Shown: positions 1 through 64,000 of the stretch, in pieces
How the letters are laid out: each line of letters opens with the position of its first letter
Position numbering within the stretch: position 1 is the first letter of the stretch
From: Candidatus Enterousia sp.
Lineage (GTDB): Bacteria > Pseudomonadota > Alphaproteobacteria > Rs-D84
Length of the DNA: 64,000 nucleotides
NCBI GenBank assembly: GCA_045606425.1
Contig: JAZURV010000004.1
Location: forward strand, 120,987-184,986
Direction of reading: 5' to 3'
The notes under the pieces: model-generated
Told to the model about the DNA's origin: nothing
What the model saw: the letters and a program-made list of their open reading frames with translations, nothing else
Databases searched by the model: none
Program-made: the position numbers and the translations under genes

Positions 1-667
1 TAAAATCAAGATATGACAAACCACGCGTATCATCAAAAACCCATGTAGATTTTACCGTTCCTGCCAAAGACACACCTGTATATTGACGACCGAAACGCAA
101 TCCGGCGTAATATGACGAATCCGCATATTCTGGCGTTCTGACATGTGATGACCCCCAAACCTTTAACCCGAACAAAGCATCAGAAATAATATGATTCGCA
201 TTCATACCATGACTCATACGATATGTTCCACCAAATTCAGTACTGGAAAAACCGTTTTCATGTTTGCCTGACAAATCCCACTGATAAAGCATGTTTGCGT
301 GAATAACAAAATTGTTATTTATGCCATACCCAACATATTGCCCAAAACGCAATTTTTTATCAAAACTGTAAATATACGAATCCGTTAAAAAAGTATTATC
401 TGGAATCAAAAACAACGGGTCAGAAGAATCATTGAACAAAGTGCTTTTTGTTGCCGGTTTTACCTGTTGTCCGATATAAGAATCAGATTGGGTTGTTTGC
501 ACAGAATTTGTTGTCGATTTTTCAACCGGCGCATCAAATGGTTCTTCGTCAGTTGCGACAACACCGGCATCGTCATCTGCGACATAGGTATCAGACAAAA
601 CAACGCCTTCGCCATGCGCCCCCCCGACCATAAACAAGGCAACAAACAACAACAAATATTTTTTCAT
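1..667 (-). CDS. Outer-membrane beta-barrel (porin-like) protein, partial; the gene continues beyond the window start
   Basis: Reverse-strand reading frame from the ATG at 665-667 translates as MKKYLLLFVALFMVGGAHG..., a signal peptide, and runs off the window start with no stop. It is not in the ORF track because it is truncated by the window edge. It ends ...GLSYLDF, an OMP-like aromatic C-terminal region. Confidence 0.45.
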   Translation of the reverse strand, partial: MKKYLLLFVALFMVGGAHGEGVVLSDTYVADDDAGVVATDEEPFDAPVEKSTTNSVQTTQSDSYIGQQVKPATKSTLFNDSSDPLFLIPDNTFLTDSYIYSFDKKLRFGQYVGYGINNNFVIHANMLYQWDLSGKHENGFSSTEFGGTYRMSHGMNANHIISDALFGLKVWGSSHVRTPEYADSSYYAGLRFGRQYTGVSLAGTVKSTWVFDDTRGLSYLDF

Positions 668-698
668 CTTTCTAACACCGAACTATACATTAAAAACC

Positions 699-1973
699 TT
701 AGAAATGCAGGATTGCCTGAACCCCAATTTTCCATTCATTATAATCTTTGATTTTATAATTCCCGTATGTATACGCCAGTTTAGAATCCTGTGATGCTGC
801 TGGAAAATCAGTGGTGACAGGATTTACATCATAATTATAGAAATTTCTAATTTTGCTTTTTGCAGAATCATAAATTGCAGTCGATGCATACAAATTCAAT
901 GCAAACATATCTGCCGGTTGCCATCCGATTGCACCCTTGATATTCAATTGGTTGTGCCAATCATAATGTCCGAATGTCGCTTCGCCATTTAATGTGAAAT
1001 ATTTATTCAAAACTGCGAACGCACCCAGGCCAGCCTCTGCTTGAAAGATATTTTTCGAATTTGAATTATAAGACAACATCAACCAATCGCCATCTGTTCC
1101 TTCTGAATAGACGCCGTATATATCGTTTTTTGTTAAATTTGTATATGCGATACGACCAATACCATAAATTGTTGTACGGTAAACTTTATATCCAGCCTTT
1201 ACAGTACCAATCAGAGTATTTGCTGTATCTTTCTGGTGTTGAAAGAATGCTTCACCCATAACAATCCATTCGTCAGAATCAACGAAACGATTCTGCAAAC
1301 CAACACCAAATAAATTCAGACCCGAATCCGAATATGTCATATCCGATTCTGGGATAGACCATTCAGAAAACTTGATTTTTGTTTTATCATATTGCGCCAT
1401 CAAAACCAGCGACAAAGAATCGGTTAAACCATAACTCAAATCTTCCTTAACTGTGAATTGTGTTGTTGTCGCTTTACCACTTATCCCTGCGTCGCCATAT
1501 CCAACAAACAACGGAGGATTTTTATCTATATCTAATATTGTACCTTCCATTATATCAAAATTGAATTTATTTTGTGCGTACCCCAAATCAGTCACAGAAC
1601 CGACATGCCCCTTTAATGGTTGAAAGAACGGATTTGCCAAAAAGAATTTTCTTTCCTGGGTCGCATAGGATTTTTTCACAGTTCTGGTTTGTTTTTTGCC
1701 CGACTGTTTCGCAGTATAATAATTTCCCCCACTATATGCACGCGCGTTTGATTCATACGACCGCGGTTGTGCCACAGAAGCATTTTGCGCATTCCCAGTA
1801 TAATAAAAATTATTTGTCACAGACGCACCGGTTTTCCGACTGGTGCTGACCTTTTTATATGTATTGGAATTTGTTTTTGCACTTGGTCTGTAATAAGATT
1901 CATATCCATACGCCGTCACAGAAATCATCGGCAACAAAGTCAACAAAGCCAAAGCACTTATATATTTTTTCAT
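699..1973 (-). CDS. Outer-membrane beta-barrel protein (putative porin/surface antigen), tandem with the upstream partial OMP
   Basis: 424-aa ORF with N-terminal signal peptide MKKYISALALLTLLPMISVTAYG. It is Tyr/Gly/Asn-rich with alternating amphipathic beta-strand-like segments and a C-terminal ...AILHF, the terminal Phe typical of OMP beta-barrels. Confidence 0.5.
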   Translation of the reverse strand: MKKYISALALLTLLPMISVTAYGYESYYRPSAKTNSNTYKKVSTSRKTGASVTNNFYYTGNAQNASVAQPRSYESNARAYSGGNYYTAKQSGKKQTRTVKKSYATQERKFFLANPFFQPLKGHVGSVTDLGYAQNKFNFDIMEGTILDIDKNPPLFVGYGDAGISGKATTTQFTVKEDLSYGLTDSLSLVLMAQYDKTKIKFSEWSIPESDMTYSDSGLNLFGVGLQNRFVDSDEWIVMGEAFFQHQKDTANTLIGTVKAGYKVYRTTIYGIGRIAYTNLTKNDIYGVYSEGTDGDWLMLSYNSNSKNIFQAEAGLGAFAVLNKYFTLNGEATFGHYDWHNQLNIKGAIGWQPADMFALNLYASTAIYDSAKSKIRNFYNYDVNPVTTDFPAASQDSKLAYTYGNYKIKDYNEWKIGVQAILHF

Positions 1974-2053
1974 AAAAAAACTCCTTTCATTTTGAAGATA
2001 TTATATCACAAAAAAGCCCTACAAAAAAGACAAAAATAACAAACCACGAAATT

Positions 2054-4327
2054 TTACAAAATATGCCGTTTGCCACCCGCATCTGGGGCACTGACCAGGC
2101 CTTCATTTTCCATGCGTTCGATAATTGTTGCGGCCTTGTTATAACCAATCGCCAATCTGCGTTGAATATAGGAAATGGTCGGCTTTTTATCACGCAAAAC
2201 GATTTCTTTTGCCTGTTCATAAAGGTCATTTGACTGTGCGGCCTTTGACCCTGCGGCGCCGCCCCCTGTATCAACGGCTGCGCCACCGGAATCTTCGCCT
2301 TCCGTGACACCTTCGGCATATTCTGGTTCGCCCTGTTCGCGCAAGAAATCGCCAACCGCAGACAATTCTTCGTCTGCGATAAAGGCGCCATGTATACGCA
2401 CAGGCACACGTCCAGCCTCACTAAACAACATATCACCACATGCCAACAGGTTTTCTGCACCCTTTTCGCCCAATGTGGTTATAGAATCGATTGCGCTGCG
2501 GGCCTGGAAAGAAATACGGGTCGGGAAATTCGCCTTGATAACGCCAGTAATTGTTGTTGCGTCTGGACGCTGGGTCGCCATAACCAGGTGAATTCCGGCA
2601 GCGCGCGCTTTCTGGGCAATTCTTTGAACACAGGCTTCTACTTCCTTGCGTGCCAACGCCATCAGGTCTGCAACCTCGTCAATAATAATGACAATGTATG
2701 GCATATCAGACATATCTACTTCTTGGGTTTCAAATTCCAGCGCACCTGTTTCAGGGTCTGTTCCAACCGCAACCTGGCGCGTCAATTGTTCGCCAGCATC
2801 GCGTTTTGCCGCCATTATTTCATTATAACTTTCGATATTGCGGGCATTTACAACCTGTAATTGTTTATAACGTTCTTCCATTTCACGCACAGCCCACTTT
2901 AACGCATTGACCGCCGCCGCAGGGTCCAATTTAACAATCGGGGTTATCAGATGCGGGATATCGTCCCAGAATCCAAAATCAACACCCTTTGGGTCGATAA
3001 TAATCAGTTTGCATTTATCCGGTGTAAAATGATAAACAATCGAAGTTATAATAGATTGCACAAACACAGATTTACCAGAACCTGTGCGTCCCGCAATCAA
3101 CATGTGTGGCATCTTTGCCAAATCAAAATACATTGGATTACCACCAATATCCACACCCAATGCCAACGGAATTTTATATTTAGAATTCATGAACAGATTA
3201 TTGTCAATCAAACCCTGATAACGCACAGTCTGACGCTTCAGATTTACCATTTCGACACCAATCAGTTGTGTTGACGGAATGTGCGCAATACGAATATTTT
3301 CCGTGGCCATGGCGCGCGTCATATCTTTGACAGTCTTGCTGACATCAACCATACGGGTTCCGCTGTCTGGCATAAATTCGTAAAGCGTCACAATCGGTCC
3401 AGGGTGAATACCGACAACCTTTCCATTTACGCCGTATTCAGCAAAATGAATTTCCATTGCTTCGGCATTTCTTTTTAATTCAGGTGTAATAACATTTTTC
3501 CCAAACACAGATTTTTCCAATAATTCAGGCGGTGGCAATTCATATTCATGTGCTTCTGCTGCCCCAGACGCAACTGCGACAACGCGTTTACGTGACGCCT
3601 TGCGCCGTTTTGGTTTTTCCTGTTCTGTTTCTTCTTCCTCTTCTTCGTCTTCAACCTCTTCTTCGTCTTCTTCATATTCTTCTTCATCTGGCGCATCGAC
3701 AGGCTTTATAATATGGAACACAGACAACAACCATTTAATTGCATTGTATGTATATATAAATGCCGCTTTGACATGTGCCCATTTTATATGCAACAGAATA
3801 CCAGACATAATTAAAAACAACACAAACAGAACTATCCCAATTGGCAAAGACACCGCCCCCAGCATTGGCGCAATATCAGCACCAACAATGGCACCAAACA
3901 CACCGCCAAAACTTTTAGACGGAAACATCAACCCCAACGCAGACGCCCCGATACATAATGTCACGAAACCACGCAAGAAATTATATTCTGGCGCCCTTTC
4001 TTCGTCCCAGCCAACAAACAGACTTAGCCCGAAACGCCCCAGACACATAAACAAAAACAACGCAGGTATAAAACCAATAACATAACGCGTAAAAACAACA
4101 ATATTACCAATTATACCCTGGTTGCCAAATGTTCCATGTGCAGCAAATCCGGACAAATACGGGTTATAGAAAAACAATGCGGCCACCAACCAGACAGAAA
4201 CCAGGCAAAACAAAACCCCCAGCGCACGCACTGACAAATTACGCAACATTATCGCGATACTTTCCGGCAAGAATTTAGACTTATTATTCATTACTGGCAT
4301 TTTATCACAATTTAAGACAAAGTGCAA
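2054..4327 (-). CDS. ftsK: DNA translocase FtsK
   Basis: 757 aa with N-terminal TM helices, an acidic Glu/Asp-rich linker, and a C-terminal FtsK motor carrying Walker A (AGRTGSGKS). It ends with the winged-helix gamma domain. The true start may be the internal Met at MPVMNNKSK. Confidence 0.9.
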   Translation of the reverse strand: MHFVLNCDKMPVMNNKSKFLPESIAIMLRNLSVRALGVLFCLVSVWLVAALFFYNPYLSGFAAHGTFGNQGIIGNIVVFTRYVIGFIPALFLFMCLGRFGLSLFVGWDEERAPEYNFLRGFVTLCIGASALGLMFPSKSFGGVFGAIVGADIAPMLGAVSLPIGIVLFVLFLIMSGILLHIKWAHVKAAFIYTYNAIKWLLSVFHIIKPVDAPDEEEYEEDEEEVEDEEEEEETEQEKPKRRKASRKRVVAVASGAAEAHEYELPPPELLEKSVFGKNVITPELKRNAEAMEIHFAEYGVNGKVVGIHPGPIVTLYEFMPDSGTRMVDVSKTVKDMTRAMATENIRIAHIPSTQLIGVEMVNLKRQTVRYQGLIDNNLFMNSKYKIPLALGVDIGGNPMYFDLAKMPHMLIAGRTGSGKSVFVQSIITSIVYHFTPDKCKLIIIDPKGVDFGFWDDIPHLITPIVKLDPAAAVNALKWAVREMEERYKQLQVVNARNIESYNEIMAAKRDAGEQLTRQVAVGTDPETGALEFETQEVDMSDMPYIVIIIDEVADLMALARKEVEACVQRIAQKARAAGIHLVMATQRPDATTITGVIKANFPTRISFQARSAIDSITTLGEKGAENLLACGDMLFSEAGRVPVRIHGAFIADEELSAVGDFLREQGEPEYAEGVTEGEDSGGAAVDTGGGAAGSKAAQSNDLYEQAKEIVLRDKKPTISYIQRRLAIGYNKAATIIERMENEGLVSAPDAGGKRHIL

Positions 4328-4331
4328 AAGC

Positions 4332-5009
4332 CTATTTTGAATTTATCTTTTTCAATATTGCCTTTGCGAAATCAGCGCATATCATACCGATAAACGCACC
4401 AAAGATAACATCTGTCGGCCAATGCGCCCCAACATACACACGCGACAACGCGATTATAATGGCCAACGACCATGTCAACCACTTTATCCGCGGAAACAAC
4501 ATTCCCAACATAACCAACCCAGCAAAACTGACCGCCGTATGTCCTGACGGCATAGAATTAAATTCATTTGAACACGAAAACATATTAAACAAATCTGGTT
4601 CTGCAAATATTGGACGCGCACGACCGATAATAAACTTTGCAATTGCCACAACACCACACGCCAGAACCAATGACATCAATACATAAAAGAAATAACTGTT
4701 TTTAATTTTCACAAATGCAAATCTGAAATCGTATTCATTTGTGACGGCCTTGTACACAAAAAATGCAGCAACAGCAAACACAGAAAACGCCAACCAAACC
4801 TTCCATGAAAATATTTTTCCAAACACCAACGCCACCAGACACATATTGTTCGACACATCTGGCAAATCAGTATTGCACGCAGGATTATTTATTAAACCAA
4901 ACAACGGTTCGTCCAATGCAAACACCCCCAACAAAACCAACGCCAATGTCACCAGGGCGCCAAATCCAATCCATTTCCATTTCAAAGTATTATCTTTTCG
5001 TATAAACAT
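4332..5009 (-). CDS. PAP2-family phosphatase (PgpB / undecaprenyl-PP phosphatase-like)
   Basis: Multi-TM protein with PAP2 signature motifs KxxxxxxRP (IIGRARP), PSGH (MPSGHTAV) and SRxxxxxHxxxD (SRVYVGAHWPTD). Confidence 0.8.
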   Translation of the reverse strand: MFIRKDNTLKWKWIGFGALVTLALVLLGVFALDEPLFGLINNPACNTDLPDVSNNMCLVALVFGKIFSWKVWLAFSVFAVAAFFVYKAVTNEYDFRFAFVKIKNSYFFYVLMSLVLACGVVAIAKFIIGRARPIFAEPDLFNMFSCSNEFNSMPSGHTAVSFAGLVMLGMLFPRIKWLTWSLAIIIALSRVYVGAHWPTDVIFGAFIGMICADFAKAILKKINSK

Positions 5010-5010
5010 T

Positions 5011-6519
5011 TTATAAATCCATTAAATTAGAATACAGTTTTTTATCGGTTAAAATTTTCATACTGACCGCAGTGGCCATATTATCTTCGTCTTCACCATT
5101 TGTGATATTGGGACACGCCTTGCGCAGTCCTTTGATATCGACATTTTTATCATTGTTATAATCATGGGCATTAAATTCACCATTTATTATATTCAGGAAA
5201 AAGGCTTCGCGTTGTTGTGAATTTCTGATATTAGACAAACAAACCAACGGGAAAACACCACGACCATCTATCATATTTCCCCGACCCGTCTTTACAGATT
5301 TATTCAACAATTCCAAAACACCACCATTTTTCAAATCCAGAAAGGTTGCAATTCTGCTGCGTCCTGCGGTTGGTGTACCAATCAAAACACCGCGTCTGTT
5401 TTCATAGAATGCCGCAGCAATTGCCTCTGCTGTGCCTTCGGTTGTATCAGAAATCAACACAACCACAGGTGCCTTGGTTATCGCATCACCACCCGGAACA
5501 ATTTCTAATTCGTCCACAGCAGTTTCGTTTATCCGCATCACGGGGACCGCGCCCATAAACAGCCCTGCCATTTTTGCCGCAGCCTTTTCATCGTCGCCCT
5601 TGGCTGTTCTTAAATCCAAAACAATACCACCAATATCAGAATATTTATTCAGTGCTTCGTTCACAATATCAACCGCAGAATCAGATATTTTATGCACAAC
5701 AATTTCCAAAACGCCGTCCATCGTCTGATTTTTCCCACGATGAATAACATCTGCATCTGCCAGTATCACTGTTGCGCGACGCAGTGTCACATTTCGATTA
5801 CCAAACGGCGTCAATAATTTAATTTTTGCTGTTCCTGAATTATAACCAGACAATATTGCCCCCATATCTGCATCAGACATTTCAGACACGCGTTTTCCGT
5901 TTACTTCGGAAATAATGTCGCCTTCGTGAATGCCGGCGATATCCGCGGGCGAATCTTTATAAACACCGGTTATTCTGAAATTAGAACGAAAATCGCGTCC
6001 ACCGTCAAAACCGATACTGGTCAGGATTCGTTTGTCTGCATCATTTATCGCATCACGCGATAAAACATATGTTCCATTTTGGTCAACACTGGACAACAAA
6101 GCATTCACAACGACCTGGTACAAACTGTCCTGGGGCAGCGCGCGCAATTGTTCGTCTTTTTCGCGCATCTTTAATATCAGCGCGGTTGTTATTTCGCCAT
6201 ATGCGTTCCAATCTTTGCTTTCTGGATACGGGTAATTCGCAATCAGTTCGTCGCCCCAAACCAAAACAGCCCGTTCACCAGTCGCAGCGATATGGGCATT
6301 TGGATTTATTTTTTCCAAACCTTCAATTGCAATATCAACACTTTTACCGGCCCAATTTACACCGTCCAGTTTTTCATAAATATCTGCGAACACGCCAGAT
6401 GCCTGGCGCACATTTATTCCGTCCTGGATTGTTATATCATCATGAAATAATTCAGACGCCAAAACCTCCAGGGGCGCAAAGATAAAATTTATTGCTAAAA
6501 TCAGTTTTAATATTTTCAT
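5011..6519 (-). CDS. ctpA: S41 C-terminal processing peptidase (CtpA/Prc-like) with PDZ domain
   Basis: Signal peptide, a PDZ-like segment (GDIISEVNGKRV), and an S41 peptidase core (IVLDLRTAKGD ... VVVLISDTTEGTAEAIAAAF). Confidence 0.75.
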   Translation of the reverse strand: MKILKLILAINFIFAPLEVLASELFHDDITIQDGINVRQASGVFADIYEKLDGVNWAGKSVDIAIEGLEKINPNAHIAATGERAVLVWGDELIANYPYPESKDWNAYGEITTALILKMREKDEQLRALPQDSLYQVVVNALLSSVDQNGTYVLSRDAINDADKRILTSIGFDGGRDFRSNFRITGVYKDSPADIAGIHEGDIISEVNGKRVSEMSDADMGAILSGYNSGTAKIKLLTPFGNRNVTLRRATVILADADVIHRGKNQTMDGVLEIVVHKISDSAVDIVNEALNKYSDIGGIVLDLRTAKGDDEKAAAKMAGLFMGAVPVMRINETAVDELEIVPGGDAITKAPVVVLISDTTEGTAEAIAAAFYENRRGVLIGTPTAGRSRIATFLDLKNGGVLELLNKSVKTGRGNMIDGRGVFPLVCLSNIRNSQQREAFFLNIINGEFNAHDYNNDKNVDIKGLRKACPNITNGEDEDNMATAVSMKILTDKKLYSNLMDL

Positions 6520-6548
6520 CCTTTCCTCTCTTCCCTGGGGGTTTTGTT

Positions 6549-7415
6549 TTAGTATTGTGTTTCCCTTAAATTAAAGTGATACAAAATAACATTAGAAATA
6601 TAGATACTGGTCAATGTCCCACTGACGATAGAAAATGTCATCGCAACTGCAAATTCGCGCAACATCTGACCGCCAAAGATGTAAATACCAACCATCGCCA
6701 ATATGGTCGATACAGATGTCATTATTGTACGATATAACATTTCATTCACAGACAAATCAATTATATCAGAAATTGGCATCTTGTGATACTTTTTAATATT
6801 TTCATCGATTCTGTCATAATTCACAACTTTATCGTTCACCGAATAACCTACCCCCATCAGGATAACCGCAATCGCAGTCTGATTGAATTCCAGCCCTGCA
6901 ATTGAAAAGAATCCAAACATCAAAATCAAATCGAATACCAACGATACGAATGACCCAACTGCATATCCCCCACGATATCTTATCCAGATATATACAGCCA
7001 TCATAACAAATGATACCAATATCGCCAAAATACCGCCACGAATCAATTCGCCACCGATTTTTGGTCCAACAACTTGGATTTGCGAATAAGTTACCCGGTC
7101 ACCCAAAATGTTTTTAATTTCTGCGACACGAACATTTTGTTCTTCATCGGTCGAACCCTTTGGCAAACCAACACGAATCAGGACAGAATTCCCATCAACC
7201 GCCTGTAATTCGGGCTTAAACGCCGCCAAATCATGGCGCATTTTATCCACAGTGTAATCGGCAACGACTGGTTGTACCTCCATCGAAATACCACCGGAAA
7301 AGTCGATACCATAATTAAAGCCCTTGAACACGATTGACAATATGGACAGCACAACACAGATTGCAGAAATCCAATATGACAATTTACGATATTTCATAAA
7401 ATGCAGTTTCATCAT
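6549..7415 (-). CDS. secF: Protein translocase subunit SecF
   Basis: 288 aa with six TM segments; SecF family similarity (GIDFSGG ... FSIAGLEFNQTAIAVIL ...). It sits immediately downstream of secD. Confidence 0.9.
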   Translation of the reverse strand: MMKLHFMKYRKLSYWISAICVVLSILSIVFKGFNYGIDFSGGISMEVQPVVADYTVDKMRHDLAAFKPELQAVDGNSVLIRVGLPKGSTDEEQNVRVAEIKNILGDRVTYSQIQVVGPKIGGELIRGGILAILVSFVMMAVYIWIRYRGGYAVGSFVSLVFDLILMFGFFSIAGLEFNQTAIAVILMGVGYSVNDKVVNYDRIDENIKKYHKMPISDIIDLSVNEMLYRTIMTSVSTILAMVGIYIFGGQMLREFAVAMTFSIVSGTLTSIYISNVILYHFNLRETQY

Positions 7416-7445
7416 TTTCCCCTATGTTATAATTGCACTTTCTTT

Positions 7446-9008
7446 TTATTTATTTTTGATATAGCCGATTTTCTTGCTTTTCCCATTCATGTACCAATCA
7501 ACAAATACACGGGTCAACAACAGGCATGTAAACAAAGTTGTTGCCACACCAATCGACAGTGTCACTGCAAATCCACGAATTGGACCCGCGCCAAATTGGA
7601 ACAAAATCAATGCACAGATTAAATTGGTCAATTCACCGTCCAATACAGTTTTTGTCGAACGCGTAAACCCATAATCGACCGCACGAAGTGTTGGAACACC
7701 GGCGCGCACTTCATCACGAATTCTTTCAAACGGCAAAATGTTTGCATCCACCGCCATACCCAGTGTCAACACGATACCCGCGATACCTGGCAAAGTCAGT
7801 GTTGCACCAAACAATGCAGACACACCGATAATCATCAGCAAATTCACAATCAAAACGATATCTGCGAACAAACCGAATATTCCATACAGCACGAACATGA
7901 ATATCAAAACGAACAGCACGCCAACCACAGAACCTATTTTACCGCTTGCAATTGTATCGGCGCCCAGGCCCGCACCAACTGTTCTTTCTTCGATAACTTC
8001 CAATGGTGCAGGCAAAGCACCACTGCGCAACAGCACCGCCAAATCTTTCGCGCTTTGCAGTGTGAAATTACCAGAAATTTGACCGCGTCCACCCGGAATT
8101 GGTTCACGAATTGTTGGCGCAGACAAAACCTTGTCATCTAAAACAATTGCAAATCTTTCATTTACATGTTCGGTTGTCAATTTTGCAAAACGGCGCGCCC
8201 CAGACGCATCGAATTCAGTTGTCACAACTGGCATATTATTTTGATCGAATGACGCCTCTGAATTTTTCAAACTATCCCCCGACACCTCTACACGGGAATA
8301 AACAGGTATTTTTTGACCTGGGCTTTCCATGTATTCCAGGAACATTGTACCACTGGGCGCATGGCCTGACGCCAACTGTTCGCTGGTAATATTTTCATTT
8401 ACCAAATGGAAAGTCATCTTTGCGGTTTTTCCAATCAGTTCTTTGATATGTTCAGGATTATCGACGCCCGGCAATTGTACCAATATATATTTTCCGCCCT
8501 GTGACTGAATAGACGGTTCTTTTGTTCCCAACGCGTCGATACGACGGCGAACAATTTCGATACTGCGCGACATAGCATCCGATACCATTTCTTCGCGTGC
8601 CTTTGATGTATATGTCAGGGTTAAATTTTTACCATTCGACGCAACATCCACAGCATTACCCAACACGCTGCGCAGACGACCCTTTGCCTTAGACACATCA
8701 TCGTTTTCGCGCACGACCAATGTCACGGCATTACCAGTATTACGCAAATCAGAAAAACGAATTACGCCTTTGTTTCTGTCAATAAGCGCGCCACGCGTTT
8801 CATCGTATAATTGCGCATATTTTTCCTTTATCATAACATCAGTGTCAACTTCCAACAAAAGTTGCGCCCCACCCTTTAAATCCAGACCCAATGGAATTGG
8901 TTTAATCCATGACGGGAAATACGGCGCCAATTTCGGCGATAATGTTGGAACTGCTAACAAAATACCAAACAAAGAAATAAATATAATTGCTAATTTTTTA
9001 AACATCAT
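7446..9008 (-). CDS. secD: Protein translocase subunit SecD
   Basis: 520 aa, LGLDLKGG motif, large periplasmic domain and C-terminal TM bundle. yajC-secD-secF gene order. Confidence 0.9.
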   Translation of the reverse strand: MMFKKLAIIFISLFGILLAVPTLSPKLAPYFPSWIKPIPLGLDLKGGAQLLLEVDTDVMIKEKYAQLYDETRGALIDRNKGVIRFSDLRNTGNAVTLVVRENDDVSKAKGRLRSVLGNAVDVASNGKNLTLTYTSKAREEMVSDAMSRSIEIVRRRIDALGTKEPSIQSQGGKYILVQLPGVDNPEHIKELIGKTAKMTFHLVNENITSEQLASGHAPSGTMFLEYMESPGQKIPVYSRVEVSGDSLKNSEASFDQNNMPVVTTEFDASGARRFAKLTTEHVNERFAIVLDDKVLSAPTIREPIPGGRGQISGNFTLQSAKDLAVLLRSGALPAPLEVIEERTVGAGLGADTIASGKIGSVVGVLFVLIFMFVLYGIFGLFADIVLIVNLLMIIGVSALFGATLTLPGIAGIVLTLGMAVDANILPFERIRDEVRAGVPTLRAVDYGFTRSTKTVLDGELTNLICALILFQFGAGPIRGFAVTLSIGVATTLFTCLLLTRVFVDWYMNGKSKKIGYIKNK

Positions 9009-9019
9009 GATACCCCAGA

Positions 9020-9334
9020 CTATTCAATATTTGCGATTGCGTTTTTATTGACTTCGACAACGACGCCTTTGGCGATTTCCATTTCAATGGTTTTTTCATT
9101 TACTTTTTTCACAGTACCATAAATACCGGCAGCCAACACACGATTGCCAACCTTTATACTGTCTAACATTTTTTGATATTCAGCCATACGCTTTTTATTT
9201 GGTCGTATCATAAAGAAATACAATATTGCCATAATAATAACACAATATAAAATCATACCCCACATGCCGCCCTGTTGCTGTGCGATTGGTGCAGATTGTG
9301 TTGCCTGATTTACAACTTCAACTGTTTCATTCAT
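9020..9334 (-). CDS. yajC: Preprotein translocase subunit YajC
   Basis: 104 aa with a single TM helix and the YajC C-terminal motif (GNRVLAAGIYGTVKKVNEKTIEMEIAKGV). Located upstream of secDF. Confidence 0.85.
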   Translation of the reverse strand: MNETVEVVNQATQSAPIAQQQGGMWGMILYCVIIMAILYFFMIRPNKKRMAEYQKMLDSIKVGNRVLAAGIYGTVKKVNEKTIEMEIAKGVVVEVNKNAIANIE

Positions 9335-9495
9335 GAAAAATCTCCTTTTTTATAGGGGAATATTAGTAAAAAAAAGAGAATAAGTAAAGCACCAATTTCC
9401 ATTCACACGAATATAAATACATATTATTTATTTTTATTCTTTTATTAAACTGAACGGCAGGCCATATTGTATGTTTTTAATTTGCATTATGTACA

Positions 9496-9527
9496 AAAAC
9501 ACCCCTGAAACAGGGGTGTTTTTTTCC
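9496..9527. terminator. Rho-independent terminator (bidirectional hairpin)
   Basis: aaaaacacccctgaaacaggggtgttttttt: a GC-rich 8-bp stem flanked by A-run and T-run, immediately downstream of the 9545..10966 gene on the minus strand. Confidence 0.7.
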
Positions 9528-9544
9528 CAAAGGAAGGGAACTCT

Positions 9545-10966
9545 TTAATTGCCACTTGGTTTGACAAATCTCCAGCCTTTAAACGTTTTACCTGCATCGT
9601 TTGGCAATGGCGCAGAAGGCGTCACAATATTATCACCTATATCAACATATGAATATGTCGCATTATTTTCAATCGGTTCAAAATCGTAACCTTCTGGAAT
9701 ACTCAACACACCCAGCCAATTGATTGTAATGGCACGTTTGGTCCAATGCGCGTACAAAACCGGCGATTCAACGGTTTTATCCCACGTTTTACCGGCTATT
9801 GGCGAACCGGTACCCGAATAATATTGATTTCCACCAGTAGCCGCATCCCAATATCCAACAAATCTGTATCCTCTACGAGTAGGCATCGAACCCATCGCTG
9901 GCAAAGCGCTGCCAAATTCCATCCTGTCTGTGTATGTTGTGATACCTTGCCATGTACCACCGTTACCATCAAATGTCACATCATAATATCTTGCCTTACA
10001 ATACCGGGGCGAAGAACGATATTGAAACAACAAAGAACGATCGTCTGATACCCCCCCAGCCATAAGAGTCTTACATGCAGCAAGACATTCCGACAATATT
10101 GTCGAAGAACTGGTAGTTCCTATATTAACCCACGCAGAAGTCATCGCCAAATTTTGATATGTATGTGCACTATCCTCAGTTTGGGTTGGTACATCAATAT
10201 ATCCCGTTATATTACAGAAACAATTTTGATTTGACCCCGTCGTAAAGGTTGCGTCTGGCGCCAACAATTTTTCGGAATTCGTACCAACTGCTGCACCACC
10301 GTAAAGAATACCGCTGTCACCAAAATCAACCGCCCAATACTCTTTGTGGTCGCTAGCCATAGCCGAATGTAATGTCGCACCATTTGCAGAAGGTGTCCCA
10401 GAAGAACTGGTCCACGACGAAGAAACGGCACCATGGTTATATATCGCCTCTTGTATATCTGTTGTCAACGCATAGCCCGCTGCACAACCAGATGTCCAAC
10501 ACATATTTACACCATTATAATAGCGCCCCCCAGACACAAATCCAGTACCGTGCGTCGCAATGTCAGAATCAGTACAATCGCGATAACAATAGAAAGAAGA
10601 CACAGACCCTTCATCAGATTTCGTATACGGACTTGGACAGTCTGTCCTAATTTGATCTGTTAAACCATACCCTGCAGCAGCCGTCCCAGGACAATAAGAT
10701 CCAGATGGACACACAGCTGTCTCATAACTTCTTTTTTTCAAATAATATCCTGGCAAAACCTCATAATACGCAGACGCAGTGACATTTCCACTGCTTGTCC
10801 CTATATGATCTTCTGTCGCCGCACCAATATAATTCGTGGATTTACCATTAGTAGGTTTCATATACCCACTGCCAGGGAAGGTATTCGTATCTACAACTTC
10901 ATCAGCCGCAAAGGCACCACCTATGCCCGCAATTGCCATTACTGATATCAACAATATTTTTTTCAT
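9545..10966 (-). CDS. Secreted Cys-rich surface protein with C-terminal Listeria-Bacteroides (Flg_new) repeat
   Basis: Signal peptide MKKILLISVMAIAGIGGAFA. It has multiple CxxGxYC Cys-rich modules and a C-terminal YDVTFDGNGG...GYRFVGYW...VLYAHW motif typical of the Listeria-Bacteroides repeat. Confidence 0.6.
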   Translation of the reverse strand: MKKILLISVMAIAGIGGAFAADEVVDTNTFPGSGYMKPTNGKSTNYIGAATEDHIGTSSGNVTASAYYEVLPGYYLKKRSYETAVCPSGSYCPGTAAAGYGLTDQIRTDCPSPYTKSDEGSVSSFYCYRDCTDSDIATHGTGFVSGGRYYNGVNMCWTSGCAAGYALTTDIQEAIYNHGAVSSSWTSSSGTPSANGATLHSAMASDHKEYWAVDFGDSGILYGGAAVGTNSEKLLAPDATFTTGSNQNCFCNITGYIDVPTQTEDSAHTYQNLAMTSAWVNIGTTSSSTILSECLAACKTLMAGGVSDDRSLLFQYRSSPRYCKARYYDVTFDGNGGTWQGITTYTDRMEFGSALPAMGSMPTRRGYRFVGYWDAATGGNQYYSGTGSPIAGKTWDKTVESPVLYAHWTKRAITINWLGVLSIPEGYDFEPIENNATYSYVDIGDNIVTPSAPLPNDAGKTFKGWRFVKPSGN

Positions 10967-11067
10967 GCTGCCCCTTCCTTTTTTATGTTGTTAAAAATTC
11001 CTATGGTTAAAGTGTATCAAAAACCTAGGTTTATGGACCACCCTGTTTGATGAAAAATGAAAAATAA

Positions 11068-11100
11068 AAAATCCCAGAAATCTGGGAAAAAATTTTTTGA
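11068..11100 (-). terminator. Rho-independent terminator downstream of mutL (minus strand)
   Basis: Hairpin tcccag-aaat-ctggga followed on the minus strand by ttttttattttt. Confidence 0.55.
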
Positions 11101-11179
11101 AATTTTTGAAAAATAATGGTTGCAATAAACCTAGGTTTTTGGGTACAGGTCAACACCCCGAATTTCTGGGAAATTTCGA

Positions 11180-12937
11180 TTAAATCCTTTCAAACATTGC
11201 GTCCAGTTCTGATATTGGAATAACCTTGTAAACTGGGCGACCATGATTACATTCACCGCCCCGTTCCGTGCGTTCAATATCACGAAGCAGCGCGTCCATT
11301 TCCGCCATGTTTAATTTGCGACCCGCGCGCACAGAATGATGACATGCATAATTTGCCAATTTTAAATGTAATTTTTCCTGTATACGTGAAGAATGACCGT
11401 ATGCACGCACTTCGTCTGCGATTTCATGGAAACATTTTTCCCAGTTCAAATCCCAATCAGATGGCTTTTCAAATATTGCTATTGCATCATCACCAAATGA
11501 ATCTATCACCAACCCACATTGTTTCAAATCGTCCCTGATAACCAACACAGATATGGCATCTTCACTTTTTAATTTAACAACTATCGGTGCCAAAAGCGGC
11601 TGTGTTTTTATTTCGTGCTTTCTTAATTTTTCATATGTAATGCGTTCGTGCGCAGCATGTTGGTCAATTATAACAAAACCCGCCCTGTTTTCCGCCAATA
11701 TATATTTGTTATTTAATTGTCCAATAACGCGTCCAAGTGGTAAATCAAATGCGTCTGGTTCAAATACCGTTTCGATTTTGTCCGGGGCGGTGTCCGGTTT
11801 TTGATTATTAAATGTTGGTGATGCAACAAAATTACGCGCAAAAGAATTATCTGAATGTGACGGCATAACCGGCGCAGAATAAAAACTGGTCTGGGTTGGT
11901 GCCAATCTGAATTCCGTATCGTCACCATCATTGTTTTGCACAACCGCGTCCGTGGCAACATTCTGATTCAGTGTTTTCGCCAACACATCACGCAAAGTCT
12001 TTATTATAAACGCGCGCACATGCGTCGGTTCCAGAAAATGCACCTCAGTCTTGGCGGGCGAAACATTCACATCAACATATTGTGGCGGCAATTCCAGATA
12101 CAGCGCACACAGCGGAAATTCCCGCGCATGCATTACATCCATATACGCCGCGCGCAGGGCGGCAACCAAAACTTTATCCTTTACCGGGCGATTGTTCACA
12201 AACAAATATTGGTCAACACTGGACGCACGACGCAATGTTGGGTGGGAAATAAATCCATGAATTCGCATCTGGCCCGATGAAGAGGTCGCATCAACTGGCA
12301 ACATTAAATCACGCACATCTTCGCCCATAACAGAAATTATGCGTTCCAACAAATCCTGATTCTTTGGGAAACGCCATTTGTCATTTAAAACGAACCCGAC
12401 ATCTGTACGCGCCATCGCCAATCTTTTCACAATGTCCAATATCGCCAACATTTCTGATTTATCAGAATGTAAAAACTTTAACCGCGCTGGTGTTTTTGCA
12501 AATAAATTAGCGACACGAATTCGCGTACCACTTTCCCAGGCTGACGGTTTAATTTCGCCAGTATTTGCATTCAACATCAAACCGTTTTCTGCGCCATCTT
12601 GGGCGGTGTCAATATTCATATCAGACACAGATGCGATTGACGGTAATGCTTCACCACGGAAACCCATAAAATTTATATTCAACAAATCATCATCTGGCAA
12701 TTTAGATGTTGCGTGTCGCAAAATACAATTTGCCAAATCGTCCGCGTTCATGCCGTGACCATTGTCAATTACAGAAATCAGTGTTCGTCCACCATCAACA
12801 ACATCAACAATAATTTGGTCAGCCCCCGCGTCCAGCGCATTTTCCACCAATTCTTTAACCACACTGGCGGGCCTTTCGACCACTTCGCCCGCAGCGATTT
12901 GGTTGATTAAAAAATCTGGCAACACGCGAACAGGCAT
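11180..12937 (-). CDS. mutL: DNA mismatch repair protein MutL
   Basis: 585 aa with an N-terminal GHKL ATPase (ELVENALDAGA, DNGHGM) and a C-terminal dimerization domain. Confidence 0.92.
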   Translation of the reverse strand: MPVRVLPDFLINQIAAGEVVERPASVVKELVENALDAGADQIIVDVVDGGRTLISVIDNGHGMNADDLANCILRHATSKLPDDDLLNINFMGFRGEALPSIASVSDMNIDTAQDGAENGLMLNANTGEIKPSAWESGTRIRVANLFAKTPARLKFLHSDKSEMLAILDIVKRLAMARTDVGFVLNDKWRFPKNQDLLERIISVMGEDVRDLMLPVDATSSSGQMRIHGFISHPTLRRASSVDQYLFVNNRPVKDKVLVAALRAAYMDVMHAREFPLCALYLELPPQYVDVNVSPAKTEVHFLEPTHVRAFIIKTLRDVLAKTLNQNVATDAVVQNNDGDDTEFRLAPTQTSFYSAPVMPSHSDNSFARNFVASPTFNNQKPDTAPDKIETVFEPDAFDLPLGRVIGQLNNKYILAENRAGFVIIDQHAAHERITYEKLRKHEIKTQPLLAPIVVKLKSEDAISVLVIRDDLKQCGLVIDSFGDDAIAIFEKPSDWDLNWEKCFHEIADEVRAYGHSSRIQEKLHLKLANYACHHSVRAGRKLNMAEMDALLRDIERTERGGECNHGRPVYKVIPISELDAMFERI

Positions 12938-12938
12938 C

Positions 12939-13409
12939 TTAGTCCTTGAATTTCACATCTATAATTTCGAATTCTTTTTCCCCACTGGGCAATCTGACCA
13001 TACAGGTGTCACCAACACAGTGCCCAATCAGCGCGCGCCCAACCGGTGATGTACAAGAAATAACCAAACGACCATCAGATTCTATATCCGACAAAATACG
13101 GCATTCCATTTTATTACCGTCTTCGTCTTCGGTTAAAACCTTGGCCCCAAAGACGACACGATTTCCAGACAAACTGTCTATATCTATGACCTGGGCATTT
13201 TCAATGGTATTTTCAATAAATTGAATGCGTTTGTCGATTTGACGCTGTTTTTCTTTGGCGGCACTGTAATCTGCGTTTTCAGACAAATCCCCCAGGGAAC
13301 GCGCCCATTGAACCACCTTTAAAATTTCAGGTCTTTGGTTTTCTTTCAAATCTTTTAATTCTGCCAGCAAACTTTCAAATCCCTGGCGCGATATTGGTTT
13401 CTTTTCCAT
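12939..13409 (-). CDS. greA: Transcription elongation factor GreA
   Basis: 156 aa with an N-terminal coiled-coil and a C-terminal FKBP-like domain; GreA family similarity. It overlaps the mutL start by 1 nt. Confidence 0.9.
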   Translation of the reverse strand: MEKKPISRQGFESLLAELKDLKENQRPEILKVVQWARSLGDLSENADYSAAKEKQRQIDKRIQFIENTIENAQVIDIDSLSGNRVVFGAKVLTEDEDGNKMECRILSDIESDGRLVISCTSPVGRALIGHCVGDTCMVRLPSGEKEFEIIDVKFKD

Positions 13410-13495
13410 AATTTAATCCTTAAATTTGGATATAAAGATATAACATAAATTTTAATTTTGCAATTCAATTCAATCTATTATAGTATATATATATT

Positions 13496-14566
13496 ATGTA
13501 TAGATTCAAACCAAATGTTTTGACTTTATTCCTGATGCGGCGTTTTTTCGTCAGTTTTTTGTTAGTTATGCTGACGACATGTGGAATTATATACGCTGTC
13601 ACATTCGTGGAAAGATTGTCATCTAACCCAGATGCATTGGCAACACTGATGGATGCATGGGTTCGTTTATTGGAATATGTACCTATGTTTTTACCATTGG
13701 CGGTATTTATGGGCACATTGGTTGCTTTTTACAATCTGACCAAATCCAGCGAGATGATTATTATATCTGGCGCGGGTTTATCACCGTTTCAGATTGCGCG
13801 TCCGTTTTTAATTGGGGCATTTTTAACCGGTGTTTTTGCAGCAACAATTGTAAATCCTTATTCGGTCGATTTGACAACACGCAAATTGACGAACCACCAA
13901 TTAAAACTGATTGACGACGCAATATGGTTGCGCGAATCATCAGACAACGGCTATCTGACCGCGCGTGCGACTGGATTAAATATGGCAAAAAACAATAACA
14001 TCATATTTGATGACATAACAATTTTATTACAGGACGACCAGTTTAAATTAAAAGAACGCATATCTGCAAAACACGCCACATTGTCTGAAAACGGTTTTGA
14101 TATCGATAACGCCAGCATTATCGGCGCAGACGGCGTCACACATGGCGATAACGCCCGTCATGTTGATACTAAATTGACCCCTAAAACAGTCCTGGAAAGA
14201 TATTTACAACCAGACCAGATTTCTTTCTGGAAATTACCGGCATTTATACAAAAAATGAATGCGATTGGTGTTTCAACGCGTGGTCATTTGGTTCAGTTTT
14301 GGACCCTGTTGTTTTTGCCATTGACAATGATGGCGATGACCGTTCTGGGGATTGCATTTTCACAAACCAAACAGCGCAGAAATTACAGTTTTGGTATAAA
14401 ATTCAGTCTGGGGATAGTCACATGTTTTGGTTTGTATTTTATTGTCAATGTGTTTAACGCATTGGGAAACACAGGTGCCCTGCCCCCGATTATCGCAATC
14501 GTTGCACCACAAATAATAATTATTGCAGGCGCATGCACTTTCATAACCAGTTTTGACACGATATAA
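13496..14566 (+). CDS. lptF: LPS export permease, LptF/LptG (YjgP/YjgQ) family
   Basis: 356 aa with six TM segments and a central periplasmic domain; YjgP/YjgQ family similarity. Deciding between LptF and LptG needs a search. Confidence 0.7.
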   Translation: MYRFKPNVLTLFLMRRFFVSFLLVMLTTCGIIYAVTFVERLSSNPDALATLMDAWVRLLEYVPMFLPLAVFMGTLVAFYNLTKSSEMIIISGAGLSPFQIARPFLIGAFLTGVFAATIVNPYSVDLTTRKLTNHQLKLIDDAIWLRESSDNGYLTARATGLNMAKNNNIIFDDITILLQDDQFKLKERISAKHATLSENGFDIDNASIIGADGVTHGDNARHVDTKLTPKTVLERYLQPDQISFWKLPAFIQKMNAIGVSTRGHLVQFWTLLFLPLTMMAMTVLGIAFSQTKQRRNYSFGIKFSLGIVTCFGLYFIVNVFNALGNTGALPPIIAIVAPQIIIIAGACTFITSFDTI

Positions 14567-14580
14567 AGGAATCAAAAACT

Positions 14581-14715
14581 ATGCCAATTCACAGACACAG
14601 AAAAAATAACACAAAAAAATATATAATTTTTGCAATAATAATTTTGCTGGTTATTGGCATGTGTTTTTCATTTGCGAACAACCCTGTATTTACTGAAACG
14701 GTTCTTTATCCATGA
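14581..14715 (+). CDS. Candidate small membrane protein (44 aa), below the ORF-track size cutoff
   Basis: ATG at 14581 preceded by aagga; sequence MPIHRHRKNNTKKYIIFAIIILLVIGMCFSFANNPVFTETVLYP with a single TM helix. Its stop TGA overlaps the xerD ATG (ATGA). Confidence 0.3.
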   Translation: MPIHRHRKNNTKKYIIFAIIILLVIGMCFSFANNPVFTETVLYP

Positions 14716-15575
14716 ATTACATAGACATTTTTCTTGAAGCCATGTCCGCCGAAAAAGGCCGCAGTCAAAAAACACTGATTGCGTATTCATCAGATTTGAA
14801 CCAGGCGACCGAAAAAATTGGTGATTTGTTAAATGCCAGCGCAGACGACATACAAAACTATTTATCGAACCTGGACGAAAAGCCTTCGTCCATCGCACGC
14901 AAGGCCAGCGCTCTGCGCAGTTTTTACAAATTTTTAATGTTGGAAAAAATCATAACAAAAAATCCAACCAGCAATCTGGAATTGCCAAAGCGTGGACACA
15001 GCCTGCCAAAATATTTATCACCAGACGAAATAGAATTACTGATATCGTCGGCGGGCGACATAAAAACATCTGTTCGGTTGCGCTGTATGCTGGAATTGCT
15101 TTACGCGTCCGGCCTGCGGGTCAGCGAATTATGCGAATTACCCATGTCTGCAAATCTGGGTGACAGATTGCTGATACACGGCAAAGGCGCCAAAGAAAGA
15201 CTGGTCCCCATGCACGAAGCCGCCCAGGACGCACTGCACAAATGGTTGCACGCACGCGGCGATGTTGATTCAAAATATGTATTTCCATCAAATGGTGCAT
15301 CGGGTCATATAACACGCGACGGTTTTTTCAAGATTTTGAAAAAATGCGCTGTATTGGCGGGGATAGACCCACACAGGGTTTCGCCCCATGTTCTGCGCCA
15401 TTCGTTCGCGTCACACCTGTTGGCAAACGGGGCGAATTTGCGCGTAATACAAACTATGTTGGGGCACGAAGATATTTCAACGACACAAATTTATACACAT
15501 GTATTGCCGGAAAAATTGCGCGACACAGTTGAAAATGCACACCCACTGGCACATAATGAAATCAAGGATATATAA
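14712..15575 (+). CDS. xerD: Tyrosine recombinase XerD (XerC/XerD family)
   Basis: 287 aa; conserved R..H..R..Y catalytic region (RHSFASHLL...GHEDISTTQIYTHV); the N-terminal SAM-like domain resembles XerD. Confidence 0.85.
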   Translation: MNYIDIFLEAMSAEKGRSQKTLIAYSSDLNQATEKIGDLLNASADDIQNYLSNLDEKPSSIARKASALRSFYKFLMLEKIITKNPTSNLELPKRGHSLPKYLSPDEIELLISSAGDIKTSVRLRCMLELLYASGLRVSELCELPMSANLGDRLLIHGKGAKERLVPMHEAAQDALHKWLHARGDVDSKYVFPSNGASGHITRDGFFKILKKCAVLAGIDPHRVSPHVLRHSFASHLLANGANLRVIQTMLGHEDISTTQIYTHVLPEKLRDTVENAHPLAHNEIKDI

Positions 15576-15578
15576 ACA

Positions 15579-16076
15579 ATGATAACAAAATGCGATCATC
15601 CGGGCTGCACCAAAGCAGGCACATGCCGCGCACCAAAAACGCGCGATTTGAAAGAATATTGGATGTTTTGTAAAGAACACGCCGCCGAATACAATAAAAA
15701 TTGGAATTATTACGCGAACATGACGCCAGATGAAATCGACGCAGAATGGGAACGCGAAACATTTGGTATTGCAGACAAAGACCGCGACAAAGCCAACAAA
15801 GATGAAGCAGATTATGTAAACTTTATCAACGATTTCTTGTCCGGGCGCAATACATTTGACAAAATGCCGGCCAAGAAAACCGTATCTTCGCAAATTACAT
15901 CTGCATTTGCAGTTTTTGGGTTACCTATAACTGCATCTTGGCGCGAAGTTGGAACCAAGTATCGTGCACTTGCCAAAAAATATCACCCTGATACAGCGGG
16001 CAACAAATCCTCTACGACTGAATTTACCCGTATCAACACTGCATACGAAACGCTGCGCAAATATTTCAAGAAATAA
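15579..16076 (+). CDS. J-domain (DnaJ-like) protein with N-terminal Cys-cluster
   Basis: C-terminal J domain with HPD (KKYHPDTAGN); N-terminal CDHPGC...C...FCKEH Cys cluster. Confidence 0.7.
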   Translation: MITKCDHPGCTKAGTCRAPKTRDLKEYWMFCKEHAAEYNKNWNYYANMTPDEIDAEWERETFGIADKDRDKANKDEADYVNFINDFLSGRNTFDKMPAKKTVSSQITSAFAVFGLPITASWREVGTKYRALAKKYHPDTAGNKSSTTEFTRINTAYETLRKYFKK

Positions 16077-16153
16077 ATACAGACACATATTTTTTATATT
16101 TGCACGATTGGCTTTTTATGCTATGATTTCGCAAAGCGAGTAAGGAAAAAAAT

Positions 16154-17050
16154 ATGTATGATGTTATTATTTTAGGTTCTGGTCCTGCCGGATTGACTGC
16201 TGCAATTTATACAGGCCGTGCAAACAAAACAACACTTGTTTTGGCGGGGGCGTCGCTGGGCGGACAAACAGGCGAAATTGCGAAACTGGAAAATTATCCG
16301 GGCTGGGCTGGTTCTGGAATGGAACTGATTCAGTTTATGGTTAAACAGGCAAAATCTTTTGGCACAAAAATTGAATTCGCGTCTGCCAGTGATATTAAAT
16401 TTAATGATGATGGCACATATACAATTACCTGTGACAACGGCAAAAAATTTGATGCAAAAACTGTGATTTTGGCAACCGGTGCAACCGCACGACGACTGGA
16501 AATTGCGGGCGCACGCGAATTCTTTGGTCGCGGCGTTTCATATTGTGCAACATGCGATGGATTCTTTTACAGCGGGCGCGATGTATTGGTAATTGGCGGG
16601 GGCAACGCCGCATTGAACGATGCGCTGTATTTATCAGATGTTGCAAAAAATGTCACCATTGTTTATCGCAAATCTGAATTTTTCCGCGCAGAAAGTATTT
16701 TGCGCGACCGCGTATCTGAAAAACAAAACATAAAATGTATGTTTAATACAGAATTAAAATCCATAGCGCAAAAAGACGGTTCTGAAAAACTGATTGCGAC
16801 AACAACTGACGGCGAACAAATTGAATGTGACGGAATCTTTGTTGCCATTGGACACGAAGCGAACACAGATTATTTATCTGAAACGATTAAACGCGACGAA
16901 ATGGGCCGTATAGCACCCGAATCTTTGCCCAACGGTATGTTTGTCGCAGGCGATGTGCACAGCAACATTCAAATGCAAATCGCAACTGCGGTTGGAACTG
17001 GGTGCAGCGCAGGAATGCTTGCCATCGCGTATTTGAATTCAAAAGAATAA
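16154..17050 (+). CDS. trxB: Thioredoxin reductase
   Basis: GSGPAG FAD motif; redox-active CATCDG; NAD(P)H GGGNAA motif. Confidence 0.92.
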   Translation: MYDVIILGSGPAGLTAAIYTGRANKTTLVLAGASLGGQTGEIAKLENYPGWAGSGMELIQFMVKQAKSFGTKIEFASASDIKFNDDGTYTITCDNGKKFDAKTVILATGATARRLEIAGAREFFGRGVSYCATCDGFFYSGRDVLVIGGGNAALNDALYLSDVAKNVTIVYRKSEFFRAESILRDRVSEKQNIKCMFNTELKSIAQKDGSEKLIATTTDGEQIECDGIFVAIGHEANTDYLSETIKRDEMGRIAPESLPNGMFVAGDVHSNIQMQIATAVGTGCSAGMLAIAYLNSKE

Positions 17051-17066
17051 ATAAAAAGGTAAAAAC

Positions 17067-18347
17067 ATGTTAGATTTAAAATTTATTCGTGAAAATAAAG
17101 ATATAGTAAAAAACGCATGCGCGGTCAAAAATTTTCCAGATGTCGTTGATGATATTTTGGCACTGGATGTCCGCGTTCGCGAATTAAAAACAATTACACA
17201 AACCAAGACGGCTGAAAAAAACAAAATTTCACGCGAAATACCAACCGCCACTGATAAAGCGCCACTGATTGCTAAATCAAAACAAATCAGCGAAGAAATC
17301 GCGAACGAAATGGCGGAATTGGCTGAAAAAGAGGCAATTTTGAATGACCTGTTGCATCGGGTTCCTCAAATCCCAGACGCATCTGCCCCAATTGGCGCTG
17401 ATGAATCTTCGAACATAGAAATTAAACGCGTTGGCGAACCCCGTAAATTCGATTTTACGCCACGACCACAATGGGAATTGCTGGAAATGAATGGCTGGTG
17501 GATGCCGGAAAAAATCGCAGGAATTTGTGGCACACGCGTTTATGCGCTTTGTGGTGAATTGGCAGAATTGGCATTGGCTGTTCAGACCTATGTTGTGCAA
17601 AACCTGATATCAAAGGGATTCAAATACATTGAATGTCCGTCCATAACAAAACCACAAACAATCTTTAATGCTGGACATTTTATGGGGTCTGATTTATCGG
17701 TTATGAATAATGATGTATTTATGCTGGCGGACACAGACAGATGTTTGGCAGGTACCGCAGAAATAATTATAAATTCCCTGCATGCTGACGAAATTTTGAA
17801 TGAAAATGAATTACCATTGAAATATGCTGGTTATTCCCCATGTTTCAGAAAAGAAGCCGGCGCCGCAGGTCGTGACACCCGCGGAATCGTCCGTGTACAC
17901 CAATTTAACAAGGTTGAACAATATGTATTCTGCACACCGGAACAAAGTGACAAAATGCACGAACACATATTAAATAACCTGTGCGAATTTATGGAGGCCT
18001 TTGAATTGCCGTACCGCGTGATTGCCAATTCTACTGGCGATATGGGATTTAACAAAACAAAAATGAACGATGTAGAGGCATGGTTCCCATCTGAAAACAC
18101 CTATCGTGAATTGGGTTCTTGTTCGTCCATTGGTCAATTCCAGGCACGCAGAACAAACACCAGATACCGCGAAAACGCAACCGGCGAAGTCAAATATGTT
18201 GCAACATTAAATAATACTGCAATCGCCCTGCCACGCGCTTTGGTTCCAATTATTGAAAACCATCAAAACCCTGATGGGTCTGTAAATATACCGCGGGCCT
18301 TGCAACCATATATGGGCGGACGAACAAAAATCGGTGGCAAACATTAA
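17067..18347 (+). CDS. serS: Serine--tRNA ligase
   Basis: 426 aa with an N-terminal coiled-coil arm and class II aaRS core motifs. Confidence 0.92.
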   Translation: MLDLKFIRENKDIVKNACAVKNFPDVVDDILALDVRVRELKTITQTKTAEKNKISREIPTATDKAPLIAKSKQISEEIANEMAELAEKEAILNDLLHRVPQIPDASAPIGADESSNIEIKRVGEPRKFDFTPRPQWELLEMNGWWMPEKIAGICGTRVYALCGELAELALAVQTYVVQNLISKGFKYIECPSITKPQTIFNAGHFMGSDLSVMNNDVFMLADTDRCLAGTAEIIINSLHADEILNENELPLKYAGYSPCFRKEAGAAGRDTRGIVRVHQFNKVEQYVFCTPEQSDKMHEHILNNLCEFMEAFELPYRVIANSTGDMGFNKTKMNDVEAWFPSENTYRELGSCSSIGQFQARRTNTRYRENATGEVKYVATLNNTAIALPRALVPIIENHQNPDGSVNIPRALQPYMGGRTKIGGKH

Positions 18348-18373
18348 AAAACGCCCAAGCGGGCGTTTTTTTT
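18348..18373. terminator. Bidirectional rho-independent terminator
   Basis: aaaacgcccaagcgggcgtttttttt between convergent serS and the 18372..18914 gene. Confidence 0.75.
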
Positions 18374-18914
18374 ATCTTTGGCTTTCCGCAAAATGATATG
18401 CCGGAATCATGGCTTTGAATGGCGCAATCAGGCCATTTGTATTCCATAATTCCACACTGCGATTCATTTTTAATATGGCTTCTGCTTCTAAATCACCCGC
18501 GAAAGTATCATTGCCATAATAAACCCAATCTTTATTGGTATCTTTTTGAACACGGTTCACATGCTTTGCGATTTCTTCACTTAAACGCAGCAATAAAAAT
18601 TTATTACTTGGGTCAAAGTGATGTCCCATTATTGGCAACAAATTATCATATAATCTTGTCCCATCTGGCAAAAGCGTATAAATAAGGTTTCTGCCAGAAT
18701 ACAGATATTTTTTTGGATTATCCGCAATATCCAGCAACAAAACAAACGCTTTTTTCGCGCCTTCATGCAATTCTTCGTCTATTCTGTTATAAGATTTGTT
18801 TAAAAATCTGCATTTTCTAAAAAAACTTTCATCTTTGTCCAAAATAAAACCACAATGCTGGGCATAGCCATGCAATAATTTTTGTATTGTTTTATCTATA
18901 TTTTTAGGCGTCAT
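18372..18914 (-). CDS. Hypothetical protein (180 aa), no recognisable domain
   Basis: Uninterrupted ORF with codon usage like its neighbours, sitting between terminators. Confidence 0.4.
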   Translation of the reverse strand: MTPKNIDKTIQKLLHGYAQHCGFILDKDESFFRKCRFLNKSYNRIDEELHEGAKKAFVLLLDIADNPKKYLYSGRNLIYTLLPDGTRLYDNLLPIMGHHFDPSNKFLLLRLSEEIAKHVNRVQKDTNKDWVYYGNDTFAGDLEAEAILKMNRSVELWNTNGLIAPFKAMIPAYHFAESQR

Positions 18915-18958
18915 AATTATCCTCTTGTTATTTTTAGCAAATTTATTATAGACAAAAC

Positions 18959-19017
18959 TTGCAAAATGTCAATAGTCTTTATATAATTTGTTGAAATCTT
19001 AAAAATATGGTATAATC
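18959..19017 (+). promoter_or_regulatory. Candidate sigma70 promoters upstream of typA
   Basis: TTGCAA (18959-18964), 17 nt, TATAAT (18982-18987); plus an extended -10 TGGTATAAT (19008-19016). Confidence 0.45.
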
Positions 19018-19047
19018 TATGGATTTGCAAAAAACAAGAGATAACAC

Positions 19048-20892
19048 ATGAAAATAAGAAACATTGCTATTATTGCACACGTTGACCATGGGAAAACAAC
19101 CCTGGTTGATAATATGTTAAAACAAGCCGGAACTTTCCGTGAAAATGAACATGTCGAAGACCGCGTCATGGACAGTGGTGATATCGAACGCGAACGCGGG
19201 ATTACAATTTCTGCAAAACCCACATCTATTCAATGGGGCGAATACAAAATCAACATCGTTGATACGCCTGGACACGCAGACTTTGGCGGCGAAGTGGAAC
19301 GCATTTTATCTATGGTTGACGGGGTTGTGTTATTGGTGGACAGTGCCGAAGGCCCCCTGCCCCAAACTAAATTCGTGTTATCAAAGGCATTGAAATTAAA
19401 CCTGCGCCCGATTGTTTGCATCAACAAAATTGACCGTGGTGACGCACGCCCAGACGAAGTTTTAACAGAAACTTTTGATTTGTTTGATAAACTTGGCGCA
19501 ACAGATTCACAACTTGATTTCCCATATTTGTATGCTTGTGGAAGGGATGGTTGGGCAATCCGTGATTTGAAAGACATCGATAATCCTAACAAAGATTTAA
19601 CACCATTATTCCAACTGATTGTTGACCATGTTCCTGCCCCAGATTGCAACGGAACAAGATGCCAATTGGACGCACCTTTTAAAATGTTGGCAACTACATT
19701 AGAGGCAGACCCGTATGTCGGACGAATCCTGACTGGTAAAATTGAATCAGGCACTGTAAAGGTCGGTCAAAGTGTTAAAGCAATCAACATGGCGGGCGAA
19801 TTTATCGAAAATGCAAAAATCACAAAAATCATCGAACATCAAGGCGTTAACAAGGTTTCGCGCGAATCTGCTTCAGCTGGCGACATTGTCGTTATCGCCG
19901 GATTCACCAAGGCAACCGTGGCGGATACTTTATGCGACCCAAGTGTCAACGAACCAATCCCTGCGATGCCTATTGACCCACCAACCCTGACGATGACATT
20001 CTTTGTAAACACTTCACCATTGGCGGGTAAAAGCGGTAAAAAATTGACATCGCGTATGATTGGCGAAAGATTGTTCCGCGAAGCCGAAACCAACATCGCC
20101 CTGCGCGTCAGCCAAAGCGCAAACAACGAAGCATTCGAAGTTTCTGGTCGTGGCGAATTACAATTGGGTATTTTGATTGAAACAATGCGCCGCGAAGGTT
20201 TTGAATTGAGTGTATCCCGCCCACGCGTTGTTATGCAAACTTCCGAATCTGGCGAAAAATTAGAACCAATCGAAGAAGTTGTTATCGATGTGGACGATGA
20301 ATTCAGTGGTGTTGTTATTGAAAAAATGACTAAACGCAAGGCCACCATTACCGAAATGAAACCATCGGGCGTTGGCAAAACGCGTATCGTGTTTTCTGCA
20401 CCATCGCGTGGTTTGATTGGTTATTTGTCTGAATTCAGAACCGACACCCGTGGCACAGGTATTATGAACCGCGTATTCGATAAATATGATTTATATCGTG
20501 GTCCAATTACTCAATACCGCCCTGGCGTTTTGGTATCTATGGAAGCAGGCAGCACAACAACATACGCCCTGCACAATCTGGAACCACGCGGTGTTTTGTT
20601 TGTTGGCCCACAAACCGAAGTTTATTCCGGCATGATTGTTGGCGAACACAGCAAAGAAAACGATATAGAGGTCAACCCTGTGCGTGGCAAACAATTGACC
20701 AATGTCCGCAGTGTGACCGCAGATGAAAAATTGTTCCTGGCCCCACCACGCAAGATGTCATTGGAAGAAGCGCTGTCTTATATCCAAGATGATGAATTGG
20801 TAGAGGTCACGCCCGCAACAATTCGCCTGCGCAAAAAAGAATTGGACAGCGGTAAACGCAAAAAAGCATATCGCTTTGCCGAAACAGACTAA
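19048..20892 (+). CDS. typA: Translational GTPase TypA/BipA
   Basis: 614 aa with G1-G4 motifs (AHVDHGKTT, DTPGH, NKID) and a BipA-specific C-terminal domain. Confidence 0.93.
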   Translation: MKIRNIAIIAHVDHGKTTLVDNMLKQAGTFRENEHVEDRVMDSGDIERERGITISAKPTSIQWGEYKINIVDTPGHADFGGEVERILSMVDGVVLLVDSAEGPLPQTKFVLSKALKLNLRPIVCINKIDRGDARPDEVLTETFDLFDKLGATDSQLDFPYLYACGRDGWAIRDLKDIDNPNKDLTPLFQLIVDHVPAPDCNGTRCQLDAPFKMLATTLEADPYVGRILTGKIESGTVKVGQSVKAINMAGEFIENAKITKIIEHQGVNKVSRESASAGDIVVIAGFTKATVADTLCDPSVNEPIPAMPIDPPTLTMTFFVNTSPLAGKSGKKLTSRMIGERLFREAETNIALRVSQSANNEAFEVSGRGELQLGILIETMRREGFELSVSRPRVVMQTSESGEKLEPIEEVVIDVDDEFSGVVIEKMTKRKATITEMKPSGVGKTRIVFSAPSRGLIGYLSEFRTDTRGTGIMNRVFDKYDLYRGPITQYRPGVLVSMEAGSTTTYALHNLEPRGVLFVGPQTEVYSGMIVGEHSKENDIEVNPVRGKQLTNVRSVTADEKLFLAPPRKMSLEEALSYIQDDELVEVTPATIRLRKKELDSGKRKKAYRFAETD

Positions 20893-20894
20893 AT

Positions 20895-20923
20895 TAAAAA
20901 CCGCCAAAATGGCGGTTTTTTTA
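20895..20923. terminator. Bidirectional rho-independent terminator
   Basis: aaaaaccgccaaaatggcggttttttt between convergent typA and the first glycosyltransferase gene. Confidence 0.75.
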
Positions 20924-22144
20924 ATATTCGTATTTCAATACTTTCTTTAACCATTGCCGGAAATGATTTCTGCGTATACGCCCAGGCACAAAACACGAAA
21001 TATATTTAATGATATATTTTTTTACTGACTTTGTTGCATATTGTTGCGTATCACATTTAGACAACGCGATTTCGTAATCGGCAAATTCTTTATCCCAACC
21101 CATCAAATCTTTATCTGTATATTTAAAGCCATTTTCGTCAAAGAATTTTTTCATATACTCTGTCAAACCGATAATTTGTGGCGTCAAAGACCAATGGTCT
21201 GTTGGCACAGATTCCATTGACCCGACAATAAATATCGAATCTAATCCCTTTGCCATGTCTATAACATATTGCGTATCTGCATTATCTTGCAGTGGTGTAT
21301 TGCGTTTAATTTGAATAACCGTTCCACCCGGTTTCATAAACAAAGCAAGATGCAACGCGGTCCCCGCGCACCCCGCCAAAACCCGACAATTTTTAACCAG
21401 CGCAATTTGTTCCACCAATGGCAAGGTTTCAGGATAAATTATTTTAAATCCATTTTTTTCGAATATTTTTTGAATTGTCTTTTCACCATAGGTCAATCGG
21501 TCCAACGGCATTTTTGCACGCGACAGGTATATTTTTTCATATATTTCGCCATCATCCACACTGACCGCCATTTTATCATACATATCGCGATAGGCATTTG
21601 TGTAATACGCACTTAAATCAAATCCAGGCGTTGGAATAAAGACATTTTTAAACCGTGTTGTTTTATCTAATAAAATAATATTTTCTTTCTTTACCCCCAG
21701 CAAGCCCAGCAACACATAAATATAGTCATTTATTTTTTTGGATTTGGTTTCGTCGATAATAACCACTTTTGCATTTTTATATTTCTTGTCAATCAAACAC
21801 CAACCGCGATTTATGTGTTCTAATAAAAAATGCCCAAAAGAATTTTTTCCCAAATGGCATAAATAAATAACTTCTTCATCAACATACGGTATATTTTTAT
21901 GGTTAAAGGTTGGAACAAATTGACCCTTGTGCCCCTTGTGATTTTGCATGGACGATTTTACAAATTTGAAATTATCATCAAAAACACCGAAACCGTTTTC
22001 GTGTTCGTTGGCAATAATACCATTTTTGATAACTTCAACCACAGGTTCTGATTCTTTATAATAATGTTTTAATTTTTTTGTTAAATATTTGGTATATTTG
22101 CTATCAGCATATATTTTCATAAACCCACCTTTTTTATGATACAA
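20921..22144 (-). CDS. Glycosyltransferase, GT61/DUF563 family
   Basis: 407 aa; the GHFLLE motif and overall layout resemble DUF563/GT61, a family that is mostly eukaryotic. Confidence 0.6.
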   Translation of the reverse strand: MYHKKGGFMKIYADSKYTKYLTKKLKHYYKESEPVVEVIKNGIIANEHENGFGVFDDNFKFVKSSMQNHKGHKGQFVPTFNHKNIPYVDEEVIYLCHLGKNSFGHFLLEHINRGWCLIDKKYKNAKVVIIDETKSKKINDYIYVLLGLLGVKKENIILLDKTTRFKNVFIPTPGFDLSAYYTNAYRDMYDKMAVSVDDGEIYEKIYLSRAKMPLDRLTYGEKTIQKIFEKNGFKIIYPETLPLVEQIALVKNCRVLAGCAGTALHLALFMKPGGTVIQIKRNTPLQDNADTQYVIDMAKGLDSIFIVGSMESVPTDHWSLTPQIIGLTEYMKKFFDENGFKYTDKDLMGWDKEFADYEIALSKCDTQQYATKSVKKYIIKYISCFVPGRIRRNHFRQWLKKVLKYEY

Positions 22145-22202
22145 ATCATATTATAAATTTGTTATAATGTAAATAATATAAATAAAAAAGGACTATACAA
22201 AA

Positions 22203-23075
22203 ATGAAAACACCATTGATATCAGTTGTAATCCCAATGTATAACGCAGAAAAATTTATTCGAAAACCATTGGAACATTTGATTCATCAAACATATAAAAA
22301 CCTGGAAATCATCATTGTGGACGATGGCAGCACCGATAACTGTGCCGACATTGTTAAACAATATGCAAAACACGACAAACGCATTAAATTGATTCAGCAA
22401 AAAAATGCAGGCGTATCGGTCGCATCTAACACTGGGATAAAGGCAGCAACCGGGGAATATATTCATATTCACGACCACGATGATTTTGTGAATTTGGAAT
22501 ATTTTGAAAAAATGGCAAATGCTGCAATTTTGACCAATGCCGATGTTTTATGTGGCGAAGTAAACCAGCCAGAATATAATTTCCCAAAATTTGATTCAAT
22601 TGAAATTTGTGTATCGTTGGCCGACAAAATAGAAAAAACACGCGCAAACAGATTTAACCCTGCATGGCGCTATGTTTATAAAACAGCCTTTATCCGTAAA
22701 TCAAAATTATTGTTTGAACCATCTGTTTTAGGTGCCCAGGATATATTGTTTTCAAAACCCGCGATTATTTTAGCAGATACTGTCGCGACGGTTCCAGGTG
22801 CAATTTACAATGTTGTAAACACACCAACCGCATTGGGCAAAAACAAAAAGAAATTAAAACAAAGTATCAGCGAAGAAACCAAACGCGCATGGAAAAAATA
22901 CGATGAATTTATAACGGAGCACCATGCCAAAGAATTACTGGAATCACCAGAAAGACCATTTGCCCAGGAAAAATTCAAAATATTCAACAAAACTGTTTTC
23001 CGTCGCGATATATATACCCGTAAAATAAAATCTTATTTATTCGGTATAAATATCGGAACAAAACATATAATTTAA
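22203..23075 (+). CDS. Glycosyltransferase family 2
   Basis: N-terminal GT-A signature VVIPMYNAEKFI ... DDGSTD ... HDHDD (DxD). Confidence 0.8.
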   Translation: MKTPLISVVIPMYNAEKFIRKPLEHLIHQTYKNLEIIIVDDGSTDNCADIVKQYAKHDKRIKLIQQKNAGVSVASNTGIKAATGEYIHIHDHDDFVNLEYFEKMANAAILTNADVLCGEVNQPEYNFPKFDSIEICVSLADKIEKTRANRFNPAWRYVYKTAFIRKSKLLFEPSVLGAQDILFSKPAIILADTVATVPGAIYNVVNTPTALGKNKKKLKQSISEETKRAWKKYDEFITEHHAKELLESPERPFAQEKFKIFNKTVFRRDIYTRKIKSYLFGINIGTKHII

Positions 23076-24025
23076 TCTCGTTTTAATTTTTCAATGAATT
23101 TATCCATAACCGTATCATAAACTTCATTACGGTTGTGGATATTGAATCGGTTTAATGCTTTTGCTTTTGGTGAATCGGCCATATTTTCATAACAGGCATC
23201 ACCTTTATTACAACGCGTCATAAATTCATCAAATGATTTTGTCACATAATGATTACATCTTATTATATCGCAAGACGGCGGATTATTTGTTTGATCTATA
23301 AATCCCAATCTTTTTCCATTTTCATCGATGGTAAAGCCTGCGACTTCGCTGGTGTGTGGATTATTCATATCCAGTATCATTCGCGGATTAAATATAGATT
23401 TTACCCCCCATGTTTTATCCGCATGCATTTTGAAACGTTCGATAACCAAACCTGGCTTTTTTTCTTTTTGATTTGACGAACCATAAATCATCCAACCAAC
23501 AACCAAAGCACTAAACTGTGGCAAAGTCTTTAAATAATCCACTAAATTATCATATTTCAATGAAAATACAAATTCATCTAAATCTATAAAAGCCATCCAA
23601 CGCGTTTTATCAGAATATTTATTTACCGCATCTTTATATGCCACCATTTGCTGTGCAAGACCTGGCCAATAAATATGTTCAACAATACCTTTTTTTACAT
23701 AAGGTTTCAACACAGCCGCCGTATCATCAGTTGATTCATTATCATAAAGGTAAAATTTTTGCACCCCATTCAAAATATGAAAATCAAGCCATTCTTTTAA
23801 ATAAGGTCCTTCATTTTTCATAATCGCAACGACAGATAATTCATTTTCAAATTTTTTAATTTTATCTGTACGAACTGTGTCTTTATACCGTTTGACCCCA
23901 ATCAGCAAGATTCCACGCAGGGCCTTTCTGTATTTTTTTACCGGAATCCAAAAAGTACACAAAGTCGCTAAAAATTTCCGTTGTTTTGATATTTTTGGTA
24001 AAGCCATTTTTATTCCCTGTTGCAT
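23072..24025 (-). CDS. Glycosyltransferase family 92 (Glyco_transf_92/DUF23-like)
   Basis: LSVVAIMKNEGPYLKEWLDFHILNGVQKFYLYDNESTDDT matches the GT92 N-terminal signature. Confidence 0.6.
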   Translation of the reverse strand: MQQGIKMALPKISKQRKFLATLCTFWIPVKKYRKALRGILLIGVKRYKDTVRTDKIKKFENELSVVAIMKNEGPYLKEWLDFHILNGVQKFYLYDNESTDDTAAVLKPYVKKGIVEHIYWPGLAQQMVAYKDAVNKYSDKTRWMAFIDLDEFVFSLKYDNLVDYLKTLPQFSALVVGWMIYGSSNQKEKKPGLVIERFKMHADKTWGVKSIFNPRMILDMNNPHTSEVAGFTIDENGKRLGFIDQTNNPPSCDIIRCNHYVTKSFDEFMTRCNKGDACYENMADSPKAKALNRFNIHNRNEVYDTVMDKFIEKLKRD

Positions 24026-24100
24026 TTAATAATATTATAGAGCCTAAACCCTTGAAAAGCAAATATAAACAATGTATAGTTATATCAAAGTGATAGCATT

Positions 24101-24937
24101 ATGCCGGATCGATTATTTTTATTTGCAGGTTTCGACAAAGATTGCATTATTGACGATGCGCTGATTTATTATGTAAAAACACTTTCCAAATATGGCGATA
24201 TTATTGTGTGTATGGATTCCAATTGCCCAAAATCTGAAATCGACAAAATCAAAAGATATACTCTGCATACCATAGCCACGCGACATGGCGAATATGATTT
24301 TGGTTCATACAAACGCGCCTATCAGTATGCCCGCGACAAAAAAATACTAAAAAATTATGATTATTTATATCTGGTCAACGATTCAGTATTTGGTCCCACA
24401 ATAAATATGAAAAATATTTTGAAAAGCATTGAATCGAAAAATGATGATGCGGTTGGTATGGTTATATCAAAACACAAAACACATTCTTTTATGGAATCTT
24501 GGTTCGTAAGATTGAACAGGAAAATTTTCTTGTCATATTGGTTTGATGAATTTATGTCGTCTGTATGCGCCGAACCTGACAAATCTGCAATCACTATAAA
24601 ATACGAACACGGACTGACTAATTTAATACAAAAACACAATTGCACATGGGGCGGAATATTTACTGTACATGGTCGCGGAACATACAACAAACCAAAAAAA
24701 TTATTTCAATCTGGCATGCCATTTATTAAAAAAATGTCATTCACACGACACAACGGGGCATTGGGAAATCAAATTAAATACATATTGAACAATTGCAACA
24801 GTGCGGCAAAAAACGCTATATTAAAATCGGCACACAGATTATATGGCGCGGAATATATGGAACAATTTTTAACTTCAAATGCTATAAAGATATTTATGCG
24901 AAACATAACCTATATAACCCGAAAAATATGGAAATAA
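24101..24937 (+). CDS. Putative polysaccharide biosynthesis glycosyltransferase, rhamnan-synthesis-F (RgpF)-like
   Basis: 278 aa; FAGFDKDCIIDDALIYYVKTL and RHGEYDFGSYKRAY resemble Rhamnan_synth_F proteins; recalled from memory, not verified. Confidence 0.4.
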   Translation: MPDRLFLFAGFDKDCIIDDALIYYVKTLSKYGDIIVCMDSNCPKSEIDKIKRYTLHTIATRHGEYDFGSYKRAYQYARDKKILKNYDYLYLVNDSVFGPTINMKNILKSIESKNDDAVGMVISKHKTHSFMESWFVRLNRKIFLSYWFDEFMSSVCAEPDKSAITIKYEHGLTNLIQKHNCTWGGIFTVHGRGTYNKPKKLFQSGMPFIKKMSFTRHNGALGNQIKYILNNCNSAAKNAILKSAHRLYGAEYMEQFLTSNAIKIFMRNITYITRKIWK

Positions 24938-24941
24938 AGAA

Positions 24942-25781
24942 ATGGTAAAAAAATTAAAAAAAATCGCAGCAATAACGATGGCACGCAACGACGAATTTTT
25001 CTTGTCCCGTTGGATTGCGTATTATGGAAAACAATTCGGAACTGAAAATTTATACATTATATTGGATGGCACGGACCAAATTGTTCCAGAAAACGCAGGC
25101 AACGCACACATAACAAAATTACCACACACAAACATGTCGCGCGCGGCGGGTGATAAATATCGCATAAATCAGATTTCACAAATGGCACAAAAACTGTTGC
25201 AAAACTATGATATAGTCCTGGGCTGTGACAGCGATGAATTTTTAATTGTTGACCCACGCACAAATCAAAACCTGCACCAATATTTATCCAATCGAAAAAT
25301 CCACACCAGCCTTTCTGGACTTGGACTGGATGTTGGTCAACACCTGTATTGCGAAGCGATATTGGACCCCGACGCGCCGTTCCTGGAACAACGCGAATAC
25401 GCCCTGCTTTCCACGCGTTATACGAAACCGGTTGTTATAAACAAACCGGTACAATGGGGCAGCGGTTTTCACAGCGTAAAGAACCATAATTTTCACATAG
25501 ATAAAAATTTATACCTTTTGCATTTTGGTTCGGTTGATATGGACATGTTGGAACAAAAGGCTAAAAACCGTGGCGCAGATTGGGTAAACCACCTGAAACG
25601 GCGCGGGAACGGAACCATCAACGCCGTCACAAAATCAAAACCAAAATCCGAAAAATGGTTGCGCATAGCACGCACTATTCAAACATATTGTCGTCCGATT
25701 TATGCCCTGCGTAAACCGGCGATGTTTGGATTAAAAATTGTTGTAAAAATACCCGCACGGTTTAAGAAATCTGGGATATAA
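24942..25781 (+). CDS. Putative GT-A fold glycosyltransferase (GT92/GT2-like)
   Basis: IAAITMARNDEFFLSRWIAYYGKQFGTENLYIILDGTDQ has GT-A/GT92-like N-terminal layout. Confidence 0.45.
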   Translation: MVKKLKKIAAITMARNDEFFLSRWIAYYGKQFGTENLYIILDGTDQIVPENAGNAHITKLPHTNMSRAAGDKYRINQISQMAQKLLQNYDIVLGCDSDEFLIVDPRTNQNLHQYLSNRKIHTSLSGLGLDVGQHLYCEAILDPDAPFLEQREYALLSTRYTKPVVINKPVQWGSGFHSVKNHNFHIDKNLYLLHFGSVDMDMLEQKAKNRGADWVNHLKRRGNGTINAVTKSKPKSEKWLRIARTIQTYCRPIYALRKPAMFGLKIVVKIPARFKKSGI

Positions 25782-26739
25782 GTTTTTCAATTCTGCGTCT
25801 ATACCGCCATGCGTGAAAATCAGGCACATTGTCAAACACGCCCAATTTTTTCAAATCCAATAATCCAGATTTAATTTTGCGTAATTCGTCTTTATCGTCT
25901 ATTTGTTTAGCATAAACATAAACCCGTGACAAAATATCCCACATAAAACGCGATTTCCATCTGCGCCTATTCAACCAAGACATATTTGTCGACACCATAT
26001 ATTGGTAAGACAACCCAACAGCGGCGATTAAATTTTTAACAGATTTAATATAATCCGCCGTATGCAAAATAGACCCAGGATTCGCCGTATAACTATACAA
26101 AGGCAATTTTATTATACAAACAGTCGGGGTTTTAAACAAAACACGCGACCAAAAAACAAAATCTTCCAGCACACAAATATTTTCAGGACATTTTATATTT
26201 TTGATTAAATCTGTTTTATATAAATTACGCCAAACCACACACTGTTGAACATACCAAGAATCCATACCTTTGTCCCGGTTAGTAGCCCAATATAACAAAT
26301 GATTGGTAGTTTTTGTTTTAATATTTTTTACATCATATCTTTTATCAAACCAACCTGGGATATCAGCCGATGCATCACCACGCAAATACCGGAAAGAAAC
26401 AATATCAGTATTTTTTTCTTTTGCCAAATTATACACTATTTCAAAAGCCTGTGGATGGATACAATCATCACTGTCTAAAAACATAACATACGGTGTTTTA
26501 ACTTTTTTCATTGCTTCATTACGTGCCGCAGACAAACCACCGTTTTCTTTGTGAATAACGACAAATCTTTTGTCTTTTTTTGCGTATTCGTCCAAAATTT
26601 TTCCACAATTATCCGAACTGCCGTCATCAACACAAATTGCTGTCCAATCATGAAATGTCTGATTTAACAAACAATCCAAACATCTGTGCAGATATTTTTC
26701 AACATTATAAACCGGTATAATTACAGATATTTCAGCCAT
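25762..26739 (-). CDS. Glycosyltransferase family 2
   Basis: ISVIIPVYNVEKYL...DDGSSDNCGKILDEYAKKDKRFVVIHKENGGLSAARNEAMK...DSDD. Confidence 0.85.
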   Translation of the reverse strand: MAEISVIIPVYNVEKYLHRCLDCLLNQTFHDWTAICVDDGSSDNCGKILDEYAKKDKRFVVIHKENGGLSAARNEAMKKVKTPYVMFLDSDDCIHPQAFEIVYNLAKEKNTDIVSFRYLRGDASADIPGWFDKRYDVKNIKTKTTNHLLYWATNRDKGMDSWYVQQCVVWRNLYKTDLIKNIKCPENICVLEDFVFWSRVLFKTPTVCIIKLPLYSYTANPGSILHTADYIKSVKNLIAAVGLSYQYMVSTNMSWLNRRRWKSRFMWDILSRVYVYAKQIDDKDELRKIKSGLLDLKKLGVFDNVPDFHAWRYRRRIEKLISQIS

Positions 26740-27762
26740 TTAGTTTTCTTCCCCAATAAATTCATAAATTTTTTCCCGCAAATCATACCATTCGTTTGGC
26801 ACATCATCGAACACGCCAATTTTGTTCATTTCAGAAAATTCAGCACGCGCCACATCGAATTCAGCATCAGATTTCAAATACTTTAATTTTCTAAACGCCC
26901 AATTCACAAACAACCACATAAATTGTTCCTGCCATTTTTTCATTTGGTCATTATCTGCCTTTTCTTTATACAATTGAAAAGATGTTTTTATCCCGATGCA
27001 TAAACTTTGCATAATTTTTAACTGTTTTGCAGACAACACAATCCCACCAAAATTCGGGATATAAAAATACAGTGGCAACGGCACAACGGTCACACGCGGT
27101 TTCTTTAACATAATCGCAGACCACCACGGAAAATCTTCGAACAAAATACCCTTGATAAACGGTGTATCTGCAATCAAAGATTTTTTATAAAGGTTTTTCC
27201 AAACCTGACAATGTTTAATCAGCCATTTACGATTTGGATTCAATTTATTATGCGTGCGTTCTGTGGCAAATTCGAAAACATCATCTGTTGTCCGCATTGG
27301 AATTTTATTCAAATCATATTTTTTCTTGATACCGAACGGAACGACATTATCAGTGTCCAAACGCAGAACATGTCGCACCATCAGTTGCGGCCGATAAAAC
27401 CGGTCATAGGTAAAAGACACTATATCAGATTTATTTTTAACCAATGCATTATACGCAATTTCCATAGTCTGGGGATGAATAAAATCATCACTGTCCAGGA
27501 ACATTATATATTCCCCAGTCGCATATTTCATACCGAAATTACGCGCATCAGACAAACCACCGTTTTCTTTGTGCACAACAACAAACCGTTTATCGCGGGC
27601 GGCATAAGATTCTGCGATGCTACCCGATTTATCTGGGCTGCCATCATCAACACAAATCGCCTGCCAATCTTGAAAAGTCTGATTTAATACACTGTCCAAA
27701 CAACGGGGCAGATATTTTTCCACACCCCACATTGGAATAATTATGGATATTTTTGGTTTCAT
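26740..27762 (-). CDS. Glycosyltransferase family 2 (tandem paralog of 25762..26739)
   Basis: ISIIIPMWGVEKYL...DDGSPDKSGSIAESYAARDKRFVVVHKENGGLSDARNFGMK...DSDD; the two tandem copies share much of their N-terminal GT2 region by eye. Confidence 0.85.
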   Translation of the reverse strand: MKPKISIIIPMWGVEKYLPRCLDSVLNQTFQDWQAICVDDGSPDKSGSIAESYAARDKRFVVVHKENGGLSDARNFGMKYATGEYIMFLDSDDFIHPQTMEIAYNALVKNKSDIVSFTYDRFYRPQLMVRHVLRLDTDNVVPFGIKKKYDLNKIPMRTTDDVFEFATERTHNKLNPNRKWLIKHCQVWKNLYKKSLIADTPFIKGILFEDFPWWSAIMLKKPRVTVVPLPLYFYIPNFGGIVLSAKQLKIMQSLCIGIKTSFQLYKEKADNDQMKKWQEQFMWLFVNWAFRKLKYLKSDAEFDVARAEFSEMNKIGVFDDVPNEWYDLREKIYEFIGEEN

Positions 27763-27773
27763 AAATTATACCT

Positions 27774-28661
27774 TTACATCTTTGAAATTGCCTCTGCAAA
27801 GGTGCCTGGTAACGGCGCATCTGCATAGGCGCATTTTTGAAAGAATGAATCTTTGGTTAATTTCTTGAACAGTTTTGCATCATATGGTTTATGTTTATAT
27901 TCATGCCACAATGCGTGTGTTGGGTCTTGGTCAATATGTGGCATTTCTGCAAAGTATTTTATTGCCCGCGGATCATTTTCAACCAAAGTTCTGAATAACA
28001 ATTGGTGCATAAAATAATCAAAACTGTGATTTTCGTGCATCCAATAATCCAAAATCATCGCACGCCACGCCGCCAATAAATACGCCCCCTTGCGCGCACG
28101 GATAAAGCAATTTTGCATATAAGAATATTTTTGCCCGACATTACCAACCATAAAAACAAAGAAATCCAAATCGATAATCCAATCTGGAATTGGTTCTGTC
28201 ACAAATGCAGTAGAATCCAACCAAATCCCCCCATGTTCATAAAGCAATTCAACACGGACAATATCTGCAAAATGTGCGCGTCTGATTTTCCCAGCACGAT
28301 ATTTTTCAACAATTTCGCGTGGCAAATTTACATATTGTTCGAAATTATTATCGTCCAGAACAACCAATTCTTGCTTGCAGTGTTTACGCACGCTGCGAAA
28401 GCACGCCTTTACCAAATCAGGGGCTTTTTCTTCGCCCTGTTGCCACATTGTCCAAATTTTTTCATTTTCATCATCTTTGACAATCGGCATTTCTTTGACC
28501 GCGGCGGCGGCTGGCAAATATCGCTTGAAATAACGCACTGCGATTTTTGCGAACACATCACATCGCACGGCACTGCGCACCGCGCGCGGACGCCACACCC
28601 AATTTAAAATATGTGCCCGAACCACAATCTGTGTCAATGCCCATGCGCGCGATATATTCAT
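27774..28661 (-). CDS. Glycosyltransferase with DXD sugar-binding region (GT32/Caps_synth-like)
   Basis: HFADIVRVELLYEHGGIWLDSTAFV matches the Gly_transf_sug (GT32, Och1-like) motif. Confidence 0.6.
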   Translation of the reverse strand: MNISRAWALTQIVVRAHILNWVWRPRAVRSAVRCDVFAKIAVRYFKRYLPAAAAVKEMPIVKDDENEKIWTMWQQGEEKAPDLVKACFRSVRKHCKQELVVLDDNNFEQYVNLPREIVEKYRAGKIRRAHFADIVRVELLYEHGGIWLDSTAFVTEPIPDWIIDLDFFVFMVGNVGQKYSYMQNCFIRARKGAYLLAAWRAMILDYWMHENHSFDYFMHQLLFRTLVENDPRAIKYFAEMPHIDQDPTHALWHEYKHKPYDAKLFKKLTKDSFFQKCAYADAPLPGTFAEAISKM

Positions 28662-28681
28662 ATTAAACCCCTTTGGTTTTA

Positions 28682-29755
28682 TTATTCTGCATCAACGCCT
28701 TCGTCTTCATCGTCCATTGGACCAGTTGTCATTTCTTCGGCGATACCGTTTGCGCGTGCCATAATTTTATCCAGCAATTCTTTCTGGGCATCTTCATGGT
28801 CTTTCAACCAAGCACGTGCATTGGCTTCGCCCTGACCTATTCTTTCATTATTATAAGAATAGAACGAACCAGCCTTTTCAATCAGGTTATATTTCACACC
28901 CATATCCAAAATTTCACTTATTCTGGAAATACCTTCGCCATACATAATCTTGAAATCGACAGTACGGAACGGTGGCGCAACTTTATTTTTTACAACCTTG
29001 ACTCTGGTTTCATTACCGATAACATTTTCTTTATCTTTGATTGCACCTGTACGGCGGATATCCAGGCGTACCGACGCATAGAACTTTAACGCATTACCAC
29101 CCGATGTTGTTTCAGGTGACCCGAACATAACACCGATTTTCATACGAATCTGGTTGATGAAAATCAGCAAAGTATTACTGCGCGACACACTGCCCGCCAA
29201 CTTTTTCAAAGATTGTGACATCAAACGCGCAGTTGTTCCCATATATGTGTCACCAATGTTTCCTTCCAATTCAGCCTTTGGCACCAATGCCGCCACAGAA
29301 TCGACGACCACAACATCAACCGCACCTGATTTGATAAGAGTATCAGCAATTTCCAGTGCCTGTTCACCAGAATCAGGTTGTGATATAATCAGATTAGAAA
29401 CATCGACGCCCAATTTTTTAGCATACGATGGGTCCAGTGCATTTTCTGCATCGATATATGCGCAAGTGCCACCCTTCTTTTGTGATTCAGCAACCGCATG
29501 TAATGCCAATGTTGTTTTACCAGAAGATTCTGGACCATAAATTTCAACAATACGACCCTTTGGATAACCGCCAATTCCCAACGCGATATCAAGCCCAAGC
29601 GACCCAGTTGAAATCGCCTCTATATTTTGTTGGGAACCATCACTCATTTTCATGATGGCTTCTTTGCCAAATTGTTTTTGGATTTGCGCCAACGCCGATT
29701 CCAGTGCTGGATTTTTGGCAGGCGCGTTTTCTTTAACTACTTCTTTTTTTGCCAT
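28682..29755 (-). CDS. recA: Recombinase RecA
   Basis: 357 aa, Walker [11 protein letters not shown], RecA signature [14 protein letters not shown]. Confidence 0.95.
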
Positions 29756-29817
29756 AAAATACCCCTTTCGTTTTATACCGAAATCTTACTAAGAAAAAAC
29801 ACTTAACGCAAGGGCTA

Positions 29818-31032
29818 TTATTTACGGCCCGACCACAAAATTATTGTGGACAAAACACCCATAATTGCGGTGATTATCCAGACCGCAGATGTTGTTCCAA
29901 ACAATGTAATTGCCAAAGTTCCCATAATTGGAATCAACACACTGGGGAAATTTACAGATGTTCTGAACACCCCATAATATTTTGCCTGTTCGCGTCGTGG
30001 TATATCGTTAAAGAACAACAAATCATGCGACGATTCCATAAACGCACCAGATATCTGCCACAGAACAAACACAGCCAACAACGCATATCCAGACAACATC
30101 ATCGCCATAACAGACAATCCTGCAAACGATAAAAATCCGATTGTCATCCAAATTCTGACACCATATTTTTGTATCAGTTTACCAATGAACAAATTCATTA
30201 CTATATACGGAATAATTCCAATCGACAAAACTATACCCAATGTTTCGTTTGAAAAACCATTTTCAATAACAACGATTGGCACATACAGTAATCGCATCGC
30301 ACGAAGTGCGAAAAATCCAAAATTCACCATATACGCCCGCAACATACCCGGCATTTTAAAGAAAGATTTTGCAGTTATACGCAACGCACGAATTGTTCTG
30401 TGCAAATTCACAGGCTTTATAATTTTGTCTTCCTGGACAATACCAAAATGTTTAAAGAACAACAAACCAAAGAAATAAATCATGCCCGCCGCCAAAAATG
30501 GCATTCTGTAATTTCCACCAAAATACCCAACAACCCACATCGCGAACATTGGTGCAACAAACGCCCCTACATTTTCCCACAACAACCGACGCGCATTTAC
30601 ACGCGCCATACCAATACCGCGCGAAAATTCAGACATAAACAACGGCAACAAAATTCCAAACATAGTCGATGCAAAACAAACCACATAATCCAGCATAATA
30701 AATGTCGATGGTTTAACAGAAAAACTCATCATCGAATAGCACGCACCCATCGCCGCCATGGATATATATAACAACCTGGTTTTTGTGAACCAATGTAAAA
30801 TTTGCGCAGAAAAAATTCCAACAACCACAGCAAATGTCGCGTATAACGCAGCATACACACCAACCGCAGCGGATGCCATTTCTTCATTAAAAAATTCTTT
30901 AAATATTCCCAACAAAACCAGGGAATACACAGCATGCACGACACCCGAACCAAACCCAGTAAACAACCCCAGATTTGCAAACGAATATCCAGTGACATTA
31001 TTATTTATAGAAAGATATTTTTCTTTTCTCAC
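29818..31032 (-). CDS. MFS transporter
   Basis: 404 aa with about 12 predicted TM helices. Confidence 0.65.
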   Translation of the reverse strand: MRKEKYLSINNNVTGYSFANLGLFTGFGSGVVHAVYSLVLLGIFKEFFNEEMASAAVGVYAALYATFAVVVGIFSAQILHWFTKTRLLYISMAAMGACYSMMSFSVKPSTFIMLDYVVCFASTMFGILLPLFMSEFSRGIGMARVNARRLLWENVGAFVAPMFAMWVVGYFGGNYRMPFLAAGMIYFFGLLFFKHFGIVQEDKIIKPVNLHRTIRALRITAKSFFKMPGMLRAYMVNFGFFALRAMRLLYVPIVVIENGFSNETLGIVLSIGIIPYIVMNLFIGKLIQKYGVRIWMTIGFLSFAGLSVMAMMLSGYALLAVFVLWQISGAFMESSHDLLFFNDIPRREQAKYYGVFRTSVNFPSVLIPIMGTLAITLFGTTSAVWIITAIMGVLSTIILWSGRK

Positions 31033-31086
31033 TTTTTCCCCTGCATAATAAATGTATCATAAATAAATTATTTTAAAACATATTTT

Positions 31087-31566
31087 TTAAATATCGAATC
31101 TGGAAGTATTCGCATGCGTCAGCGCAATCGCAATTGCGTCACTTTCATCTGGTGTTTTTGGATGCGCGGTCGGCAATAAAATTGACAACATTTTATATAT
31201 TTGGTCTTTGTCAGCATGTCCAACCCCGGTCAACGCTTTCTTTACTTTGTTTGGTTCGTATTCAAAAACCGGGATATTATTCACAGCAACCGCAGTTATC
31301 GCCGCCGCACGCGCGTGTCCCAACAACAAAGTAGTCTTGCCATTTTTATTTACAAAGATAACTTCGATACTGCATTCTGTCGGATTAAATTCGCGGCACA
31401 ATTCCTGGATACCATTAAATATGAATGCCAACCTTTCTGGTAACGGCGATTTTACCGGGGGCAAAATAACACCGCTGGCAATATATTTACGATTTGAACC
31501 TGCGACATCTATAATCGCCCAACCAGTATGCAAAAGTCCAGGGTCAATCCCAATAATTCGTTTCAT
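31087..31566 (-). CDS. ruvC: Holliday junction resolvase RuvC
   Basis: 159 aa; IIGIDPGL N-terminal catalytic Asp; RuvC-family acidic residues. Confidence 0.9.
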   Translation of the reverse strand: MKRIIGIDPGLLHTGWAIIDVAGSNRKYIASGVILPPVKSPLPERLAFIFNGIQELCREFNPTECSIEVIFVNKNGKTTLLLGHARAAAITAVAVNNIPVFEYEPNKVKKALTGVGHADKDQIYKMLSILLPTAHPKTPDESDAIAIALTHANTSRFDI

Positions 31567-31571
31567 ATTTT

Positions 31572-31907
31572 TTATTTCCGTATTGTTATTTTATTGACCG
31601 CATCACGCCCATAATAATTATCTATTTTATTTTTTATTTCGTCCAACTTGTACGACAATTCCAGCGCAAACGCAGGCGATATTGGTCGCAAAGCGATATT
31701 AAATTTTTTATCACGCGATAATTTTATTGCAACAACATTTGATATTTTTGCGACATCGTCACCGACTATTTTTTTCCAGTTGTTTATCAAATCGGCGTCA
31801 CCCACGCGTCCACCAAACATTTCAATCAGACAACCGAACGCGGCTGCCAGCGTCTGTGGGCGCGATTTGCGTATATCCATTTTTGTTTTTTTATCTTGGT
31901 TTAACAT
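31572..31907 (-). CDS. DUF721 (DciA-like) family protein
   Basis: 111 aa; the C-terminal segment resembles DUF721 proteins. It overlaps the mltA 3' end by 17 nt. Confidence 0.45.
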   Translation of the reverse strand: MLNQDKKTKMDIRKSRPQTLAAAFGCLIEMFGGRVGDADLINNWKKIVGDDVAKISNVVAIKLSRDKKFNIALRPISPAFALELSYKLDEIKNKIDNYYGRDAVNKITIRK

Positions 31908-32985
31908 AACTGTATTCTTTTGGCATCAGTATAAACATTTGACCCTGGGAATGTTGTCCGTGCGCGACACGGTACGCATCGTCCCCAGAACCGAAAAAGA
32001 TATCTGCGCGTATCCAACCCTTTATCGCACCACCTGTATCCTGGGCAATCATCAAACGATTAAACGCGCGTCCATCAGACAGTGTTGTATTTATATACAC
32101 AGGTAAACCCAATGTGTATAAACTATCGTCCATCGCGACACTGCGAATTTTGGACAGTGGTGTTCCCAATTTTCCAATAACACTTTTTTGTTCTGTTTCA
32201 TAGAAATAGACATAGCGTGGATTGTTATAAATAACCTCTTTCGCCAATTTTGGATTTTTCTTCAAATGCGTCCACACTGCATCGGCACTATATCCACCAT
32301 CTGGTTTAATACCGCGGTCCTGTAATTGTTTTCCAATGGATTTAAACGGCATATCATTCACTGCGGCAAAATTTAATTTGACCATTGTGCCGTCTTCCAG
32401 TTTTAACATACCACTGCCCTGAATTTGCAAATTTTGTACATCAACAATATTTGCCCAATATAAAACACGCCCTATTTTTTTATTCACGATATCTTTTTTT
32501 GATACACCCTTATATGAACGACCGTCTATTGGCACCCCCATAATTGGTTCATTACAGGTTGCGGTTCTGGTCTTGCAACCTGGAATCACAGGTGAATAAT
32601 ATCCGGTATAGGTTCCCGTTTTTCCGCCGTTTTCATTATAAACCTGGTACGGTTGAAAATTAGATTCAAACCATGCACGCACAGTTTTCACATCAGCCGA
32701 AGCACTTGGCAACATATTGCATTTTTCCCGCAATAATTCTGGGTCTGGGATAACAGAACCCTTGTATTGAATTTTCGCATTACAAGTATTCCGGAATGCC
32801 TGCAAGGCATAGCGCACATCGTCATCACGCCAGCCTGGCAATGCCGAATACGACACAGCAGTAAAATTAGACGGTATTTTGGAATTATCACCCTGGTGCG
32901 TCGGGGCAGACAAATCACAGCCAGAAACCAGCGCAACAAAACCCACAATAAAACTAAAACGAACAAAATTATTAAATATTGACAT
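31891..32985 (-). CDS. mltA: Membrane-bound lytic murein transglycosylase A (MltA family lipoprotein)
   Basis: 364 aa; lipoprotein signal with lipobox LVSGC; MltA-family 3D-domain region (RSVAMDDSLYTLGLPVYI). Confidence 0.75.
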   Translation of the reverse strand: MSIFNNFVRFSFIVGFVALVSGCDLSAPTHQGDNSKIPSNFTAVSYSALPGWRDDDVRYALQAFRNTCNAKIQYKGSVIPDPELLREKCNMLPSASADVKTVRAWFESNFQPYQVYNENGGKTGTYTGYYSPVIPGCKTRTATCNEPIMGVPIDGRSYKGVSKKDIVNKKIGRVLYWANIVDVQNLQIQGSGMLKLEDGTMVKLNFAAVNDMPFKSIGKQLQDRGIKPDGGYSADAVWTHLKKNPKLAKEVIYNNPRYVYFYETEQKSVIGKLGTPLSKIRSVAMDDSLYTLGLPVYINTTLSDGRAFNRLMIAQDTGGAIKGWIRADIFFGSGDDAYRVAHGQHSQGQMFILMPKEYSYVKPR

Positions 32986-33067
32986 TTTAATTATCCCCCC
33001 ACTTGTAAAAACTATTTCTTAGTGCTATATTATCATAAAACGATGGATAAAAAAAGGAGCAAATATA

Positions 33068-33517
33068 ATGCCAAAGTTTAATATTATATCTCAATTCTTG
33101 AAAGACATCTCTTTCGAAAGCCCAAATGTACCTGAATTATTCTTTAAACAGGACGCCGGCCCGGCAAAAATGGAAATCAACATAGATATAAATATCAAAG
33201 GTGCCGAAAACAATTTATTTATGGTTGATTTGATAACGCGCGTTCATTCTAAATTGGAAAAAGAAGACAAATCAGTATTTATGATTGAATCCACCTATAC
33301 AGGAATGGTCCAATACGAAGAAAAAGACGAAGAAACCAAGAAAAAGACATTATTGATTGATGTTCCAACATTGTTGTTCCCTTATGTTCGCGCATTGGTA
33401 ACCAGATTGACCGCTGAATCAGGTTTTCCACCACTTTCCATGCCATTGGTTGATTTTGCAGACCTGTACGAACAAAGACAAAAACAATCGGCAGCGCAAC
33501 AACCTGCAAATCAGTAA
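33068..33517 (+). CDS. secB: Protein-export chaperone SecB
   Basis: 149 aa; SecB family similarity with an acidic C-terminus. Confidence 0.85.
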   Translation: MPKFNIISQFLKDISFESPNVPELFFKQDAGPAKMEINIDINIKGAENNLFMVDLITRVHSKLEKEDKSVFMIESTYTGMVQYEEKDEETKKKTLLIDVPTLLFPYVRALVTRLTAESGFPPLSMPLVDFADLYEQRQKQSAAQQPANQ

Positions 33518-33530
33518 AAATAAAATGATA

Positions 33531-33560
33531 AAAAACGCCGCTCAACCGAGCGGTGTTTTT
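33531..33560. terminator. Bidirectional rho-independent terminator
   Basis: aaaaacgccgctcaaccgagcggtgttttt between convergent secB and paralog-A ORF. Confidence 0.7.
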
Positions 33561-33933
33561 ATTCGCAATATTTATTTTTATAAACTTCTATTGCTGTATC
33601 AAACCAAAAATATGGTTGATTTCGTGCACATAATTCCCGAACAAAAGAATCATAAATATCTGGTCTAAAAACCAAAAAATCACAAAAATACGCATTTACC
33701 AAATTCCATTCTGACGCAAACAGAAAAAGTTCGTCTGTGAATCCGTCCGCATAATCTTCCCTGTCCATAAAAAAGGTATCGCCATCTGTAAAGAAATAAA
33801 TCGTACCGCGCCTGTCCAGTGCACCAGATTGTGATATCATAAAAAACAACATTTTTGATGAAATGTCTTTTCTTACCGCACCTGGTGTTGTTCTTTGGAA
33901 ATTGACGCGCTTTATACAAATTGAATTTTCCAT
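33559..33933 (-). CDS. Hypothetical 124-aa protein, paralog A (about 80% identical to the 37197..37571 product)
   Basis: The probable start is the internal Met (MENSICIK) with an aggga SD. The frame is conserved between the two diverged copies. No recognised domain. Confidence 0.6.
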   Translation of the reverse strand: MENSICIKRVNFQRTTPGAVRKDISSKMLFFMISQSGALDRRGTIYFFTDGDTFFMDREDYADGFTDELFLFASEWNLVNAYFCDFLVFRPDIYDSFVRELCARNQPYFWFDTAIEVYKNKYCE

Positions 33934-34150
33934 ATTATCCCTGTCTTTTGTAAAAAACAAAGACCACTAAAAAATAAGTCGTCGGGGGTTAGAACAGCAT
34001 AGTAGTGAATGCTCCACCAAAGTGGCACCCCGCCCATAAGTCAGGGATATGGCACAAAAGCACCATAAACAGATTACGATGCTTATTGCACCGCACTACT
34101 ACGGGATGTTCTAAATCCCTAACCCAATTCCCATTGGATTCATGTATTAT
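33934..34150 (-). promoter_or_regulatory. Structured RNA leader/attenuator element, copy A
   Basis: About 200 nt upstream of paralog A. The 5' end carries the dyad CCAATTCCCATTGG (34124-34137). A multi-stem core includes P1 (GUAGUAGUG/CACUACUAU) and a CCAC-UUUG-GUGG hairpin. A weak terminator-like hairpin with U-run lies immediately before the start codon. It is homologous to copy B (36960..37196) with compensatory P1 changes. Confidence 0.6.
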
Positions 34151-34154
34151 TATA

Positions 34155-34205
34155 ATTGTGATTATTCAAAAAAGCAACTAAAAACGGCGCATCTGCGCCG
34201 TTCAA
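34155..34205 (-). terminator. Rho-independent terminator downstream of yebC
   Basis: Minus-strand hairpin aacggcgcagatgcgccgtt followed by tttagttgctttttt. Confidence 0.55.
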
Positions 34206-34309
34206 AAAACAAATTAGAATGATAAAGATGCGAAACCGTTGGTAAGCGTAGTGTAGTAGACCTACATGAGCGCACCAACGGCAAGCAGATTTATTATTAT
34301 AATTTGTTT

Positions 34310-35026
34310 TTACGCTGCGGCAGTGAATACTTTCTGAACATCATCATTCGCATCCAGCGCGTCAACCAATCTTTCAATTTTGGCATACGCTTCATCGTCT
34401 AAATCCATCGGCATATTTGGAACCCATGTGATTTCTGCGTTTTCTGGTTCACCCAATTTATCAGCCAATGCCTTTTGAATATTCATGAAATTATCTGGTT
34501 TTGTTGTGATTATGAAACCTTCTTCTGACGATTCCAGGTTATCTGCGTCAACTTCCATAACCAATTCCATCATTTCGTCTTCGCTTTTACCAATGGACGC
34601 CGGATACATAATCTGACCAACATGTGAAAACATGAAAACAACAGAACCTTCTTCGCCCATATTGCCACCGTTTTTGGCAAAAATATTACGAATTTCTGGC
34701 ACTGTACGGCGTGGATTATCGGTCAAGGCTTCTACAATAACAGGAACCGCGTTTGGGCCATAACCTTCATAACGCACTGCAACAAAGTTATCAGTATTTG
34801 CACCCGACGCCTTTTCAATTGCGCGTTTAATGTTATCGTTCGGCATAGACGCCTTGCGTGCCTGCAAAATTGCCAAACGCAATCTTGGGTTATTATCAGG
34901 ATTTTTATCACCCAATTTTGCCGCCATAGTTATTTCACGCGCCAGTTTAGTAAACAAACCACTGCGTGCCGCATCAACCAATCCTTTTTTGTGTTGGATG
35001 TTGTGCCATTTACTGTGTCCACTCAT
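34310..35026 (-). CDS. yebC: YebC/PmpR family DNA-binding transcriptional regulator
   Basis: 238 aa; MSGHSKWHNIQHKKG N-terminal signature. Confidence 0.9.
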   Translation of the reverse strand: MSGHSKWHNIQHKKGLVDAARSGLFTKLAREITMAAKLGDKNPDNNPRLRLAILQARKASMPNDNIKRAIEKASGANTDNFVAVRYEGYGPNAVPVIVEALTDNPRRTVPEIRNIFAKNGGNMGEEGSVVFMFSHVGQIMYPASIGKSEDEMMELVMEVDADNLESSEEGFIITTKPDNFMNIQKALADKLGEPENAEITWVPNMPMDLDDEAYAKIERLVDALDANDDVQKVFTAAA

Positions 35027-35076
35027 ATTTGACCTTTTGATTTAATTATATTAAAATTACACCAAAAGGATAACAA

Positions 35077-35646
35077 ATGATTGGAAAATTGCAAGGCGTA
35101 ATTGACTATATCGGTTCTGATTTCGTTATTTTGATGGCTGGACCCGTTGGGTACAAGGTCTATACGCCGGAAATCTTGACATTAAAGTCAACTGTCGCGC
35201 TTTGGATTGAAACGATTGTGCGCGAAGATTCTATAAGGTTATTTGGGTTTTCAACCATTGCCGGACAAAACCTGTTTAATCAACTGACCACCGTGTCTGG
35301 CGTTGGGCCAAAGGTTGCCATGGCGATTATGGGAACAATAAAAACAGATACACTTATGTCGGCGATTGCAACCGGCGACGCAAAAACAATCGCAACTGCC
35401 CCGGGGGTCGGGAAAAAAGTTGCTGAAAAAATCATAGTTGAATTAAAGAATAAAATGGGTGGTGCTGCGTTTGATTTTGGCACCGACAACAGCGGCGCCC
35501 TGCCCGATTTATTGGCGGCACTGGAATCCCTTGGTTATCGCCGTATGGATATTATCGACATGGCACAAAAATTGGTATCCAATAATCCAGACGCAAATGT
35601 TGCAAAACTGGTACCATTGGCATTAAAAGAAATAAGCGGTAAATAA
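35077..35646 (+). CDS. ruvA: Holliday junction DNA helicase RuvA
   Basis: 189 aa; MIGKLQG start and HhH motifs. Confidence 0.9.
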   Translation: MIGKLQGVIDYIGSDFVILMAGPVGYKVYTPEILTLKSTVALWIETIVREDSIRLFGFSTIAGQNLFNQLTTVSGVGPKVAMAIMGTIKTDTLMSAIATGDAKTIATAPGVGKKVAEKIIVELKNKMGGAAFDFGTDNSGALPDLLAALESLGYRRMDIIDMAQKLVSNNPDANVAKLVPLALKEISGK

Positions 35647-35649
35647 AAT

Positions 35650-36942
35650 ATGAATAACGATACAATATTTGCTTTATCAAGCGCACATGGAAAATCTGGT
35701 GTTGCAGTTATACGCATCAGCGGAAATGATTTGTCTGGTTTATTTAAACGCATTATAAACAAACCAGAATTTGAATCGCGTCACGCCTATTTCACAAATT
35801 TTCGCGATGATAACGGCAATTTAATCGACCAATGTATTGCTATATTTTTTGCCGCGCCAAATTCTTTTACTGGCGAAGATATTATTGAAATTCATTCACA
35901 TGGCGCACCGGCTGTTATAGATAAAATATTTGATTTTTTGCGCGGGCTTGGCGCACGAATTGCACAGCGCGGTGAATTTTCACGACGCGCATTTTATAAC
36001 AACAAAATGGATTTAACAGATGTCGATGGTTTAATCGCCCTGCTTGATGCACAAACAGATAAACAACGCGAATCCGCCCTTAAATCTTTAACAGGTGGCG
36101 ATTCAATCATGTATAAAAATTGGCGCGATAAAATGATTGAAATATCTGCCTATGCGGCGGCAATCCTGGATTATGACGCAGATGATTTACCAAAAGATAT
36201 CGATAAAAAAATATTACTGGAAACACAAAATTTATTAAAAGAAATCACAGAATCGACATCTAATTATCGCGCGTCGCGTGCAATTCAAAATGGGTTTAAT
36301 ATCGTTCTGGTTGGTGAAACAAATGTTGGAAAATCGTCCATCTTTAATAAATTGGTTGGTTCAAATCGTGCGATAGTTTCCGATATTGCCGGAACCACAC
36401 GTGATGTAGTGTCCCAACAAATAGATATTGACGGATATCTGGTAAACCTGTCCGATACGGCGGGAATCCGCGAAGCAACAGATGCTGTTGAAAAAATTGG
36501 CATTGAACGCACTCATGAAGAAACAAGAAATGCAGATTTAATTATCCATGTTTATAACGAATTGCCAAAAACAATAAACGAAAATGAAATCATCGTTATA
36601 AACAAAAGCGATTTATTAAAAAACAAATCAAACAAAAATGTAATTTATACATCGGCGAAAAATGGCGCGGGTTTTGATGAATTATTAAACGCAATTAAAA
36701 CAAAAATGCATGAATTGATGGGCGGGGCTGAATCTAAAATCACAATCAACGAACGCACATACGAATTATTAAATGAAACCATTTCCGAACTAAGAAATGC
36801 AATAAATAAATACGACGGCAATTATGATATCTTTGCAGAACATGTCCGTCGTGCAGGTGATGCAATTGGAAAGATTTTGGGGGTAATAACAACGAATGAA
36901 ATCGCCGATGCTACATTTTCAAGATTGTGTCTGGGGAAATAA
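35650..36942 (+). CDS. mnmE: tRNA modification GTPase MnmE (TrmE)
   Basis: 430 aa; G domain GETNVGKSS and C-terminal CLGK. Confidence 0.92.
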   Translation: MNNDTIFALSSAHGKSGVAVIRISGNDLSGLFKRIINKPEFESRHAYFTNFRDDNGNLIDQCIAIFFAAPNSFTGEDIIEIHSHGAPAVIDKIFDFLRGLGARIAQRGEFSRRAFYNNKMDLTDVDGLIALLDAQTDKQRESALKSLTGGDSIMYKNWRDKMIEISAYAAAILDYDADDLPKDIDKKILLETQNLLKEITESTSNYRASRAIQNGFNIVLVGETNVGKSSIFNKLVGSNRAIVSDIAGTTRDVVSQQIDIDGYLVNLSDTAGIREATDAVEKIGIERTHEETRNADLIIHVYNELPKTINENEIIVINKSDLLKNKSNKNVIYTSAKNGAGFDELLNAIKTKMHELMGGAESKITINERTYELLNETISELRNAINKYDGNYDIFAEHVRRAGDAIGKILGVITTNEIADATFSRLCLGK

Positions 36943-36959
36943 ATACATTTGCTTTTCTA

Positions 36960-37196
36960 AATAATCCAATTTATAATAATATATGAATCCAATGGGAATT
37001 GGGTTTGGGATTTAGAACATCTCTCTATCTAGGCGGTGCATAAAGCATCGTAATCCGCTTATGGTGCTTTTGTGCCATATTCCCTGACTTATGGTCGGGG
37101 TGCCACTTCGGTGGAGCATGCCTAGATATGCTGTTCTAACCCCCGACCGCTTGTTTTTTTCAGCGGTCTTTGTTTTTTACAAAAGACAGGGATAAT
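36960..37196 (+). promoter_or_regulatory. Structured RNA leader/attenuator element, copy B
   Basis: Dyad CCAATGGGAATTGG (36989-37002). P1 is AUCUAGGC (37027-37034) pairing with GCCUAGAU (37120-37127), enclosing sub-hairpins including CCAC-UUCG-GUGG. A terminator hairpin gaccgc..gcggtc (37145-37168) plus T-run ends 16 nt before the ATG at 37197. Confidence 0.65.
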
Positions 37197-37571
37197 ATGG
37201 AAAATTCAATTTGTATAAAGGGCGTCAATTTCCAAAGAACAACACCAGGTGCGGTAAGAAACGATATTTCATCAAAAATGTTGTTTTTTATGATATCACA
37301 ATCTGGTGCACTGGACAGGCGCGGTACGATTTATTTCTTTACGCCAACCGGCGCTTACTTTATGGAACTGGAAGATTATACAGCCGAATTCAAAGATGAA
37401 CTTTTTATATTCACATCAGAATGGAATTTGGTAAATGCATATTTTTGTGATTTTTTGATTATAAGACCAGATGTTTATGATTCTTTTATTCACGAATTAT
37501 GTGCAAAAAACATTCGTGATTTTTGGTTTGATACGGCAATAGAAATTTATCGAAATAAATATTGCGAATAA
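37197..37571 (+). CDS. Hypothetical 124-aa protein, paralog B
   Basis: MENSICIKGVNFQRTTPG...; about 80% identical to paralog A. It is oriented away from the central yebC-ruvA-mnmE segment, mirroring copy A. Confidence 0.6.
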   Translation: MENSICIKGVNFQRTTPGAVRNDISSKMLFFMISQSGALDRRGTIYFFTPTGAYFMELEDYTAEFKDELFIFTSEWNLVNAYFCDFLIIRPDVYDSFIHELCAKNIRDFWFDTAIEIYRNKYCE

Positions 37572-37600
37572 AAAAACGCCCAAACGGGCGTTTCTTTATT
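37571..37600. terminator. Bidirectional rho-independent terminator
   Basis: aaaaaacgcccaaacgggcgtttctttatt between paralog B and the convergent fadD-like gene 1. Confidence 0.7.
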
Positions 37601-39176
37601 CTTTTCTGTCTGGATATTTACCATTTATCAAATTCTTGCGCACTTCGTGGTGTTTAATCTTTTGAGTGCTGGTCATCGGCAAATCTTCCGTTGTCATCGC
37701 AAAATGGGTCACCCATTTATAGGATGCAACTTTTTTATTTTGTTCTGCGATTTCTTTGGAAAGTTTATCCATTGTCATATCTTTGTCGACACTGAAAACC
37801 CCATATGAAACAGTCTTGTCCCCAACCTTGTGTTCAAAGACAGCAACATTTTTAACGCCTTCGATTTCCAGATAAAGTGCTTCCAATTCATCAGGATAAA
37901 CATTTTTACCGCTGTCCAAAACAATTACTTGTTTTTTACGGCCGGCAAAGTGCAATTCGCCATTTTTATCCATGTACATCATGTCCCCAGTATTAAACCA
38001 ACCGTCTTGGTCAAATACAGTCGCATTGACTTCATCATTATTCAGATATCCATTAAACACCTGATGTCCACGCAACCATAAAACACCAACGCCATTTTCA
38101 TCTTTGTCGCGAATTTCGCATTCATTATTAGATGTTGGCGCCCCAACTGAATAAGCCAATCTTTTATTTGTTGGTTTGGAAATACAGATTGGTCCAACAG
38201 TTTCAGTCAAACCGTATCCCTGAATAAATGCCAGACCAAGCGATTCATAGAAATTTTCAACCTCTGGCTTGGTCGCGGCACCACCTGCAATCAGCAACTT
38301 TGCGCGTCCACCAAAAACATTTAACAAAGGTTCCTGAACTTTACGGACAAAGAAATCCAATCCCATATCTTTCAATGTTTTTTGGTTTCTTAAAATAAAT
38401 GATGCGACACGCCATTTATTTTGTTCTTTCATTGTTGTTATAATCTTGTTACGGAACAATTCCCAAACACGTGGAACGGCAGGTATAACATGCGGTTGGA
38501 ATTTCTTGAAATCGTCCAAGATATATTTTGGATTTATTGTTGGCTGCAAAACGAGTGACGCACCATAATGAATTGTTGCCAAAATACCGATTGCAAAACC
38601 GAATATATGATACAGTGGCAAAAATCCATACATAACATCACCAGAATGGAAATATTCAGACATATCTTCCAATGAATTTGCGCATTCTGTTAAATTAAAG
38701 TGTGTCAGTGGCACAACCTTTGGTGTTCCGGTTGACCCAGATGTAAACGACAGCGTCGCAACATCTGTGGATTCAGACGGATATGGGCGCAAATCATAAT
38801 CTATGTCGCCATCTTTTTTTGTTATGTCATAGAATTTAAATTTGTCTGTTTTATAAAAGAACGATGGTTCTGCGCACACAAATTTGCACCCCACGATTTC
38901 ACACATTTTATCATATTCGATTGGTGTTAAATTTGTATCCAGCATCAAAACCGTTCCACCCAAATACCATACCGCAAACAAAGTCAATGGGAACTGGGGC
39001 AAATTATGCGATAAAACACCAACAATATCGCCATGTTTGATACCCATTTTATTTAATGTTGCTGCACGGGCGCGAACCTGGTCTATAAATTGTGCATAGG
39101 TCACATTTTCACGAACCAGAAACAAATTTTCCGGCCATTGGTTCACTGCGTTTTCTAATTTTTGATACATATTCAT
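37596..39176 (-). CDS. AMP-dependent synthetase/ligase (long-chain acyl-CoA/acyl-ACP synthetase, FadD-like), copy 1
   Basis: AMP-binding motifs TSGSTGTPKVV, YGLTE, GWFNTGD, GRKKQVIVLDSGKNVYPDELE and C-terminal LPMTSTQK. The probable start is MNMYQKL at 39176; the ORF-track N-terminus extends 12 aa further to 39212. Confidence 0.8.
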   Translation of the reverse strand: MNMYQKLENAVNQWPENLFLVRENVTYAQFIDQVRARAATLNKMGIKHGDIVGVLSHNLPQFPLTLFAVWYLGGTVLMLDTNLTPIEYDKMCEIVGCKFVCAEPSFFYKTDKFKFYDITKKDGDIDYDLRPYPSESTDVATLSFTSGSTGTPKVVPLTHFNLTECANSLEDMSEYFHSGDVMYGFLPLYHIFGFAIGILATIHYGASLVLQPTINPKYILDDFKKFQPHVIPAVPRVWELFRNKIITTMKEQNKWRVASFILRNQKTLKDMGLDFFVRKVQEPLLNVFGGRAKLLIAGGAATKPEVENFYESLGLAFIQGYGLTETVGPICISKPTNKRLAYSVGAPTSNNECEIRDKDENGVGVLWLRGHQVFNGYLNNDEVNATVFDQDGWFNTGDMMYMDKNGELHFAGRKKQVIVLDSGKNVYPDELEALYLEIEGVKNVAVFEHKVGDKTVSYGVFSVDKDMTMDKLSKEIAEQNKKVASYKWVTHFAMTTEDLPMTSTQKIKHHEVRKNLINGKYPDRKE

Positions 39177-39330
39177 TTTAATATCCTTTTTGTTTACTTT
39201 TTCGCTCGACACACAATAAAAAAAATCAAAAAAATCTTGTGAACTTCAATTTTTTAAGCTTTTTTTAATTGTGTGTTCTCGTATTCGCTCGCTTGGCACA
39301 ATTTGTGCCGGCTGCGCGGATAACGCAACG

Positions 39331-39362
39331 ATTGCGGAAGCAGTATTCACTGCTTCCGCAAT
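39331..39362. repeat. Perfect 13-bp-stem palindrome between fadD-like copies 2 and 1
   Basis: attgcggaagcag-tattca-ctgcttccgcaat lies 7 nt after the fadD-like-2 stop. There is no downstream U-run on the minus strand. Nearby palindromes are ggcacaatttgtgcc (39293-39308) and acacacaatt/aattgtgtgt (39199-39208 / 39268-39277). Confidence 0.5.
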
Positions 39363-39368
39363 CTGCTT

Positions 39369-40949
39369 TTATTCATGTCTGTTTGTATATTTACCGTCTA
39401 TCAACCATTGACGAACAACATGATGTTTAATTTTTTGAGTACTGGTCACCGGTAAATCGTCGGTTGTCATCGCAAAATGTGTCACCCATTTATAGGACGC
39501 AACTTTTTTATTTTTTTCTGCGACTGCGGCGGCCAATTTATCCATTGTCATACCTTCTTCGACACTGAATACGCCGTATGCGACGGTTTTGTCATTTACT
39601 TCATGTTCAAAAACCGCAACACTTTTTACACCATCGATTTCGATAAACAAGGCTTCCAATTCATCAGGATAAACATTTTTACCACTGTCCAAAACAATTA
39701 CTTGTTTTTTACGACCAGCAAAATGCAATTCGCCGTTTTTATCCTGCCATACTAAATCACCAGTACAGAACCAGCCATCTTTGTCAAACGATTCTTTATT
39801 CGCAGCATCATTATTTGCGTACCCGCCAAAGATTTGATTGCCACGAACCCACAGCATACCAATACCATCTTCGTCTTGGTTGCGAATTTGGATTTCAGTA
39901 TCACCCATCGGCGCACCAAATGCGTATGGCACACGTTTTTTCAGCGGGCGCGAACAACAGATTGGCCCCACAGTTTCGGTCATACCATAACCCTGAACGA
40001 ATGCCATTCCCAGTTGAGTATAGAATTTTTCAACCTCTGGTTTGGTCGCGGCACCACCTGCAACCAACAGACGCGCGCGTCCACCAAAAATTGCGCGAAT
40101 TTGATTCAAAACTTTATCAACCAGTTTTGACATACCCATTGCACGCAACAATTTTTGATTATTCATTACAAACGATACCAATCCCCATTTCTTTTTTGCC
40201 TTGATACCATCGATAATTTTCTTGCGGAAAATTTCCCACAACTTTGGCACCGCAGGAATAACCTGGGGTTTATATTGTGCAAAATCCGCCATAATTGCAT
40301 TTGGATTTATTGTTGATTGCAACAAAATTCCCATACCAAAATGCAACGGTGCCAAAAATCCAACTGCGAATCCAAACACATGGTACAATGGTAAAAAAGC
40401 ATAGAACATTTCACCAGGGCGCAACCACTGATTCAAATATTCCAAATTATCAGAACAAGAAACCAGATTAAAGTGTGTCAACGGCACAACCTTTGGCGTT
40501 CCAGTTGACCCCGATGTAAACGACAATGTTGCAATATCGCTGTCTTTCAATGGGTATGGCTTTAAAGATTCATCGTTTTTTTCGTCTTTCGTTTCAATAT
40601 CAAAAAACTTAAAGCCCTTTGCATCATAAAAGAAAGATTTTTCTGCACATACAATTTTACAACCTGTTATTTCGGTCATATTATCATATTCTGCAGAGGT
40701 TAAATTCGTATCCAACAACAAAACCGTTCCGCCCAGGTACCATATAGCGAACAAAGTTATTGGAAACTGTGGCAAATTATGCGCCAACAAACCAACAACA
40801 TCGCCCGGTTTTACACCCGCATCACGCAAAGTTGTCGCACGTGCCTGAACCAATTTCACTAATTCTTTAAATGTGACATTTTCACGAACCAAAAACACAG
40901 TTTCTGGGTTTCTTTCCACATTTTTTTCTAATAACTGATACATATTCAT
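39369..40949 (-). CDS. AMP-dependent synthetase/ligase (FadD-like), copy 2
   Basis: 526 aa with the same motif set (TSGSTGTPKVV, YGMTE, GWFCTGD, LPVTSTQK). Its ATG overlaps the TAA of copy 3 by 1 nt (TAATG). Confidence 0.8.
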   Translation of the reverse strand: MNMYQLLEKNVERNPETVFLVRENVTFKELVKLVQARATTLRDAGVKPGDVVGLLAHNLPQFPITLFAIWYLGGTVLLLDTNLTSAEYDNMTEITGCKIVCAEKSFFYDAKGFKFFDIETKDEKNDESLKPYPLKDSDIATLSFTSGSTGTPKVVPLTHFNLVSCSDNLEYLNQWLRPGEMFYAFLPLYHVFGFAVGFLAPLHFGMGILLQSTINPNAIMADFAQYKPQVIPAVPKLWEIFRKKIIDGIKAKKKWGLVSFVMNNQKLLRAMGMSKLVDKVLNQIRAIFGGRARLLVAGGAATKPEVEKFYTQLGMAFVQGYGMTETVGPICCSRPLKKRVPYAFGAPMGDTEIQIRNQDEDGIGMLWVRGNQIFGGYANNDAANKESFDKDGWFCTGDLVWQDKNGELHFAGRKKQVIVLDSGKNVYPDELEALFIEIDGVKSVAVFEHEVNDKTVAYGVFSVEEGMTMDKLAAAVAEKNKKVASYKWVTHFAMTTDDLPVTSTQKIKHHVVRQWLIDGKYTNRHE

Positions 40950-42547
40950 TATAAACGCTCCCGTAATTTACTGGTATTTTCTGGATATTTGCCATCGATA
41001 AGATTCTGGCGCACTTCATGATGTTTAACCTTTTGTGTACTGGTCATTGGCAAATCATCAGTAGTCATCGCAAAATGGGTCACCCATTTATACGGCGCAA
41101 CCTTACGATTAGCCAGCGCAACTTGCGCCGCCAGTTTCAAAAAACTCATCCCCTTGTTCACCTGGAATACAGCATATGTGACGGTTTTATTTTTTTCTTT
41201 GTGTTCAAAAACTGCGACATTTTTTACGCCATCTATTTCCATGAACAATGCTTCCAATTCATCCGGATAAACATTTTTACCACTGTCCAGAACGATAACT
41301 TGTTTTTTGCGTCCTGCAAAATGATACTGTTTATTTTTATCCAGATAGACTAAATCACCGGTATTAAACCAACCGTCTTTGTCGAATGATTCAGAATTTG
41401 CCTCTGCATTATTCAAATATCCATTAAAGACATTTGGTCCGCGCACCCACAGTGTTCCAATACCTTTTTCATTGGCATCACGAATTGTGCATTCTGAACA
41501 ACCAATTGGTGTTCCAAACGCGAACGGCACACGATGTTTCGACGGACGCGAACAACAGAATGGCCCAACCGTTTCAGTCATACCATATCCCTGAACAAAG
41601 GTGATTCCCAATGATTCATAGAATTTTTCAACCTCTGGTTTTGTCGCGGCGCCGCCCGCAATCATCAAATTCACACGCCCACCAAAGATGTCACGCAACG
41701 GTTTTTGTACCTTTTTAACCAGTTTACCCAACCCAATTGCACGCAAAAACTTTTGCCGACGCAATACGAAAGACACAAACCACCACATATGTTTTTCTTT
41801 GACCCCGCTGATGATTTTATTACGGAACACTTCGTAAAGGCGCGGCACCGCCGGAATACAGTGTGGTTTATAAACCCTAAAATCTTCCAATATATTTTTT
41901 GGATTTACGGTTGGCTGTAATAAAATTCCCATGTGGAAATACATAGGTGCCAAAATACCACCTGCAAAACCGAATATATGATACAGCGGCAAAAAACCAT
42001 ACATTATTTCGTTTTTATGAATCCATTGTCCCATATCTGCGTAATAATCAGACGAACTTTTCAGATTTCCATGCGTCAGTGGCACAACCTTTGGATTGCC
42101 AGTCGAACCTGATGTAAAGGACAGCGTTGCAATATCATCAGATTTCAAATCTGCAGGTTTCACATTGGCATCGGCTGCATCATCAGTGCTTTGTATATCA
42201 AAGAACTTAAATCCCCTGGCCTTGTAAAAGAATGATTTTTCGGCGCACACGAATTTGCACCCCACCCTTTTGGTCATATTATCATATTCGAACGGTGTTA
42301 AATTTGTATCCAACAACAAAACCGTACCACCCAAATACCATATCGCGAAAAGTGTCAATGGAAATTCTGGAATATTATGCGCCAACAAACCAACGACATC
42401 GCCCTGCTTTACCCCGGCGTTATGCAAAGTCGTCGCGCGTGCATGAATCAAATCCAGCGCCATTTTAAATGTGATTTTTTCGCGTACCAAAAACAAAGCA
42501 TCTGGCGATTCTTTCGCCACTTGCTTGAACACTTGATACATATTCAT
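40949..42547 (-). CDS. AMP-dependent synthetase/ligase (FadD-like), copy 3
   Basis: 532 aa with the same conserved motifs (TSGSTGNPKVV, YGMTE, GWFNTGD, LPMTSTQK). Confidence 0.8.
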   Translation of the reverse strand: MNMYQVFKQVAKESPDALFLVREKITFKMALDLIHARATTLHNAGVKQGDVVGLLAHNIPEFPLTLFAIWYLGGTVLLLDTNLTPFEYDNMTKRVGCKFVCAEKSFFYKARGFKFFDIQSTDDAADANVKPADLKSDDIATLSFTSGSTGNPKVVPLTHGNLKSSSDYYADMGQWIHKNEIMYGFLPLYHIFGFAGGILAPMYFHMGILLQPTVNPKNILEDFRVYKPHCIPAVPRLYEVFRNKIISGVKEKHMWWFVSFVLRRQKFLRAIGLGKLVKKVQKPLRDIFGGRVNLMIAGGAATKPEVEKFYESLGITFVQGYGMTETVGPFCCSRPSKHRVPFAFGTPIGCSECTIRDANEKGIGTLWVRGPNVFNGYLNNAEANSESFDKDGWFNTGDLVYLDKNKQYHFAGRKKQVIVLDSGKNVYPDELEALFMEIDGVKNVAVFEHKEKNKTVTYAVFQVNKGMSFLKLAAQVALANRKVAPYKWVTHFAMTTDDLPMTSTQKVKHHEVRQNLIDGKYPENTSKLRERL

Positions 42548-42617
42548 AACATAAAATCCTTGTTGTTTTTATATTGGACATCGTGTATTATAGTACCAGA
42601 AAACAAAGATTGCAATT

Positions 42618-43391
42618 ATGAAAATACTTACATTAAATATAAACTCTATCCGCGCACACATCGAAAGTTTTATGGATATTTTGGCGCACGGCGAATACGA
42701 TACTGTCTTGGTTCAGGAATTAAAGGTTGAAAATGCTAATTTCCCACACAATTTATTGGACGAATACGGGTATAATGTAAAGGTTTTTGGTCAAAAATCT
42801 TGGAACGGCGTTGCAACTTTTTCTAAACAATCTATCGAAGATGTCACAATGGGAATTCCGACATATCCAGATATAAATTCGCGTTTTCTGGAATCTGTGA
42901 TTGACGGACGCGTTCGTTTAATAAATGTATATATGCCAAATGGCGATTGTATAGAATCACCAAAGTTTCAATATAAACTGGAATGGATGCGCGCATTTAC
43001 ACAATATATATCACAATATTTAAACAGCGAAGAACCAGTTATCATCGCCGGTGATTTTAATGTAGCGATTACCGATAAAGATATCTGGAACCCTAAAAAT
43101 TATATTGGTTCATCTATATCTGCCCCGGCGGCACGCGACATTATGCAACAATGGCTGGATGCGGGTTGGATTGACGCATGGCGCGAAACACACCCAAATG
43201 ATATAGATTACACATGGTATGGATACCGTGGTCGTGATACGGTCGGCAACAACCAGGGATTACGCCTGGATTATTTCCTTTGTAATAAGACTGCAATCAA
43301 AATGGTAAAAAACTGCGAAATAGATAAAGAACCACGCTTAGCAGACAAACCAACCGACCATTGTGGTTTAATGTTGGAAATCAAAGATTAA
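42618..43391 (+). CDS. xthA: Exodeoxyribonuclease III
   Basis: 257 aa; EEP fold MKILTLNINSIRAH, C-terminal catalytic DHCGL. Confidence 0.9.
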   Translation: MKILTLNINSIRAHIESFMDILAHGEYDTVLVQELKVENANFPHNLLDEYGYNVKVFGQKSWNGVATFSKQSIEDVTMGIPTYPDINSRFLESVIDGRVRLINVYMPNGDCIESPKFQYKLEWMRAFTQYISQYLNSEEPVIIAGDFNVAITDKDIWNPKNYIGSSISAPAARDIMQQWLDAGWIDAWRETHPNDIDYTWYGYRGRDTVGNNQGLRLDYFLCNKTAIKMVKNCEIDKEPRLADKPTDHCGLMLEIKD

Positions 43392-43392
43392 T

Positions 43393-44085
43393 TTATTCTG
43401 GTGCGTTAAAGGTCCAACCGGTAAAGATTTTTCCATTAATATGTTGGGCCTTTAGCGGTGTATGTATATCCCCGCCATAGGTGACGTTGCCGGCGTTGTT
43501 TGCGGTTATGTCCGCCGCATCAGCATGATCCCAAGTGATTGAAATAGTATTCGCAGTGCAAACCGACGAACCCGCAGGCGCAGAATACCCCGTCGCACAG
43601 GCACTTATACCCTGGTCGATGTTTTCGTTAAAACTATACGTTCCACCAACAGAATAACTATTCGCGGGGCATTGTGTGCACGCATCCACGTCGGCAGGCA
43701 AGTAATACCCGACTGAACAAGTATGTGTATTTGGGACAAATTCTGCCACCAGATTACCATTATAAAGTAAATCCCTGGAACAACCCTTTTCTACATTTTC
43801 GACAATAGGTAAAGTATAAACAATTCCTTGGTCAATATTTTGGTTAAATCTAAAATTTCCACCACTGCAAGTGTGTCCAGATAAACAAGATGTACACCCG
43901 TCAATATTTGCGGGCAAATAATAACCGGACGAACAATTATACAGCGTCGGTTCGAACAGAGCGGTCAGTGTTGCTGGGTTATAATCAAAAGAGCAACCGT
44001 TCGCGGTATTTTCTGAAAATATTTCAGCGTATGCAAAGTTTGCATATGATATAAAAACGCCCAAGATAAAAACTAATTTTTTCAT
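43393..44085 (-). CDS. Secreted Cys-rich protein with two ephrin-receptor-like (GCC2_GCC3-type) repeats
   Basis: Signal peptide; an internal duplication of a roughly 75-aa module, CSSGYYLPANIDGCTSCLSGHTCSGGNFRFNQNIDQGI and CSVGYYLPADVDACTQCPANSYSVGGTYSFNENIDQGI; C-terminal GKIFTGWTF. Confidence 0.55.
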   Translation of the reverse strand: MKKLVFILGVFISYANFAYAEIFSENTANGCSFDYNPATLTALFEPTLYNCSSGYYLPANIDGCTSCLSGHTCSGGNFRFNQNIDQGIVYTLPIVENVEKGCSRDLLYNGNLVAEFVPNTHTCSVGYYLPADVDACTQCPANSYSVGGTYSFNENIDQGISACATGYSAPAGSSVCTANTISITWDHADAADITANNAGNVTYGGDIHTPLKAQHINGKIFTGWTFNAPE

Positions 44086-44091
44086 CTTTTT

Positions 44092-44802
44092 TTATTCGGA
44101 CAAAGACCAACTTTCTTCCACCGGTTCCGCCAACGGGTAATAACAAGTGACTGGTTGACCGGCGGCATATCTTTCCGCCAACCACGTATTAAATTCTGTT
44201 TGATTTGCAAATCTGCTATCTGTGACATTAAATTGAATTGTATTATTTTCACTTGCACCTAAATAGAATGTGTTATTTTTGACCAGTCCCCATTTCTGAT
44301 AATTCGAATAATAATTGCAAATAGGGACATCTTGTTTTATTGAACGTTGAACATTGCTTGTTAAGGTCCCTGAGATACAATAAAAACTATCTGGGCCAAA
44401 CCAGTTTTCTCTCCAGCTTTCGTTTCCTTTTAGTATTAATACTCCGACACGACGTGTAATTTTTTCACTGGAAGGATTATATTCGTCAGCTACGAAATCT
44501 TCCCCACTGCCCAATGCGCGCAAAACAGTATCGCCCAGTTGATAAAATACTGGTTCTATGGGATTTGTCGGGGTTGGCGTCCCAGATTGTGACCAAGTGC
44601 CGGTTATAACACCATAATTCCATCCGACAAATGTATAACCGTATTTTGTTGGCGACGTTTGCGGAATTATCAGATTGCCACCTGATTCACAGGTGCTGGT
44701 TGAATATGTTGTGTCTCCTACTTTCCAATTTACATTTATTGTTTCGGCAAATACGATATTGCATATTAAAACCACACCAAAAAACACGAAAAACTTCTTC
44801 AT
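44092..44802 (-). CDS. Secreted protein with Listeria-Bacteroides-repeat-like motif
   Basis: The probable start is MKKFFVFFGVVLICNIVFA (ATG at 44800-44802; the ORF-track extension uses TTG). It contains YGYTFVGWNY. Confidence 0.55.
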   Translation of the reverse strand: MKKFFVFFGVVLICNIVFAETINVNWKVGDTTYSTSTCESGGNLIIPQTSPTKYGYTFVGWNYGVITGTWSQSGTPTPTNPIEPVFYQLGDTVLRALGSGEDFVADEYNPSSEKITRRVGVLILKGNESWRENWFGPDSFYCISGTLTSNVQRSIKQDVPICNYYSNYQKWGLVKNNTFYLGASENNTIQFNVTDSRFANQTEFNTWLAERYAAGQPVTCYYPLAEPVEESWSLSE

Positions 44803-44814
44803 CCTTGTCCCCCG

Positions 44815-45045
44815 TTTTTGCAAACAAAAAACCGCCAAAGGAATTTTAGGCGGTCGGGGAGTTGGTAAATCACATTGTTATAGATTTCCGCGCCTTACGG
44901 TAAGCGGCTCCCCAACCTTGTTAGTTAGGGATGATAACGGTGCAAAAAACACCAAAAATATCAAATTAACGATGCATTTGCACCGAACAATGTGGGCTAC
45001 CACAGCCCCGAACCCAATCCCTTGGATTCATTTGTATCATATCAT
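44815..45045 (-). promoter_or_regulatory. Structured RNA leader / sRNA-like element, copy C
   Basis: The 5' end AUGAAUCCAAGGGAUUGGGUUCGGGG (dyad CCAATCCCTTGG 45014-45025) and the 3' end CCCCGACCGCC-loop-GGCGGU + UUUUUGUUUG terminator (44831-44856) match elements A and B; the middle differs. It ends about 12 nt upstream of the 44092..44802 gene. Confidence 0.5.
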
Positions 45046-45066
45046 AAAAAAACTGTTTATACAAGA

Positions 45067-47517
45067 CTAATCACCGACACGCGCCAAATCATCAAATTCA
45101 TGATATTTTGCGCCAACACTTTCGCGGTATTCGTATGCCGCAACTTTGTCTGTGCTGTATTGACCAAATAATTCACGCACCTTTTGCACACTGTTATCTA
45201 TCATTTCTTGTGCGATTTCATCACTATATTCTATCAATTCAGGATTGCCGTTTTTCAGTTGCAAAAACTGTATTATTGGCGTTATTGAAACATCTTTCAT
45301 TTTTAATGGAAAACCATTATTTTGCATCATGAATGCTTCCAATGGCAACTGTGGCATAGTGCCCTCCATCAACTGTTTTTTTGTTGGTGGGTTGCCGGTT
45401 TTTATATCCATTACAACACCGTCCCATACAATATCAGCGCGCGCCCGAACATTGCGCCCCATAATATTTACAGACCCCAATATTTCTTTGTATTCAATCG
45501 ATTTGTTTTGAAAGAATTCTTCAACAAATGGCGCAATTTCACAAAACCGTTTATGCCAAAAATAAAACAATATTGAATCAGACGGCAAAACCTGTTTTGC
45601 CCGTATATCCATTTCATCTATCAGTTTTTGTGCATTGAAATCACGCGCGTTTTCAATCACATCATGTACCAAAATCCCAAAATTACGCGCATCTGGCAAA
45701 ACCCAATAATCGTCCAGTTTTTTCAATCGCAAAATATGTTTTACATAAAACGCATACGGGTTATGAATCAGCAATTCTAAATCTGTCACAAAAACATCAC
45801 TTTTATCGATTGGTGGTGTTGGCGGCGAATAATCCAGTGGTTTGTACGGTACATCATCTATCGCCCGTACAGATTTCAACATTTCGTTATCAACGAATAT
45901 ATCACCAACCGCGACGCGAACACGGGAAATGAATCGTGATTCAGTGGTCAGTGTTCCGCCTGATTGTTTTGAACGCAACCAATATACTTCATTTCCACAC
46001 GACAAATTCATAAAATCCAGTGCCATCAAAGATACCTTGCGATTTGGTGACGGCAGTCCTATTTTCGCGGCAACATCACGCGGCAACCATGCGTTTTCAT
46101 ACCCCAGCGACGGAAACATTCCTTCGTTCAATCCAGTCAGTATTATTACATCTGCGCCCTGCATACGCGATTCTATTGTACCCAAAACACAAACATCACA
46201 ATCTTCGTTTTTAACCGGACGAATTGAAACACCACCAATTGCATCGGCAATAAATGCGCGTGCATCATAAACATTTAACACAATATCGTTTGCACATAAA
46301 ATATCTGCGGTTTCTTTTATCGCATTCCAAATTGGAATATCACTGTCATTTTCAATTGTAAATGTTGGCTGAAAAACAGTTTCACCATGTTCATCAACAA
46401 ACGCAACCAACATATTAAACAAATTGTAATTATGTTGTGCATATAATTTTTCAAATTCTTTTTGATTATTTTCAATCCAATCATCAAACAAATTCAATAT
46501 CGCGCGCCCCAAATCTGTCATTGTCCCAGATATACCAGACGAAAAATCTGCATCTATACCCGCACGCGTCATTTCTGATTTTATTCGCTGATTCGCGGCG
46601 GCATCAGGCGTAATTATCAACACAGATTTATTTTCATAAACCGCGCGCTGTGCAATCTGTGTCGCGGTCAGTGCCTCTTCACTTTCACGGACGCATTCTA
46701 TAATTTTACAGTTATTCAATTTTTTATCAGCATGCGCCCCAGTATTTCCAAACGCGATATTCATTGTATCGATTTGGCTTTCGCCGACATCTATGGTCTG
46801 CACATCGTCCGCATTTAACCCCAAACGATTCAGAAACAAATATTCGCTGTGATACGGGTTAGTGTCCAATTCAAAATCTTCTATTTCGCCCGATATTTTT
46901 CCAGACAAAATAATTTTTCCATTTGATAATTTTGCGACGCATTCCATTAAATCAGCCGTTGCCGGAACAGACGCGGTTGACCCACACACAATCACGCAAT
47001 CATATTTATTCAGGTGATTTTTCCATGCACGAATGTCAGCATTTCTTTTCTGGGTTGTCGTCAATCGGTCATTTGGTAATTGCTTTAAAATATCCAGTAT
47101 GCGCGCTTTATTTTGAAAATGCGTTGCATATTTATCGTCTATCAGTGACAACCAATCTATGTCGGCAATCTGAATACCTTCGTTTTCCAGATAATCCTGC
47201 ATACGAACGAAATCACGGGCAATCGGCAATGCAGTCGCAATATTTCCAACATTCGCGTCCATCGACAAAAGCCGCGCCAAAATAATAATTCTTTCACGAT
47301 TTGATATTGTACCGGGATATGTTTCATCTGTTTCTTCGTCGTCCACCCCATCACCCAGCGGAACAAGATTTGGCAAAATAATCGCATGCCCTGTTTTTTC
47401 AACAATAAATCTTTCCATGCTTCTGATTGCGCGACGCGACGGCAAAAAAATCAAGACGCGCGAAAAATCATTTTTATATTCCGCAATCATATCCCACAAC
47501 GCGTCCAAAATACGCAT
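45067..47517 (-). CDS. addB: Double-strand break repair protein AddB
   Basis: AddB-like N-terminus (MRILDALWDMI...VLIFLPSRRA) and C-terminal PD-(D/E)xK nuclease (DIKTG). The ORF track extends to 47724, but that would overlap engB; the start is probably near 47517. No addA partner is in the window. Confidence 0.7.
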   Translation of the reverse strand: MRILDALWDMIAEYKNDFSRVLIFLPSRRAIRSMERFIVEKTGHAIILPNLVPLGDGVDDEETDETYPGTISNRERIIILARLLSMDANVGNIATALPIARDFVRMQDYLENEGIQIADIDWLSLIDDKYATHFQNKARILDILKQLPNDRLTTTQKRNADIRAWKNHLNKYDCVIVCGSTASVPATADLMECVAKLSNGKIILSGKISGEIEDFELDTNPYHSEYLFLNRLGLNADDVQTIDVGESQIDTMNIAFGNTGAHADKKLNNCKIIECVRESEEALTATQIAQRAVYENKSVLIITPDAAANQRIKSEMTRAGIDADFSSGISGTMTDLGRAILNLFDDWIENNQKEFEKLYAQHNYNLFNMLVAFVDEHGETVFQPTFTIENDSDIPIWNAIKETADILCANDIVLNVYDARAFIADAIGGVSIRPVKNEDCDVCVLGTIESRMQGADVIILTGLNEGMFPSLGYENAWLPRDVAAKIGLPSPNRKVSLMALDFMNLSCGNEVYWLRSKQSGGTLTTESRFISRVRVAVGDIFVDNEMLKSVRAIDDVPYKPLDYSPPTPPIDKSDVFVTDLELLIHNPYAFYVKHILRLKKLDDYWVLPDARNFGILVHDVIENARDFNAQKLIDEMDIRAKQVLPSDSILFYFWHKRFCEIAPFVEEFFQNKSIEYKEILGSVNIMGRNVRARADIVWDGVVMDIKTGNPPTKKQLMEGTMPQLPLEAFMMQNNGFPLKMKDVSITPIIQFLQLKNGNPELIEYSDEIAQEMIDNSVQKVRELFGQYSTDKVAAYEYRESVGAKYHEFDDLARVGD

Positions 47518-47542
47518 TGGATTTGAAACATTAAAGATATTG

Positions 47543-48097
47543 TTATTTGACACCGATAATATCCCGTAATTCGTCCAGACCAAATTTCTTTTCTGCAGAT
47601 GTTTCCAATATTTTTTCCACCATCGCAGGATGGTTTTCATGACTGATTTGCGATTGTTCTTTTTCACGAATTTTTTTATCTTTCTTTGTGTAAACAATTT
47701 GATAGCAAATTCCGTTTTTATCACAAAAATCCATCAGTTCAATATCAGATTCTTTTGGTCCAACACGCGAATCTATTAAAACAAACAGACGCCGCAATTG
47801 CGAACGATTTAATAAATATTCTTCCAACCGTTCCAGCCAACGCAGTGCTTCTACCTTGGACACGCGGGCATATCCATATCCCGGCAAATCAACAATCATG
47901 GATTTATCATTCATATTAAACAGATTCAAACTTTGCGTGCGCCCCGGCGTATTAGATGTCCGTGCAACCTTTTCCCCAACGACTGCATTTATCAACGAAG
48001 ATTTTCCAACATTACTGCGCCCGACAAAGGCATATTCTGCGAATTGAGTATTCGGCAAAGATTTAACTGTTTCAAAAGAGCCAACAAATTTAATCAT
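47543..48097 (-). CDS. engB: Ribosome biogenesis GTP-binding protein EngB (YihA/YsxC)
   Basis: 184 aa; G1 GRSNVGKSSLIN, G3 DLPGYG, NKxD-like TKKDK. Confidence 0.88.
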   Translation of the reverse strand: MIKFVGSFETVKSLPNTQFAEYAFVGRSNVGKSSLINAVVGEKVARTSNTPGRTQSLNLFNMNDKSMIVDLPGYGYARVSKVEALRWLERLEEYLLNRSQLRRLFVLIDSRVGPKESDIELMDFCDKNGICYQIVYTKKDKKIREKEQSQISHENHPAMVEKILETSAEKKFGLDELRDIIGVK

Positions 48098-48882
48098 TAT
48101 TTATTCACCAATTTTTTATATGCTTCTTTTTTTGATATACCCGCGCGCGCCGCCAATTCTGCCGCCGCGGATTTAGTTGAATTCGACACAATATCATTCA
48201 CGATTTCACTGATTTCGTCATCACTCATTTTTTTATCCGGCGCAGGCGCAACGACAATAACAATTTCGCCACGCGGGGGTTCTATATTTATTAAATCAGC
48301 GGGATAACCAATAATAGTTTCTTCATGAATTTTTGTGATTTCACGAACAATGGCAATTTTGCGTTCAGGCATAACATTTGCCAGGGTTTTTATTGTGTCC
48401 ATTATGCGATTCGGGCTTTCATAATAAATAATAGTGTGGCGAATTTTATTATCTTCGCGCACTTTCTTTTCATCAAAGAACCCACAGAAAGTAAATCTGT
48501 CTGTTGGAAAACCCGACAACACCAGCGCAGATATCGCCGCCGTTGGCCCCGGAACCACGAACACCGGAACATTTGCAGCGCGCGCTGCGCGTATCAGACG
48601 AAACCCAGGGTCACTGATACCCGGCATACCTGCATCAGATACTGTCGCAATTGCTGCACCATTTAGCATTTTTTCAACCAAAGAATCAACAACTTCGCGT
48701 TCATTATGTTCGTGACACGAAACAGATTTGGTTTTTATATCAAAATGATGCGCCAATTTAGAAAATACGCGTGTGTCTTCGGCTGCGACCAAATCGACAG
48801 ATTGCAAAACTTCGATTGCGCGTGGCGACATATCTGACAAATTTCCAATTGGCGTACCAACAATGTAAAGCCCTGATTGCAT
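48097..48882 (-). CDS. rsmI: 16S rRNA (cytidine1402-2'-O)-methyltransferase RsmI
   Basis: Tetrapyrrole-methylase fold; probable start MQSGLYIVGTPIGNLSD. Confidence 0.88.
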   Translation of the reverse strand: MQSGLYIVGTPIGNLSDMSPRAIEVLQSVDLVAAEDTRVFSKLAHHFDIKTKSVSCHEHNEREVVDSLVEKMLNGAAIATVSDAGMPGISDPGFRLIRAARAANVPVFVVPGPTAAISALVLSGFPTDRFTFCGFFDEKKVREDNKIRHTIIYYESPNRIMDTIKTLANVMPERKIAIVREITKIHEETIIGYPADLINIEPPRGEIVIVVAPAPDKKMSDDEISEIVNDIVSNSTKSAAAELAARAGISKKEAYKKLVNK

Positions 48883-48931
48883 TTTGAATCCTTTTATAGT
48901 AAAATGATACATATAAAAAGTAGGATTTTCA

Positions 48932-57785: not shown

Positions 57786-59566
57786 AACTGTCTAATTCGT
57801 CTTTTTTATGCCTGGATATCGGAACATATGGTGTCCGTGGTCTGGCGCACATGGTCAGGGACGCGCGCATTGTTCAATCTGCGATGCATTTTGTAAAAAA
57901 TCCAAACACATTTTTTGCATTAAAAAGCGTTATCGACGAATTGGAAAACCAATTAAAAACGCGATTTGATTCTGCGTTTATCACTGGTAATTTTGGCGTT
58001 GCAGATTTCAAAACTATATCCGATACAATTTCATGGAATGACGAACACAAAATAACTGAATTGGATTTGAAACATCAGATTGCAAAAATATCAGTCCCAG
58101 ATGATTTCTATGCGATGCATATCATACCTTTATTTTATGGTACACCAAACATAAAAAACATCAGCAACAGCCCCATTGGTCACATCGACACACAATTGAA
58201 ATCTATATTCAGTGTAATTTCATACGAAACAGAAACAACGGCATATATATCAGATATTCTGCGCCGTTCACATTTACAGTGCAGCGGATTCCTGGACCCC
58301 AGTTTTTTACAGAACGCCGTCTATCGTCGCACAAATGAACGCGTTATGTTTGTTGATTTGGGCAATGAATTCACAACTGTTTCTATATGGACAATGCGCG
58401 GGCCGTTGTATTTCAACAAAATAAAATTTGGCGGGCGCGATATAACAAATGCTATTTCACACGGATTGAATATAAAACCAAATGATGCAGACACACTTAA
58501 AATATCGGTTGGTTCTGCAATTCCAAATGAAATGGACAGATTTACCCCGGCGGACGCATCTGAAAAATTTGCATCTTTTTCCCGTGCAGATATAAATGAC
58601 ATTTTTATACCAACCCTGAAAGAACTGATTAAAAATATTTATGAACAATCTGGGAAATACATAAATCAGTATAAACCGGAAAAAATTATCCTGACTGGCG
58701 GTGGGGCTACTATAAATAATATAAACACAGTTTTTGAGGGCGTGTTTGATTTACCGGTTGAAAACCTGGGCGACAGCGCCAGTGTAAATGCGTTGTCTGA
58801 ATATATCTGGAATACATACCTGCCGGAACGAAACGATTATATTCAAAACCAGGAAAGAATTAAAAACATAATTGGAAAAATCACTGCTTTTTGCAAACCG
58901 AAAAAAAAGACAAAAAAACAAAAATTCGTACCAATCATGCCCAGTTCGCTGTGTTTCAACATGAATGACATGACAACATATACCATGTTTGCCAGCGCAG
59001 GTATTTCAACAATTCATGTTGATATCATGGACGGTTTTTATGTCGATAAAATGGCAGGCAGTATTTCTGAATTGGCAAACATCAGAACAAAAACAAAATC
59101 ACACCTGCATGTACATTTAATGACAGAAAGCCCGTCTGTCTGGGCAACCGATGCAATAAACGCAGGCGCCGATACAATCATACTTTCAACAAACACATCG
59201 GGTGTAAAGAACGCCATTAAAATCGTTCATGATGCTGGCAAACGCGTTGGTATCGCATTAAACCCAGATTCAAATGTTGAAATTTTAATACCAATTTTAA
59301 AAGAAATTGACGAAGTTATGGTTATGGGTGTCAAACCTGGGGCTGCCGGCCAGAAATTTAATGATGATGTTTTGCAAAAAATCAAAACATTGGATTACAC
59401 ACGAAAAAAACACTGTTTGAAATATTTAATCAGTGTTGATGGCGGAATAAATCCAGACACCGCAAAGTTGTGCTGGAACGCTGGTGCCGATTTGTTGGTC
59501 AGTGGTTCTTACCTGGCACACGCCAACGATTTCCCATTGGCAGTGCAAAGTTTATTGAATCACTAG
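57782..59566 (+). CDS. ftsA: FtsA-like cell-division ATPase fused in-frame to ribulose-phosphate 3-epimerase (Rpe)
   Basis: The N-terminal ~370 aa is actin-like FtsA (CLDIGTYGVRGL; MFVDLGNEFTTVSIW...GGRDITNAISHG; KIILTGGGATINNINTV). A Lys-rich linker is encoded by the A8/A7/A5 tracts at 58901-58924. The C-terminal ~215 aa is a complete Rpe (PSSLC..HVDIMDGFYV, HLHVHLM, MGVKPGAAGQKF, SVDGGI, GADLLVSGS). Confidence 0.75.
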   Translation: MKLSNSSFLCLDIGTYGVRGLAHMVRDARIVQSAMHFVKNPNTFFALKSVIDELENQLKTRFDSAFITGNFGVADFKTISDTISWNDEHKITELDLKHQIAKISVPDDFYAMHIIPLFYGTPNIKNISNSPIGHIDTQLKSIFSVISYETETTAYISDILRRSHLQCSGFLDPSFLQNAVYRRTNERVMFVDLGNEFTTVSIWTMRGPLYFNKIKFGGRDITNAISHGLNIKPNDADTLKISVGSAIPNEMDRFTPADASEKFASFSRADINDIFIPTLKELIKNIYEQSGKYINQYKPEKIILTGGGATINNINTVFEGVFDLPVENLGDSASVNALSEYIWNTYLPERNDYIQNQERIKNIIGKITAFCKPKKKTKKQKFVPIMPSSLCFNMNDMTTYTMFASAGISTIHVDIMDGFYVDKMAGSISELANIRTKTKSHLHVHLMTESPSVWATDAINAGADTIILSTNTSGVKNAIKIVHDAGKRVGIALNPDSNVEILIPILKEIDEVMVMGVKPGAAGQKFNDDVLQKIKTLDYTRKKHCLKYLISVDGGINPDTAKLCWNAGADLLVSGSYLAHANDFPLAVQSLLNH

Positions 59567-59950
59567 TTTTCGTCCTTGCCCGTTTTGGGTTATATAAATA
59601 TGAATTGTGTTTTTCGGCAAAAAATCTTTTGCGATATCCGGCCATTCAATCAGGGTGATATCATTGTCGATTGCATACGGCAAACCGATTTCTTCCAATT
59701 CAGACGCGTCACCTATTCTGTATAAATCGAAATGTGAAATTCCGTCATAATTTTGAACAAGTGTAAAAGTCGGACTGGGCACCACAGTATCTGCCCCGCG
59801 CAGGGTTTTAATTATTTCGCGCGCAATTTCACTTTTTCCCATTCCCAAATCACCATGCAACGCGACAGCCACCGGCGCAGACAAAGTTTTTGCAAATTCG
59901 CGCGCCCACGCACGCGTTTCATCAACATTATTTAATATATATTCTTTCAT
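59552..59950 (-). CDS. tsaE: tRNA threonylcarbamoyladenosine biosynthesis protein TsaE
   Basis: P-loop LHGDLGMGKSE; TsaE/YjeE size; probable start MKEYILNN. Confidence 0.85.
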   Translation of the reverse strand: MKEYILNNVDETRAWAREFAKTLSAPVAVALHGDLGMGKSEIAREIIKTLRGADTVVPSPTFTLVQNYDGISHFDLYRIGDASELEEIGLPYAIDNDITLIEWPDIAKDFLPKNTIHIYITQNGQGRKLVIQ

Positions 59951-59951
59951 T

Positions 59952-61961
59952 TTATTCCACCAATAATAAATCGTCTTCCAGTGCATGAATCAAATCGCGA
60001 ATTTGTGCAGCCTGTTCAAACTCCAGATTTTCAGCGTGCTTTTGCATTTCTTTGGTAAGTTTTTTAATTTCCTTGCGCAAAGATTCTGCGTCCATCACAC
60101 CGCCATTTTTATTATACACAAATTTTCGTGATTTGTCTGTTTTTTCTTCTTTGGCTTTCACTTCATCGAACACAGACTTCGAAATTGTTTTTGGCGTTAT
60201 ACCATGTTCTTTGTTATACGCCATTTGTTTTTCGCGACGCCGCGCAGTTTCGTCCAGTGCCGCCCGCATAGATTCTGTTATCGTATCCCCATACAAAATC
60301 ACCCGACCGTTTGCATTTCGTGCTGCACGACCAATTGTCTGAATCAGCGAACGCGTCGAACGCAAAAATCCCTCTTTATCTGCGTCCATAATCGCAACCA
60401 ATTCGCATTCTGGTACATCTAATCCTTCGCGTAAAAGATTTATTCCAACCAAAACATCATATTTGCCCAACCTTAAATCACGCAACAAATCTATGCGTTC
60501 CAATGTTTCAATATCAGAATGCAAATACCGCGCACGAACATTGTTTTCCACAAAATAATCGGTCAATTGTTCTGCCATTTTTTTGGTCAATGTTGTGACA
60601 ATAACACGCCCTTTTGTTTTTTTAACTTCGTACAATAAATCATCAACCTGATGTTCGGTTGGACGCACTTCGCATATTGGGTCTAATAATCCTGTTGGAC
60701 GAATAACCTGTTCAGAAACGATTCCGTTTGATTGTTCCAATTCCCACTGTGCTGGTGTTGCAGACACAAATATGGTCTGGGGGCGCAACGCGTCCCATTC
60801 ATCAAAAGTAAGTGGACGATTATCCACACATGACGGCAAACGAAACCCATATTGCGCCAATGTTTCTTTGCGCGCCCTGTCGCCGCGCGACATCGCACCA
60901 ATTTGTGGCACGGTCACATGGCTTTCGTCCAAAAACAACAACGCATCTTTTGGTAAATATTCAAACAAAGTTGGTGGTGGTTGCCCCGGCAGGCGTCCGG
61001 TTAAATACCTGGAATAATTTTCAATACCACGACAAGTCCCTGTTGATTCCATCATTTCGATATCAAAATTCACGCGTTCGCGCAATCTTTGTTCTTCGAC
61101 AAATTTCATATTGTCATGGAAATATTTTAATCTTTCTTCTAAATCTTGTCGTATGTTTCCAATCGCCTGTAATACAGACGGCATAGGCGTTGCATAGTGA
61201 GTATTTGGATAAACAACTATGCGGTCCAGTTTGTGTAATTTTCCACCGGTCAGGGTATCTATTTCCCAAATTTCATCTATTTCATCACCAAAGAAAGATA
61301 ATTTCCATGCCCTGTCTTGGGAATGCGATGGAAAGATATCCAATGTATCGCCACGCGCACGAAAATCACCGCGCGCAAAACCCATTTCATTTCTTTTATA
61401 TTGGATATCGACCAGGGCGCGCATAACATCTTTTTCTGATATTTTATCGCCAACATTTAACACCAATTTCATTTCAGAATACTGTTCAGGCGAACCAATA
61501 CCATAAATAGACGACACAGACGAAACAACAATAACATCGCGTTCTTCCAACATGGCACGCGTTGCAGAATGGCGCATACGGTCCAGTTGTTCGTTTATGG
61601 CTGCATCTTTATCGATATATGTATCGGTTGTTGGAACATAGGCTTCTGGTTGATAATAATCATAGAAAGAAACAAAATATTCCACATGATTATGCGGGAA
61701 AAAAGCCTTCATTTCAGTGTATAACTGTGCTGCCAGAATTTTGTTTGGTGCCATAATCATCGTTGGGCGCCCCAATTCTTTTATCACATTTGCCATGGTA
61801 AAAGTCTTACCAGAACCAGTCACCCCCAACAAAACCTGGGATTTGCGGCCCTCTTGTACACCCGCAACCAATTCAGATATCGCCGTTGGTTGGTCCCCCA
61901 TCGGCGCAAAATCAGATTCCAGTGAAAAAATACTTTTAACATCTTTCATTTTTTTATTCAC
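59952..61961 (-). CDS. uvrB: Excinuclease ABC subunit B
   Basis: 669 aa; Walker A GVTGSGKT, helicase motifs, C-terminal UvrB/UvrC interaction domain. Confidence 0.95.
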
Positions 61962-62007
61962 ATACCCTAATATAATTCATTATAATGAAAATACAAGGGA
62001 AAGAGAA

Positions 62008-64000
62008 TATGACCAGCAAACAAAAACACGCTAACAAAATTTTAATATTTTTATTGGGCTTTATCGCGGTTTTGATATTGGCCATTATCACCATTCCGAC
62101 CAAGATAACCCTGAACAGCCTTAAACCAAAAATTGAAGAGGCTATTTTGTCCCAAACCGGTATCGACGCAAAAATTCATGGAAATGTAAATTTCAGTCTG
62201 ATGGGTCATGCTGCCATTGTGGCACATAATATATCTGTGCCAAACGGGGTTATATCTTCGATTGAATTTGGCATACCATTGTTAGATATGTTTGATATAA
62301 AAAACGCTAATATTTCTGGTGACATTCGTGTAAATGGCGCGTCGCTTTATATTGAAAAAATTGTACCATTTAAAATAAACAATAAAATCATTGTGAAAAA
62401 TTCGTCTGTAAAATTCCTGAACAAAGAATATCAAATTATTCATGCAGACATGTCCAAAGACAGCACAGAAGCATTCGTTCGTACCGACCAACACAAATAC
62501 GAAATAAAAACAAATGGCAACAAATTTCACATCAAAAATAAAAATAACGATTTGAATTTAACCGGCGAATTATTTGATGACGGAACAGCACGGGGTCACA
62601 TAGACATAATTGCGCAAAACATAAACAGGTGGTTTGAATTCGAAACCCCGCGTATTACTGGACAGTTTCCAATCCAGGCCGATGTTTTCTGGAACGGCGG
62701 ATACGGAATAAAATTCGATAATTTATCTGCGAACGGCGTCACCGGCAGCATTGAATTCCAAGACGACGGATATAAAATCATAAAACTAAAATCGGACGAT
62801 GCCAATTTTGACATGTCGTTCTTTGTTGACACACCAGAAATATTAAAAACAGCTCTACTTGATTTAGATTTTCACGGCGATATGAAATTCTTGAATCAAC
62901 GATTCAATAACTTAAAAATTATGACACATGGTTCTGACAACGAAATCAAAATCGACACCATTATTGCAGACAATGTCAAAATAACCGGCGGAACAGTTGA
63001 CAAAGATGGTGCACACGATGTCTTTATCGCAGGTCCACTGTCTGGTCTGCACACGACATGTCTTTTTAATGGCACGCCGACGGATTGGTATTGCAAAGAA
63101 TATTCACACGGGAACAATATTACTTCTGTTTTTTCAGTCAAAGACGATGTGATAAACGCAGATGTTTATTCCACTGCAATATATGCAGATATGAAACCGT
63201 TTGTTGTCACAATACGAAAATTGGCGTCCAGTGGCGAAGTCAGATTTTATTACCCAGATATGGTTGGAACATTACATCTGGGCAAAGACAGTTATACTGT
63301 TGATTACACGCGTTTGGACAACTGGTCGTTAAACCAGGCAAAAGTCAGTTTAAAATTTTTGCCAGATTTTATGAAAGACGAACCAGGTGATTTCGTACGC
63401 GTCAGTGGGGTTATGATTTTTACACCAAAATCGAAACAATGGCAATTATCCAAAAGCACAGATTTCTTTATCCTGCGCGGTGAAAATTTCAAACGCCTGA
63501 CACAAAAGGCTGATTTGCAGGCCTTTAATGATTTGCCATATGTTTTATCTGGCATCTATAAAAACGGAAACATATCTGATTTTACTGTTGAAATCGCAGG
63601 TCATAAATTTGTGGGCAATTTGAACGGAAAATCTATCAAGGCCAACACAGATATTTTAAACGCGGACGCTTTTGCCAATAAAGAATTCATAAATAAATTC
63701 GAAGATTTATCTTTCTTTACAAAACACCCCATATTATTACCTTTTGATGTAAATTTGAATGTCGCATTATCGGCAGACAAACTGATTTATGGCGGAACAG
63801 AATATAAAAACTTTGTGTATTCACTGCACAACAACACACAAACTGTTTCAATATCAGATTCAAATCGTGGCAATTTATTGGCGTCTATCATCAAAGATAA
63901 CATAAAATACGCGATAAACATTCAATTAAATAAATTTTTGTTTGATAAAAAACTTTTACCTGAATCCATGCCTTTAAATATTTCCAACACAGCAATCACT
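62008..64000 (+). CDS. AsmA-family protein, N-terminal part (continues beyond window end)
   Basis: The ATG at 62008 follows aaggga/aagaga; MTSKQKHANKILIFLLGFIAVLILAIITIPTKITLNSLKPKIEEAI... has an N-terminal TM anchor and the frame stays open to the window end. It is absent from the ORF track because it is truncated. Confidence 0.6.

Follow-up and report, generated by a model that had tools for sequence, protein, structure and literature searches.

Genome-reduced symbionts and pathogens are known to carry multigene families of surface proteins, such as Msp2/P44 of Anaplasma, the variable surface proteins of Mycoplasma and the BspA-like LRR proteins. The proteins described here resemble these families in their many divergent copies within a very small genome and, as in Msp2/P44-type families, in their constant ends, variable middles and presumed role at the cell interface. 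They also share a repeat with internalins and Bacteroides surface proteins, exported proteins in which the InlB B-repeat or Listeria–Bacteroides repeat (Flg_new, PF09479; TIGR02543; structure 2y5p) is found. Their tips are homologous to viral-contig domains, found there in long ORFs either alone or in tandem, and recall phage tail-fibre, receptor-binding and virion decoration proteins (PHROG 6782 tail fibre, evolved Dit and Hoc-like proteins); as in phage receptor-binding proteins, copies differ by exchange of the tip while the N-terminal adaptor stays constant. The RNA upstream of them shares with riboswitch and attenuator leaders a conserved multi-helix structure, strong covariation and a terminator that follows.

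Candidatus Enterousia and other Rs-D84 bacteria are widespread in animal guts and thought to live off, and depend on, other cells. Published genomes of the Rs-D84 group are mostly below 1 Mb. Standard uptake transporters are missing from them, whereas genes for hypothetical membrane-bound proteins are numerous (PMC12306168). Enterousia metagenome-assembled genomes (MAGs) measure 0.75–1.0 Mb, hold ~820–1,200 genes and lack biosynthetic pathways, and obligate symbiosis or parasitism has been suggested (PMC12306168).

We analysed a stretch of 64,000 nucleotides (the window) from a Candidatus Enterousia-like alphaproteobacterium of the order Rs-D84. The original prediction had named three signal-peptide ORFs in it; all three are present, all lie on the minus strand and each begins with a signal-peptide-like N terminus. 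The features are as follows, in window coordinates.

9545..10966, minus strand: gene A, an ORF of 473 amino acids
10601..10798, minus strand: single Cys module of A (residues 57–122), homologous to the B modules (hhalign, A family against B family)
9737..9985, minus strand: full Listeria–Bacteroides (InlB B-repeat, Flg_new) repeat of A (residues 328–410), matching PF09479
9566..9736, minus strand: truncated terminal Flg_new-like unit of A (residues 411–467), ending in GKTFKGWRF (unit profile match and hhalign)
43393..44085, minus strand: gene B (cassette gene 2), an ORF of 230 amino acids that begins with the signal peptide
43822..43974, minus strand: Cys module 1 of B (residues 38–88)
43603..43764, minus strand: Cys module 2 of B (residues 108–161)
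Within gene B, minus strand: half module (residues 163–177)
43408..43563, minus strand: truncated terminal Flg_new unit of B (residues 175–226)
44092..44802, minus strand: gene C (cassette gene 1), an ORF of 236 amino acids
44614..44748, minus strand: truncated Flg_new unit of C (residues 19–63), after the signal peptide
44095..44610, minus strand: tip domain of C, 'Cdom' (residues 65–236), also present on viral contigs
44810..45046, minus strand: structured leader RNA of the C–B operon, ~230 nt (nhmmer and covariation)

Read from the sequence, the N termini of A, B and C consist of MKK, 15–17 hydrophobic residues and an A-x-A-type site, and Cys positions are invariant or almost so across relatives. 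As part of the best explanation as a whole, we see about an even chance that the three are Sec-exported, disulfide-stabilised modular proteins. In a diderm, a Sec signal delivers a protein to the periplasm only.

A, B and C share G-x-x-F-x-G-W-type motifs (G366-YRFVGYW and G459-KTFKGWRF in A, G218-KIFTGWTF in B and G55-YTFVGWNY in C). Sequence comparisons indicate that this common motif, which had been noted in the original prediction, is not due to chance and identifies a ~45-residue unit, a shortened form of the InlB B-repeat (Flg_new). One repeat in A exceeds the Pfam cut-off of 27 bits (35.6 bits, E = 1e-8, residues 328–388, model positions 1–54 of 65) and is the full Listeria–Bacteroides repeat that had been predicted for one of the proteins; C matches below the cut-off (21.6 bits, model positions 4–41), and B has no match to PF09479 at E ≤ 1. 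Among relatives, Flg_new is matched by 14 of 35 members of the B family and 20 of 34 of the C family. Between the A and B families, hhalign aligns the C-terminal units with high significance (Prob 99.9, E = 6e-33), and the gene-1 profile matches the InlB B-repeat structure 2y5p (E = 1.2e-5) over residues 5–44 only, to which the unit pattern I-x-I-x-W … P … G-x-x-F-x-G-W aligns. Because the unit matches only part of the repeat, it is a truncated, homologous derivative and not a full repeat. Unlike the InlB B-repeat, the units of B, C and the A C terminus stop after GW-x-F, at about model positions 1–42 of 65, and each stands singly at an extreme N or C terminus, with no tandem spacer array. Unlike internalins, A, B and C have neither an LRR internalin domain nor an LPXTG or GW anchoring module. 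Flg_new is the only domain found in the three proteins in Pfam and NCBIfam, and the InlB B-repeat is the only type of match when PDB sequences are searched with the A-family or C-family profile.

Compared in pairs, A, B and C resemble each other only in the ~45-residue unit, to which the A–B pair adds the Cys module. Because C lacks a Cys module and the similarity is so limited, they are module-sharing proteins and not one paralogous family; the three family members originally proposed thus resolve into a singleton, A, and a C–B cassette, with modules in common.

Gene A encodes, in order, a signal peptide, an N-terminal Cys-rich region (residues 21–325), the full Flg_new repeat and the truncated terminal unit. 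Some relatives carry 5–9 tandem copies of the N-terminal region, and each of the 12 Cys of A is conserved without exception across 27 relatives. The Cys module of A (PGYYL...C86PSGSYC92PG...C110P..Y; pattern PGYY-x10-C-x5-C-x-G) is a divergent copy, and the A-family module aligns with B module 2 (hhalign Prob 98.8, E = 4.3e-17) and B module 1 (Prob 96.7, E = 4.4e-10). Of the Cys modules that the original prediction placed in two proteins, there are two in B and one divergent homologue in A. The spacing given there was slightly off: both B modules read C-x2-GYY-x7-C-x2-C-x5-(C/S)-x-GG. A search with nhmmer for the leader RNA of C upstream of A found none. A is a version in a single gene, in which one Cys module is combined with a larger Cys-rich domain, a full B-repeat and the truncated terminal unit also seen in B. 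Relatives are numerous (222 for B, 96 for C and, in a full HMMER search at E ≤ 1e-3, 102 for the N-terminal part of A), and this wide recurrence argues against isolated ORFs that lack both domain matches and kin.

C and B make up one operon. The start codon of C is the ATG at 44802, preceded by a GGGGGA Shine–Dalgarno sequence, and the resulting 236-residue form is the recorded one; it has five Cys, one of them within the signal peptide. The start codon of B lies 6 nt past the stop codon of C. Of 46 B-type loci, 39 have a gene-1 ORF immediately upstream of gene 2 and on the same strand, at a median gap of ~1 nt; in six others there is a contig edge or an atypical upstream ORF. A full homologue of C occurs in one of the related loci (L001; 40% identity, E = 5e-49), and the Cys positions of B are conserved in the B-family alignment. 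Both genes vary in a modular way: gene 2 ends in either the truncated Flg_new unit or an alternative 70-residue domain (Hdom), and gene 1 carries Cdom as its tip in the window copy and a different domain, Ldom, in most other copies. Between paralogues of one genome, DNA identity is 34–42% in the tip-coding region, compared with ~51–64% over most of the sequence of leader, unit and gene 2.

The cassette is preceded by a new structured RNA, absent from Rfam, which corresponds to an RNA element that had been placed ahead of one of the three genes. It opens with a −10-like TATGAT/TATAAT box at its 5′ edge, continues with a multi-helix core and ends in a terminator hairpin and U-run directly before the ribosome-binding site of C. 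Almost every cassette locus has the leader ahead of gene 1, and nhmmer finds three copies in the window. Compensatory changes occur in 24 of 43 pairs of the alignment, and 95.6% of cells are paired, compared with 81% when shuffled and 32–49% when slid. Four segments (CCCTGAC, GGTCGGGG, CCCCGACCGCC and GGCGGT) can form the alternative pairings 1:2, 2:3 and 3:4. Unlike described riboswitch and attenuator leaders, the RNA matches no family in Rfam 15 (in 44700..45150, no relevant match at E ≤ 5; across the window, tRNAs alone reach gathering score), and it stands ahead of putative surface-protein cassettes and small ORFs, not of genes for a metabolic pathway. Two of the ORFs behind it encode 124 amino acids without a signal peptide, and its regulon is therefore not purely one of surface proteins. 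The leader is a conserved, covarying orphan regulatory RNA with a well-defined regulon.

All 46 related loci come from Enterousia, RUG or Alphaproteobacteria MAGs, and the family was found only in Rs-D84 or Enterousia-like MAGs. At least 11 loci occur in RUG12675 and at least 9 in SRR873609_bin.15; the housekeeping flanks of the window share 75–83% DNA identity with these MAGs. At least 11 divergent copies represent an unusually large share of so small a gene set, which makes the family a prime candidate for interaction machinery. In contrast to Msp2/P44-type families, the cassettes show no sign of a single expression site, pseudogene donors or phase-variable repeats, and each copy has its own promoter-proximal structured leader and terminator.

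The C-terminal domain of C has homologous domains among the proteins of phage tail modules. Cdom occurs on 12 IMG/VR contigs, where it adjoins tail-protein or endolysin genes or overlaps a tail-fibre PHROG; Ldom occurs on at least 164 viral-contig stretches, and 8 long viral-contig ORFs contain both. At least one of the matching IMG/VR contigs (L063) looks cellular. When the deposited phage genomes of INPHARED were searched by tblastn with C, P0212 and two homologues from viral contigs, no tip domain was found; a likeness of the Ldom and Cdom motifs to phage tail fibres was supported on IMG/VR contigs alone. PHROGs holds no family for Ldom itself, and Cdom, Ldom, Hdom and the A-type domain have no PDB or Pfam matches. 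Unlike phage tail proteins, the Enterousia domains sit on small, predicted Sec-exported cellular proteins with an InlB-type unit, among housekeeping genes, and the Cys-rich partner of these proteins is without viral relatives. Tips that are homologous to viral-contig domains, some of them in tail modules, point to the binding of microbial surfaces, and their link to tail-module domains offers a testable route towards the identity of the partner.

The reading that we favour, with roughly even confidence, is that these are regulated, diversified partner-binding proteins built from a lineage-specific toolkit of interchangeable modules. We hypothesize that the proteins would acquire structural disulfides as they fold in the periplasm and would then reach the cell surface or the medium, where the variable tips would bind surface structures of partner cells, probably glycans. 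The Cys modules would act as a stiff stalk and the truncated B-repeat unit as a common connector or assembly piece, and the many divergent copies per genome would provide a range of specificities. The structured leader and terminator may gate the transcription of each cassette by riboswitch-like attenuation. A more specific version, which we put forward tentatively and consider doubtful, is that an obligately partner-dependent alphaproteobacterium, with a genome of ~1 Mb or less, domesticated phage receptor-binding modules into two-gene adhesin cassettes scattered over its genome, each made of a Cys-rich stalk protein and an InlB-type adaptor on which a phage-like tip can be exchanged. The copies, at least 11 per genome, would each be switched by a riboswitch-like leader not described before, and the bacterium would choose its partner cells as phages choose their hosts.

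The sequences of A, B and C contain no recognisable motif for outer-membrane translocation, surface anchoring or secretion beyond the Sec-type signal. This would suit periplasmic or other envelope proteins that are not adhesins and that serve as structural parts or capture and scavenge substrates, in an organism without standard transporters and with many hypothetical membrane-bound proteins (PMC12306168). We consider this unlikely, because tips held in common with viral-contig proteins, some from tail modules, combined with InlB-type repeats are typical of exposed binding proteins, and because the tips diverge strongly between paralogues. The same modules are moreover joined in a giant Enterousia-like protein, in which Ldom, the A-type domain and the terminal unit occur together with repeats that, read by eye, resemble BspA-type LRRs.

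The original prediction compared the Cys modules with the ephrin-receptor-like (GCC2_GCC3) domain. Transfer of such repeats from a eukaryote would make the proteins effectors or adhesins that mimic or bind receptors of an animal (or protist) host, and the organism does inhabit animal guts. Ephrin_rec_like/GCC2_GCC3 (PF07699), DUF7631 (PF24634) and TNFR (PF00020) domains likewise consist of short modules with C-x2-C and G-Y-Y and have a predicted β-hairpin, disulfide-ladder character. Sub-threshold matches to PF07699, TNFR_c6 and NCD3G occur in 10 (best E = 9.3e-4), 5 and 6 of 35 relatives, respectively, and PF07699 is matched by 1 of 45 in another set (E = 0.0047). All of the PF07699 matches in relatives are weak, however, and A, B and C themselves do not match PF07699 even at E ≤ 1. 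DUF7631 is commoner among relatives (27 of 35, best E = 1.4e-7, and 25 of 45), and some relatives carry a precomputed PF24634 label, but its coverage is partial: where coordinates are given (B of the window and P0041), ~17 of 50 model positions align, at positions 4–18 in B (14.5 bits, below the 27-bit threshold) and 3–19 in P0041. A literature search for DUF7631 or PF24634 found nothing.

The AlphaFold2 (AF2) model of B (pLDDT 81) has no significant match in the PDB by Foldseek or in BFVD; the Cys-rich domains of CaSR, ELAPOR1, mastigoneme, p75NTR, EphA2/A4/B2 and DR4/5, mostly eukaryotic, top the PDB list, but with E ≥ 0.2 and TM-scores ≤ 0.22 over 57–70 residues (Foldseek prob 0.6–0.75). 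Profiles of the B and Hdom families recover the InlB B-repeat as the sole match type among PDB sequences and no eukaryotic Cys-rich domain. The resemblance of the Cys modules to ephrin-receptor and TNFR domains is at the level of fold class only. Compared with PF07699, PF24634 and PF00020, the Enterousia module is longer (~55–60 residues), has its own conserved A-x-F-x-P-N lead-in and GGT-Y-x-F-N-E-x3-QGI tail, and was found in Rs-D84 alphaproteobacteria only, with no link of descent to the eukaryotic domains found. Small disulfide-stapled hairpin ladders can also arise by convergence, and the tip domains are related to viral-contig domains, not to eukaryotic proteins. We therefore rate a eukaryotic derivation as quite improbable. 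This corrects an attractive but unsupported 'eukaryote-like effector' label; of the candidate role as adhesins or host effectors, a binding or interaction role fits the context, whereas nothing indicates a eukaryotic origin or an animal-host target.

The homology of Cdom and Ldom to viral-contig domains in or near tail modules could also mean that the cassettes derive from phages, whether as remnants of a prophage, as proteins that mask receptors or act as decoys in superinfection exclusion, or in some other anti-phage function. This is very unlikely, given that the cassettes lie between housekeeping genes (addB and xth in the window; yajC and mutL, leuS, ileS and mnmG elsewhere) with no phage genes near them at the loci examined, that their proteins carry Sec signal peptides, and that a regulated leader of their own precedes them. 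IMG/VR contains no member of the B family, and A, B and C have no PHROG match; nor do they, or the two small leader ORFs, match anything in PADLOC. The position of C between addB and the B–xth genes likewise argues against a virion or prophage structural gene.

The least probable reading is that of secreted two-component toxins or bacteriocins, with gene 1 as the receptor-binding subunit, gene 2 as a Cys-rich toxic subunit and the small leader ORFs as immunity genes: the two-gene, polymorphic, multi-copy arrangement, the small, Cys-rich, predicted secreted proteins and the leader before the two 124-residue ORFs would fit it, but Pfam, NCBIfam and PADLOC show no toxin or immunity domain, no conserved third gene was found among the cassettes compared, and the weak matches of C to AB5 B-subunits and OB folds in the PDB (E ~ 1) were rejected as meaningless for so low-confidence a model (pLDDT 61).

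Two further arrangements were seen among the related loci. In L009, gene 1 and gene 2 lie in one ORF; because the internal signal peptide is retained, we set this aside as Rosetta-stone evidence for an interaction between the two products, and it may reflect a lost stop codon or an assembly error and not a designed fusion. In L050 and L016, the yajC–mutL position of A is occupied by a gene-1/gene-2 cassette.

The three proteins A, B and C are modular assemblies of homologous parts, and the genes for C and B form a conserved operon that follows a structured leader RNA, is amplified in small genomes and carries variable tips linked to domains on viral contigs. It is this cassette-plus-leader system, more than the 'eukaryote-like' label of the original prediction, that is of main interest. 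The three open reading frames exist as predicted, all on the minus strand.

Genes of the three proteins
9545..10966, minus strand: A, ORF of 473 amino acids with 12 Cys
43393..44085, minus strand: B, ORF of 230 amino acids with 11 Cys
44092..44802, minus strand: C, ORF of 236 amino acids with 5 Cys

The start of C is likely to be the ATG at 44802 rather than an upstream TTG, because a GGGGGA ribosome-binding site precedes it and the 236-amino-acid form is on record. On inspection, each N terminus has MKK, a hydrophobic stretch and then an A-x-A-like site, and looks like a putative Sec signal peptide. The proteins would be exported, then fold with disulfides, and would come to lie at the cell surface or outside the cell. 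We favour an adhesin or recognition model for A, B, C and the cassettes, and give it about an even chance of being right; that they are instead non-adhesive envelope or scavenging proteins seems unlikely.

Direct comparison limits the similarity of the three proteins to about 45–50 residues around a shared motif, with an additional Cys-containing stretch common to A and B, and a domain-profile scan of all window ORFs of at least 70 amino acids found these modules in A, B and C only. The predicted G-x-x-F-x-G-W-type motif is present in A (G366-YRFVGYW and G459-KTFKGWRF), B (G218-KIFTGWTF) and C (G55-YTFVGWNY). One member had been credited with a full Listeria–Bacteroides repeat; this is borne out by A, which at 35.6 bits passes the Pfam Flg_new cut-off of 27 (residues 328–388). 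C scores 21.6 bits, under threshold, and B has no match to Flg_new. Among relatives, Flg_new matches 14 of 35 in the B family, 20 of 34 in the C family and 25 of 25 gene-1 proteins with the alternative tip Ldom, and a gene-1 protein profile aligns with residues 5–44 of the 74-residue InlB B-repeat structure 2y5p (E = 1.2e-5). From these family-level matches and the partial match to 2y5p, we read the common unit as a truncated B-repeat that covers about model positions 1–42 of 65 and ends directly after G-W-x-F. It is located at the extreme C terminus of A and B and immediately behind the signal peptide in C; by profile comparison, the A and B families clearly end in one and the same module (hhalign probability 99.9, E = 6e-33).

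Cys modules had been proposed for two of the three proteins, as relatives of the ephrin-receptor-like (GCC2_GCC3) domain. The modules themselves stand. In the B family they span about 55–60 residues (A-x-F-x-P-N-x-[YH]-x-C-x2-G-Y-Y-L-P-A-x4-C-x2-C-P-x4-C-x-G-G-T-[YF]-x-F-N-E-x3-Q-G-I), number one to four per protein, usually two, and have Cys positions that are invariant or nearly so across relatives. A has one divergent copy (residues 57–122), which matches B module 2 (probability 98.8, E = 4e-17) and module 1 (probability 96.7) in profile–profile comparison; C has none. The larger domain after the module of A keeps all its Cys invariant in 27 relatives, and an exhaustive HMMER search recovered 102 relatives of the N-terminal part of A, some of them giant proteins with 5–9 tandem copies. 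In window B, Ser replaces the near-invariant Cys145 (CPANSYSVGG versus CPANSYCVGG in relatives; codon at 43651..43653), leaving an odd number of Cys; the change may be genuine variation, a sign that this copy is decaying or an error in the MAG consensus.

The ephrin-receptor-like assignment is not supported. No window protein matches PF07699 in a Pfam search, even at E ≤ 1, and in relatives PF07699 (10 of 35, best E = 9e-4; 1 of 45), TNFR_c6 and NCD3G appear with weak E-values only. The most frequent Pfam match among relatives is DUF7631 (27 of 35 and 25 of 45), which, by the coordinates for window B and the relative P0041, covers only about 17 of 50 model positions. A reasonable AF2 model of B (pLDDT 81) retrieved Cys-rich domains of CaSR, ELAPOR1, mastigoneme, p75NTR, Eph and DR4/5 as first-ranked Foldseek matches in the PDB, all at E ≥ 0.2 and TM ≤ 0.22 over local alignments of 57–70 residues, and searches of PDB sequences with family profiles brought up no Cys-rich domain of eukaryotes. 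Given the weak Pfam and fold matches and the non-matching PDB profiles, the likeness is real at the level of a small disulfide-stapled hairpin ladder, but there is no support for membership of PF07699 and no sign of descent from eukaryotes. Effectors that mimic eukaryotic proteins are quite improbable. As adhesins, the proteins would use the Cys modules as a stalk and the truncated B-repeat as a connector.

B starts 6 nt past the stop codon of C. The same arrangement is found in 39 of 46 loci with a B-type gene 2, in which gene 1 immediately precedes gene 2 on the same strand at a median gap of about 1 nt and encodes a signal peptide, the truncated unit and a variable domain. Six further loci have a contig edge or an atypical upstream ORF, and in one, L009, both genes are joined in a single 565-amino-acid ORF (L009:4074-5771) that keeps the internal signal peptide; the genes may have fused naturally, a stop codon may have been lost, or the assembly may be wrong here. 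As the tip of gene 1, 27 loci have Ldom and 11 an unclassified domain. Cdom takes this place in the window and at L001/L002, where gene 1 encodes a protein with 40% identity to C (E = 5e-49). Gene 2 ends in Hdom, a 70-residue 'ILHIG' domain, in 34 loci and in the truncated unit in 9. Among paralogues within one genome, DNA identity is lowest in the tip-coding region (34–42%) and reaches about 51–64% in gene 2, the unit and the greater part of the leader.

A is a singleton without leader RNA. It occupies the yajC–mutL interval in the window (9334..11180), where one relative has a leader–gene-1–gene-2 cassette (L050:3936-5724) and another a gene-1–gene-2 cassette (L016:1-1625); because A and the cassettes take the same position, these putative surface-protein genes may insert or replace one another at fixed sites. 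The stretch that separates mutL from A (about 11015..11140) has two copies of the palindrome AAACCTAGGTTT, one on either side of the mutL terminator hairpin (11072..11087). The palindrome has no relation to the C leader; it could act in the promoter region of A as an operator, or represent an inverted-repeat element there.

Neither Cdom nor Ldom has a match of its own in Pfam, PDB sequences or PHROG, and deposited phage genomes contain no match to any of these domains. Several Cdom relatives are on IMG/VR contigs in phage structural context: between tail-protein genes (L058), followed by an endolysin gene (L054), fused to a tail-protein family (L056) or overlapping a tail-fibre family (L059). 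For Ldom, viral contigs yield at least 164 relatives, often in tandem, from a collection (IMG/VR) that includes cellular contigs as well. Eight ORFs on viral contigs combine Ldom and Cdom, and one Ldom-bearing protein also has Hoc-like and Dit-like regions. The B family has no relatives on IMG/VR viral contigs. One contig, L063 (IMGVR_UViG_3300028797_006173, L063:1-4401), has a gene for a protein longer than 1,466 amino acids, with a birA-like gene behind it. This protein contains repeats, presumably BspA-type leucine-rich-repeat-like from their sequence, then Ldom, the Cys domain of A type and the terminal unit (...GKIFRGWKFSKPSGN); the contig is probably chromosomal sequence of Enterousia type filed as viral. 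That the window proteins are phage-related decoys or remnants has a slim chance, and that the gene pair encodes two-component toxins a slightly slimmer one. Under the adhesin model, the variable tips would bind the surfaces of partner cells.

The RNA element originally placed before one member does precede C, and has two further copies in the window.

Leader RNAs
44810..45046, minus strand: leader upstream of C, 237 nt
36971..37191, plus strand: copy preceding a 124-amino-acid ORF (37197..37571, plus)
33939..34155, minus strand: copy preceding a 124-amino-acid ORF (33559..33933, minus)

The C leader shares 67–80% DNA identity with the sequence ahead of gene 1 at many loci, and the proteins encoded behind those leaders are only about 40% identical. 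In iterated nhmmer searches, the element recurs in front of nearly every cassette of the related MAGs; in L013 it also precedes the gene of a different signal-peptide protein. The two 124-amino-acid ORFs are paralogous (79% identical), lack a signal peptide, have no Pfam or PADLOC match and no homologue in the retrieved loci; their leaders may put them under a common regulator with the cassettes. The alignment runs from a −10-like box to a hairpin and U-run just ahead of the ribosome-binding site. Its RNAalifold consensus has 43 pairs, 24 with compensatory changes; 95.6% of cells are paired, a value that falls to 80.9% in shuffles (none of 500 was as high) and to 32–49% with partners slid, and two long-range helices covary at every pair. 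Four segments (CCCTGAC, GGTCGGGG, CCCCGACCGCC and GGCGGT plus the U-run) can pair 1:2, 2:3 or 3:4, alternatives of the kind by which the expression platforms of attenuators and riboswitches work. The leader matches no family in Rfam 15, and we regard this RNA of about 230 nt with its terminator as a candidate new riboswitch or attenuator, through which expression would be conditional.

Each ingredient by itself is of a kind already known: B-repeats, Cys-rich ladders, binding modules like those of phages, surface proteins in multigene families and leaders that end in a terminator. The libraries searched have no description of the two-gene cassette, the leader RNA or the domain families Cdom, Ldom, Hdom and A-type, and our literature searches found none either.

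The family recurs in relatives: the 46 loci, from a scan of one genome per species, all belong to Candidatus Enterousia, rumen 'RUG' MAGs or other Alphaproteobacteria MAGs, and a single search pattern gave at least 11 loci in RUG12675 and at least 9 in SRR873609_bin.15. The window's own contig has at least one more B paralogue (P0018). Enterousia MAGs (order Rs-D84) in one study have 0.75–1.0 Mb and about 820–1,200 genes, without biosynthetic and respiratory pathways, and the order is proposed to depend on other cells as their obligate symbiont or parasite (PMC12306168). In its housekeeping genes, the window shares 83% DNA identity with L037 (SRR873609_bin.15) and 74–79% with L016 (Ca. Enterousia sp.) and L050. 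Near the cassette lie three paralogous ORFs of about 530 amino acids, all on the minus strand (37596..39212, 39369..40949 and 40949..42547), the first and third of which we take from their sequence to be acyl-CoA synthetase-like. All three intervals cross-match the corresponding L037 region at about 70% DNA identity, a duplication worth noting in so small a genome.

What the first reader, a model, noticed from the sequence alone, without database searches (positions are those of the whole stretch)
20921..28661. Island of eight glycosyltransferase genes, including eukaryote-type GT61/DUF563, GT92 and GT32-like families, inserted between typA and recA
Eight consecutive ORFs in mixed orientations all look like glycosyltransferases: GT61/DUF563, GT2, GT92, RgpF-like, GT-A/GT92-like, two tandem GT2 paralogs, and a GT32-like protein. 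No sugar-nucleotide synthesis, flippase, polymerase or chain-length genes are in the window.

The island sits between housekeeping genes, is delimited on the typA side by a bidirectional terminator, and looks more AT-rich by eye. GT61 and GT92 are mostly eukaryotic families. I infer acquisition of a machinery that builds an unusual oligosaccharide.
Basis: partly seen in the sequence, partly recalled or inferred. Interest (0 to 1): 0.65.

Follow-up and report, generated by a model that had tools for sequence, protein, structure and literature searches.

The report
Ancestral variable surface-sugar gene locus
The eight sugar-transferase genes are real, but they are not a foreign insert: nearly every related species of this tiny-genome gut bacterium (Candidatus Enterousia) fills the same typA-recA gap with such genes, four kept and the rest swapped, as is usual for loci that vary a cell-surface sugar coat.

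Summary
Observation confirmed. Eight back-to-back ORFs (20921-28661) all match glycosyltransferase (GT) families above Pfam cut-offs: GT61, GT2, GT92, RgpF-like, Glyco_tranf_2_4, two GT2 paralogs (40% identical) and Caps_synth/GT32-like. They lie between typA and recA and are AT-richer than the rest of the window.

The reading as an acquired, eukaryote-type island is not supported. The window comes from a rumen Candidatus Enterousia (Alphaproteobacteria, order Rs-D84, genomes under 1 Mb). In 63 of 63 related species that hold both typA and recA, the interval is full of GT genes.

- Four genes form a fixed core: O4, O5, O7 and O8.
- Two slots vary, giving 40 architectures among 64 intervals.
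- Codon usage is host-like, and low GC is shared by 62 of 63 relatives.
- There are no mobility marks at the borders.
- O1 and O3 have their nearest homologues in the same clade.
- A sister lineage carries the same eight genes at flank-like divergence, except O6, which was replaced.

Best reading: an ancestral, diversifying surface-glycan locus of soluble GTs. It probably builds an oligosaccharide on a lipid acceptor, most likely LPS core (LOS-like), because no initiating, flippase, polymerase or exporter gene occurs in any version and an LptG-like gene is nearby. The acceptor is inferred, not shown.

New member of a known kind; modest interest.

The parts
19048..20892 (+). typA/bipA translational GTPase; conserved left flank of the locus
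   Evidence: TIGR01394 904 bits. 90-99% identical in 80 related species.
20896..20920 (.). Bidirectional intrinsic-terminator-like hairpin between the convergent typA and O1
   Evidence: 11-bp stem with T-runs on both strands. A hairpin follows typA in 58/64 loci whichever gene comes next.
20921..22120 (-). O1, GT61 glycosyltransferase (variable cassette, slot VR1). Its C-terminal tail carries the motif ..CFVPGRIRRNHFRQWLKK..
   Evidence: PF04577 59.7 bits. AF2 model pLDDT 90.7, and the top 16 PDB matches are all POMGNT2. Family F5 is present in 30/64 intervals. 399-aa homologues fix the ATG start.
22203..23075 (+). O2, GT2 glycosyltransferase (variable cassette, VR1)
   Evidence: PF00535 124 bits. 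Family F9 is present in only 7/64 intervals. 98% aa identity in sister lineage L082.
23072..24025 (-). O3, GT92 glycosyltransferase (variable cassette, VR1). Its N-terminal tail carries the motif ..CTFWIPVKKYRKALR..
   Evidence: PF01697 82 bits. Family F8 is present in 11/64 intervals, on the opposite strand in the other 10. Nearest homologues that carry a source name are 'GT92 protein [Alphaproteobacteria]' MAG proteins.
24101..24937 (+). O4, RgpF-like (N-terminal part only) putative glycosyltransferase; conserved core
   Evidence: PF05045 45.7 bits, model positions 1-201 of 503. Present in 59/64 intervals, always directly upstream of O5. Its identity tracks the flanks, rho 0.79.
24942..25781 (+). 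O5, Glyco_tranf_2_4 GT-A-type glycosyltransferase; the most conserved core gene
   Evidence: PF13704 46.4 bits. Present in 64/64 intervals with 75% mean column identity. Identity tracks the flanks, rho 0.76. Related domains are fused elsewhere to GT4, GT61 and methyltransferases.
25762..26739 (-). O6, GT2 glycosyltransferase, paralog of O7 (variable cassette, slot VR2)
   Evidence: PF00535 129.6 bits. 40% identical to O7. It is the only island gene replaced relative to L082 (70% aa against 88-99% for the others).
26740..27762 (-). O7, GT2 glycosyltransferase; conserved core
   Evidence: PF00535 130.7 bits. A family F1 gene lies next to O8 in 64/64 intervals. Weak tracking of the flanks, rho 0.39.
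27774..28661 (-). O8, Caps_synth / GT32-like glycosyltransferase; conserved core. It starts 20 nt downstream of the recA stop codon
   Evidence: PF05704 216 bits and PF04488 29.6 bits. Present in 64/64 intervals in 1-3 copies. Its identity does not follow the flanks, rho -0.09.
28682..29755 (-). recA; conserved right flank. It is on the same strand as O8-O7-O6 and tightly spaced with them
   Evidence: TIGR02012 533 bits. Gaps are recA-O8 20 nt, O8-O7 11 nt and O7-O6 0 nt. No terminator-like site was found in the recA-O8 gap.
13496..14566 (+). LptG-like LPS-export permease (context: suggests the cell exports LPS)
   Evidence: PF03739 164 bits, above cut-off. Best NCBIfam match is LptG at 189.6 bits, below its 240-bit cut-off. 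Six hydrophobic segments.

Best explanation
This is the resident, vertically inherited surface-glycan locus of Candidatus Enterousia, not an insert.

**Architecture (shown).** Two convergent gene strings hang on two housekeeping genes: typA followed by O4 and O5 on one strand, and recA followed by O8 and O7 on the other. These four genes are the fixed core. Two slots take interchangeable cassettes:
- VR1, between typA and O4: in this window GT61, GT2 and GT92.
- VR2, between O5 and O7: in this window the GT2 paralog O6.

**How it works (inferred).** All eight enzymes lack transmembrane segments, so they would work on the cytoplasmic face of the inner membrane. They would add sugars one at a time from nucleotide-sugars to a lipid-linked acceptor. 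The core enzymes would build an invariant part and the cassettes would add lineage-specific outer residues.

**Acceptor (inferred).** No version of the locus encodes an initiating phosphoglycosyltransferase, flippase, polymerase, chain-length regulator, ligase or ABC exporter, and an LptG-like permease is encoded 5 kb away. The most likely acceptor is therefore lipid A-core. That would make the product a lipooligosaccharide-like outer core, flipped by MsbA and exported by Lpt.

**Why it varies (inferred).** Cassette turnover and allele shuffling diversify the exposed glycan, presumably under pressure from phages, the host or partner cells.

The architecture, conservation, families and mode of variation are shown. 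The acceptor, the export route and the selective agent are inferred.
For: **Families.**

**Organism.**. Genomes of 0.75-1.0 Mb and a dependent lifestyle are reported in PMC12306168.

**Conservation.**
- 63/63 loci holding typA and recA have a GT-filled interval of 4.0-8.8 kb.
- 11 further contigs break off inside the GT genes that follow typA.
- Families F3, F1 and F2 occur in 64/64 intervals and F4 in 59/64, always in the same order and on the same strands.

**Variation.**
- There are 40 architectures among 64 intervals: 21 VR1 variants and 12 VR2 variants.
- The cassette pool is GT61, GT4, Stealth, GT92, GT2, GT8, GT6, HtrL_YibB-like, Glf, an acetyltransferase and APH-like kinases. It contains no transport or initiation genes.

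**Vertical inheritance of the core.**
- O4 and O5 identity tracks flank identity (rho 0.79 and 0.76), whereas O7 and O8 do not (0.39 and -0.09).
- Sister lineage L082 has the identical 8-gene order. Its island genes are 87-96% nt identical against 84-94% for the flanks, except O6 at 71%.

**Composition.** Codon usage is host-like.

**Enzyme properties.** No transmembrane helices in the eight proteins.

**Diderm context.** LptG-like and LolCDE genes are in the window.

**Transcription.** Tight spacing downstream of recA.
Against: - No lipid A, Kdo-transferase or heptosyltransferase (GT9) gene was seen in the 64-kb window or in any interval, so the link to LPS core rests on the LptG-like gene and on absences.
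- The LptG match is below NCBIfam's cut-off.
- Several families in the pool (Caps_synth, Stealth, RgpF) are best known from capsules and ABC-transporter-dependent polymers. O5-like domains are fused elsewhere to chain-terminating-type methyltransferases. Both points fit a polymer pathway as well.
- There are no phase-variable repeats of the kind seen in classical LOS loci.
- PMC12306168 reports that lipid biosynthesis is lacking in these genomes.
- Two relatives break the pattern: L076 has no GT genes after typA, and L074 is rearranged after O5.
Confidence: 0.55

Rival explanations
1. The locus supplies the serotype-specific transferases of a capsule or O-polysaccharide. Initiation, export (ABC transporter or Wzx/Wzy) and ligation genes would lie elsewhere in the genome.
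For: - The pool includes Caps_synth, RgpF-like and Stealth families.
- JGI names O1 homologues 'capsular polysaccharide biosynthesis protein'.
- O5-like domains are fused elsewhere to FkbM- or TylF-type methyltransferases and to GT4, as in polymer pathways.
- A PAP2 undecaprenyl-diphosphatase-like gene is in the window.
Against: - None of 64 versions of the locus carries any transporter, initiator, polymerase or chain-length gene, and neither do the window's other ORFs of 150 aa or more (hydrophobicity scan of the unassigned ORFs).
- The enzymes are single-domain GTs with no transmembrane segment and of ordinary size, not typical processive synthases.
- Genomes under 1 Mb leave little room for a dispersed pathway (PMC12306168).
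Confidence: 0.3
2. The transferases glycosylate proteins, for example the secreted repeat proteins encoded in the window, rather than a lipid-linked glycan.
For: - The only solved structural relative of O1 is POMGNT2, which extends a protein O-mannosyl glycan.
- Several secreted proteins and lipoproteins, including Listeria-Bacteroides-repeat proteins, are encoded nearby.
Against: - No oligosaccharyltransferase (PglB/PglL/PilO-type) and no serine-rich target gene occurs in any interval.
- Flagella are absent from this lineage (PMC12306168).
- The GT8, GT6, HtrL_YibB-like and Glf cassettes are typical of LPS and LOS loci. This last point rests on my own knowledge of those families.
Confidence: 0.08
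3. One reading: the eight genes are a horizontally acquired island, possibly of eukaryote-like origin, inserted between typA and recA.
For: - GC is lower than in the flanks.
- The exact VR1 combination GT61-GT2-GT92 is unique among the 64 intervals.
- Individual cassettes are patchily distributed.
Against: - The locus is present in 63/63 relatives.
- Codon usage is host-like.
- There are no mobility signatures at the borders.
- A sister lineage carries the same eight genes at flank-like divergence.
- The nearest homologues of O1 and O3 belong to the same clade.
Confidence: 0.03

Closest known systems
Campylobacter jejuni lipooligosaccharide (LOS) biosynthesis locus (classes A-W; PMC7248181)
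   Same: - It sits at a fixed chromosomal position.
- Some genes are common to all classes, and a variable block of mostly single-domain glycosyltransferases lies between them.
- Many gene-content classes arise by insertion, deletion and recombination of genes.
- The variable block has no flippase or polymerase.
   Different: - Here the flanks are typA and recA, not LOS inner-core genes: no waaC/waaF heptosyltransferases are present.
- There are two variable slots rather than one.
- There are no sialic-acid genes.
- No homopolymeric phase-variation tracts are present.
- Variation was seen between species, not yet between strains.
- The acceptor is unproven.
Xanthomonas LPS cassette between conserved housekeeping genes (bioRxiv 10.1101/2022.03.02.482478, listed; only title and abstract seen)
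   Same: It is a hypervariable LPS-related locus studied as a site of selection on a surface molecule. From my own knowledge, that cassette lies between housekeeping genes and has atypical GC.
   Different: From my own knowledge, Xanthomonas cassettes include ABC transporter (wzm/wzt) and other O-antigen genes and are exchanged as whole cassettes. Here only transferases and modifying enzymes are present, and a 4-gene core stays fixed.
Neisseria/Haemophilus lgt-type LOS glycosyltransferase clusters (own knowledge)
   Same: These are small clusters of soluble, peripherally membrane-bound GTs that extend LOS directly on lipid A-core, and GT8 members occur among them. Cationic amphipathic C-terminal tails anchor enzymes such as LgtC. 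The tails of O1 and O3 look similar.
   Different: Those clusters vary mainly by phase-variable repeats and gene fusion or deletion. GT61 and GT92 members are not typical of them.
Eukaryotic GT61 enzymes (POMGNT2, EOGT, plant xylosyltransferases)
   Same: O1 shares the Pfam GT61 domain and the POMGNT2 fold.
   Different: O1 is only 10-14% identical to POMGNT2. It has no signal anchor or fibronectin-like domain and is a soluble bacterial enzyme of 399 aa. It belongs to a bacterial subfamily with hundreds of members in gut metagenomes.

Membership tests
CAZy GT61 / Pfam PF04577 (O1) | Significant match to the GT61 domain model | tested here: met
   PF04577 59.7 bits against a 27-bit cut-off, covering the full model 1-137.
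CAZy GT61 / Pfam PF04577 (O1) | Fold shared with a solved GT61 enzyme | tested here: met
   The AF2 model has pLDDT 90.7. The top 16 Foldseek PDB hits are all POMGNT2 (E 6e-10 to 1e-8, TMq about 0.5); the next hit has E 0.015.
CAZy GT61 / Pfam PF04577 (O1) | Inverting transfer from a UDP-sugar | not testable with these tools
   Needs an enzyme assay.
GT92 / Pfam PF01697 (O3) | Significant match to the GT92 model, plus a DxD motif | tested here: met
   PF01697 82 bits against a 23-bit cut-off. A DLD motif lies in '...FIDLDEFV...' (sequence). Source names of homologues read 'glycosyltransferase family 92 protein'.
RgpF rhamnan synthesis protein F / PF05045 (O4) | Match to the whole RgpF architecture | tested here: inconclusive
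   The score of 45.7 bits passes the 25-bit cut-off, but only model positions 1-201 of 503 are covered and the protein is 278 aa. There is no PDB relative by sequence or by profile.
GT2 / PF00535 (O2, O6, O7) | Significant match to the GT2 domain with the N-terminal DxD-bearing Rossmann half | tested here: met
   124-131 bits. No equivalog-level NCBIfam match, since every hit is far below its cut-off, so the specific activity is unknown.
Caps_synth PF05704 / GT32-like (O8) | Match to Caps_synth and to the GT32 sugar-binding DXD region | tested here: met
   PF05704 216 bits and PF04488 29.6 bits against a 23-bit cut-off.
Horizontally acquired genomic island | Absent from close relatives at the same site | tested here: not met
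   63/63 relatives have a GT cluster in the typA-recA interval. L082 has the same eight genes.
Horizontally acquired genomic island | Foreign composition or codon usage | tested here: not met
   GC is lower, but mainly at codon position 2 (p = 2e-4). GC3 does not differ significantly (p = 0.086). RSCU r = 0.949 lies within the range of random 8-gene sets. The same GC dip is seen in 62/63 relatives.
Horizontally acquired genomic island | Mobility marks at the borders (tRNA, direct repeats, integrase, IS) | tested here: not met
   The only tRNAs are at 50.6-50.9 kb. No flanking repeats were found. The only tyrosine recombinase (14712-15575) is Xer-like and is conserved in the relatives checked.
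LOS-type (lipid A-core-built) variable glycan locus | Fixed position with conserved genes and a variable block of GT-only content; no Wzx, Wzy, Wzz or ABC genes | tested here: met
LOS-type (lipid A-core-built) variable glycan locus | Core-building enzymes (Kdo transferase, GT9 heptosyltransferases) in or beside the locus | tested here: not met
   None occurs in any interval or in the 64-kb window.
LOS-type (lipid A-core-built) variable glycan locus | The organism makes and exports LPS | tested here: inconclusive
   An LptF/LptG-family permease is present (PF03739, 164 bits). Its best NCBIfam match is LptG, but at 189.6 bits it is below the 240-bit cut-off.
LOS-type (lipid A-core-built) variable glycan locus | Phase-variable simple repeats in the GT genes | tested here: not met
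   The only homopolymer of 8 or more in the island is A8 at 24956. There are no SSR arrays.
O-antigen / capsule gene cluster | Initiating phosphoglycosyltransferase, export or polymerisation genes, and NDP-sugar synthesis genes in the cluster | tested here: not met
   Absent from all 64 intervals. The only precursor gene is a single glf, in L033.

The most novel reading that the evidence does not exclude
In a gut bacterium with a genome under 1 Mb that depends on other cells for most metabolites, this one locus may be the main generator of surface-glycan diversity. It would work as a plug-in system. A fixed four-enzyme core would be extended by interchangeable cassettes from unrelated enzyme families (GT61, GT6, GT92, APH-like kinases). 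These cassettes share a short cationic terminal peptide (hydrophobic stretch, then [IV]-P-x-[KR]-x-x-R...), which would dock them to the same membrane site or assembly complex. The resulting glycan would set partner, host or phage specificity.
Probability: 0.2. Interest if true: 0.55.

Novelty: new member of a known kind. Interest (0 to 1): 0.3.

Why it matters
Candidatus Enterousia (order Rs-D84) is an uncultured, widespread gut lineage with genomes under 1 Mb and a presumed partner-dependent lifestyle (PMC12306168). It keeps 4-9 glycosyltransferase genes at one site. In this window that is eight genes, or 7.7 kb, roughly 1% of such a genome. The gene content at the site also changes from species to species. 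Both facts mark the exposed glycan as a trait under strong selection.

The locus gives a ready marker for typing these organisms in metagenomes, because the typA and recA anchors are conserved. It is also a concrete candidate for what mediates their contact with phages, host mucosa or partner cells.

For genome scanning, the case is a caution. Low GC and 'eukaryotic' GT families inside a housekeeping neighbourhood do not by themselves indicate horizontal acquisition.

Tried and rejected
**Searches that found nothing or could not run**
- Exact-sequence contig look-ups for O1 (407 aa and 399 aa) and for P0121 found nothing in the contig index, although the cluster table shows the source is a 195,661-bp NCBI contig.
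- Sequence searches of the PDB with O1, O3, O4, O5 and O8 and with family profiles of O4, O5 and O8 gave no meaningful relatives.
- The O5 model built from close homologues was too poor to search with (pLDDT 52).
- The AFDB fold library was not available, so the taxonomic spread of O1's structural neighbours could not be listed.
- The 2023 Enterousia paper (doi 10.1134/S0026261723603780) is not held.
The presence of lpx, waaA, msbA, waaL, wzx or ABC genes is therefore untested.

**Ideas tested and rejected**
- Phase variation: no homopolymer or SSR tracts.
- Mobile-element borders: no tRNA, repeats or IS.
- An RNA element in the region: the only Rfam hits in the window are two tRNAs elsewhere.
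- O4 and O5 as two halves of one RgpF-like protein: O5 has no RgpF hit, and its fusions elsewhere are to GT4, GT61 and methyltransferases, not to RgpF-like domains.
- O5 as a GT92 relative of O3: no detectable similarity.
- Unknown window ORFs as hidden Wzy/WaaL-type proteins: each has at most one N-terminal hydrophobic segment.

Full report
**1. What is in the sequence**

The interval 20921-28661 holds eight ORFs with almost no spacing and in mixed orientation. Every one hits a glycosyltransferase Pfam family above the curated cut-off:

| ORF | Family | Bits | Note |
|---|---|---|---|
| O1 | GT61 | 59.7 | |
| O2 | GT2 | 124 | |
| O3 | GT92 | 82 | also matches Glyco_tranf_2_4 |
| O4 | RgpF | 45.7 | only positions 1-201 of the 503-position model |
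| O5 | Glyco_tranf_2_4 | 46.4 | |
| O6 | GT2 | about 130 | 40% identical to O7 |
| O7 | GT2 | about 130 | |
| O8 | Caps_synth | 216 | also matches the GT32-type Gly_transf_sug region |

- NCBIfam gives no equivalog-level name for any of them, so donor and acceptor specificities are unknown.
- The flanks are typA (19048-20892, +) and recA (28682-29755, -).
- The 28-nt gap between the convergent typA and O1 holds a hairpin with T-runs on both strands (20896-20920).
- GC falls to 0.33-0.35 in most of the interval, against about 0.40 for the window.
- None of the eight proteins has a hydrophobic stretch of transmembrane strength.
- O1 most likely starts at ATG 22120, which gives 399 aa like its homologues.

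**2. The rest of the window**

All other ORFs of 150 aa or more are housekeeping or envelope genes. They include FtsK, SecDF, MutL, GreA, an LptF/LptG-family permease (13496-14566; best NCBIfam match LptG), a Xer-type recombinase, SerRS, an MFS transporter next to recA, RuvC, DciA, MltA, RuvA, MnmE, three tandem AMP-binding enzymes, LolCDE, FtsQ/FtsA and UvrB.

There is no sugar-nucleotide, flippase, polymerase, chain-length, ligase or polysaccharide-ABC gene. The scanned ORFs without a Pfam hit have at most one N-terminal hydrophobic segment.

**3. Organism**

TypA finds 80 species-representative genomes at 90-99% identity. All are rumen or gut MAGs labelled Alphaproteobacteria or Candidatus Enterousia.

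According to PMC12306168, Enterousia (order Rs-D84) has genomes of 0.75-1.0 Mb. It lacks biosynthesis of amino acids, nucleotides and lipids, has incomplete glycolysis and no flagella, and is thought to depend on other cells.

**4.

*Conservation.*
- In all 63 loci that hold both genes, the interval (4.0-8.8 kb, median 6.2 kb) is filled with GT genes.
- Eleven more contigs break off inside GT genes that start right after typA.
- Clustering the 415 interval ORFs gives 29 families. O5-type, O7-type and O8-type genes are in 64/64 intervals (window included) and O4-type in 59/64.
- The order is always typA+, [VR1], O4+, O5+, [VR2], O7-, O8-, recA-.

*Variation.*
- The other genes vary: GT61 is in 30 intervals, a GT4 in 28, Stealth proteins in 13, GT92 in 11 and O2-type GT2 in 7.
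- The rest of the pool is HtrL_YibB-like, GT8, GT6, Glf, a hexapeptide acetyltransferase, APH/choline-kinase-like proteins and DUF6492.
- There are 40 different architectures among the 64 intervals: 21 variants of VR1 (empty in 18) and 12 of VR2.
- No interval contains a transporter, initiating transferase, polymerase or ligase.

*Exceptions.*
- L076 has DnaA and DprA after typA.
- L074 is rearranged after O4-O5-Stealth.
- L041 and L042 have a variant longer than 10 kb, with GT8, kinase-like, DUF1796 and porin genes.

**5. Ancestral or acquired?**

- *GC.* The GC dip is seen in 62/63 relatives, with a mean of -4.4 points.
- *Codon usage.* In the window the deficit is strongest at codon position 2 (0.322 against 0.376, p = 2e-4). 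That reflects proteins rich in Lys, Trp, His, Cys and Tyr. GC3 is not significantly different (p = 0.086). RSCU correlates 0.949 with the other 41 genes, inside the range of random 8-gene sets (5th percentile 0.929). The two most conserved genes, O5 and O8, have the genome's median GC.
- *Mobility marks.* No tRNA, flanking repeat or IS marks the borders. A hairpin follows typA in 58/64 loci whichever gene comes next.
- *Core genes.* The identity of O4 and O5 to the window rises and falls with that of the flanking SerRS and MFS genes (rho 0.79 and 0.76), as expected for vertical descent. O7 tracks weakly (0.39) and O8 not at all (-0.09), with a few alleles at 79-94% and the rest at 52-69%. That pattern suggests allele exchange.
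- *Sister lineage.* L082 is an independent ENA assembly, collinear with the window over 20.8 kb at 88.7% nt identity. It has exactly the same eight genes. They are 87-96% nt identical, like the flanks (84-94%), except O6 at 71% nt and 70% aa, which is a single-cassette replacement.
- *Another relative.* L081, whose GT61 is 88% identical to O1, has GT61-GT92-GT8-GT6 in VR1.
- *Nearest homologues.* For O1 and O3 they are hundreds of same-length metagenome proteins (47-89% identical). Where a source name exists, it reads Alphaproteobacteria or Proteobacteria MAG.

The locus as a whole is therefore ancestral to the genus. Only cassettes move.

**6. 'Eukaryote-type' families**

O1 is a true GT61. 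Its AlphaFold model is confident (pLDDT 90.7), and among solved structures it matches only human POMGNT2 (E 6e-10 to 1e-8; the next hit has E 0.015). That reflects which GT61 enzymes have been crystallised, not the origin of the gene. The subfamily is abundant in gut metagenomes and is labelled 'capsular polysaccharide biosynthesis protein' by JGI.

O5's family is large: 1635 cluster representatives at E up to 1e-3. In other organisms it is fused to GT4, GT61, FkbM- or TylF-type methyltransferases and TPR domains. It is thus a general polysaccharide-building GT-A domain that works alongside the same partner families seen here.

**7. How it most likely works**

*Shown:*
- a fixed site;
- a fixed four-gene core;
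- two cassette slots;
- soluble single-domain transferases only;
- tight spacing of O8-O7-O6 behind recA (20, 11 and 0 nt) with no terminator-like site in the recA-O8 gap;
- O4-O5 separated by 4 nt, directly following typA in the 18 intervals where VR1 is empty.

*Inferred:* the enzymes act in sequence at the cytoplasmic membrane face, on a lipid-bound acceptor and with common nucleotide-sugars. The core enzymes make a constant part and the cassettes make lineage-specific ends.

No version of the locus supplies initiation, flipping, polymerisation or export. The cell has an LptG-like permease and LolCDE. I therefore favour direct extension of lipid A-core, a lipooligosaccharide-like product flipped by MsbA and exported by Lpt. 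I put about 0.45-0.5 on that acceptor and about 0.9 on the 'ancestral diversifying glycan locus' part.

The main rival is a capsule or O-polysaccharide pathway whose initiation and export genes lie elsewhere (0.3). Caps_synth, Stealth and RgpF-like families and the methyltransferase fusions of O5 relatives fit that reading. Protein glycosylation is a minor rival (0.08). The acquired-island reading is essentially excluded (0.03).

**8. Comparison with known systems**

The closest analogue is the Campylobacter jejuni LOS locus. It has genes common to all classes, a variable block of transferases between them, and 23 gene-content classes arising by gene insertion, deletion and recombination (PMC7248181).

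The differences here are:
- housekeeping anchors (typA, recA) in place of inner-core genes;
- two variable slots rather than one;
- no heptosyltransferases;
- no phase-variable tracts;
- variation documented between species only.

A Xanthomonas study describes a hypervariable LPS locus (title and abstract only). From my own knowledge, such cassettes include transporters. I therefore file this as a new member of a known kind (a hypervariable surface-glycan locus) and not as a proven member of the LOS class. Two defining features were not met or were inconclusive: core-building enzymes at the locus, and proof that the organism makes LPS.

**9. A side observation**

O1 ends, and O3 begins, with the same short motif: a hydrophobic stretch, then [IV]-P-x-[KR]-x-x-R and further basic residues.
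- O1 carries ..YISCFVPGRIRRNHFRQWLKK..
- O3 carries ..LCTFWIPVKKYRKALRG..

Across the fetched loci a loose pattern for this motif hits the termini of 44/406 interval ORFs but only 3/854 flank ORFs. It sits at the C-terminus of GT61 (24/30) and GT6 (4/5), and at the N-terminus of GT92 (8/11) and the APH-like proteins. It appears almost only in cassette genes: none in core families O4, O5 and O8, and 5 of the 94 members of GT2 family F1, which holds both core O7-type and cassette O6-type genes.

In the O1 model the segment after the proline is a helix with net charge +6. Its hydrophobic moment is at the 95th percentile of the protein. The simplest reading is an interfacial membrane anchor, as known for peripheral LOS transferases (own knowledge). 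A docking role is possible but untested.

**10. Verdict**

- Observation: confirmed.
- Family calls: essentially right.
- 'Inserted, acquired, eukaryote-type island': not supported.

This is the resident, diversifying glycan locus of a reduced-genome gut alphaproteobacterium. It is of modest interest (0.3), and mainly as a handle on the surface biology and typing of an uncultured lineage.

Noticed in passing
window 20921-21020 (C-terminus of O1) and 23900-24025 (N-terminus of O3); also L-loci families F5, F8, F12, F25, F26, F27: Unrelated cassette enzymes (GT61, GT6, GT92, APH-like) share a short terminal motif: a hydrophobic stretch, then [IV]-P-x-[KR]-x-x-R and further basic residues. A loose pattern hits 44/406 interval ORFs against 3/854 flank ORFs. 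It is absent from core families O4, O5 and O8, and hits 5 of the 94 members of GT2 family F1 (O7- and O6-type genes). In the O1 model it forms a cationic amphipathic helix.
   Followed up: partly
window 57782-59566 (+): A single 594-aa ORF combines an FtsA/actin-like N-terminal part with a complete ribulose-phosphate 3-epimerase domain (residues 398-578, E 3e-42). It is either an unusual gene fusion or a lost stop codon.
   Followed up: no
window 37596-42547 (-): Three tandem paralogous AMP-binding (acyl-CoA/acyl-ACP synthetase-like) genes of 526-538 aa. They could serve fatty-acid scavenging in a lineage reported to lack lipid biosynthesis (PMC12306168).
   Followed up: no
window 18372-18914 (-): A 180-aa ORF just upstream of typA has no Pfam or NCBIfam hit and low GC (0.346). 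It is only 31-49% identical in species whose TypA is 98% identical, yet 97% identical in L082. It is a fast-evolving small protein of unknown role.
   Followed up: partly
window 9545-10966 (-) and 44092-44838 (-): Two secreted proteins carry Listeria-Bacteroides repeat (Flg_new) domains. The 9.5-11 kb stretch has no blastn match in any of the 80 related loci. This looks like a variable surface protein.
   Followed up: no
window 28661-28682 and 26739-27774: recA, O8, O7 and O6 lie on one strand with gaps of 20, 11 and 0 nt, and no terminator-like site was found in the recA-O8 gap. The recA-O8 gap is under 105 nt in 58 of 64 loci. The transferases may be co-transcribed with recA.
   Followed up: partly
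window 29818-31032 (-): A 10-TM MFS transporter of unknown substrate sits directly beyond recA in nearly all relatives, at 50-82% identity. No link to the glycan locus was established.
   Followed up: no
L041:11913-21834 and L042:12133-13624: A divergent variant of the locus longer than 10 kb follows typA. It holds GT8, APH-like kinases, three DUF1796 (papain-like) genes and an Opacity-family outer-membrane beta-barrel.
   Followed up: partly
window 23072-24025 (-) compared with L014, L017, L026, L029, L034, L035, L046, L049, L060, L062: The GT92 cassette is on the minus strand in the window and in L082, but on the plus strand in all ten other species that carry it. This indicates an inversion or an independent insertion.
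   Followed up: no
P0377, P0408, P0409, P0436, P0449, P0481, P0496: In other organisms, domains like O5 are fused to GT4, GT61, and FkbM-, Methyltransf_24- or TylF-type methyltransferases. This is a Rosetta-stone link between O5-type and O1-type enzymes.
   Followed up: partly

What the first reader, a model, noticed from the sequence alone, without database searches (positions are those of the whole stretch)
33559..37571. About 640-bp inverted-repeat cassettes (leader RNA + 124-aa ORF) flank yebC-ruvA-mnmE: potential invertible/recombinogenic segment
Cassettes A (33559-34150, minus) and B (36960-37571, plus) are reverse complements of each other. By eye they are roughly 85-95% identical, and nearly identical through the leader and the first ~50 codons, which is consistent with gene conversion. 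They bracket a 2.8-kb segment containing yebC, ruvA and mnmE, with both ORFs transcribed outward.

Homologous recombination between them would invert the central segment. ruvB is missing after ruvA, and yebC is separated from ruvC by about 2.7 kb.
Basis: partly seen in the sequence, partly recalled or inferred. Interest (0 to 1): 0.6.

Follow-up and report, generated by a model that had tools for sequence, protein, structure and literature searches.

The report
Inverted paralogous leader-RNA gene cassettes
Two inverted copies of a small self-contained gene module (promoter, about 190 nt of folded leader RNA, 124-aa protein gene) flank yebC-ruvA-mnmE in a reduced gut alphaproteobacterium; the copies trade sequence by recombination, there is no sign of a programmed DNA switch, and the leader RNA is probably a new regulatory RNA family.

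Summary
Window 33553-34177 (-) and 36949-37577 (+) form a 635-nt inverted repeat, 87.6% identical, around a 2.77-kb yebC-ruvA-mnmE segment.

Each arm is a complete module: a conserved TTGCTT-17-TATAAT promoter, a leader RNA of about 190 nt, an attenuator hairpin with a U-run, and a 124-aa orphan protein gene under purifying selection.

Relatives (Ca. Enterousia, order Rs-D84) show that copy A, next to secB, is the ancestral site. Copy B, next to the acyl-CoA ligase genes, occurs in only some lineages.

The two copies clearly exchange sequence. Identity is mosaic, synonymous divergence is six times lower in codons 1-50 than in codons 51-124, and a second species has ORFs that are 100% identical at both sites.

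The central segment is inverted in one related lineage. That lineage has a single cassette, and its breakpoint lies outside the cassette. Every two-cassette contig has the window's orientation, and no recombinase gene is nearby. "Recombinogenic" is therefore supported; "invertible switch" is not.

The leader is the most interesting part. Twelve long-range base pairs covary perfectly, the fold looks bistable (terminator versus antiterminator), its 3' half resembles sRNA-Xcc1 below Rfam's threshold, and a third copy (44823-45034) precedes an unrelated secreted-protein gene.

The parts
33553..34177 (-). Cassette A (promoter, leader, 124-aa ORF). This is the ancestral, syntenic site between yebC and secB.
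   Evidence: Inverted-repeat arm. The same site is occupied in L001, L010, L012, L016, L017, L020 and L031.
34149..34177 (-). Promoter A: -35 TTGCTT (34177-34172), 17-nt spacer, -10 TATAAT (34154-34149).
   Evidence: Read. The TTG..-17-TATAAT arrangement is conserved in all 23 leaders. The simple consensus scan does not flag it because the -35 matches only 3 of 6 positions.
33952..34142 (-). Leader RNA A. Elements: H1 34141-34121; H2 34119-34103; long-range strands 34114-34108 with 33995-33989 (PKa) and 34102-34094 with 34007-34000 (PKb); H4 34046-34040 / 34035-34028; H5 34013-33996; P1 3' strand 33988-33981; attenuator hairpin 33983-33962 followed by a U-run to 33952.
   Evidence: Fold z-score -5.85. 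Covariation on 21 homologues. nhmmer 103 bits.
33559..33933 (-). ORF124-A, an orphan 124-aa protein.
   Evidence: 34 homologous clusters at 55-97% identity. Conserved motifs. dN/dS 0.07-0.44. AlphaFold2 model pLDDT 88.8. No hit in Pfam, PHROGs, PADLOC, PDB or BFVD.
33538..33553 (-). Terminator after ORF124-A.
34205..34311 (.). Palindromic element of about 105 nt downstream of yebC, followed by a terminator at 34185-34200. It is not part of the repeat, but it lies at the rearrangement-prone boundary.
   Evidence: Inverted repeat I7. The same element follows yebC in all O1 relatives and also sits in the AMP1/mnmE spacer of L017 and L020.
34310..35026 (-). yebC (TACO1/YebC family).
   Evidence: Pfam 1.7e-52.
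35077..35646 (+). ruvA
   Evidence: Pfam RuvA_N and HHH_5.
35650..36942 (+). mnmE
   Evidence: Pfam TrmE_N and MnmE_helical.
36949..37577 (+). Cassette B, a secondary copy inserted between the mnmE stop codon and the terminator it shares with the first acyl-CoA ligase gene.
   Evidence: The site is empty in L001, L010 and L012 and occupied in L027, L019/L028, L030 and L033.
36949..36977 (+). Promoter B: -35 TTGCTT (36949-36954), 17-nt spacer, -10 TATAAT (36972-36977). It begins 6 nt after the mnmE stop codon.
   Evidence: Read.
36984..37179 (+). Leader RNA B. Elements: H1 36985-37006; H2 37007-37023; PKa 37012-37018 with 37133-37139; PKb 37026-37034 with 37120-37128; H4 37082-37088 / 37093-37100; H5 37115-37132; P1 3' strand 37140-37148; attenuator hairpin 37145-37168 followed by a U-run to 37179.
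   Evidence: Fold z-score -6.25.. nhmmer 101 bits.
37197..37571 (+). ORF124-B (identical to P0004), 79% identical to ORF124-A.
37574..37593 (.). Bidirectional terminator shared by ORF124-B and the first AMP-binding gene (37596-39212, -).
37156..37342 (+). Most recent gene-conversion tract, paired with 33788-33974. It is 97% identical and contains perfect runs of 77, 56 and 40 nt.
44823..45034 (-). Third copy of the leader RNA family (leader C), with its own helix sequences. It lies upstream of a 236-aa signal-peptide protein gene (44092-44802, -).
   Evidence: nhmmer 94.8 bits, E = 4e-28. Sequence read. Downstream ORF and Pfam.

Best explanation
The repeat arms are two paralogous copies of a self-contained expression module.

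The module. A sigma-70-type promoter drives a structured leader RNA of about 190 nt. The leader ends in an attenuator hairpin with a U-run 25-30 nt before the Shine-Dalgarno sequence and ATG of a 124-aa cytoplasmic protein of unknown function.

The two copies. Copy A sits at the ancestral site, conserved across Ca. Enterousia (Alphaproteobacteria, order Rs-D84, genomes under 1 Mb). Copy B is a secondary insertion, in inverted orientation, found in some lineages.

Recombination. The copies share perfect runs of up to 77 nt, so they recombine by RecA-type homologous recombination. The demonstrated outcome is repeated, patchy gene conversion (shown). A crossover would invert yebC-ruvA-mnmE and swap the leaders between the two ORF 3' ends (inferred as possible, not observed). 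This is not a programmed switch.

Proposed leader mechanism (inferred). The leader works as a bistable transcription attenuator.
- OFF state. A long-range helix (PKa plus PKb) closes a multi-branch domain. Helix H4 sequesters GGUYGGGG, so the terminator GACCGCY/RGCGGUC forms and only the leader RNA is made.
- ON state. Hairpins H2 and H5 re-form, and GGUYGGGG pairs with CCCCGACC (P1). This gives an sRNA-Xcc1-like fold that consumes the GACC of the terminator stem and allows read-through into the ORF.

The signal that flips the switch is unknown.
For: Repeat and anatomy.

Ancestral versus secondary site:
- L001, L010, L012, L016, L017 and L020 have only the A-site cassette in the same gene order.
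- The empty B site shows the mnmE stop directly followed by the shared terminator.
- B-site cassettes occur in L027, L019, L030 and L033.

Gene conversion:
- Three-way site patterns.
- dS of 0.08 against 0.48.
- In a second species, about 470 nt (attenuator, ORF and downstream terminator) are 100% identical between the A site (L031) and the B site (L030), while the leaders are of different types.
- The L001 A-site ORF is nearly identical to the L027 B-site ORF (dS 0.056).

Homologous recombination is feasible: perfect runs of 77, 56 and 40 nt.

The leader is a real structured RNA:
- Fold z-scores of -5.9 and -6.3.
- Across 21 homologues, all 5 PKa pairs and all 7 PKb pairs change on both sides, with 99% and 85% of cells paired.
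- There are 132 doubly changed cells against 47.7 +/- 5.1 in shuffles (0 of 500 shuffles reach the observed value) and 24-55 in slid controls.
- A and B differ in PKb in a fully compensatory way.

Attenuator logic:
- The P1 3' strand and the terminator 5' arm share GACC.
- The H4 3' strand is the same as the P1 5' strand.
- There is no room for a separate ORF promoter.
- The MFE of all three window leaders is the terminator state. The fold with P1 enforced shows H2 and H5 and is 8-14 kcal/mol less stable.

Link to sRNA-Xcc1: the 3' domain of a relative's leader scores 44.9 bits, E = 5e-7, against RF02221.

The protein is real.
Against: - No contig shows the segment inverted between two cassettes, so crossover is untested.
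- The contigs are short-read metagenome assemblies, and linkage across a 470-nt identical repeat can be mis-resolved.
- The attenuator hairpin has a 10-12-nt loop, and the simple terminator scan does not call it. The -35 hexamer is weak.
- P1 is invariant, so covariation neither supports nor refutes it.
- Support for H2 and H5 is only moderate (1 and 2 pairs changed on both sides in the MAFFT register).
- PKa/PKb together with H2/H5 could form one pseudoknotted fold instead of two alternative states.
- No ligand, protein partner or expression data exist.
- The mechanism and number of B-site insertions are unresolved. The B junctions differ between the window/L027 (6-nt spacer) and L030 (about 60 nt).
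Confidence: 0.72

Rival explanations
1. Crossover between two cassettes caused the inversion seen in the RUG12675 lineage (L004/L009, L002). A two-cassette ancestor would have inverted the segment by homologous recombination and later lost the cassette on the acyl-CoA ligase side.
For: - Both orientations exist with fixed flanks.
- The two-cassette state occurs in at least two species, so it may be old.
- L002 combines a winB-type PKb (CUAGGC/GCCUAG) with a winA-type ORF 3' end, as a crossover would predict.
- Perfect identity runs are long enough for homologous recombination.
Against: - The 160-nt AMP1-yebC spacer of L004 has no cassette remnant; the only matches are 9-13 nt and look like chance.
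- In L004 and L002 the mnmE-to-promoter junction carries a palindromic terminator. Its left half matches the mnmE/AMP1 terminator of L001 and its right half matches the cassette-upstream terminator of L016. This places the breakpoint outside the cassette.
- L004's leader has the winA-type PKb, which is not the predicted type.
- The scenario needs an extra, precise loss event.
Confidence: 0.2
2. The segment is a programmed, phase-variable invertible element. The inverted repeats would be recombination sites that switch expression of the flanking or enclosed genes.
For: Inverted repeats with outward-facing promoters bracket a short segment.
Against: - The arms are 625-nt diverged gene copies, not short recombinase sites.
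- No recombinase family appears among the genes within about 10 kb in the syntenic loci or next to the repeats.
- Inversion would not uncouple either promoter from its ORF.
- All two-cassette contigs have one orientation.
- Many relatives lack the second arm.
Confidence: 0.03
3. The cassette is a selfish or defence-type RNA-protein module, comparable to a type III toxin-antitoxin pair or to the sRNA-Xcc1/symE integron cassettes. Copy B would then arise from the module's own mobility, the RNA would neutralise or gate a toxic protein, and the terminator would set the RNA-to-protein ratio.
For: - The architecture (promoter, structured RNA, terminator, small ORF) matches type III TA logic.
- The duplicated unit is exactly promoter to stop codon.
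- ORF124 cassettes occur at at least four different genomic sites.
- sRNA-Xcc1 lies upstream of symE in Xanthomonas integron cassettes (bioRxiv 10.1101/2025.06.18.660453).
- A bona fide sRNA-Xcc1 lies 38 nt upstream of a same-strand CDS on a Pseudomonas plasmid.
Against: - The leader has no tandem repeats.
- ORF124 has no match in PADLOC, Pfam or PHROGs and no similarity to ToxN or SymE.
- The A-site cassette is syntenic and vertically inherited across species 20-30% diverged, in genomes under 1 Mb. That is atypical for addiction modules.
- The same leader also precedes an unrelated secreted-protein gene.
- No transposase, integrase or attC-like ends are present.
Confidence: 0.12
4. Copy B is an assembly artefact: a chimeric or duplicated join in a metagenome-assembled genome.
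For: The window appears to come from a MAG. P0004, which is identical to ORF124-B, is from an NCBI contig of 195 kb. Repeats are typical sites of assembly breaks; L019, L034 and L035 all end at the repeat.
Against: - The arms differ at 12% of positions, so they are not collapsed or duplicated reads.
- The same mnmE / cassette / AMP1 junctions are assembled independently in L027, L019/L028 and L029, and in another species in L030 and L033.
Confidence: 0.03

Closest known systems
sRNA-Xcc1 (Rfam RF02221), an integron-, transposon- and plasmid-borne RNA of Xanthomonas and other Proteobacteria
   Same: - The 3' domain of the Enterousia leaders has the same outer helix (GGUYGGGGAG ... CUCCCCGACC, compared with GUCGGGAG ... 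CUCCCGAC in a bona fide member).
- It encloses two hairpins.
- In most relatives the first hairpin carries the AUACAA internal loop and a GNRA-capped stem (44.9 bits, E = 5e-7).
- Like sRNA-Xcc1 in Xanthomonas cassettes (upstream of symE) and on plasmid NZ_CP093017.1 (38 nt upstream of a BRO-family CDS), it lies directly upstream of a same-strand ORF.
   Different: - No leader reaches the gathering score of 53 bits.
- Window copies A, B and C give no hit at all at E <= 10 or E <= 1, because the first hairpin is replaced (A/B: GCCAC-UUYG-GUGG).
- The Enterousia RNAs carry an extra 5' domain of 90-120 nt (H1, H2, H3, H4). It pairs with the loop of the second hairpin and with the joining strand, and it competes for the outer helix. 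A separate terminator follows.
- sRNA-Xcc1 is described as an 88-nt trans-acting sRNA (PMC2996969).
Riboswitches and other transcription-attenuating 5' leaders (terminator/antiterminator expression platforms)
   Same: - A conserved, covarying structured domain lies upstream of a coding region.
- Mutually exclusive helices share strands with a hairpin plus U-run placed just before the RBS.
- Several copies in one genome precede different genes.
   Different: - No ligand or effector is known.
- There is no match to any Rfam riboswitch family.
- The best-supported helices are hypervariable in sequence and private to each copy, which is unusual for an aptamer core.
- The terminator loop is unusually long.
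Concerted evolution and inversion between inverted paralogues (for example tufA/tufB of Salmonella and rrn operons; cited from my own knowledge, not checked here)
   Same: Inverted gene copies are homogenised in patches by RecA-dependent gene conversion, and crossovers between them can invert the intervening chromosome. Mosaic tracts and long perfect runs are seen here.
   Different: - The copies here are only 2.8 kb apart and 88% identical.
- Conversion repeatedly spares the leader's sensor part in one species and the ORF's 3' part in another.
- An inversion between the copies has not been observed.
Type III toxin-antitoxin loci (ToxIN-like)
   Same: The order is promoter, non-coding RNA, terminator, small protein gene. 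The terminator could set the RNA-to-protein ratio.
   Different: There is no tandem-repeat antitoxin RNA, the protein has no known toxin family or fold, and the cassette is chromosomal, syntenic and vertically inherited.

Membership tests
sRNA-Xcc1 (RF02221) | Covariance-model score at or above the curated gathering score (53 bits). | tested here: not met
   Window copies: no hit at gathering, none at E <= 10 for A and B, none at E <= 1 for C. Seven relatives gave no hit at gathering. The best relative, L005, scored 44.9 bits, E = 5e-7. Positive control: a Pseudomonas plasmid scored 72.6 bits.
sRNA-Xcc1 (RF02221) | An outer helix P1 that encloses two hairpins. | tested here: inconclusive
   P1 complementarity is present in all 21 leaders (85.7% of cells in the MAFFT register) but is invariant, so there is no covariation. 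The second hairpin (H5) is present. The first hairpin is present in different forms.
sRNA-Xcc1 (RF02221) | A first hairpin with the AUACAA internal loop and a GNRA-capped CCC/GGG stem. | tested here: not met
   Absent from window copies A, B and C. Present in L005, L012, L013 and L014-type relatives.
Programmed invertible DNA switch (inverton, shufflon) | A site-specific recombinase encoded nearby. | tested here: not met
   No recombinase, integrase or invertase Pfam family appears among the genes within about 10 kb in the syntenic loci L001 and L004 or among the immediate neighbours. The rest of the window was not scanned protein by protein.
Programmed invertible DNA switch (inverton, shufflon) | Both orientations coexist within a population of one strain or species. 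| tested here: not met
   The window and L027 (same species) are both O1. In the second two-cassette species, four contigs with both flanks are all O1. This rests on few short-read contigs, and no read-level data were available.
Programmed invertible DNA switch (inverton, shufflon) | Inversion changes which gene is coupled to a promoter. | tested here: not met
   Each arm carries its own promoter, leader and ORF facing outward. A crossover would only exchange ORF 3' parts and flip the three enclosed genes together with their own signals.
Riboswitch-like transcription attenuator | A conserved secondary structure supported by compensatory changes. | tested here: met
   All 12 long-range pairs change on both sides. 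There are 132 doubly changed cells against 47.7 +/- 5.1 in shuffles (0 of 500) and 24-55 in slid controls.
Riboswitch-like transcription attenuator | An intrinsic terminator whose stem shares nucleotides with an alternative helix, located between the structured domain and the RBS. | tested here: met
   GACC is shared by the P1 3' strand and the terminator 5' arm. The terminator stem covaries at 2 pairs. The U-run ends 18-20 nt before the Shine-Dalgarno sequence. The function as a terminator is inferred, not shown, and the simple scan does not flag it.
Riboswitch-like transcription attenuator | A defined ligand or effector that shifts the equilibrium. | not testable with these tools
   No ligand can be inferred. 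The downstream genes (ORF124 twice, and a secreted protein with a weak List_Bact_rpt match) have no known function.
Type III toxin-antitoxin | An antitoxin RNA made of tandem direct repeats. | tested here: not met
   TRF finds only trivial 8-9-nt arrays, all outside the leaders.
Type III toxin-antitoxin | A toxin of the ToxN, CptN or TenpN type. | tested here: not met
   No relevant hit in PADLOC, Pfam or PHROGs. No significant fold match in PDB or BFVD by Foldseek.
Inverted paralogues under concerted evolution | Mosaic identity with discrete tracts that contradict orthology. | tested here: met
   Site patterns, dS contrast, 100% identical ORFs at the two sites in a second species.

The most novel reading that the evidence does not exclude
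The leader of about 190 nt may be a previously undescribed class of bistable cis-regulatory RNA built around an sRNA-Xcc1-type core. A 5' domain would clamp the core through two long-range helices whose sequences are private to each copy, and would toggle a terminator. The family would control a small regulon (ORF124 twice, plus a secreted protein) in gut symbionts with genomes under 1 Mb. By extension, the widespread integron and plasmid sRNA-Xcc1 elements would be cis-acting leaders of the ORFs downstream of them, not trans-acting sRNAs.
Probability: 0.4. Interest if true: 0.72.

Novelty: new variant of a known kind. Interest (0 to 1): 0.5.

Why it matters
As genome dynamics the locus is ordinary. 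Inverted paralogues homogenise each other and mark a rearrangement-prone spot, which is worth knowing when assembling or comparing Enterousia MAGs.

The greater value lies in the leader RNA.
- It is retained in three copies within 64 kb of a genome that has shed most of its non-coding DNA.
- Its covariation is unusually clean: 12 pairs that differ in nearly every lineage yet remain complementary.
- It has the layout of a terminator/antiterminator switch.
- It ties the poorly understood sRNA-Xcc1 family to a cis-regulatory role.

If confirmed, it would add a new regulatory RNA class and a testable handle on two orphan gene families in uncultured gut symbionts.

Tried and rejected
- Rfam at gathering and at permissive thresholds on the window and on relatives' leaders gave only the sub-threshold sRNA-Xcc1 hit. 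The other matches were terminator look-alikes.
I used nhmmer instead.
- Exact-sequence look-ups of ORF124-A and ORF124-B found no record.
- A pattern scan of viral contigs for the P1/H5 core returned three hits in 65-66% GC contigs, inside coding regions and without nhmmer similarity. They are spurious.
- I searched for a remnant of a second cassette in the L004 and L001 spacers and found only chance matches of 9-13 nt.
- I first read L004's ORF as a simple chimera of the B 5' part and the A 3' part produced by crossover. I dropped this because its leader carries the A-type PKb and its junction differs from the window's B junction.
- GC skew simply follows gene strand and does not date any inversion.
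- SymE or AbrB-like identity for ORF124 has no sequence support, and the predicted topology is a mixed alpha/beta fold of about 120 aa.

Full report
**1. The observation**

The repeat finder lists five collinear inverted-repeat blocks covering 33553-34177 and 36949-37577. blastn merges them into a single 635-nt alignment at 87.6% identity and finds no other copy in the window. MAFFT gives 90% mean column identity.

The arms bracket 2771 nt that hold yebC (34310-35026, -), ruvA (35077-35646, +) and mnmE (35650-36942, +), all confirmed by Pfam. Each arm ends in a 124-aa ORF (ATG 33933 and 37197) transcribed away from the centre.

No RuvB Walker-A motif exists in the window.

**2. Anatomy of one arm**

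Reading, each arm contains, in order:
- TTGCTT, a 17-nt spacer and TATAAT;
- about 7 nt to the likely transcription start;
- about 190 nt of leader;
- a 7-bp hairpin (GACCGCU ... AGCGGUC in B) followed by UUUGUUUUUU;
- about 18 nt, then AGGGA, then the ATG.

There is no room for a separate ORF promoter, so the ORF must be expressed by read-through of that hairpin. This is an inference from the sequence.

The leaders fold far better than shuffled controls (z = -5.85 and -6.25). The two places where A and B differ most are complementary to each other within each copy: GUAGUAGUG/CACUACUA in A and UAUCUAGGC/GCCUAGAUA in B.

**3. The protein**

ORF124 has 34 homologous clusters at 55-97% identity, all from uncultured Alphaproteobacteria. 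An exhaustive profile search of 1.84 billion representative proteins finds only 12 at E <= 0.001. Two of these are C-terminal domains fused to DUF192.

Evidence that it is a real, folded protein:
- conserved motifs such as SQSG..DRRG and YFCDF;
- dN/dS of 0.07-0.44;
- an AlphaFold2 model with pLDDT 88.8.

It has no match in Pfam, PHROGs or PADLOC and no significant fold match in PDB or BFVD. Its function is unknown.

**4. Who carries it, and where**

Genome-collection hits name Candidatus Enterousia and related MAGs. This is a genus of order Rs-D84 with genomes below 1 Mb and about 90% coding density (PMC12306168).

With the flanks held fixed (three acyl-CoA ligase genes on one side; secB, mltA, dciA, ruvC, an MFS gene and recA on the other), three states occur.

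State 1: one cassette next to secB, with the order mnmE-, ruvA-, yebC+ (orientation O1, the same as the window).
- Seen in L001, L010, L012, L016, L017/L023 and L020.

State 2: O1 with a second, inverted cassette between mnmE and the first ligase gene.
- Seen in the window and in L027, L019/L028 and L029 (the same species as the window: mnmE 97% and AMP1 99% amino-acid identity).
- Also seen in a different species, with B-site contigs L030 and L033-L035 and A-site contigs L031 and L032.

State 3: one cassette next to secB but with the three genes inverted (O2).
- Seen in L004/L009 (MAG RUG12675) and in L002/L003.

O1 with one cassette is found in the most divergent genomes and is therefore the likely ancestral state. 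ruvA followed directly by mnmE is common to the whole clade.

ORF124 cassettes also occur at other sites:
- between efp and a DNA-alkylation-repair gene (L005-L008);
- next to a peptidase U32 gene (L039-L043);
- between an unknown 245-aa gene and secB (L044).

**5. Do the two arms recombine?**

Yes, at least by gene conversion.

- I compared winA, winB and the B-site orthologue in L027. From just after the attenuator to about codon 45, 24 sites have winA = winB but differ from L027. In the ORF's 3' two thirds, 32 sites have winB = L027 but differ from winA. In the leader body, 18 sites have winA = L027 but differ from winB.
- Synonymous divergence between A and B is 0.08 in codons 1-50 and 0.48 in codons 51-124.
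- In the second two-cassette species, about 470 nt (attenuator, ORF and downstream terminator) are 100% identical between the two sites. The leaders there are of different structural types.
- The A-site ORF of L001 is almost identical to the B-site ORF of L027 (dS 0.056), although L001 has no B-site cassette.
- Perfect A/B runs of 77, 56 and 40 nt exceed what RecA-type recombination is generally held to need. That threshold is from established knowledge and was not tested here.

**6. Do they invert the segment?**

This is not shown.

- Every contig with a B-site cassette and both flanks, and every A-site partner, is O1. These are only a few short-read assemblies, and linkage across identical repeats can be mis-resolved.
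- The O2 genomes have one cassette, and the 160-nt AMP1-yebC spacer of L004 contains no cassette remnant.
- In L004 and L002 the mnmE stop is followed by AAAAACACCGGCAUUUGCCGGUUUUU and then the promoter. The left half of this terminator matches the mnmE/AMP1 terminator of L001, and the right half matches the terminator upstream of the cassette in L016. The window's B junction has only 6 nt and no terminator.

The O2 breakpoint therefore maps to a palindromic terminator outside the cassette. A palindromic element of about 105 nt (window 34205-34311) also sits at this boundary in all O1 genomes, and in the other boundary in L017 and L020. The boundary upstream of the cassette promoter is rearrangement-prone regardless of whether a second cassette is present.

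A route through a two-cassette intermediate followed by loss of one copy cannot be excluded. I give it about 0.2.

No recombinase is encoded nearby. A crossover would not uncouple any promoter from its gene, so a programmed switch is very unlikely.

**7. The leader RNA**

All 23 distinct leaders collected share the promoter, a 5' hairpin H1 (GAAUCCAAUGGGAAUUGGGUUC), a hairpin H2, a hairpin H3 (CGGUG ... CAUCG), H4 (CCCYRACC/GGUYGGGG), a variable hairpin, H5, the motif CYCCCGACC and the attenuator.

Two long-range helices stand out.
- PKa pairs the H2 loop with the strand 3' of H5.
- PKb pairs the strand 3' of H2 with the H5 loop.
- Together they use at least 8 and 10 different sequences across lineages and stay complementary.

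On alignment A3, all 5 PKa pairs and all 7 PKb pairs change on both sides. They are 99% and 85% paired, and the misses are alignment-register errors. For the whole structure there are 132 doubly changed cells, against 47.7 +/- 5.1 in shuffles (0 of 500) and 24-55 when partners are slid.

H2, H5, H4 and the attenuator also show compensatory changes, though fewer. P1 (GGUYGGGG with CCCCGACC) is invariant.

Strand sharing defines the switch. The H4 3' strand is also the P1 5' strand, and the last four nucleotides of the P1 3' strand (GACC) begin the attenuator stem. PKa and PKb consume the loops and 3' strands of H2 and H5. Two coherent states follow.
- OFF: PKa + PKb + H4 + terminator.
- ON: H2 + H5 + P1, with the terminator disrupted.

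ViennaRNA predicts the OFF state as the MFE for all three window leaders. With P1 enforced, the fold shows H2 and H5 and is 8-14 kcal/mol less stable.

I therefore propose a default-off, bistable transcription attenuator. The alternative is that all helices coexist as a double pseudoknot.

**8. Relation to known RNAs**

Rfam has no family for the leader. The exception is that the 3' domain of L005's leader matches sRNA-Xcc1 (RF02221) at 44.9 bits, E = 5e-7, below the 53-bit gathering score. The ON-state fold (P1 enclosing two hairpins) is the sRNA-Xcc1 architecture.

The window's own copies lack the AUACAA/GNRA hairpin and do not match at all. Membership is therefore not met, but homology of the core is plausible.

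sRNA-Xcc1 was described as an 88-nt sRNA (PMC2996969). In Xanthomonas integron cassettes it lies upstream of symE (bioRxiv 10.1101/2025.06.18.660453).

A bona fide member (72.6 bits) on P. aeruginosa plasmid NZ_CP093017.1 lies 38 nt upstream of a same-strand BRO-family CDS. Its second hairpin is complementary to that CDS's Shine-Dalgarno region. This is a single example, but it fits a cis-regulatory role for the family.

**9. A third copy**

nhmmer with the leader alignment finds a third leader at 44823-45034 (-), at 94.8 bits and E = 4e-28. It has its own PKa (UGGUA/UACCA) and PKb (ACAUUGUU/AACAAUGU).

It lies between an AddB-like nuclease gene and a 236-aa signal-peptide protein with a weak Listeria-Bacteroides repeat match. 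The leader is thus a multi-copy regulatory element that is not tied to ORF124. This argues against a dedicated RNA-antitoxin role.

**10. Verdict**

As a genome-rearrangement finding it is ordinary. The structured leader is the noteworthy element. It is probably a new regulatory RNA family, or a strongly extended variant of sRNA-Xcc1. Overall interest is 0.5.

Noticed in passing
window 44823-45034 (-), with downstream ORF 44092-44802 (-): A third copy of the leader RNA family, missed by blastn. It has its own compensatory helix sequences and lies upstream of a 236-aa signal-peptide protein (weak List_Bact_rpt match), not upstream of an ORF124.
   Followed up: partly
window 34205-34311; also L010 9482-9698 (two tandem copies), L017 1660-1765 and 5624-5726, L005 8912-9019: A palindromic element of about 105 nt (AT-rich arms around a GC-rich hairpin). 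It recurs downstream of yebC in all O1 relatives and in other intergenic spacers. There is only one copy in the window and no Rfam match. It may mark the rearrangement-prone boundary.
   Followed up: partly
L026 1419-1604 (Ga0247609_10150631): This leader is a chimera. Its 5' half is like L024 and its 3' half is like L001, so both long-range helices are mismatched. It is either a natural recombinant with a broken fold or a metagenome assembly chimera.
   Followed up: no
L030 1953-2364 vs L031 2631-3042: In a second species the A-site and B-site cassettes are 100% identical from the attenuator through the ORF and its terminator (about 470 nt), yet they carry leaders of different structural types. 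The same protein would sit under two different leader variants.
   Followed up: partly
L047 1498-1620 (P. aeruginosa plasmid NZ_CP093017.1): A bona fide sRNA-Xcc1 (72.6 bits) lies 38 nt upstream of a same-strand BRO-family CDS. Its second hairpin (CCCUCUGCUUGG) is complementary to the CDS's ribosome-binding region (CCAAGCAGAGG). This hints that sRNA-Xcc1 acts in cis. It is a single example.
   Followed up: partly
window 37596-42547 (-): Three tandem paralogous AMP-binding (acyl-CoA ligase-like) genes of 526-538 aa. One 300-nt stretch is repeated at 79% identity (37595-37894 / 39368-39667). The array is conserved in all relatives.
   Followed up: no
L017/L023 3140-4292: An insertion of about 1.15 kb lies between mnmE and ruvA in this lineage. 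The two genes are adjacent elsewhere. Its content was not examined.
   Followed up: no
L044 2-739: In one lineage an unknown 245-aa gene (no Pfam match) lies upstream of the secB-side cassette, in place of yebC or mnmE. This is a third arrangement at that boundary.
   Followed up: no
P0040, P0042 (remote homologues, not in the window): ORF124-like domains occur as the C-terminal half of 266-273-aa proteins whose N-terminal half is DUF192 (PF02643). This is the only domain association found for the family.
   Followed up: partly
window 36940-36948 and 37567-37576: Cassette B is bounded by the pentamer AATAA on both sides: the end of mnmE (...GAAATAA) and the end of the ORF (...GCGAATAA). This could be microhomology at the insertion, or chance in AT-rich DNA.
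   Followed up: no

What the first reader, a model, noticed from the sequence alone, without database searches (positions are those of the whole stretch)
33934..37196. Novel structured RNA leader family with compensatory covariation (candidate riboswitch/attenuator) upstream of paralogous small ORFs
Two ~200-nt elements (33934-34150 on the minus strand; 36960-37196 on the plus strand) precede paralogous 124-aa ORFs. Each has a conserved 5' block with the dyad CCAAT-N4-ATTGG, a multi-stem core, and a hairpin plus U-run immediately upstream of the start codon, which is a riboswitch/attenuator-like layout.

The closing helix P1 differs completely between the copies yet stays complementary: copy B has AUCUAGGC...GCCUAGAU and copy A has GUAGUAGUG...CACUACUAU. 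The inner hairpin CCAC-UUCG-GUGG (B) is CCAC-UUUG-GUGG (A). That is the covariation expected of a functional RNA structure. I could not match the core to any riboswitch class I recall (TPP, SAM, FMN, cobalamin, glycine, c-di-GMP, ydaO, fluoride, Mn, ZTP, guanidine).
Basis: seen in the sequence. Interest (0 to 1): 0.85.

Follow-up and report, generated by a model that had tools for sequence, protein, structure and literature searches.

The report
New structured leader RNA, three copies
A previously undescribed, heavily folded ~190-nt RNA ending in a transcription terminator sits in front of three genes in this small gut-symbiont genome, and is most likely a new genetic switch that decides whether those genes are transcribed.

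Summary
Two inverted ~620-bp copies (leader plus 124-aa ORF) lie at 33559-34177(-) and 36948-37571(+). They differ in helix P1 by six compensatory base-pair swaps.

With 24 distinct homologous leaders, the fold is strongly supported. These come from one narrow clade of reduced-genome gut/rumen Alphaproteobacteria (Ca. Enterousia / Rs-D84).
- 96-97% of cells pair, against 31-52% when the partners are slid.
- 20-30 pairs show double changes, and 0/500 shuffles reach the observed values.

No Rfam 15 family matches, even at E<=10.

It lies in front of an unrelated secreted-protein gene. The RNA is therefore a modular 5' leader, not a partner of the 124-aa protein.

Each copy has a promoter-like site and a 5' hairpin. 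A multi-helix junction follows, closed by P1/P0b, then an intrinsic terminator 20-30 nt before the start codon.

The 3' strand of conserved hairpin P3 is also complementary (8-10 bp) to the 5' strand of the terminator. That gives a classic anti-antiterminator/antiterminator/terminator arrangement.

The best reading is a new transcription-attenuating leader, a riboswitch-like candidate, whose signal is unknown. The mechanism is inferred, not shown.

The parts
36948..36977 (+). Copy B promoter-like site (TTGCTT, about 17-18 nt, TATAAT). The -10 ends 6-7 nt before the first base of the RNA.
   Evidence: Read from the sequence. The same block, TTTGCTTTTT..AATAATCAnATTTATAAT, is conserved upstream of all ORF124-linked leaders. 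It was not flagged by the consensus scanner.
36984..37177 (+). Copy B structured leader RNA. Helices: H0 36985-37006; P0a 37007-09/37142-44; P0b 37012-19/37132-39; P1 37026-34/37120-28; P2/P2b 37035-37076; P3 37082-37100; P4 37103-37114; terminator 37145-37168 plus U-tract.
   Evidence: cmsearch 72.8 bits, E about 1e-18. RNAfold -83 to -87.5 kcal/mol, z = -6.6.
37197..37571 (+). ORF124 copy B (124 aa, acidic, no known domain)
34149..34177 (-). Copy A promoter-like site (TTGCTT-17-TATAAT)
   Evidence: Sequence and alignment.
33953..34142 (-). Copy A structured leader RNA. Helices: P1 34103-34094/34007-33998; P0b 34114-07/33996-89; P3 34046-34028; terminator 33983-33962. P3, the distal strand and the terminator each carry a weakening change.
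   Evidence: cmsearch 70.7 bits. Fold z = -6.05. Helix coordinates. Weakened helices.
33559..33933 (-). ORF124 copy A (124 aa, 79% identical to copy B)
45036..45064 (-). Copy C promoter-like site (TTGTAT-17-TATGAT). It is unrelated in sequence to the copy A/B promoter block.
   Evidence: Read from the sequence. Inference only.
44821..45030 (-). Helices: H0 45029-45010; P0a 45009-06/44859-56; P0b 45002-44997/44868-63; P1 44994-86/44879-71; P2/P2b 44985-44938; P3 44931-44909; P4 44907-44888; terminator 44855-44830 plus U-tract.
   Evidence: cmsearch 98.5 bits, E about 1e-25. Fold.
44092..44802 (-). Gene downstream of copy C: a 236-aa protein with a signal peptide and a weak Listeria-Bacteroides repeat match. 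A second secreted Cys-rich 230-aa ORF follows at 43393-44085(-).
34310..36942 (.). The yebC(-), ruvA(+), mnmE(+) block enclosed by inverted copies A and B. It is found in both orientations in related genomes.

Best explanation
The element is a new family of cis-acting, structured 5' leader RNA, about 180-225 nt long. It controls its downstream gene by premature transcription termination.

**Layout.** Each copy is transcribed from its own promoter. The RNA then has:
- a conserved 5'-terminal hairpin (H0, loop GGGA);
- a 4- or 5-way junction (P2, optional P2b, P3, P4) closed by the sequence-free helices P1 and P0b;
- a canonical intrinsic terminator (GACCGCC/GGCGGUC plus U-tract), ending 20-30 nt before the Shine-Dalgarno and start codon.

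**Inferred mechanism.** The RNA works as a four-segment attenuator.
- Segment c (CCCCAACC) pairs with segment d (GGUUGGGG) to form P3.
- d can instead pair with segment e (CUCCCCGACC), which carries the 5' half of the terminator.
- e otherwise pairs with segment f to form the terminator.
- When the junction domain is folded (the thermodynamic default), P3 locks d away, the terminator forms, and the gene is off.
- An unknown signal that opens or prevents P3 would free d to sequester e and allow read-through. That signal could be loss of a ligand, or binding of a factor to the C-rich strand or to the junction.

**Shown:** the fold, its covariation, its absence from Rfam, its position, and its modular use before two unrelated gene families.

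**Inferred:** transcription of the element, termination at the hairpin, the switch itself, and the nature of the signal.
For: **Structure**
- Single-sequence MFE folds of 23 of 24 leaders give the same architecture.
- RNAalifold on a plain MAFFT alignment recovers H0, P0a, P0b, P1, P2, P3 and the terminator. 20 of its 42 pairs show double changes.
- On that alignment 97.5% of cells pair, against 31-52% when partners are slid. There are 137 double-change cells against 38+/-5 in shuffles, with 0/500 shuffles as high.
- On the alignment fitted to the covariance model, 30 of 55 pairs show double changes, with up to 6 pair types per P1 pair.

**Strand**
- Reverse-strand scores are 19-37 bits against 70-205 bits for the forward strand.
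- G-U pairs are frequent.

**Not a known family**
-.

**Leader position**
- Every ORF124 locus with enough upstream sequence carries the RNA on the same strand. Its terminator lies directly before the start codon.

**Modularity**
- Copy C has the same H0, P3, distal strand and terminator. Its P1, P0b, P4, promoter and downstream gene are all different.

**Switch**
- The d:e duplex averages -17.9 kcal/mol, against -15.6 for c:d and -8.8 for the terminator hairpin.
- At one position, c, d and e change together: C/G/C in types 1-2, G/U/G in type 3 and G/C/G in L010.
- Infernal independently paired GGUUGGGGA with UCCCCGACC in its sub-threshold sRNA-Xcc1 alignment.
- The local hairpin GGGNU/ANCCC offers an alternative partner for the 5' GGG. 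Its fourth pair covaries as A-U, C-G and U-A.
- Helices with a single partner (P0b, P1, P2, P4) vary freely. Segments with several possible partners (a, b, c, d, e, f) are nearly invariant.
Against: - There is no expression, 5'-end or termination data.
- The folded-domain-plus-terminator state is 4-13 kcal/mol more stable than the antiterminator state at the decision point, and 11-19 kcal/mol more stable at full length. The alternative therefore needs an active trigger or a kinetic route, and none is identified.
- P3 is a local hairpin that forms before segment e is made.
- Junction sequences (J2/3, J4/1) differ between the three structural types. No strictly conserved pocket is evident, which is unlike classical metabolite riboswitches.
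- The controlled genes are a small acidic protein of unknown function and secreted proteins. They give no ligand clue.
- Covariation for d:e and for the local hairpin rests on two or three 'types', that is, on few independent events.
- P0a (GGG/CCC) never varies.
- All data come from one narrow clade, so conservation is weakly informative.
- The L026/L027 leader has unpaired P0b and P1. It is either a natural recombinant or an assembly chimera.
Confidence: 0.68

Rival explanations
1. The element is a protein-dependent attenuator, and ORF124 itself is the trans-acting regulator. ORF124 would bind the conserved parts of the leader (H0, the C-rich strand or P3). It would thereby autoregulate its own two genes and also control the copy C operon, as BglG/SacY or PyrR do.
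For: - Almost all known copies precede ORF124, and all ORF124 homologs carry the leader.
- Identical ORF124 proteins sit behind different core types (L019 against L020). That fits a protein recognising only the invariant parts.
Against: - ORF124 is acidic (pI about 4.7 in most members) and about 20% aromatic, which is unusual for an RNA-binding protein.
- No fold match is significant.
- No Pfam, NCBIfam or PADLOC match was found.
- The protein evolves fast (48-87% identity) while the candidate binding sites are invariant.
Confidence: 0.12
2. The copies are independent small-RNA genes. Each is a stable trans-acting or housekeeping sRNA with its own promoter and terminator. The downstream ORFs are merely neighbours, or are expressed by incidental read-through.
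For: - Each copy has a complete promoter-to-terminator unit.
- The fold is very stable.
- A 5'-terminal hairpin is typical of stable RNAs.
Against: - In 3 of 3 window copies and in all other loci, a same-strand ORF starts 20-30 nt after the U-tract.
- No convincing promoter lies between the terminator and the ORF.
- Three differently sequenced copies in 64 kb of a genome under 1 Mb would be odd for one sRNA function.
- No single-stranded region is conserved enough to suggest a seed.
Confidence: 0.12
3. The element is a type III-like toxin-antitoxin or other RNA-protein conflict cassette. The structured RNA would neutralise ORF124, and the terminator would set the RNA:protein ratio.
For: - The RNA-terminator-ORF order is the same as in toxIN.
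- The cassette is far more divergent than its neighbours: ORF124 is 48-87% identical while yebC is 95-99%.
- The cassette is swapped between strains and is duplicated.
Against: - There are no tandem RNA repeats.
- ORF124 has no ToxN/AbiQ or any PADLOC match. The only row is a sub-threshold Csm2 hit on P0022.
- Copy C uses the same RNA in front of secreted-protein genes.
- Identical proteins occur with different RNA cores.
- P1 type does not track the protein's variable region.
Confidence: 0.04
4. The feature acts only at the DNA level. The repeats would be recombination substrates or remnants of a mobile element, and the dyads would be protein-binding or cruciform sites rather than RNA helices.
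For: - The two copies are 620-bp inverted repeats flanking a block that is inverted in some relatives.
- H0 is a near-palindrome just downstream of the -10.
Against: - G-U pairs are common in H0, P2 and P3. They would be A-C mismatches on the other strand.
- The covariance model scores the opposite strand 130-170 bits lower.
- No transposase, terminal repeats or target duplications are present.
- Nothing similar occurs in the phage, plasmid or viral collections.
- The sites are syntenic, not scattered.
Confidence: 0.03

Closest known systems
Riboswitches with intrinsic-terminator expression platforms (for example purine, c-di-GMP-I/II, ydaO/c-di-AMP)
   Same: - A 5'-UTR position.
- A multi-helix junction closed by a sequence-free P1.
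- Strong covariation.
- A terminator directly downstream, with a competing helix.
- Like the c-di-GMP classes, it precedes secreted or surface proteins and genes of unknown function.
   Different: - No Rfam model matches.
- The junction sequence is not strictly conserved across the three structural types.
- The distribution is limited to one genus-level clade.
- The folded domain does not overlap the terminator through P1. It does so only through P3's 3' strand.
- Ligand binding is untested.
Classical four-segment attenuators (trp/his/leu leaders: 1:2, 2:3, 3:4)
   Same: There are three mutually exclusive helices: c:d as anti-antiterminator, d:e as antiterminator and e:f as terminator. The antiterminator is stronger than the terminator.
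   Different: - No conserved leader peptide. The 5'-terminal ORF has a variable start codon, which is absent in two leaders, and a length of 10-60 codons.
- Segments 1 and 2 are embedded in a large structured junction.
BglG/SacY-type RAT-terminator leaders and the PyrR attenuator
   Same: A leader with a terminator precedes the gene of a small protein that could autoregulate. The same leader recurs before another operon.
   Different: - ORF124 has no CAT/PRD or PyrR domain and is acidic.
- The RNA is about 190 nt with a multi-way junction, not a hairpin of about 30 nt.
Type III toxin-antitoxin loci (toxIN, cptIN, tenpIN)
   Same: - The order promoter, structured RNA, terminator, small ORF.
- A rapidly evolving cassette.
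   Different: - No tandem repeats.
- No ToxN-like protein.
- The RNA is also used before unrelated genes.
sRNA-Xcc1 (RF02221), the only Rfam model with any overlap
   Same: A G-rich/C-rich long-range helix (GGUUGGGGA/UCCCCGACC) closing an internal hairpin.
   Different: - It scores 24 bits against a gathering score of 53.
- It covers only 81 nt.
- It is a sub-threshold resemblance, not membership.

Membership tests
Any Rfam 15 family (including all curated riboswitch classes, T-box, leaders, ribozymes) | A covariance-model score at or above the family's gathering threshold | tested here: not met
   - The whole window at gathering thresholds gives only 2 tRNAs.
- Window leader copies A, B and C have no overlapping match at E<=10.
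- The related L019 leader overlaps only sub-threshold rows, the best being sRNA-Xcc1 at 24.3 bits against a gathering score of 53.
Riboswitch (generic) | A conserved, covarying structured domain in the 5' UTR of the regulated gene | tested here: met
   for covariation. for the position upstream of a same-strand ORF. Transcription itself is not shown.
Riboswitch (generic) | An expression platform whose terminator competes with an alternative helix linked to the sensing domain | tested here: inconclusive
   - The terminator is present and covaries.
- The d:e alternative is 8-10 bp and -17 to -20 kcal/mol in 24 of 25 leaders. It is weakened to -10.5 kcal/mol in window copy A.
- It lies 4-13 kcal/mol above the default fold.
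- It is supported by few independent covariation events.
Riboswitch (generic) | Direct, specific binding of a small-molecule or ion ligand | not testable with these tools
   This needs in-line probing, ITC or similar. No ligand clue comes from the downstream genes.
Riboswitch (generic) | Near-invariant nucleotides forming a pocket in the junction across members | tested here: inconclusive
   J2/3 (UUAAAU/UAAUC) and J4/1 (AAUCAAU/AGCAU/GGACAUU) differ between types 1, 2 and 3. The clade is too narrow to judge.
Ribosome-mediated (leader-peptide) attenuator | A conserved short leader ORF with a start signal and regulatory codons positioned over segment 1 | tested here: not met
   The only recurrent ORF starts at the first base of H0 with ATG, GTG or TTG. 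It is absent in L007 and L013, ends after 10-60 codons at non-homologous places, and has no Shine-Dalgarno.
Type III toxin-antitoxin | Antitoxin RNA made of tandem direct repeats | tested here: not met
   TRF and the repeat finder report no tandem array in the leaders.
Type III toxin-antitoxin | A ToxN/AbiQ/CptN/TenpN-type endoribonuclease toxin | tested here: not met
Type III toxin-antitoxin | The RNA is exclusively linked to its cognate toxin gene | tested here: not met
   Copy C precedes a secreted-protein gene. Identical ORF124 proteins occur with different cores.
Insertion sequence / MITE | A transposase or terminal inverted repeats with target-site duplication, and scattered multi-copy distribution | tested here: not met
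   - No transposase domain is present.
- Copies sit at the same syntenic sites across genomes.
- Only 3 true hits occur in 64 kb with filters off.
- Nothing similar is in the phage, plasmid or viral sets.

The most novel reading that the evidence does not exclude
This would be a new riboswitch class in reduced-genome gut symbionts (Ca. Enterousia / Rs-D84). It would sense an unidentified small molecule or second messenger, possibly derived from the host or a partner organism. It would gate hypervariable 'contingency' genes: a fast-evolving acidic 124-aa protein and secreted surface-type proteins. Its three structural core types, which co-occur in one genome in front of identical proteins, could represent different specificities or thresholds of one scaffold.
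Probability: 0.3. Interest if true: 0.8.

Novelty: new member of a known kind. Interest (0 to 1): 0.62.

Why it matters
- If it is a regulatory switch, it is the first cis-regulatory RNA described for the Rs-D84/Enterousia lineage. These are uncultured gut bacteria with genomes under 1 Mb and few recognisable regulators (PMC12306168).
- It controls genes that look like fast-evolving interaction or conflict genes, so it could reveal what signal these symbionts monitor.
- For RNA biology it offers a compact, covariation-rich new fold: a 4- or 5-way junction, two hypervariable closing helices, and a possible pseudoknot alternative. It has natural 'allelic' core variants and a built-in three-helix attenuator, ready for in vitro termination assays and ligand screens.
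- It also shows that a covariance model built from a handful of metagenomic homologs can expose further copies that reading by eye missed.

Tried and rejected
- **Rfam searches.** Gathering thresholds on the whole window, and E<=10 on the leaders. Nothing was found.
- **c-di-AMP (ydaO) resemblance recalled from memory** (GAAUC, GGGGA, CCCGA motifs). Rfam does not support it.
- **Protein family searches for ORF124** (Pfam, NCBIfam, PADLOC, PHROGs). Nothing significant.
- **Profile search of 1.84 billion representatives.** Only 10 hits. Two are DUF192 fusions, which say nothing about function.
- **Mobile or viral origin.** No blastn hits in phages or plasmids. 85 IMG/VR loci carrying the 17-mer motif gave no covariance-model hit.
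- **P1 as a specificity code matched to the protein's variable segment.** Rejected. L001 combines copy A's P1 with copy B's protein segment, and L019/L020 combine identical proteins with different cores.
- **Leader peptide.** Rejected.
- **Tandem repeats.** None.
- **Two extra weak covariance-model hits with filters off** (20890-21020 and 39215-39358). They are ordinary terminators or AT-rich spacers.
- **The long P2 hairpin predicted for copies A and B.** Homologs L016 and L008 favour two hairpins instead, P2 plus P2b.
- **Consensus promoter/terminator scan.** It did not recover the leader signals.
- **Homologs of copy C.** I could not fetch them because the contig look-ups and the genome and metagenome scans were exhausted.
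- **Literature search for the conserved strings.** Nothing relevant.


Full report
**1. The observation**

The window carries two inverted copies of a module of about 620 bp. Copy A is on the minus strand (ORF 33559-33933, leader to about 34177). Copy B is on the plus strand (leader from about 36948, ORF 37197-37571). They are 89% identical and appear as inverted repeats I1-I5.

- the dyad CCAAT-N4-ATTGG;
- the UUCG/UUUG hairpin;
- the hairpin plus U-run just before the ATG;
- a closing helix that differs at 6 of 9 base pairs yet stays complementary, UAUCUAGGC/GCCUAGAUA against GUAGUAGUG/CACUACUAU.

Both leaders fold much better than dinucleotide shuffles (z = -6.6 and -6.05).

**2. Not a known RNA**

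cmscan against all 4227 Rfam 15 families finds only two tRNAs in the window at gathering thresholds. With E<=10 and lax filters, nothing overlaps any of the three window leader copies. On a related leader (L019), the best overlap is a 24-bit sub-threshold match to sRNA-Xcc1, whose gathering score is 53.

**3. Homologs and host**

The 124-aa ORF has no Pfam, NCBIfam, PADLOC or PHROG family. It has only 26 clusters of relatives among 5.8 billion proteins.

I fetched 35 related loci.
- The four from genome assemblies are titled as (alpha)proteobacterial MAGs, including Ca. Enterousia. One title says yak reticulum.
- The rest are unnamed metagenome contigs.
- The neighbouring housekeeping proteins are 70-99% identical to the window's, so this is one narrow clade.
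- Ca. Enterousia (order Rs-D84) has genomes under 1 Mb (PMC12306168).

Every locus with enough upstream sequence has the same leader.

The cassette is much more divergent than its surroundings. ORF124 is 48-87% identical while yebC is 95-99%. ORF124 is nevertheless under purifying selection, with a median dN/dS of 0.29.

**4. The fold**

Independent MFE folds of 23 of 24 distinct leaders give one architecture:
- **H0:** a 5' hairpin with loop (U)GGGA(A).
- **P0a:** GGG(G)/CCC(C).
- **P0b and P1:** two long-range helices with at least 11 and at least 15 different complementary sequences respectively.
- **P2.**
- **P2b:** an optional hairpin, present in types 1 and 3 and in copy C.
- **P3:** highly conserved, CCCCAACC/GGUUGGGG.
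- **P4:** 12-40 nt, in several variants.
- **Terminator:** GACCGCC/GGCGGUC plus U-tract.

The covariation figures are as follows.

| Measure | Plain MAFFT alignment | Alignment fitted to the covariance model |
|---|---|---|
| Pairs with double changes | 20 of 42 | 30 of 55 |
| Cells forming standard pairs | 97.5% | 96.3% |
| Same, with partners slid | 31-52% | 33-52% |
| Double-change cells | 137, against 38+/-5 in shuffles | 187, against 51+/-6 in shuffles |
| Shuffles reaching the observed value | 0/500 | 0/500 |

All eight P1 pairs covary in the model-fitted alignment.

Frequent G-U pairs, and reverse-strand scores 130-170 bits lower, identify the ORF strand as the RNA strand.

One leader (L026/L027) is a chimera of two alleles, with P0b and P1 unpaired. 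It is either a natural recombinant or an assembly artefact.

**5. A third copy changes the picture**

A covariance model built from 11 'type 2' leaders finds three hits in the window. It is confirmed with filters off. The only other weak hits there are ordinary terminators or AT-rich spacers.

Copy C shares H0, P3, the distal CUCCCCGACCGCC and a terminator with copies A and B. Its P1 (ACAUUGUU/AACAAUGU), P0b, P4 and promoter are all its own.

It precedes a 236-aa protein with a signal peptide and a weak Listeria-Bacteroides repeat match. A second secreted Cys-rich protein follows.

The RNA is therefore a modular leader, not a dedicated partner of ORF124. That argues against a type III-like toxin-antitoxin pair, as do four further points:
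- there are no tandem repeats;
- there is no ToxN-like protein;
- identical ORF124 proteins sit behind different RNA cores (L019 against L020);
- P1 type does not correlate with the protein's variable segment.

**6. Why copies A and B look the way they do**

Among type 1 leaders, P1 and the core recombine freely. Copies A and B and L001 share a core. Copy A and L001 share one P1. Copy B and L016 share another.

Within one genome the flanks and the core are homogenised while both P1 strands differ. This is what frequent short-tract gene conversion between the inverted copies would leave if conversions hitting only one P1 strand are selected against.

The same inverted copies flank yebC-ruvA-mnmE, and that block occurs in both orientations among relatives. 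This is consistent with recombination between the copies.

**7. Mechanism (inference)**

A perfect TATAAT lies 6-7 nt upstream of H0 in the ORF124-linked copies. The conserved -35/spacer block is TTTGCTTTTT..AATAATCA. Copy C has TTGTAT-17-TATGAT.

The terminator ends 20-30 nt before the start codon, and no convincing promoter lies between them. The downstream gene therefore depends on read-through.

The 3' strand of P3 plus the next two bases (d, GGUUGGGGAG) is complementary to the distal strand (e, CUCCCCGACC). Segment e contains the first four bases of the terminator stem. The pairing is 10 bp in type 2 and copy C, 9 bp in type 3, and 8 bp in type 1.

| Helix | Mean energy (kcal/mol) |
|---|---|
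| d:e (antiterminator) | -17.9 |
| c:d (P3) | -15.6 |
| Terminator hairpin | -8.8 |

Further points bearing on the switch:
- At one position the three strands change together: C/G/C, G/U/G and G/C/G.
- The 5' GGG can pair with the distal CCC (P0a). It can also pair locally, as GGGNU/ANCCC, whose fourth pair covaries A-U, C-G and U-A.
- Segments with several possible partners are nearly invariant, whereas single-partner helices vary freely.

This is the logic of a four-segment attenuator embedded in a structured sensor domain.

The fully folded domain plus terminator is the thermodynamic default, by 4-13 kcal/mol at the decision point. Read-through therefore needs a trigger that I cannot identify. 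No conserved leader peptide exists.

ORF124 is acidic (pI about 4.7) and aromatic-rich. Its confident AlphaFold2 model (pLDDT 86.6) has no significant structural neighbour. It is therefore a poor, though not excluded, candidate for the regulator.

**8. Comparison, novelty and verdict**

The element works like a riboswitch or attenuator with a terminator platform. It is not a member of any curated family.

I file it as a new member of the known kind 'structured transcription-attenuating 5' leader'. It is an orphan riboswitch-like candidate.

- Confidence in the structured-RNA claim is very high.
- Confidence in the cis-regulatory attenuator reading is about 0.7.
- The specific switch and the signal are hypotheses.

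The element's narrow distribution and the lack of any expression data temper the score.

**9. Copy A**

Copy A carries changes that weaken P3, the d:e helix and the terminator. It may be leakier or decaying.

Noticed in passing
window 34310-36942, with L001, L016, L018 against L003, L004, L006, L010, L015, L020, L025, L026: The yebC-ruvA-mnmE block lies between the inverted leader+ORF124 copies. It is found in both orientations in closely related genomes. This looks like inversion by homologous recombination between the copies, and some genomes then retain only one copy.
   Followed up: partly
window 37596-42547 (minus strand): There are three tandem paralogous AMP-binding (acyl-CoA-synthetase-like) genes of 526-538 aa. 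They are 72-79% identical at the DNA level over long stretches.
   Followed up: no
window 33953-34142 (copy A): Copy A has GGGCGGGG instead of GGUCGGGG in P3, GACG instead of GACC in the distal strand, and a G-G mismatch in the terminator (-6.9 against -10.9 kcal/mol in copy B). This copy may terminate less efficiently, or it may be degenerating.
   Followed up: partly
L026:2554-2732 and L027:721-899: This leader's 5' half comes from one allele and its 3' half from another, so P0b and P1 cannot pair. It is either a natural recombinant or a metagenome assembly chimera. The crossover lies in the conserved P3-P4 stretch.
   Followed up: partly
L019:1752-1931 against L020:2388-2609: Two loci encode the identical 123-aa protein (P0007) with identical promoters and terminators. 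Their RNA cores differ in type: type 2 at the mnmE/AMP site and type 3 at the yebC/secB site.
   Followed up: partly
P0030, P0033 (distant relatives of ORF124): The ORF124-like domain occurs as the C-terminal half of proteins of about 270 aa whose N-terminal half is DUF192 (PF02643).
   Followed up: partly
L031:2507-3097 and L002: A third genomic site for the leader+ORF124 cassette lies between a dnaN-side hypothetical gene and a DNA_alkylation-repair gene. A DAC (diadenylate cyclase domain) gene is nearby.
   Followed up: no
window 43393-44802 (minus strand): Downstream of copy C are two consecutive genes for secreted proteins of unknown function. One has a weak Listeria-Bacteroides repeat match, and the other is Cys-rich with internal repeats.
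   Followed up: partly
L006:3140-4292 (also L012): About 1.1 kb of extra sequence lies between mnmE and ruvA, compared with the other genomes.
   Followed up: no
window 50580-50651 and 50797-50880: Two tRNA genes lie here. The second is an 84-nt long-variable-arm type with a modest score of 38.5 bits.
   Followed up: no
first bases of H0 in most leaders (for example window 36983-37015): A short ORF (MNPMGIGFG...) begins at the predicted 5' end with ATG, GTG or TTG. Its length varies from 10 to 60 codons and its start is missing in two leaders. It is probably a by-product of the conserved hairpin.
   Followed up: yes
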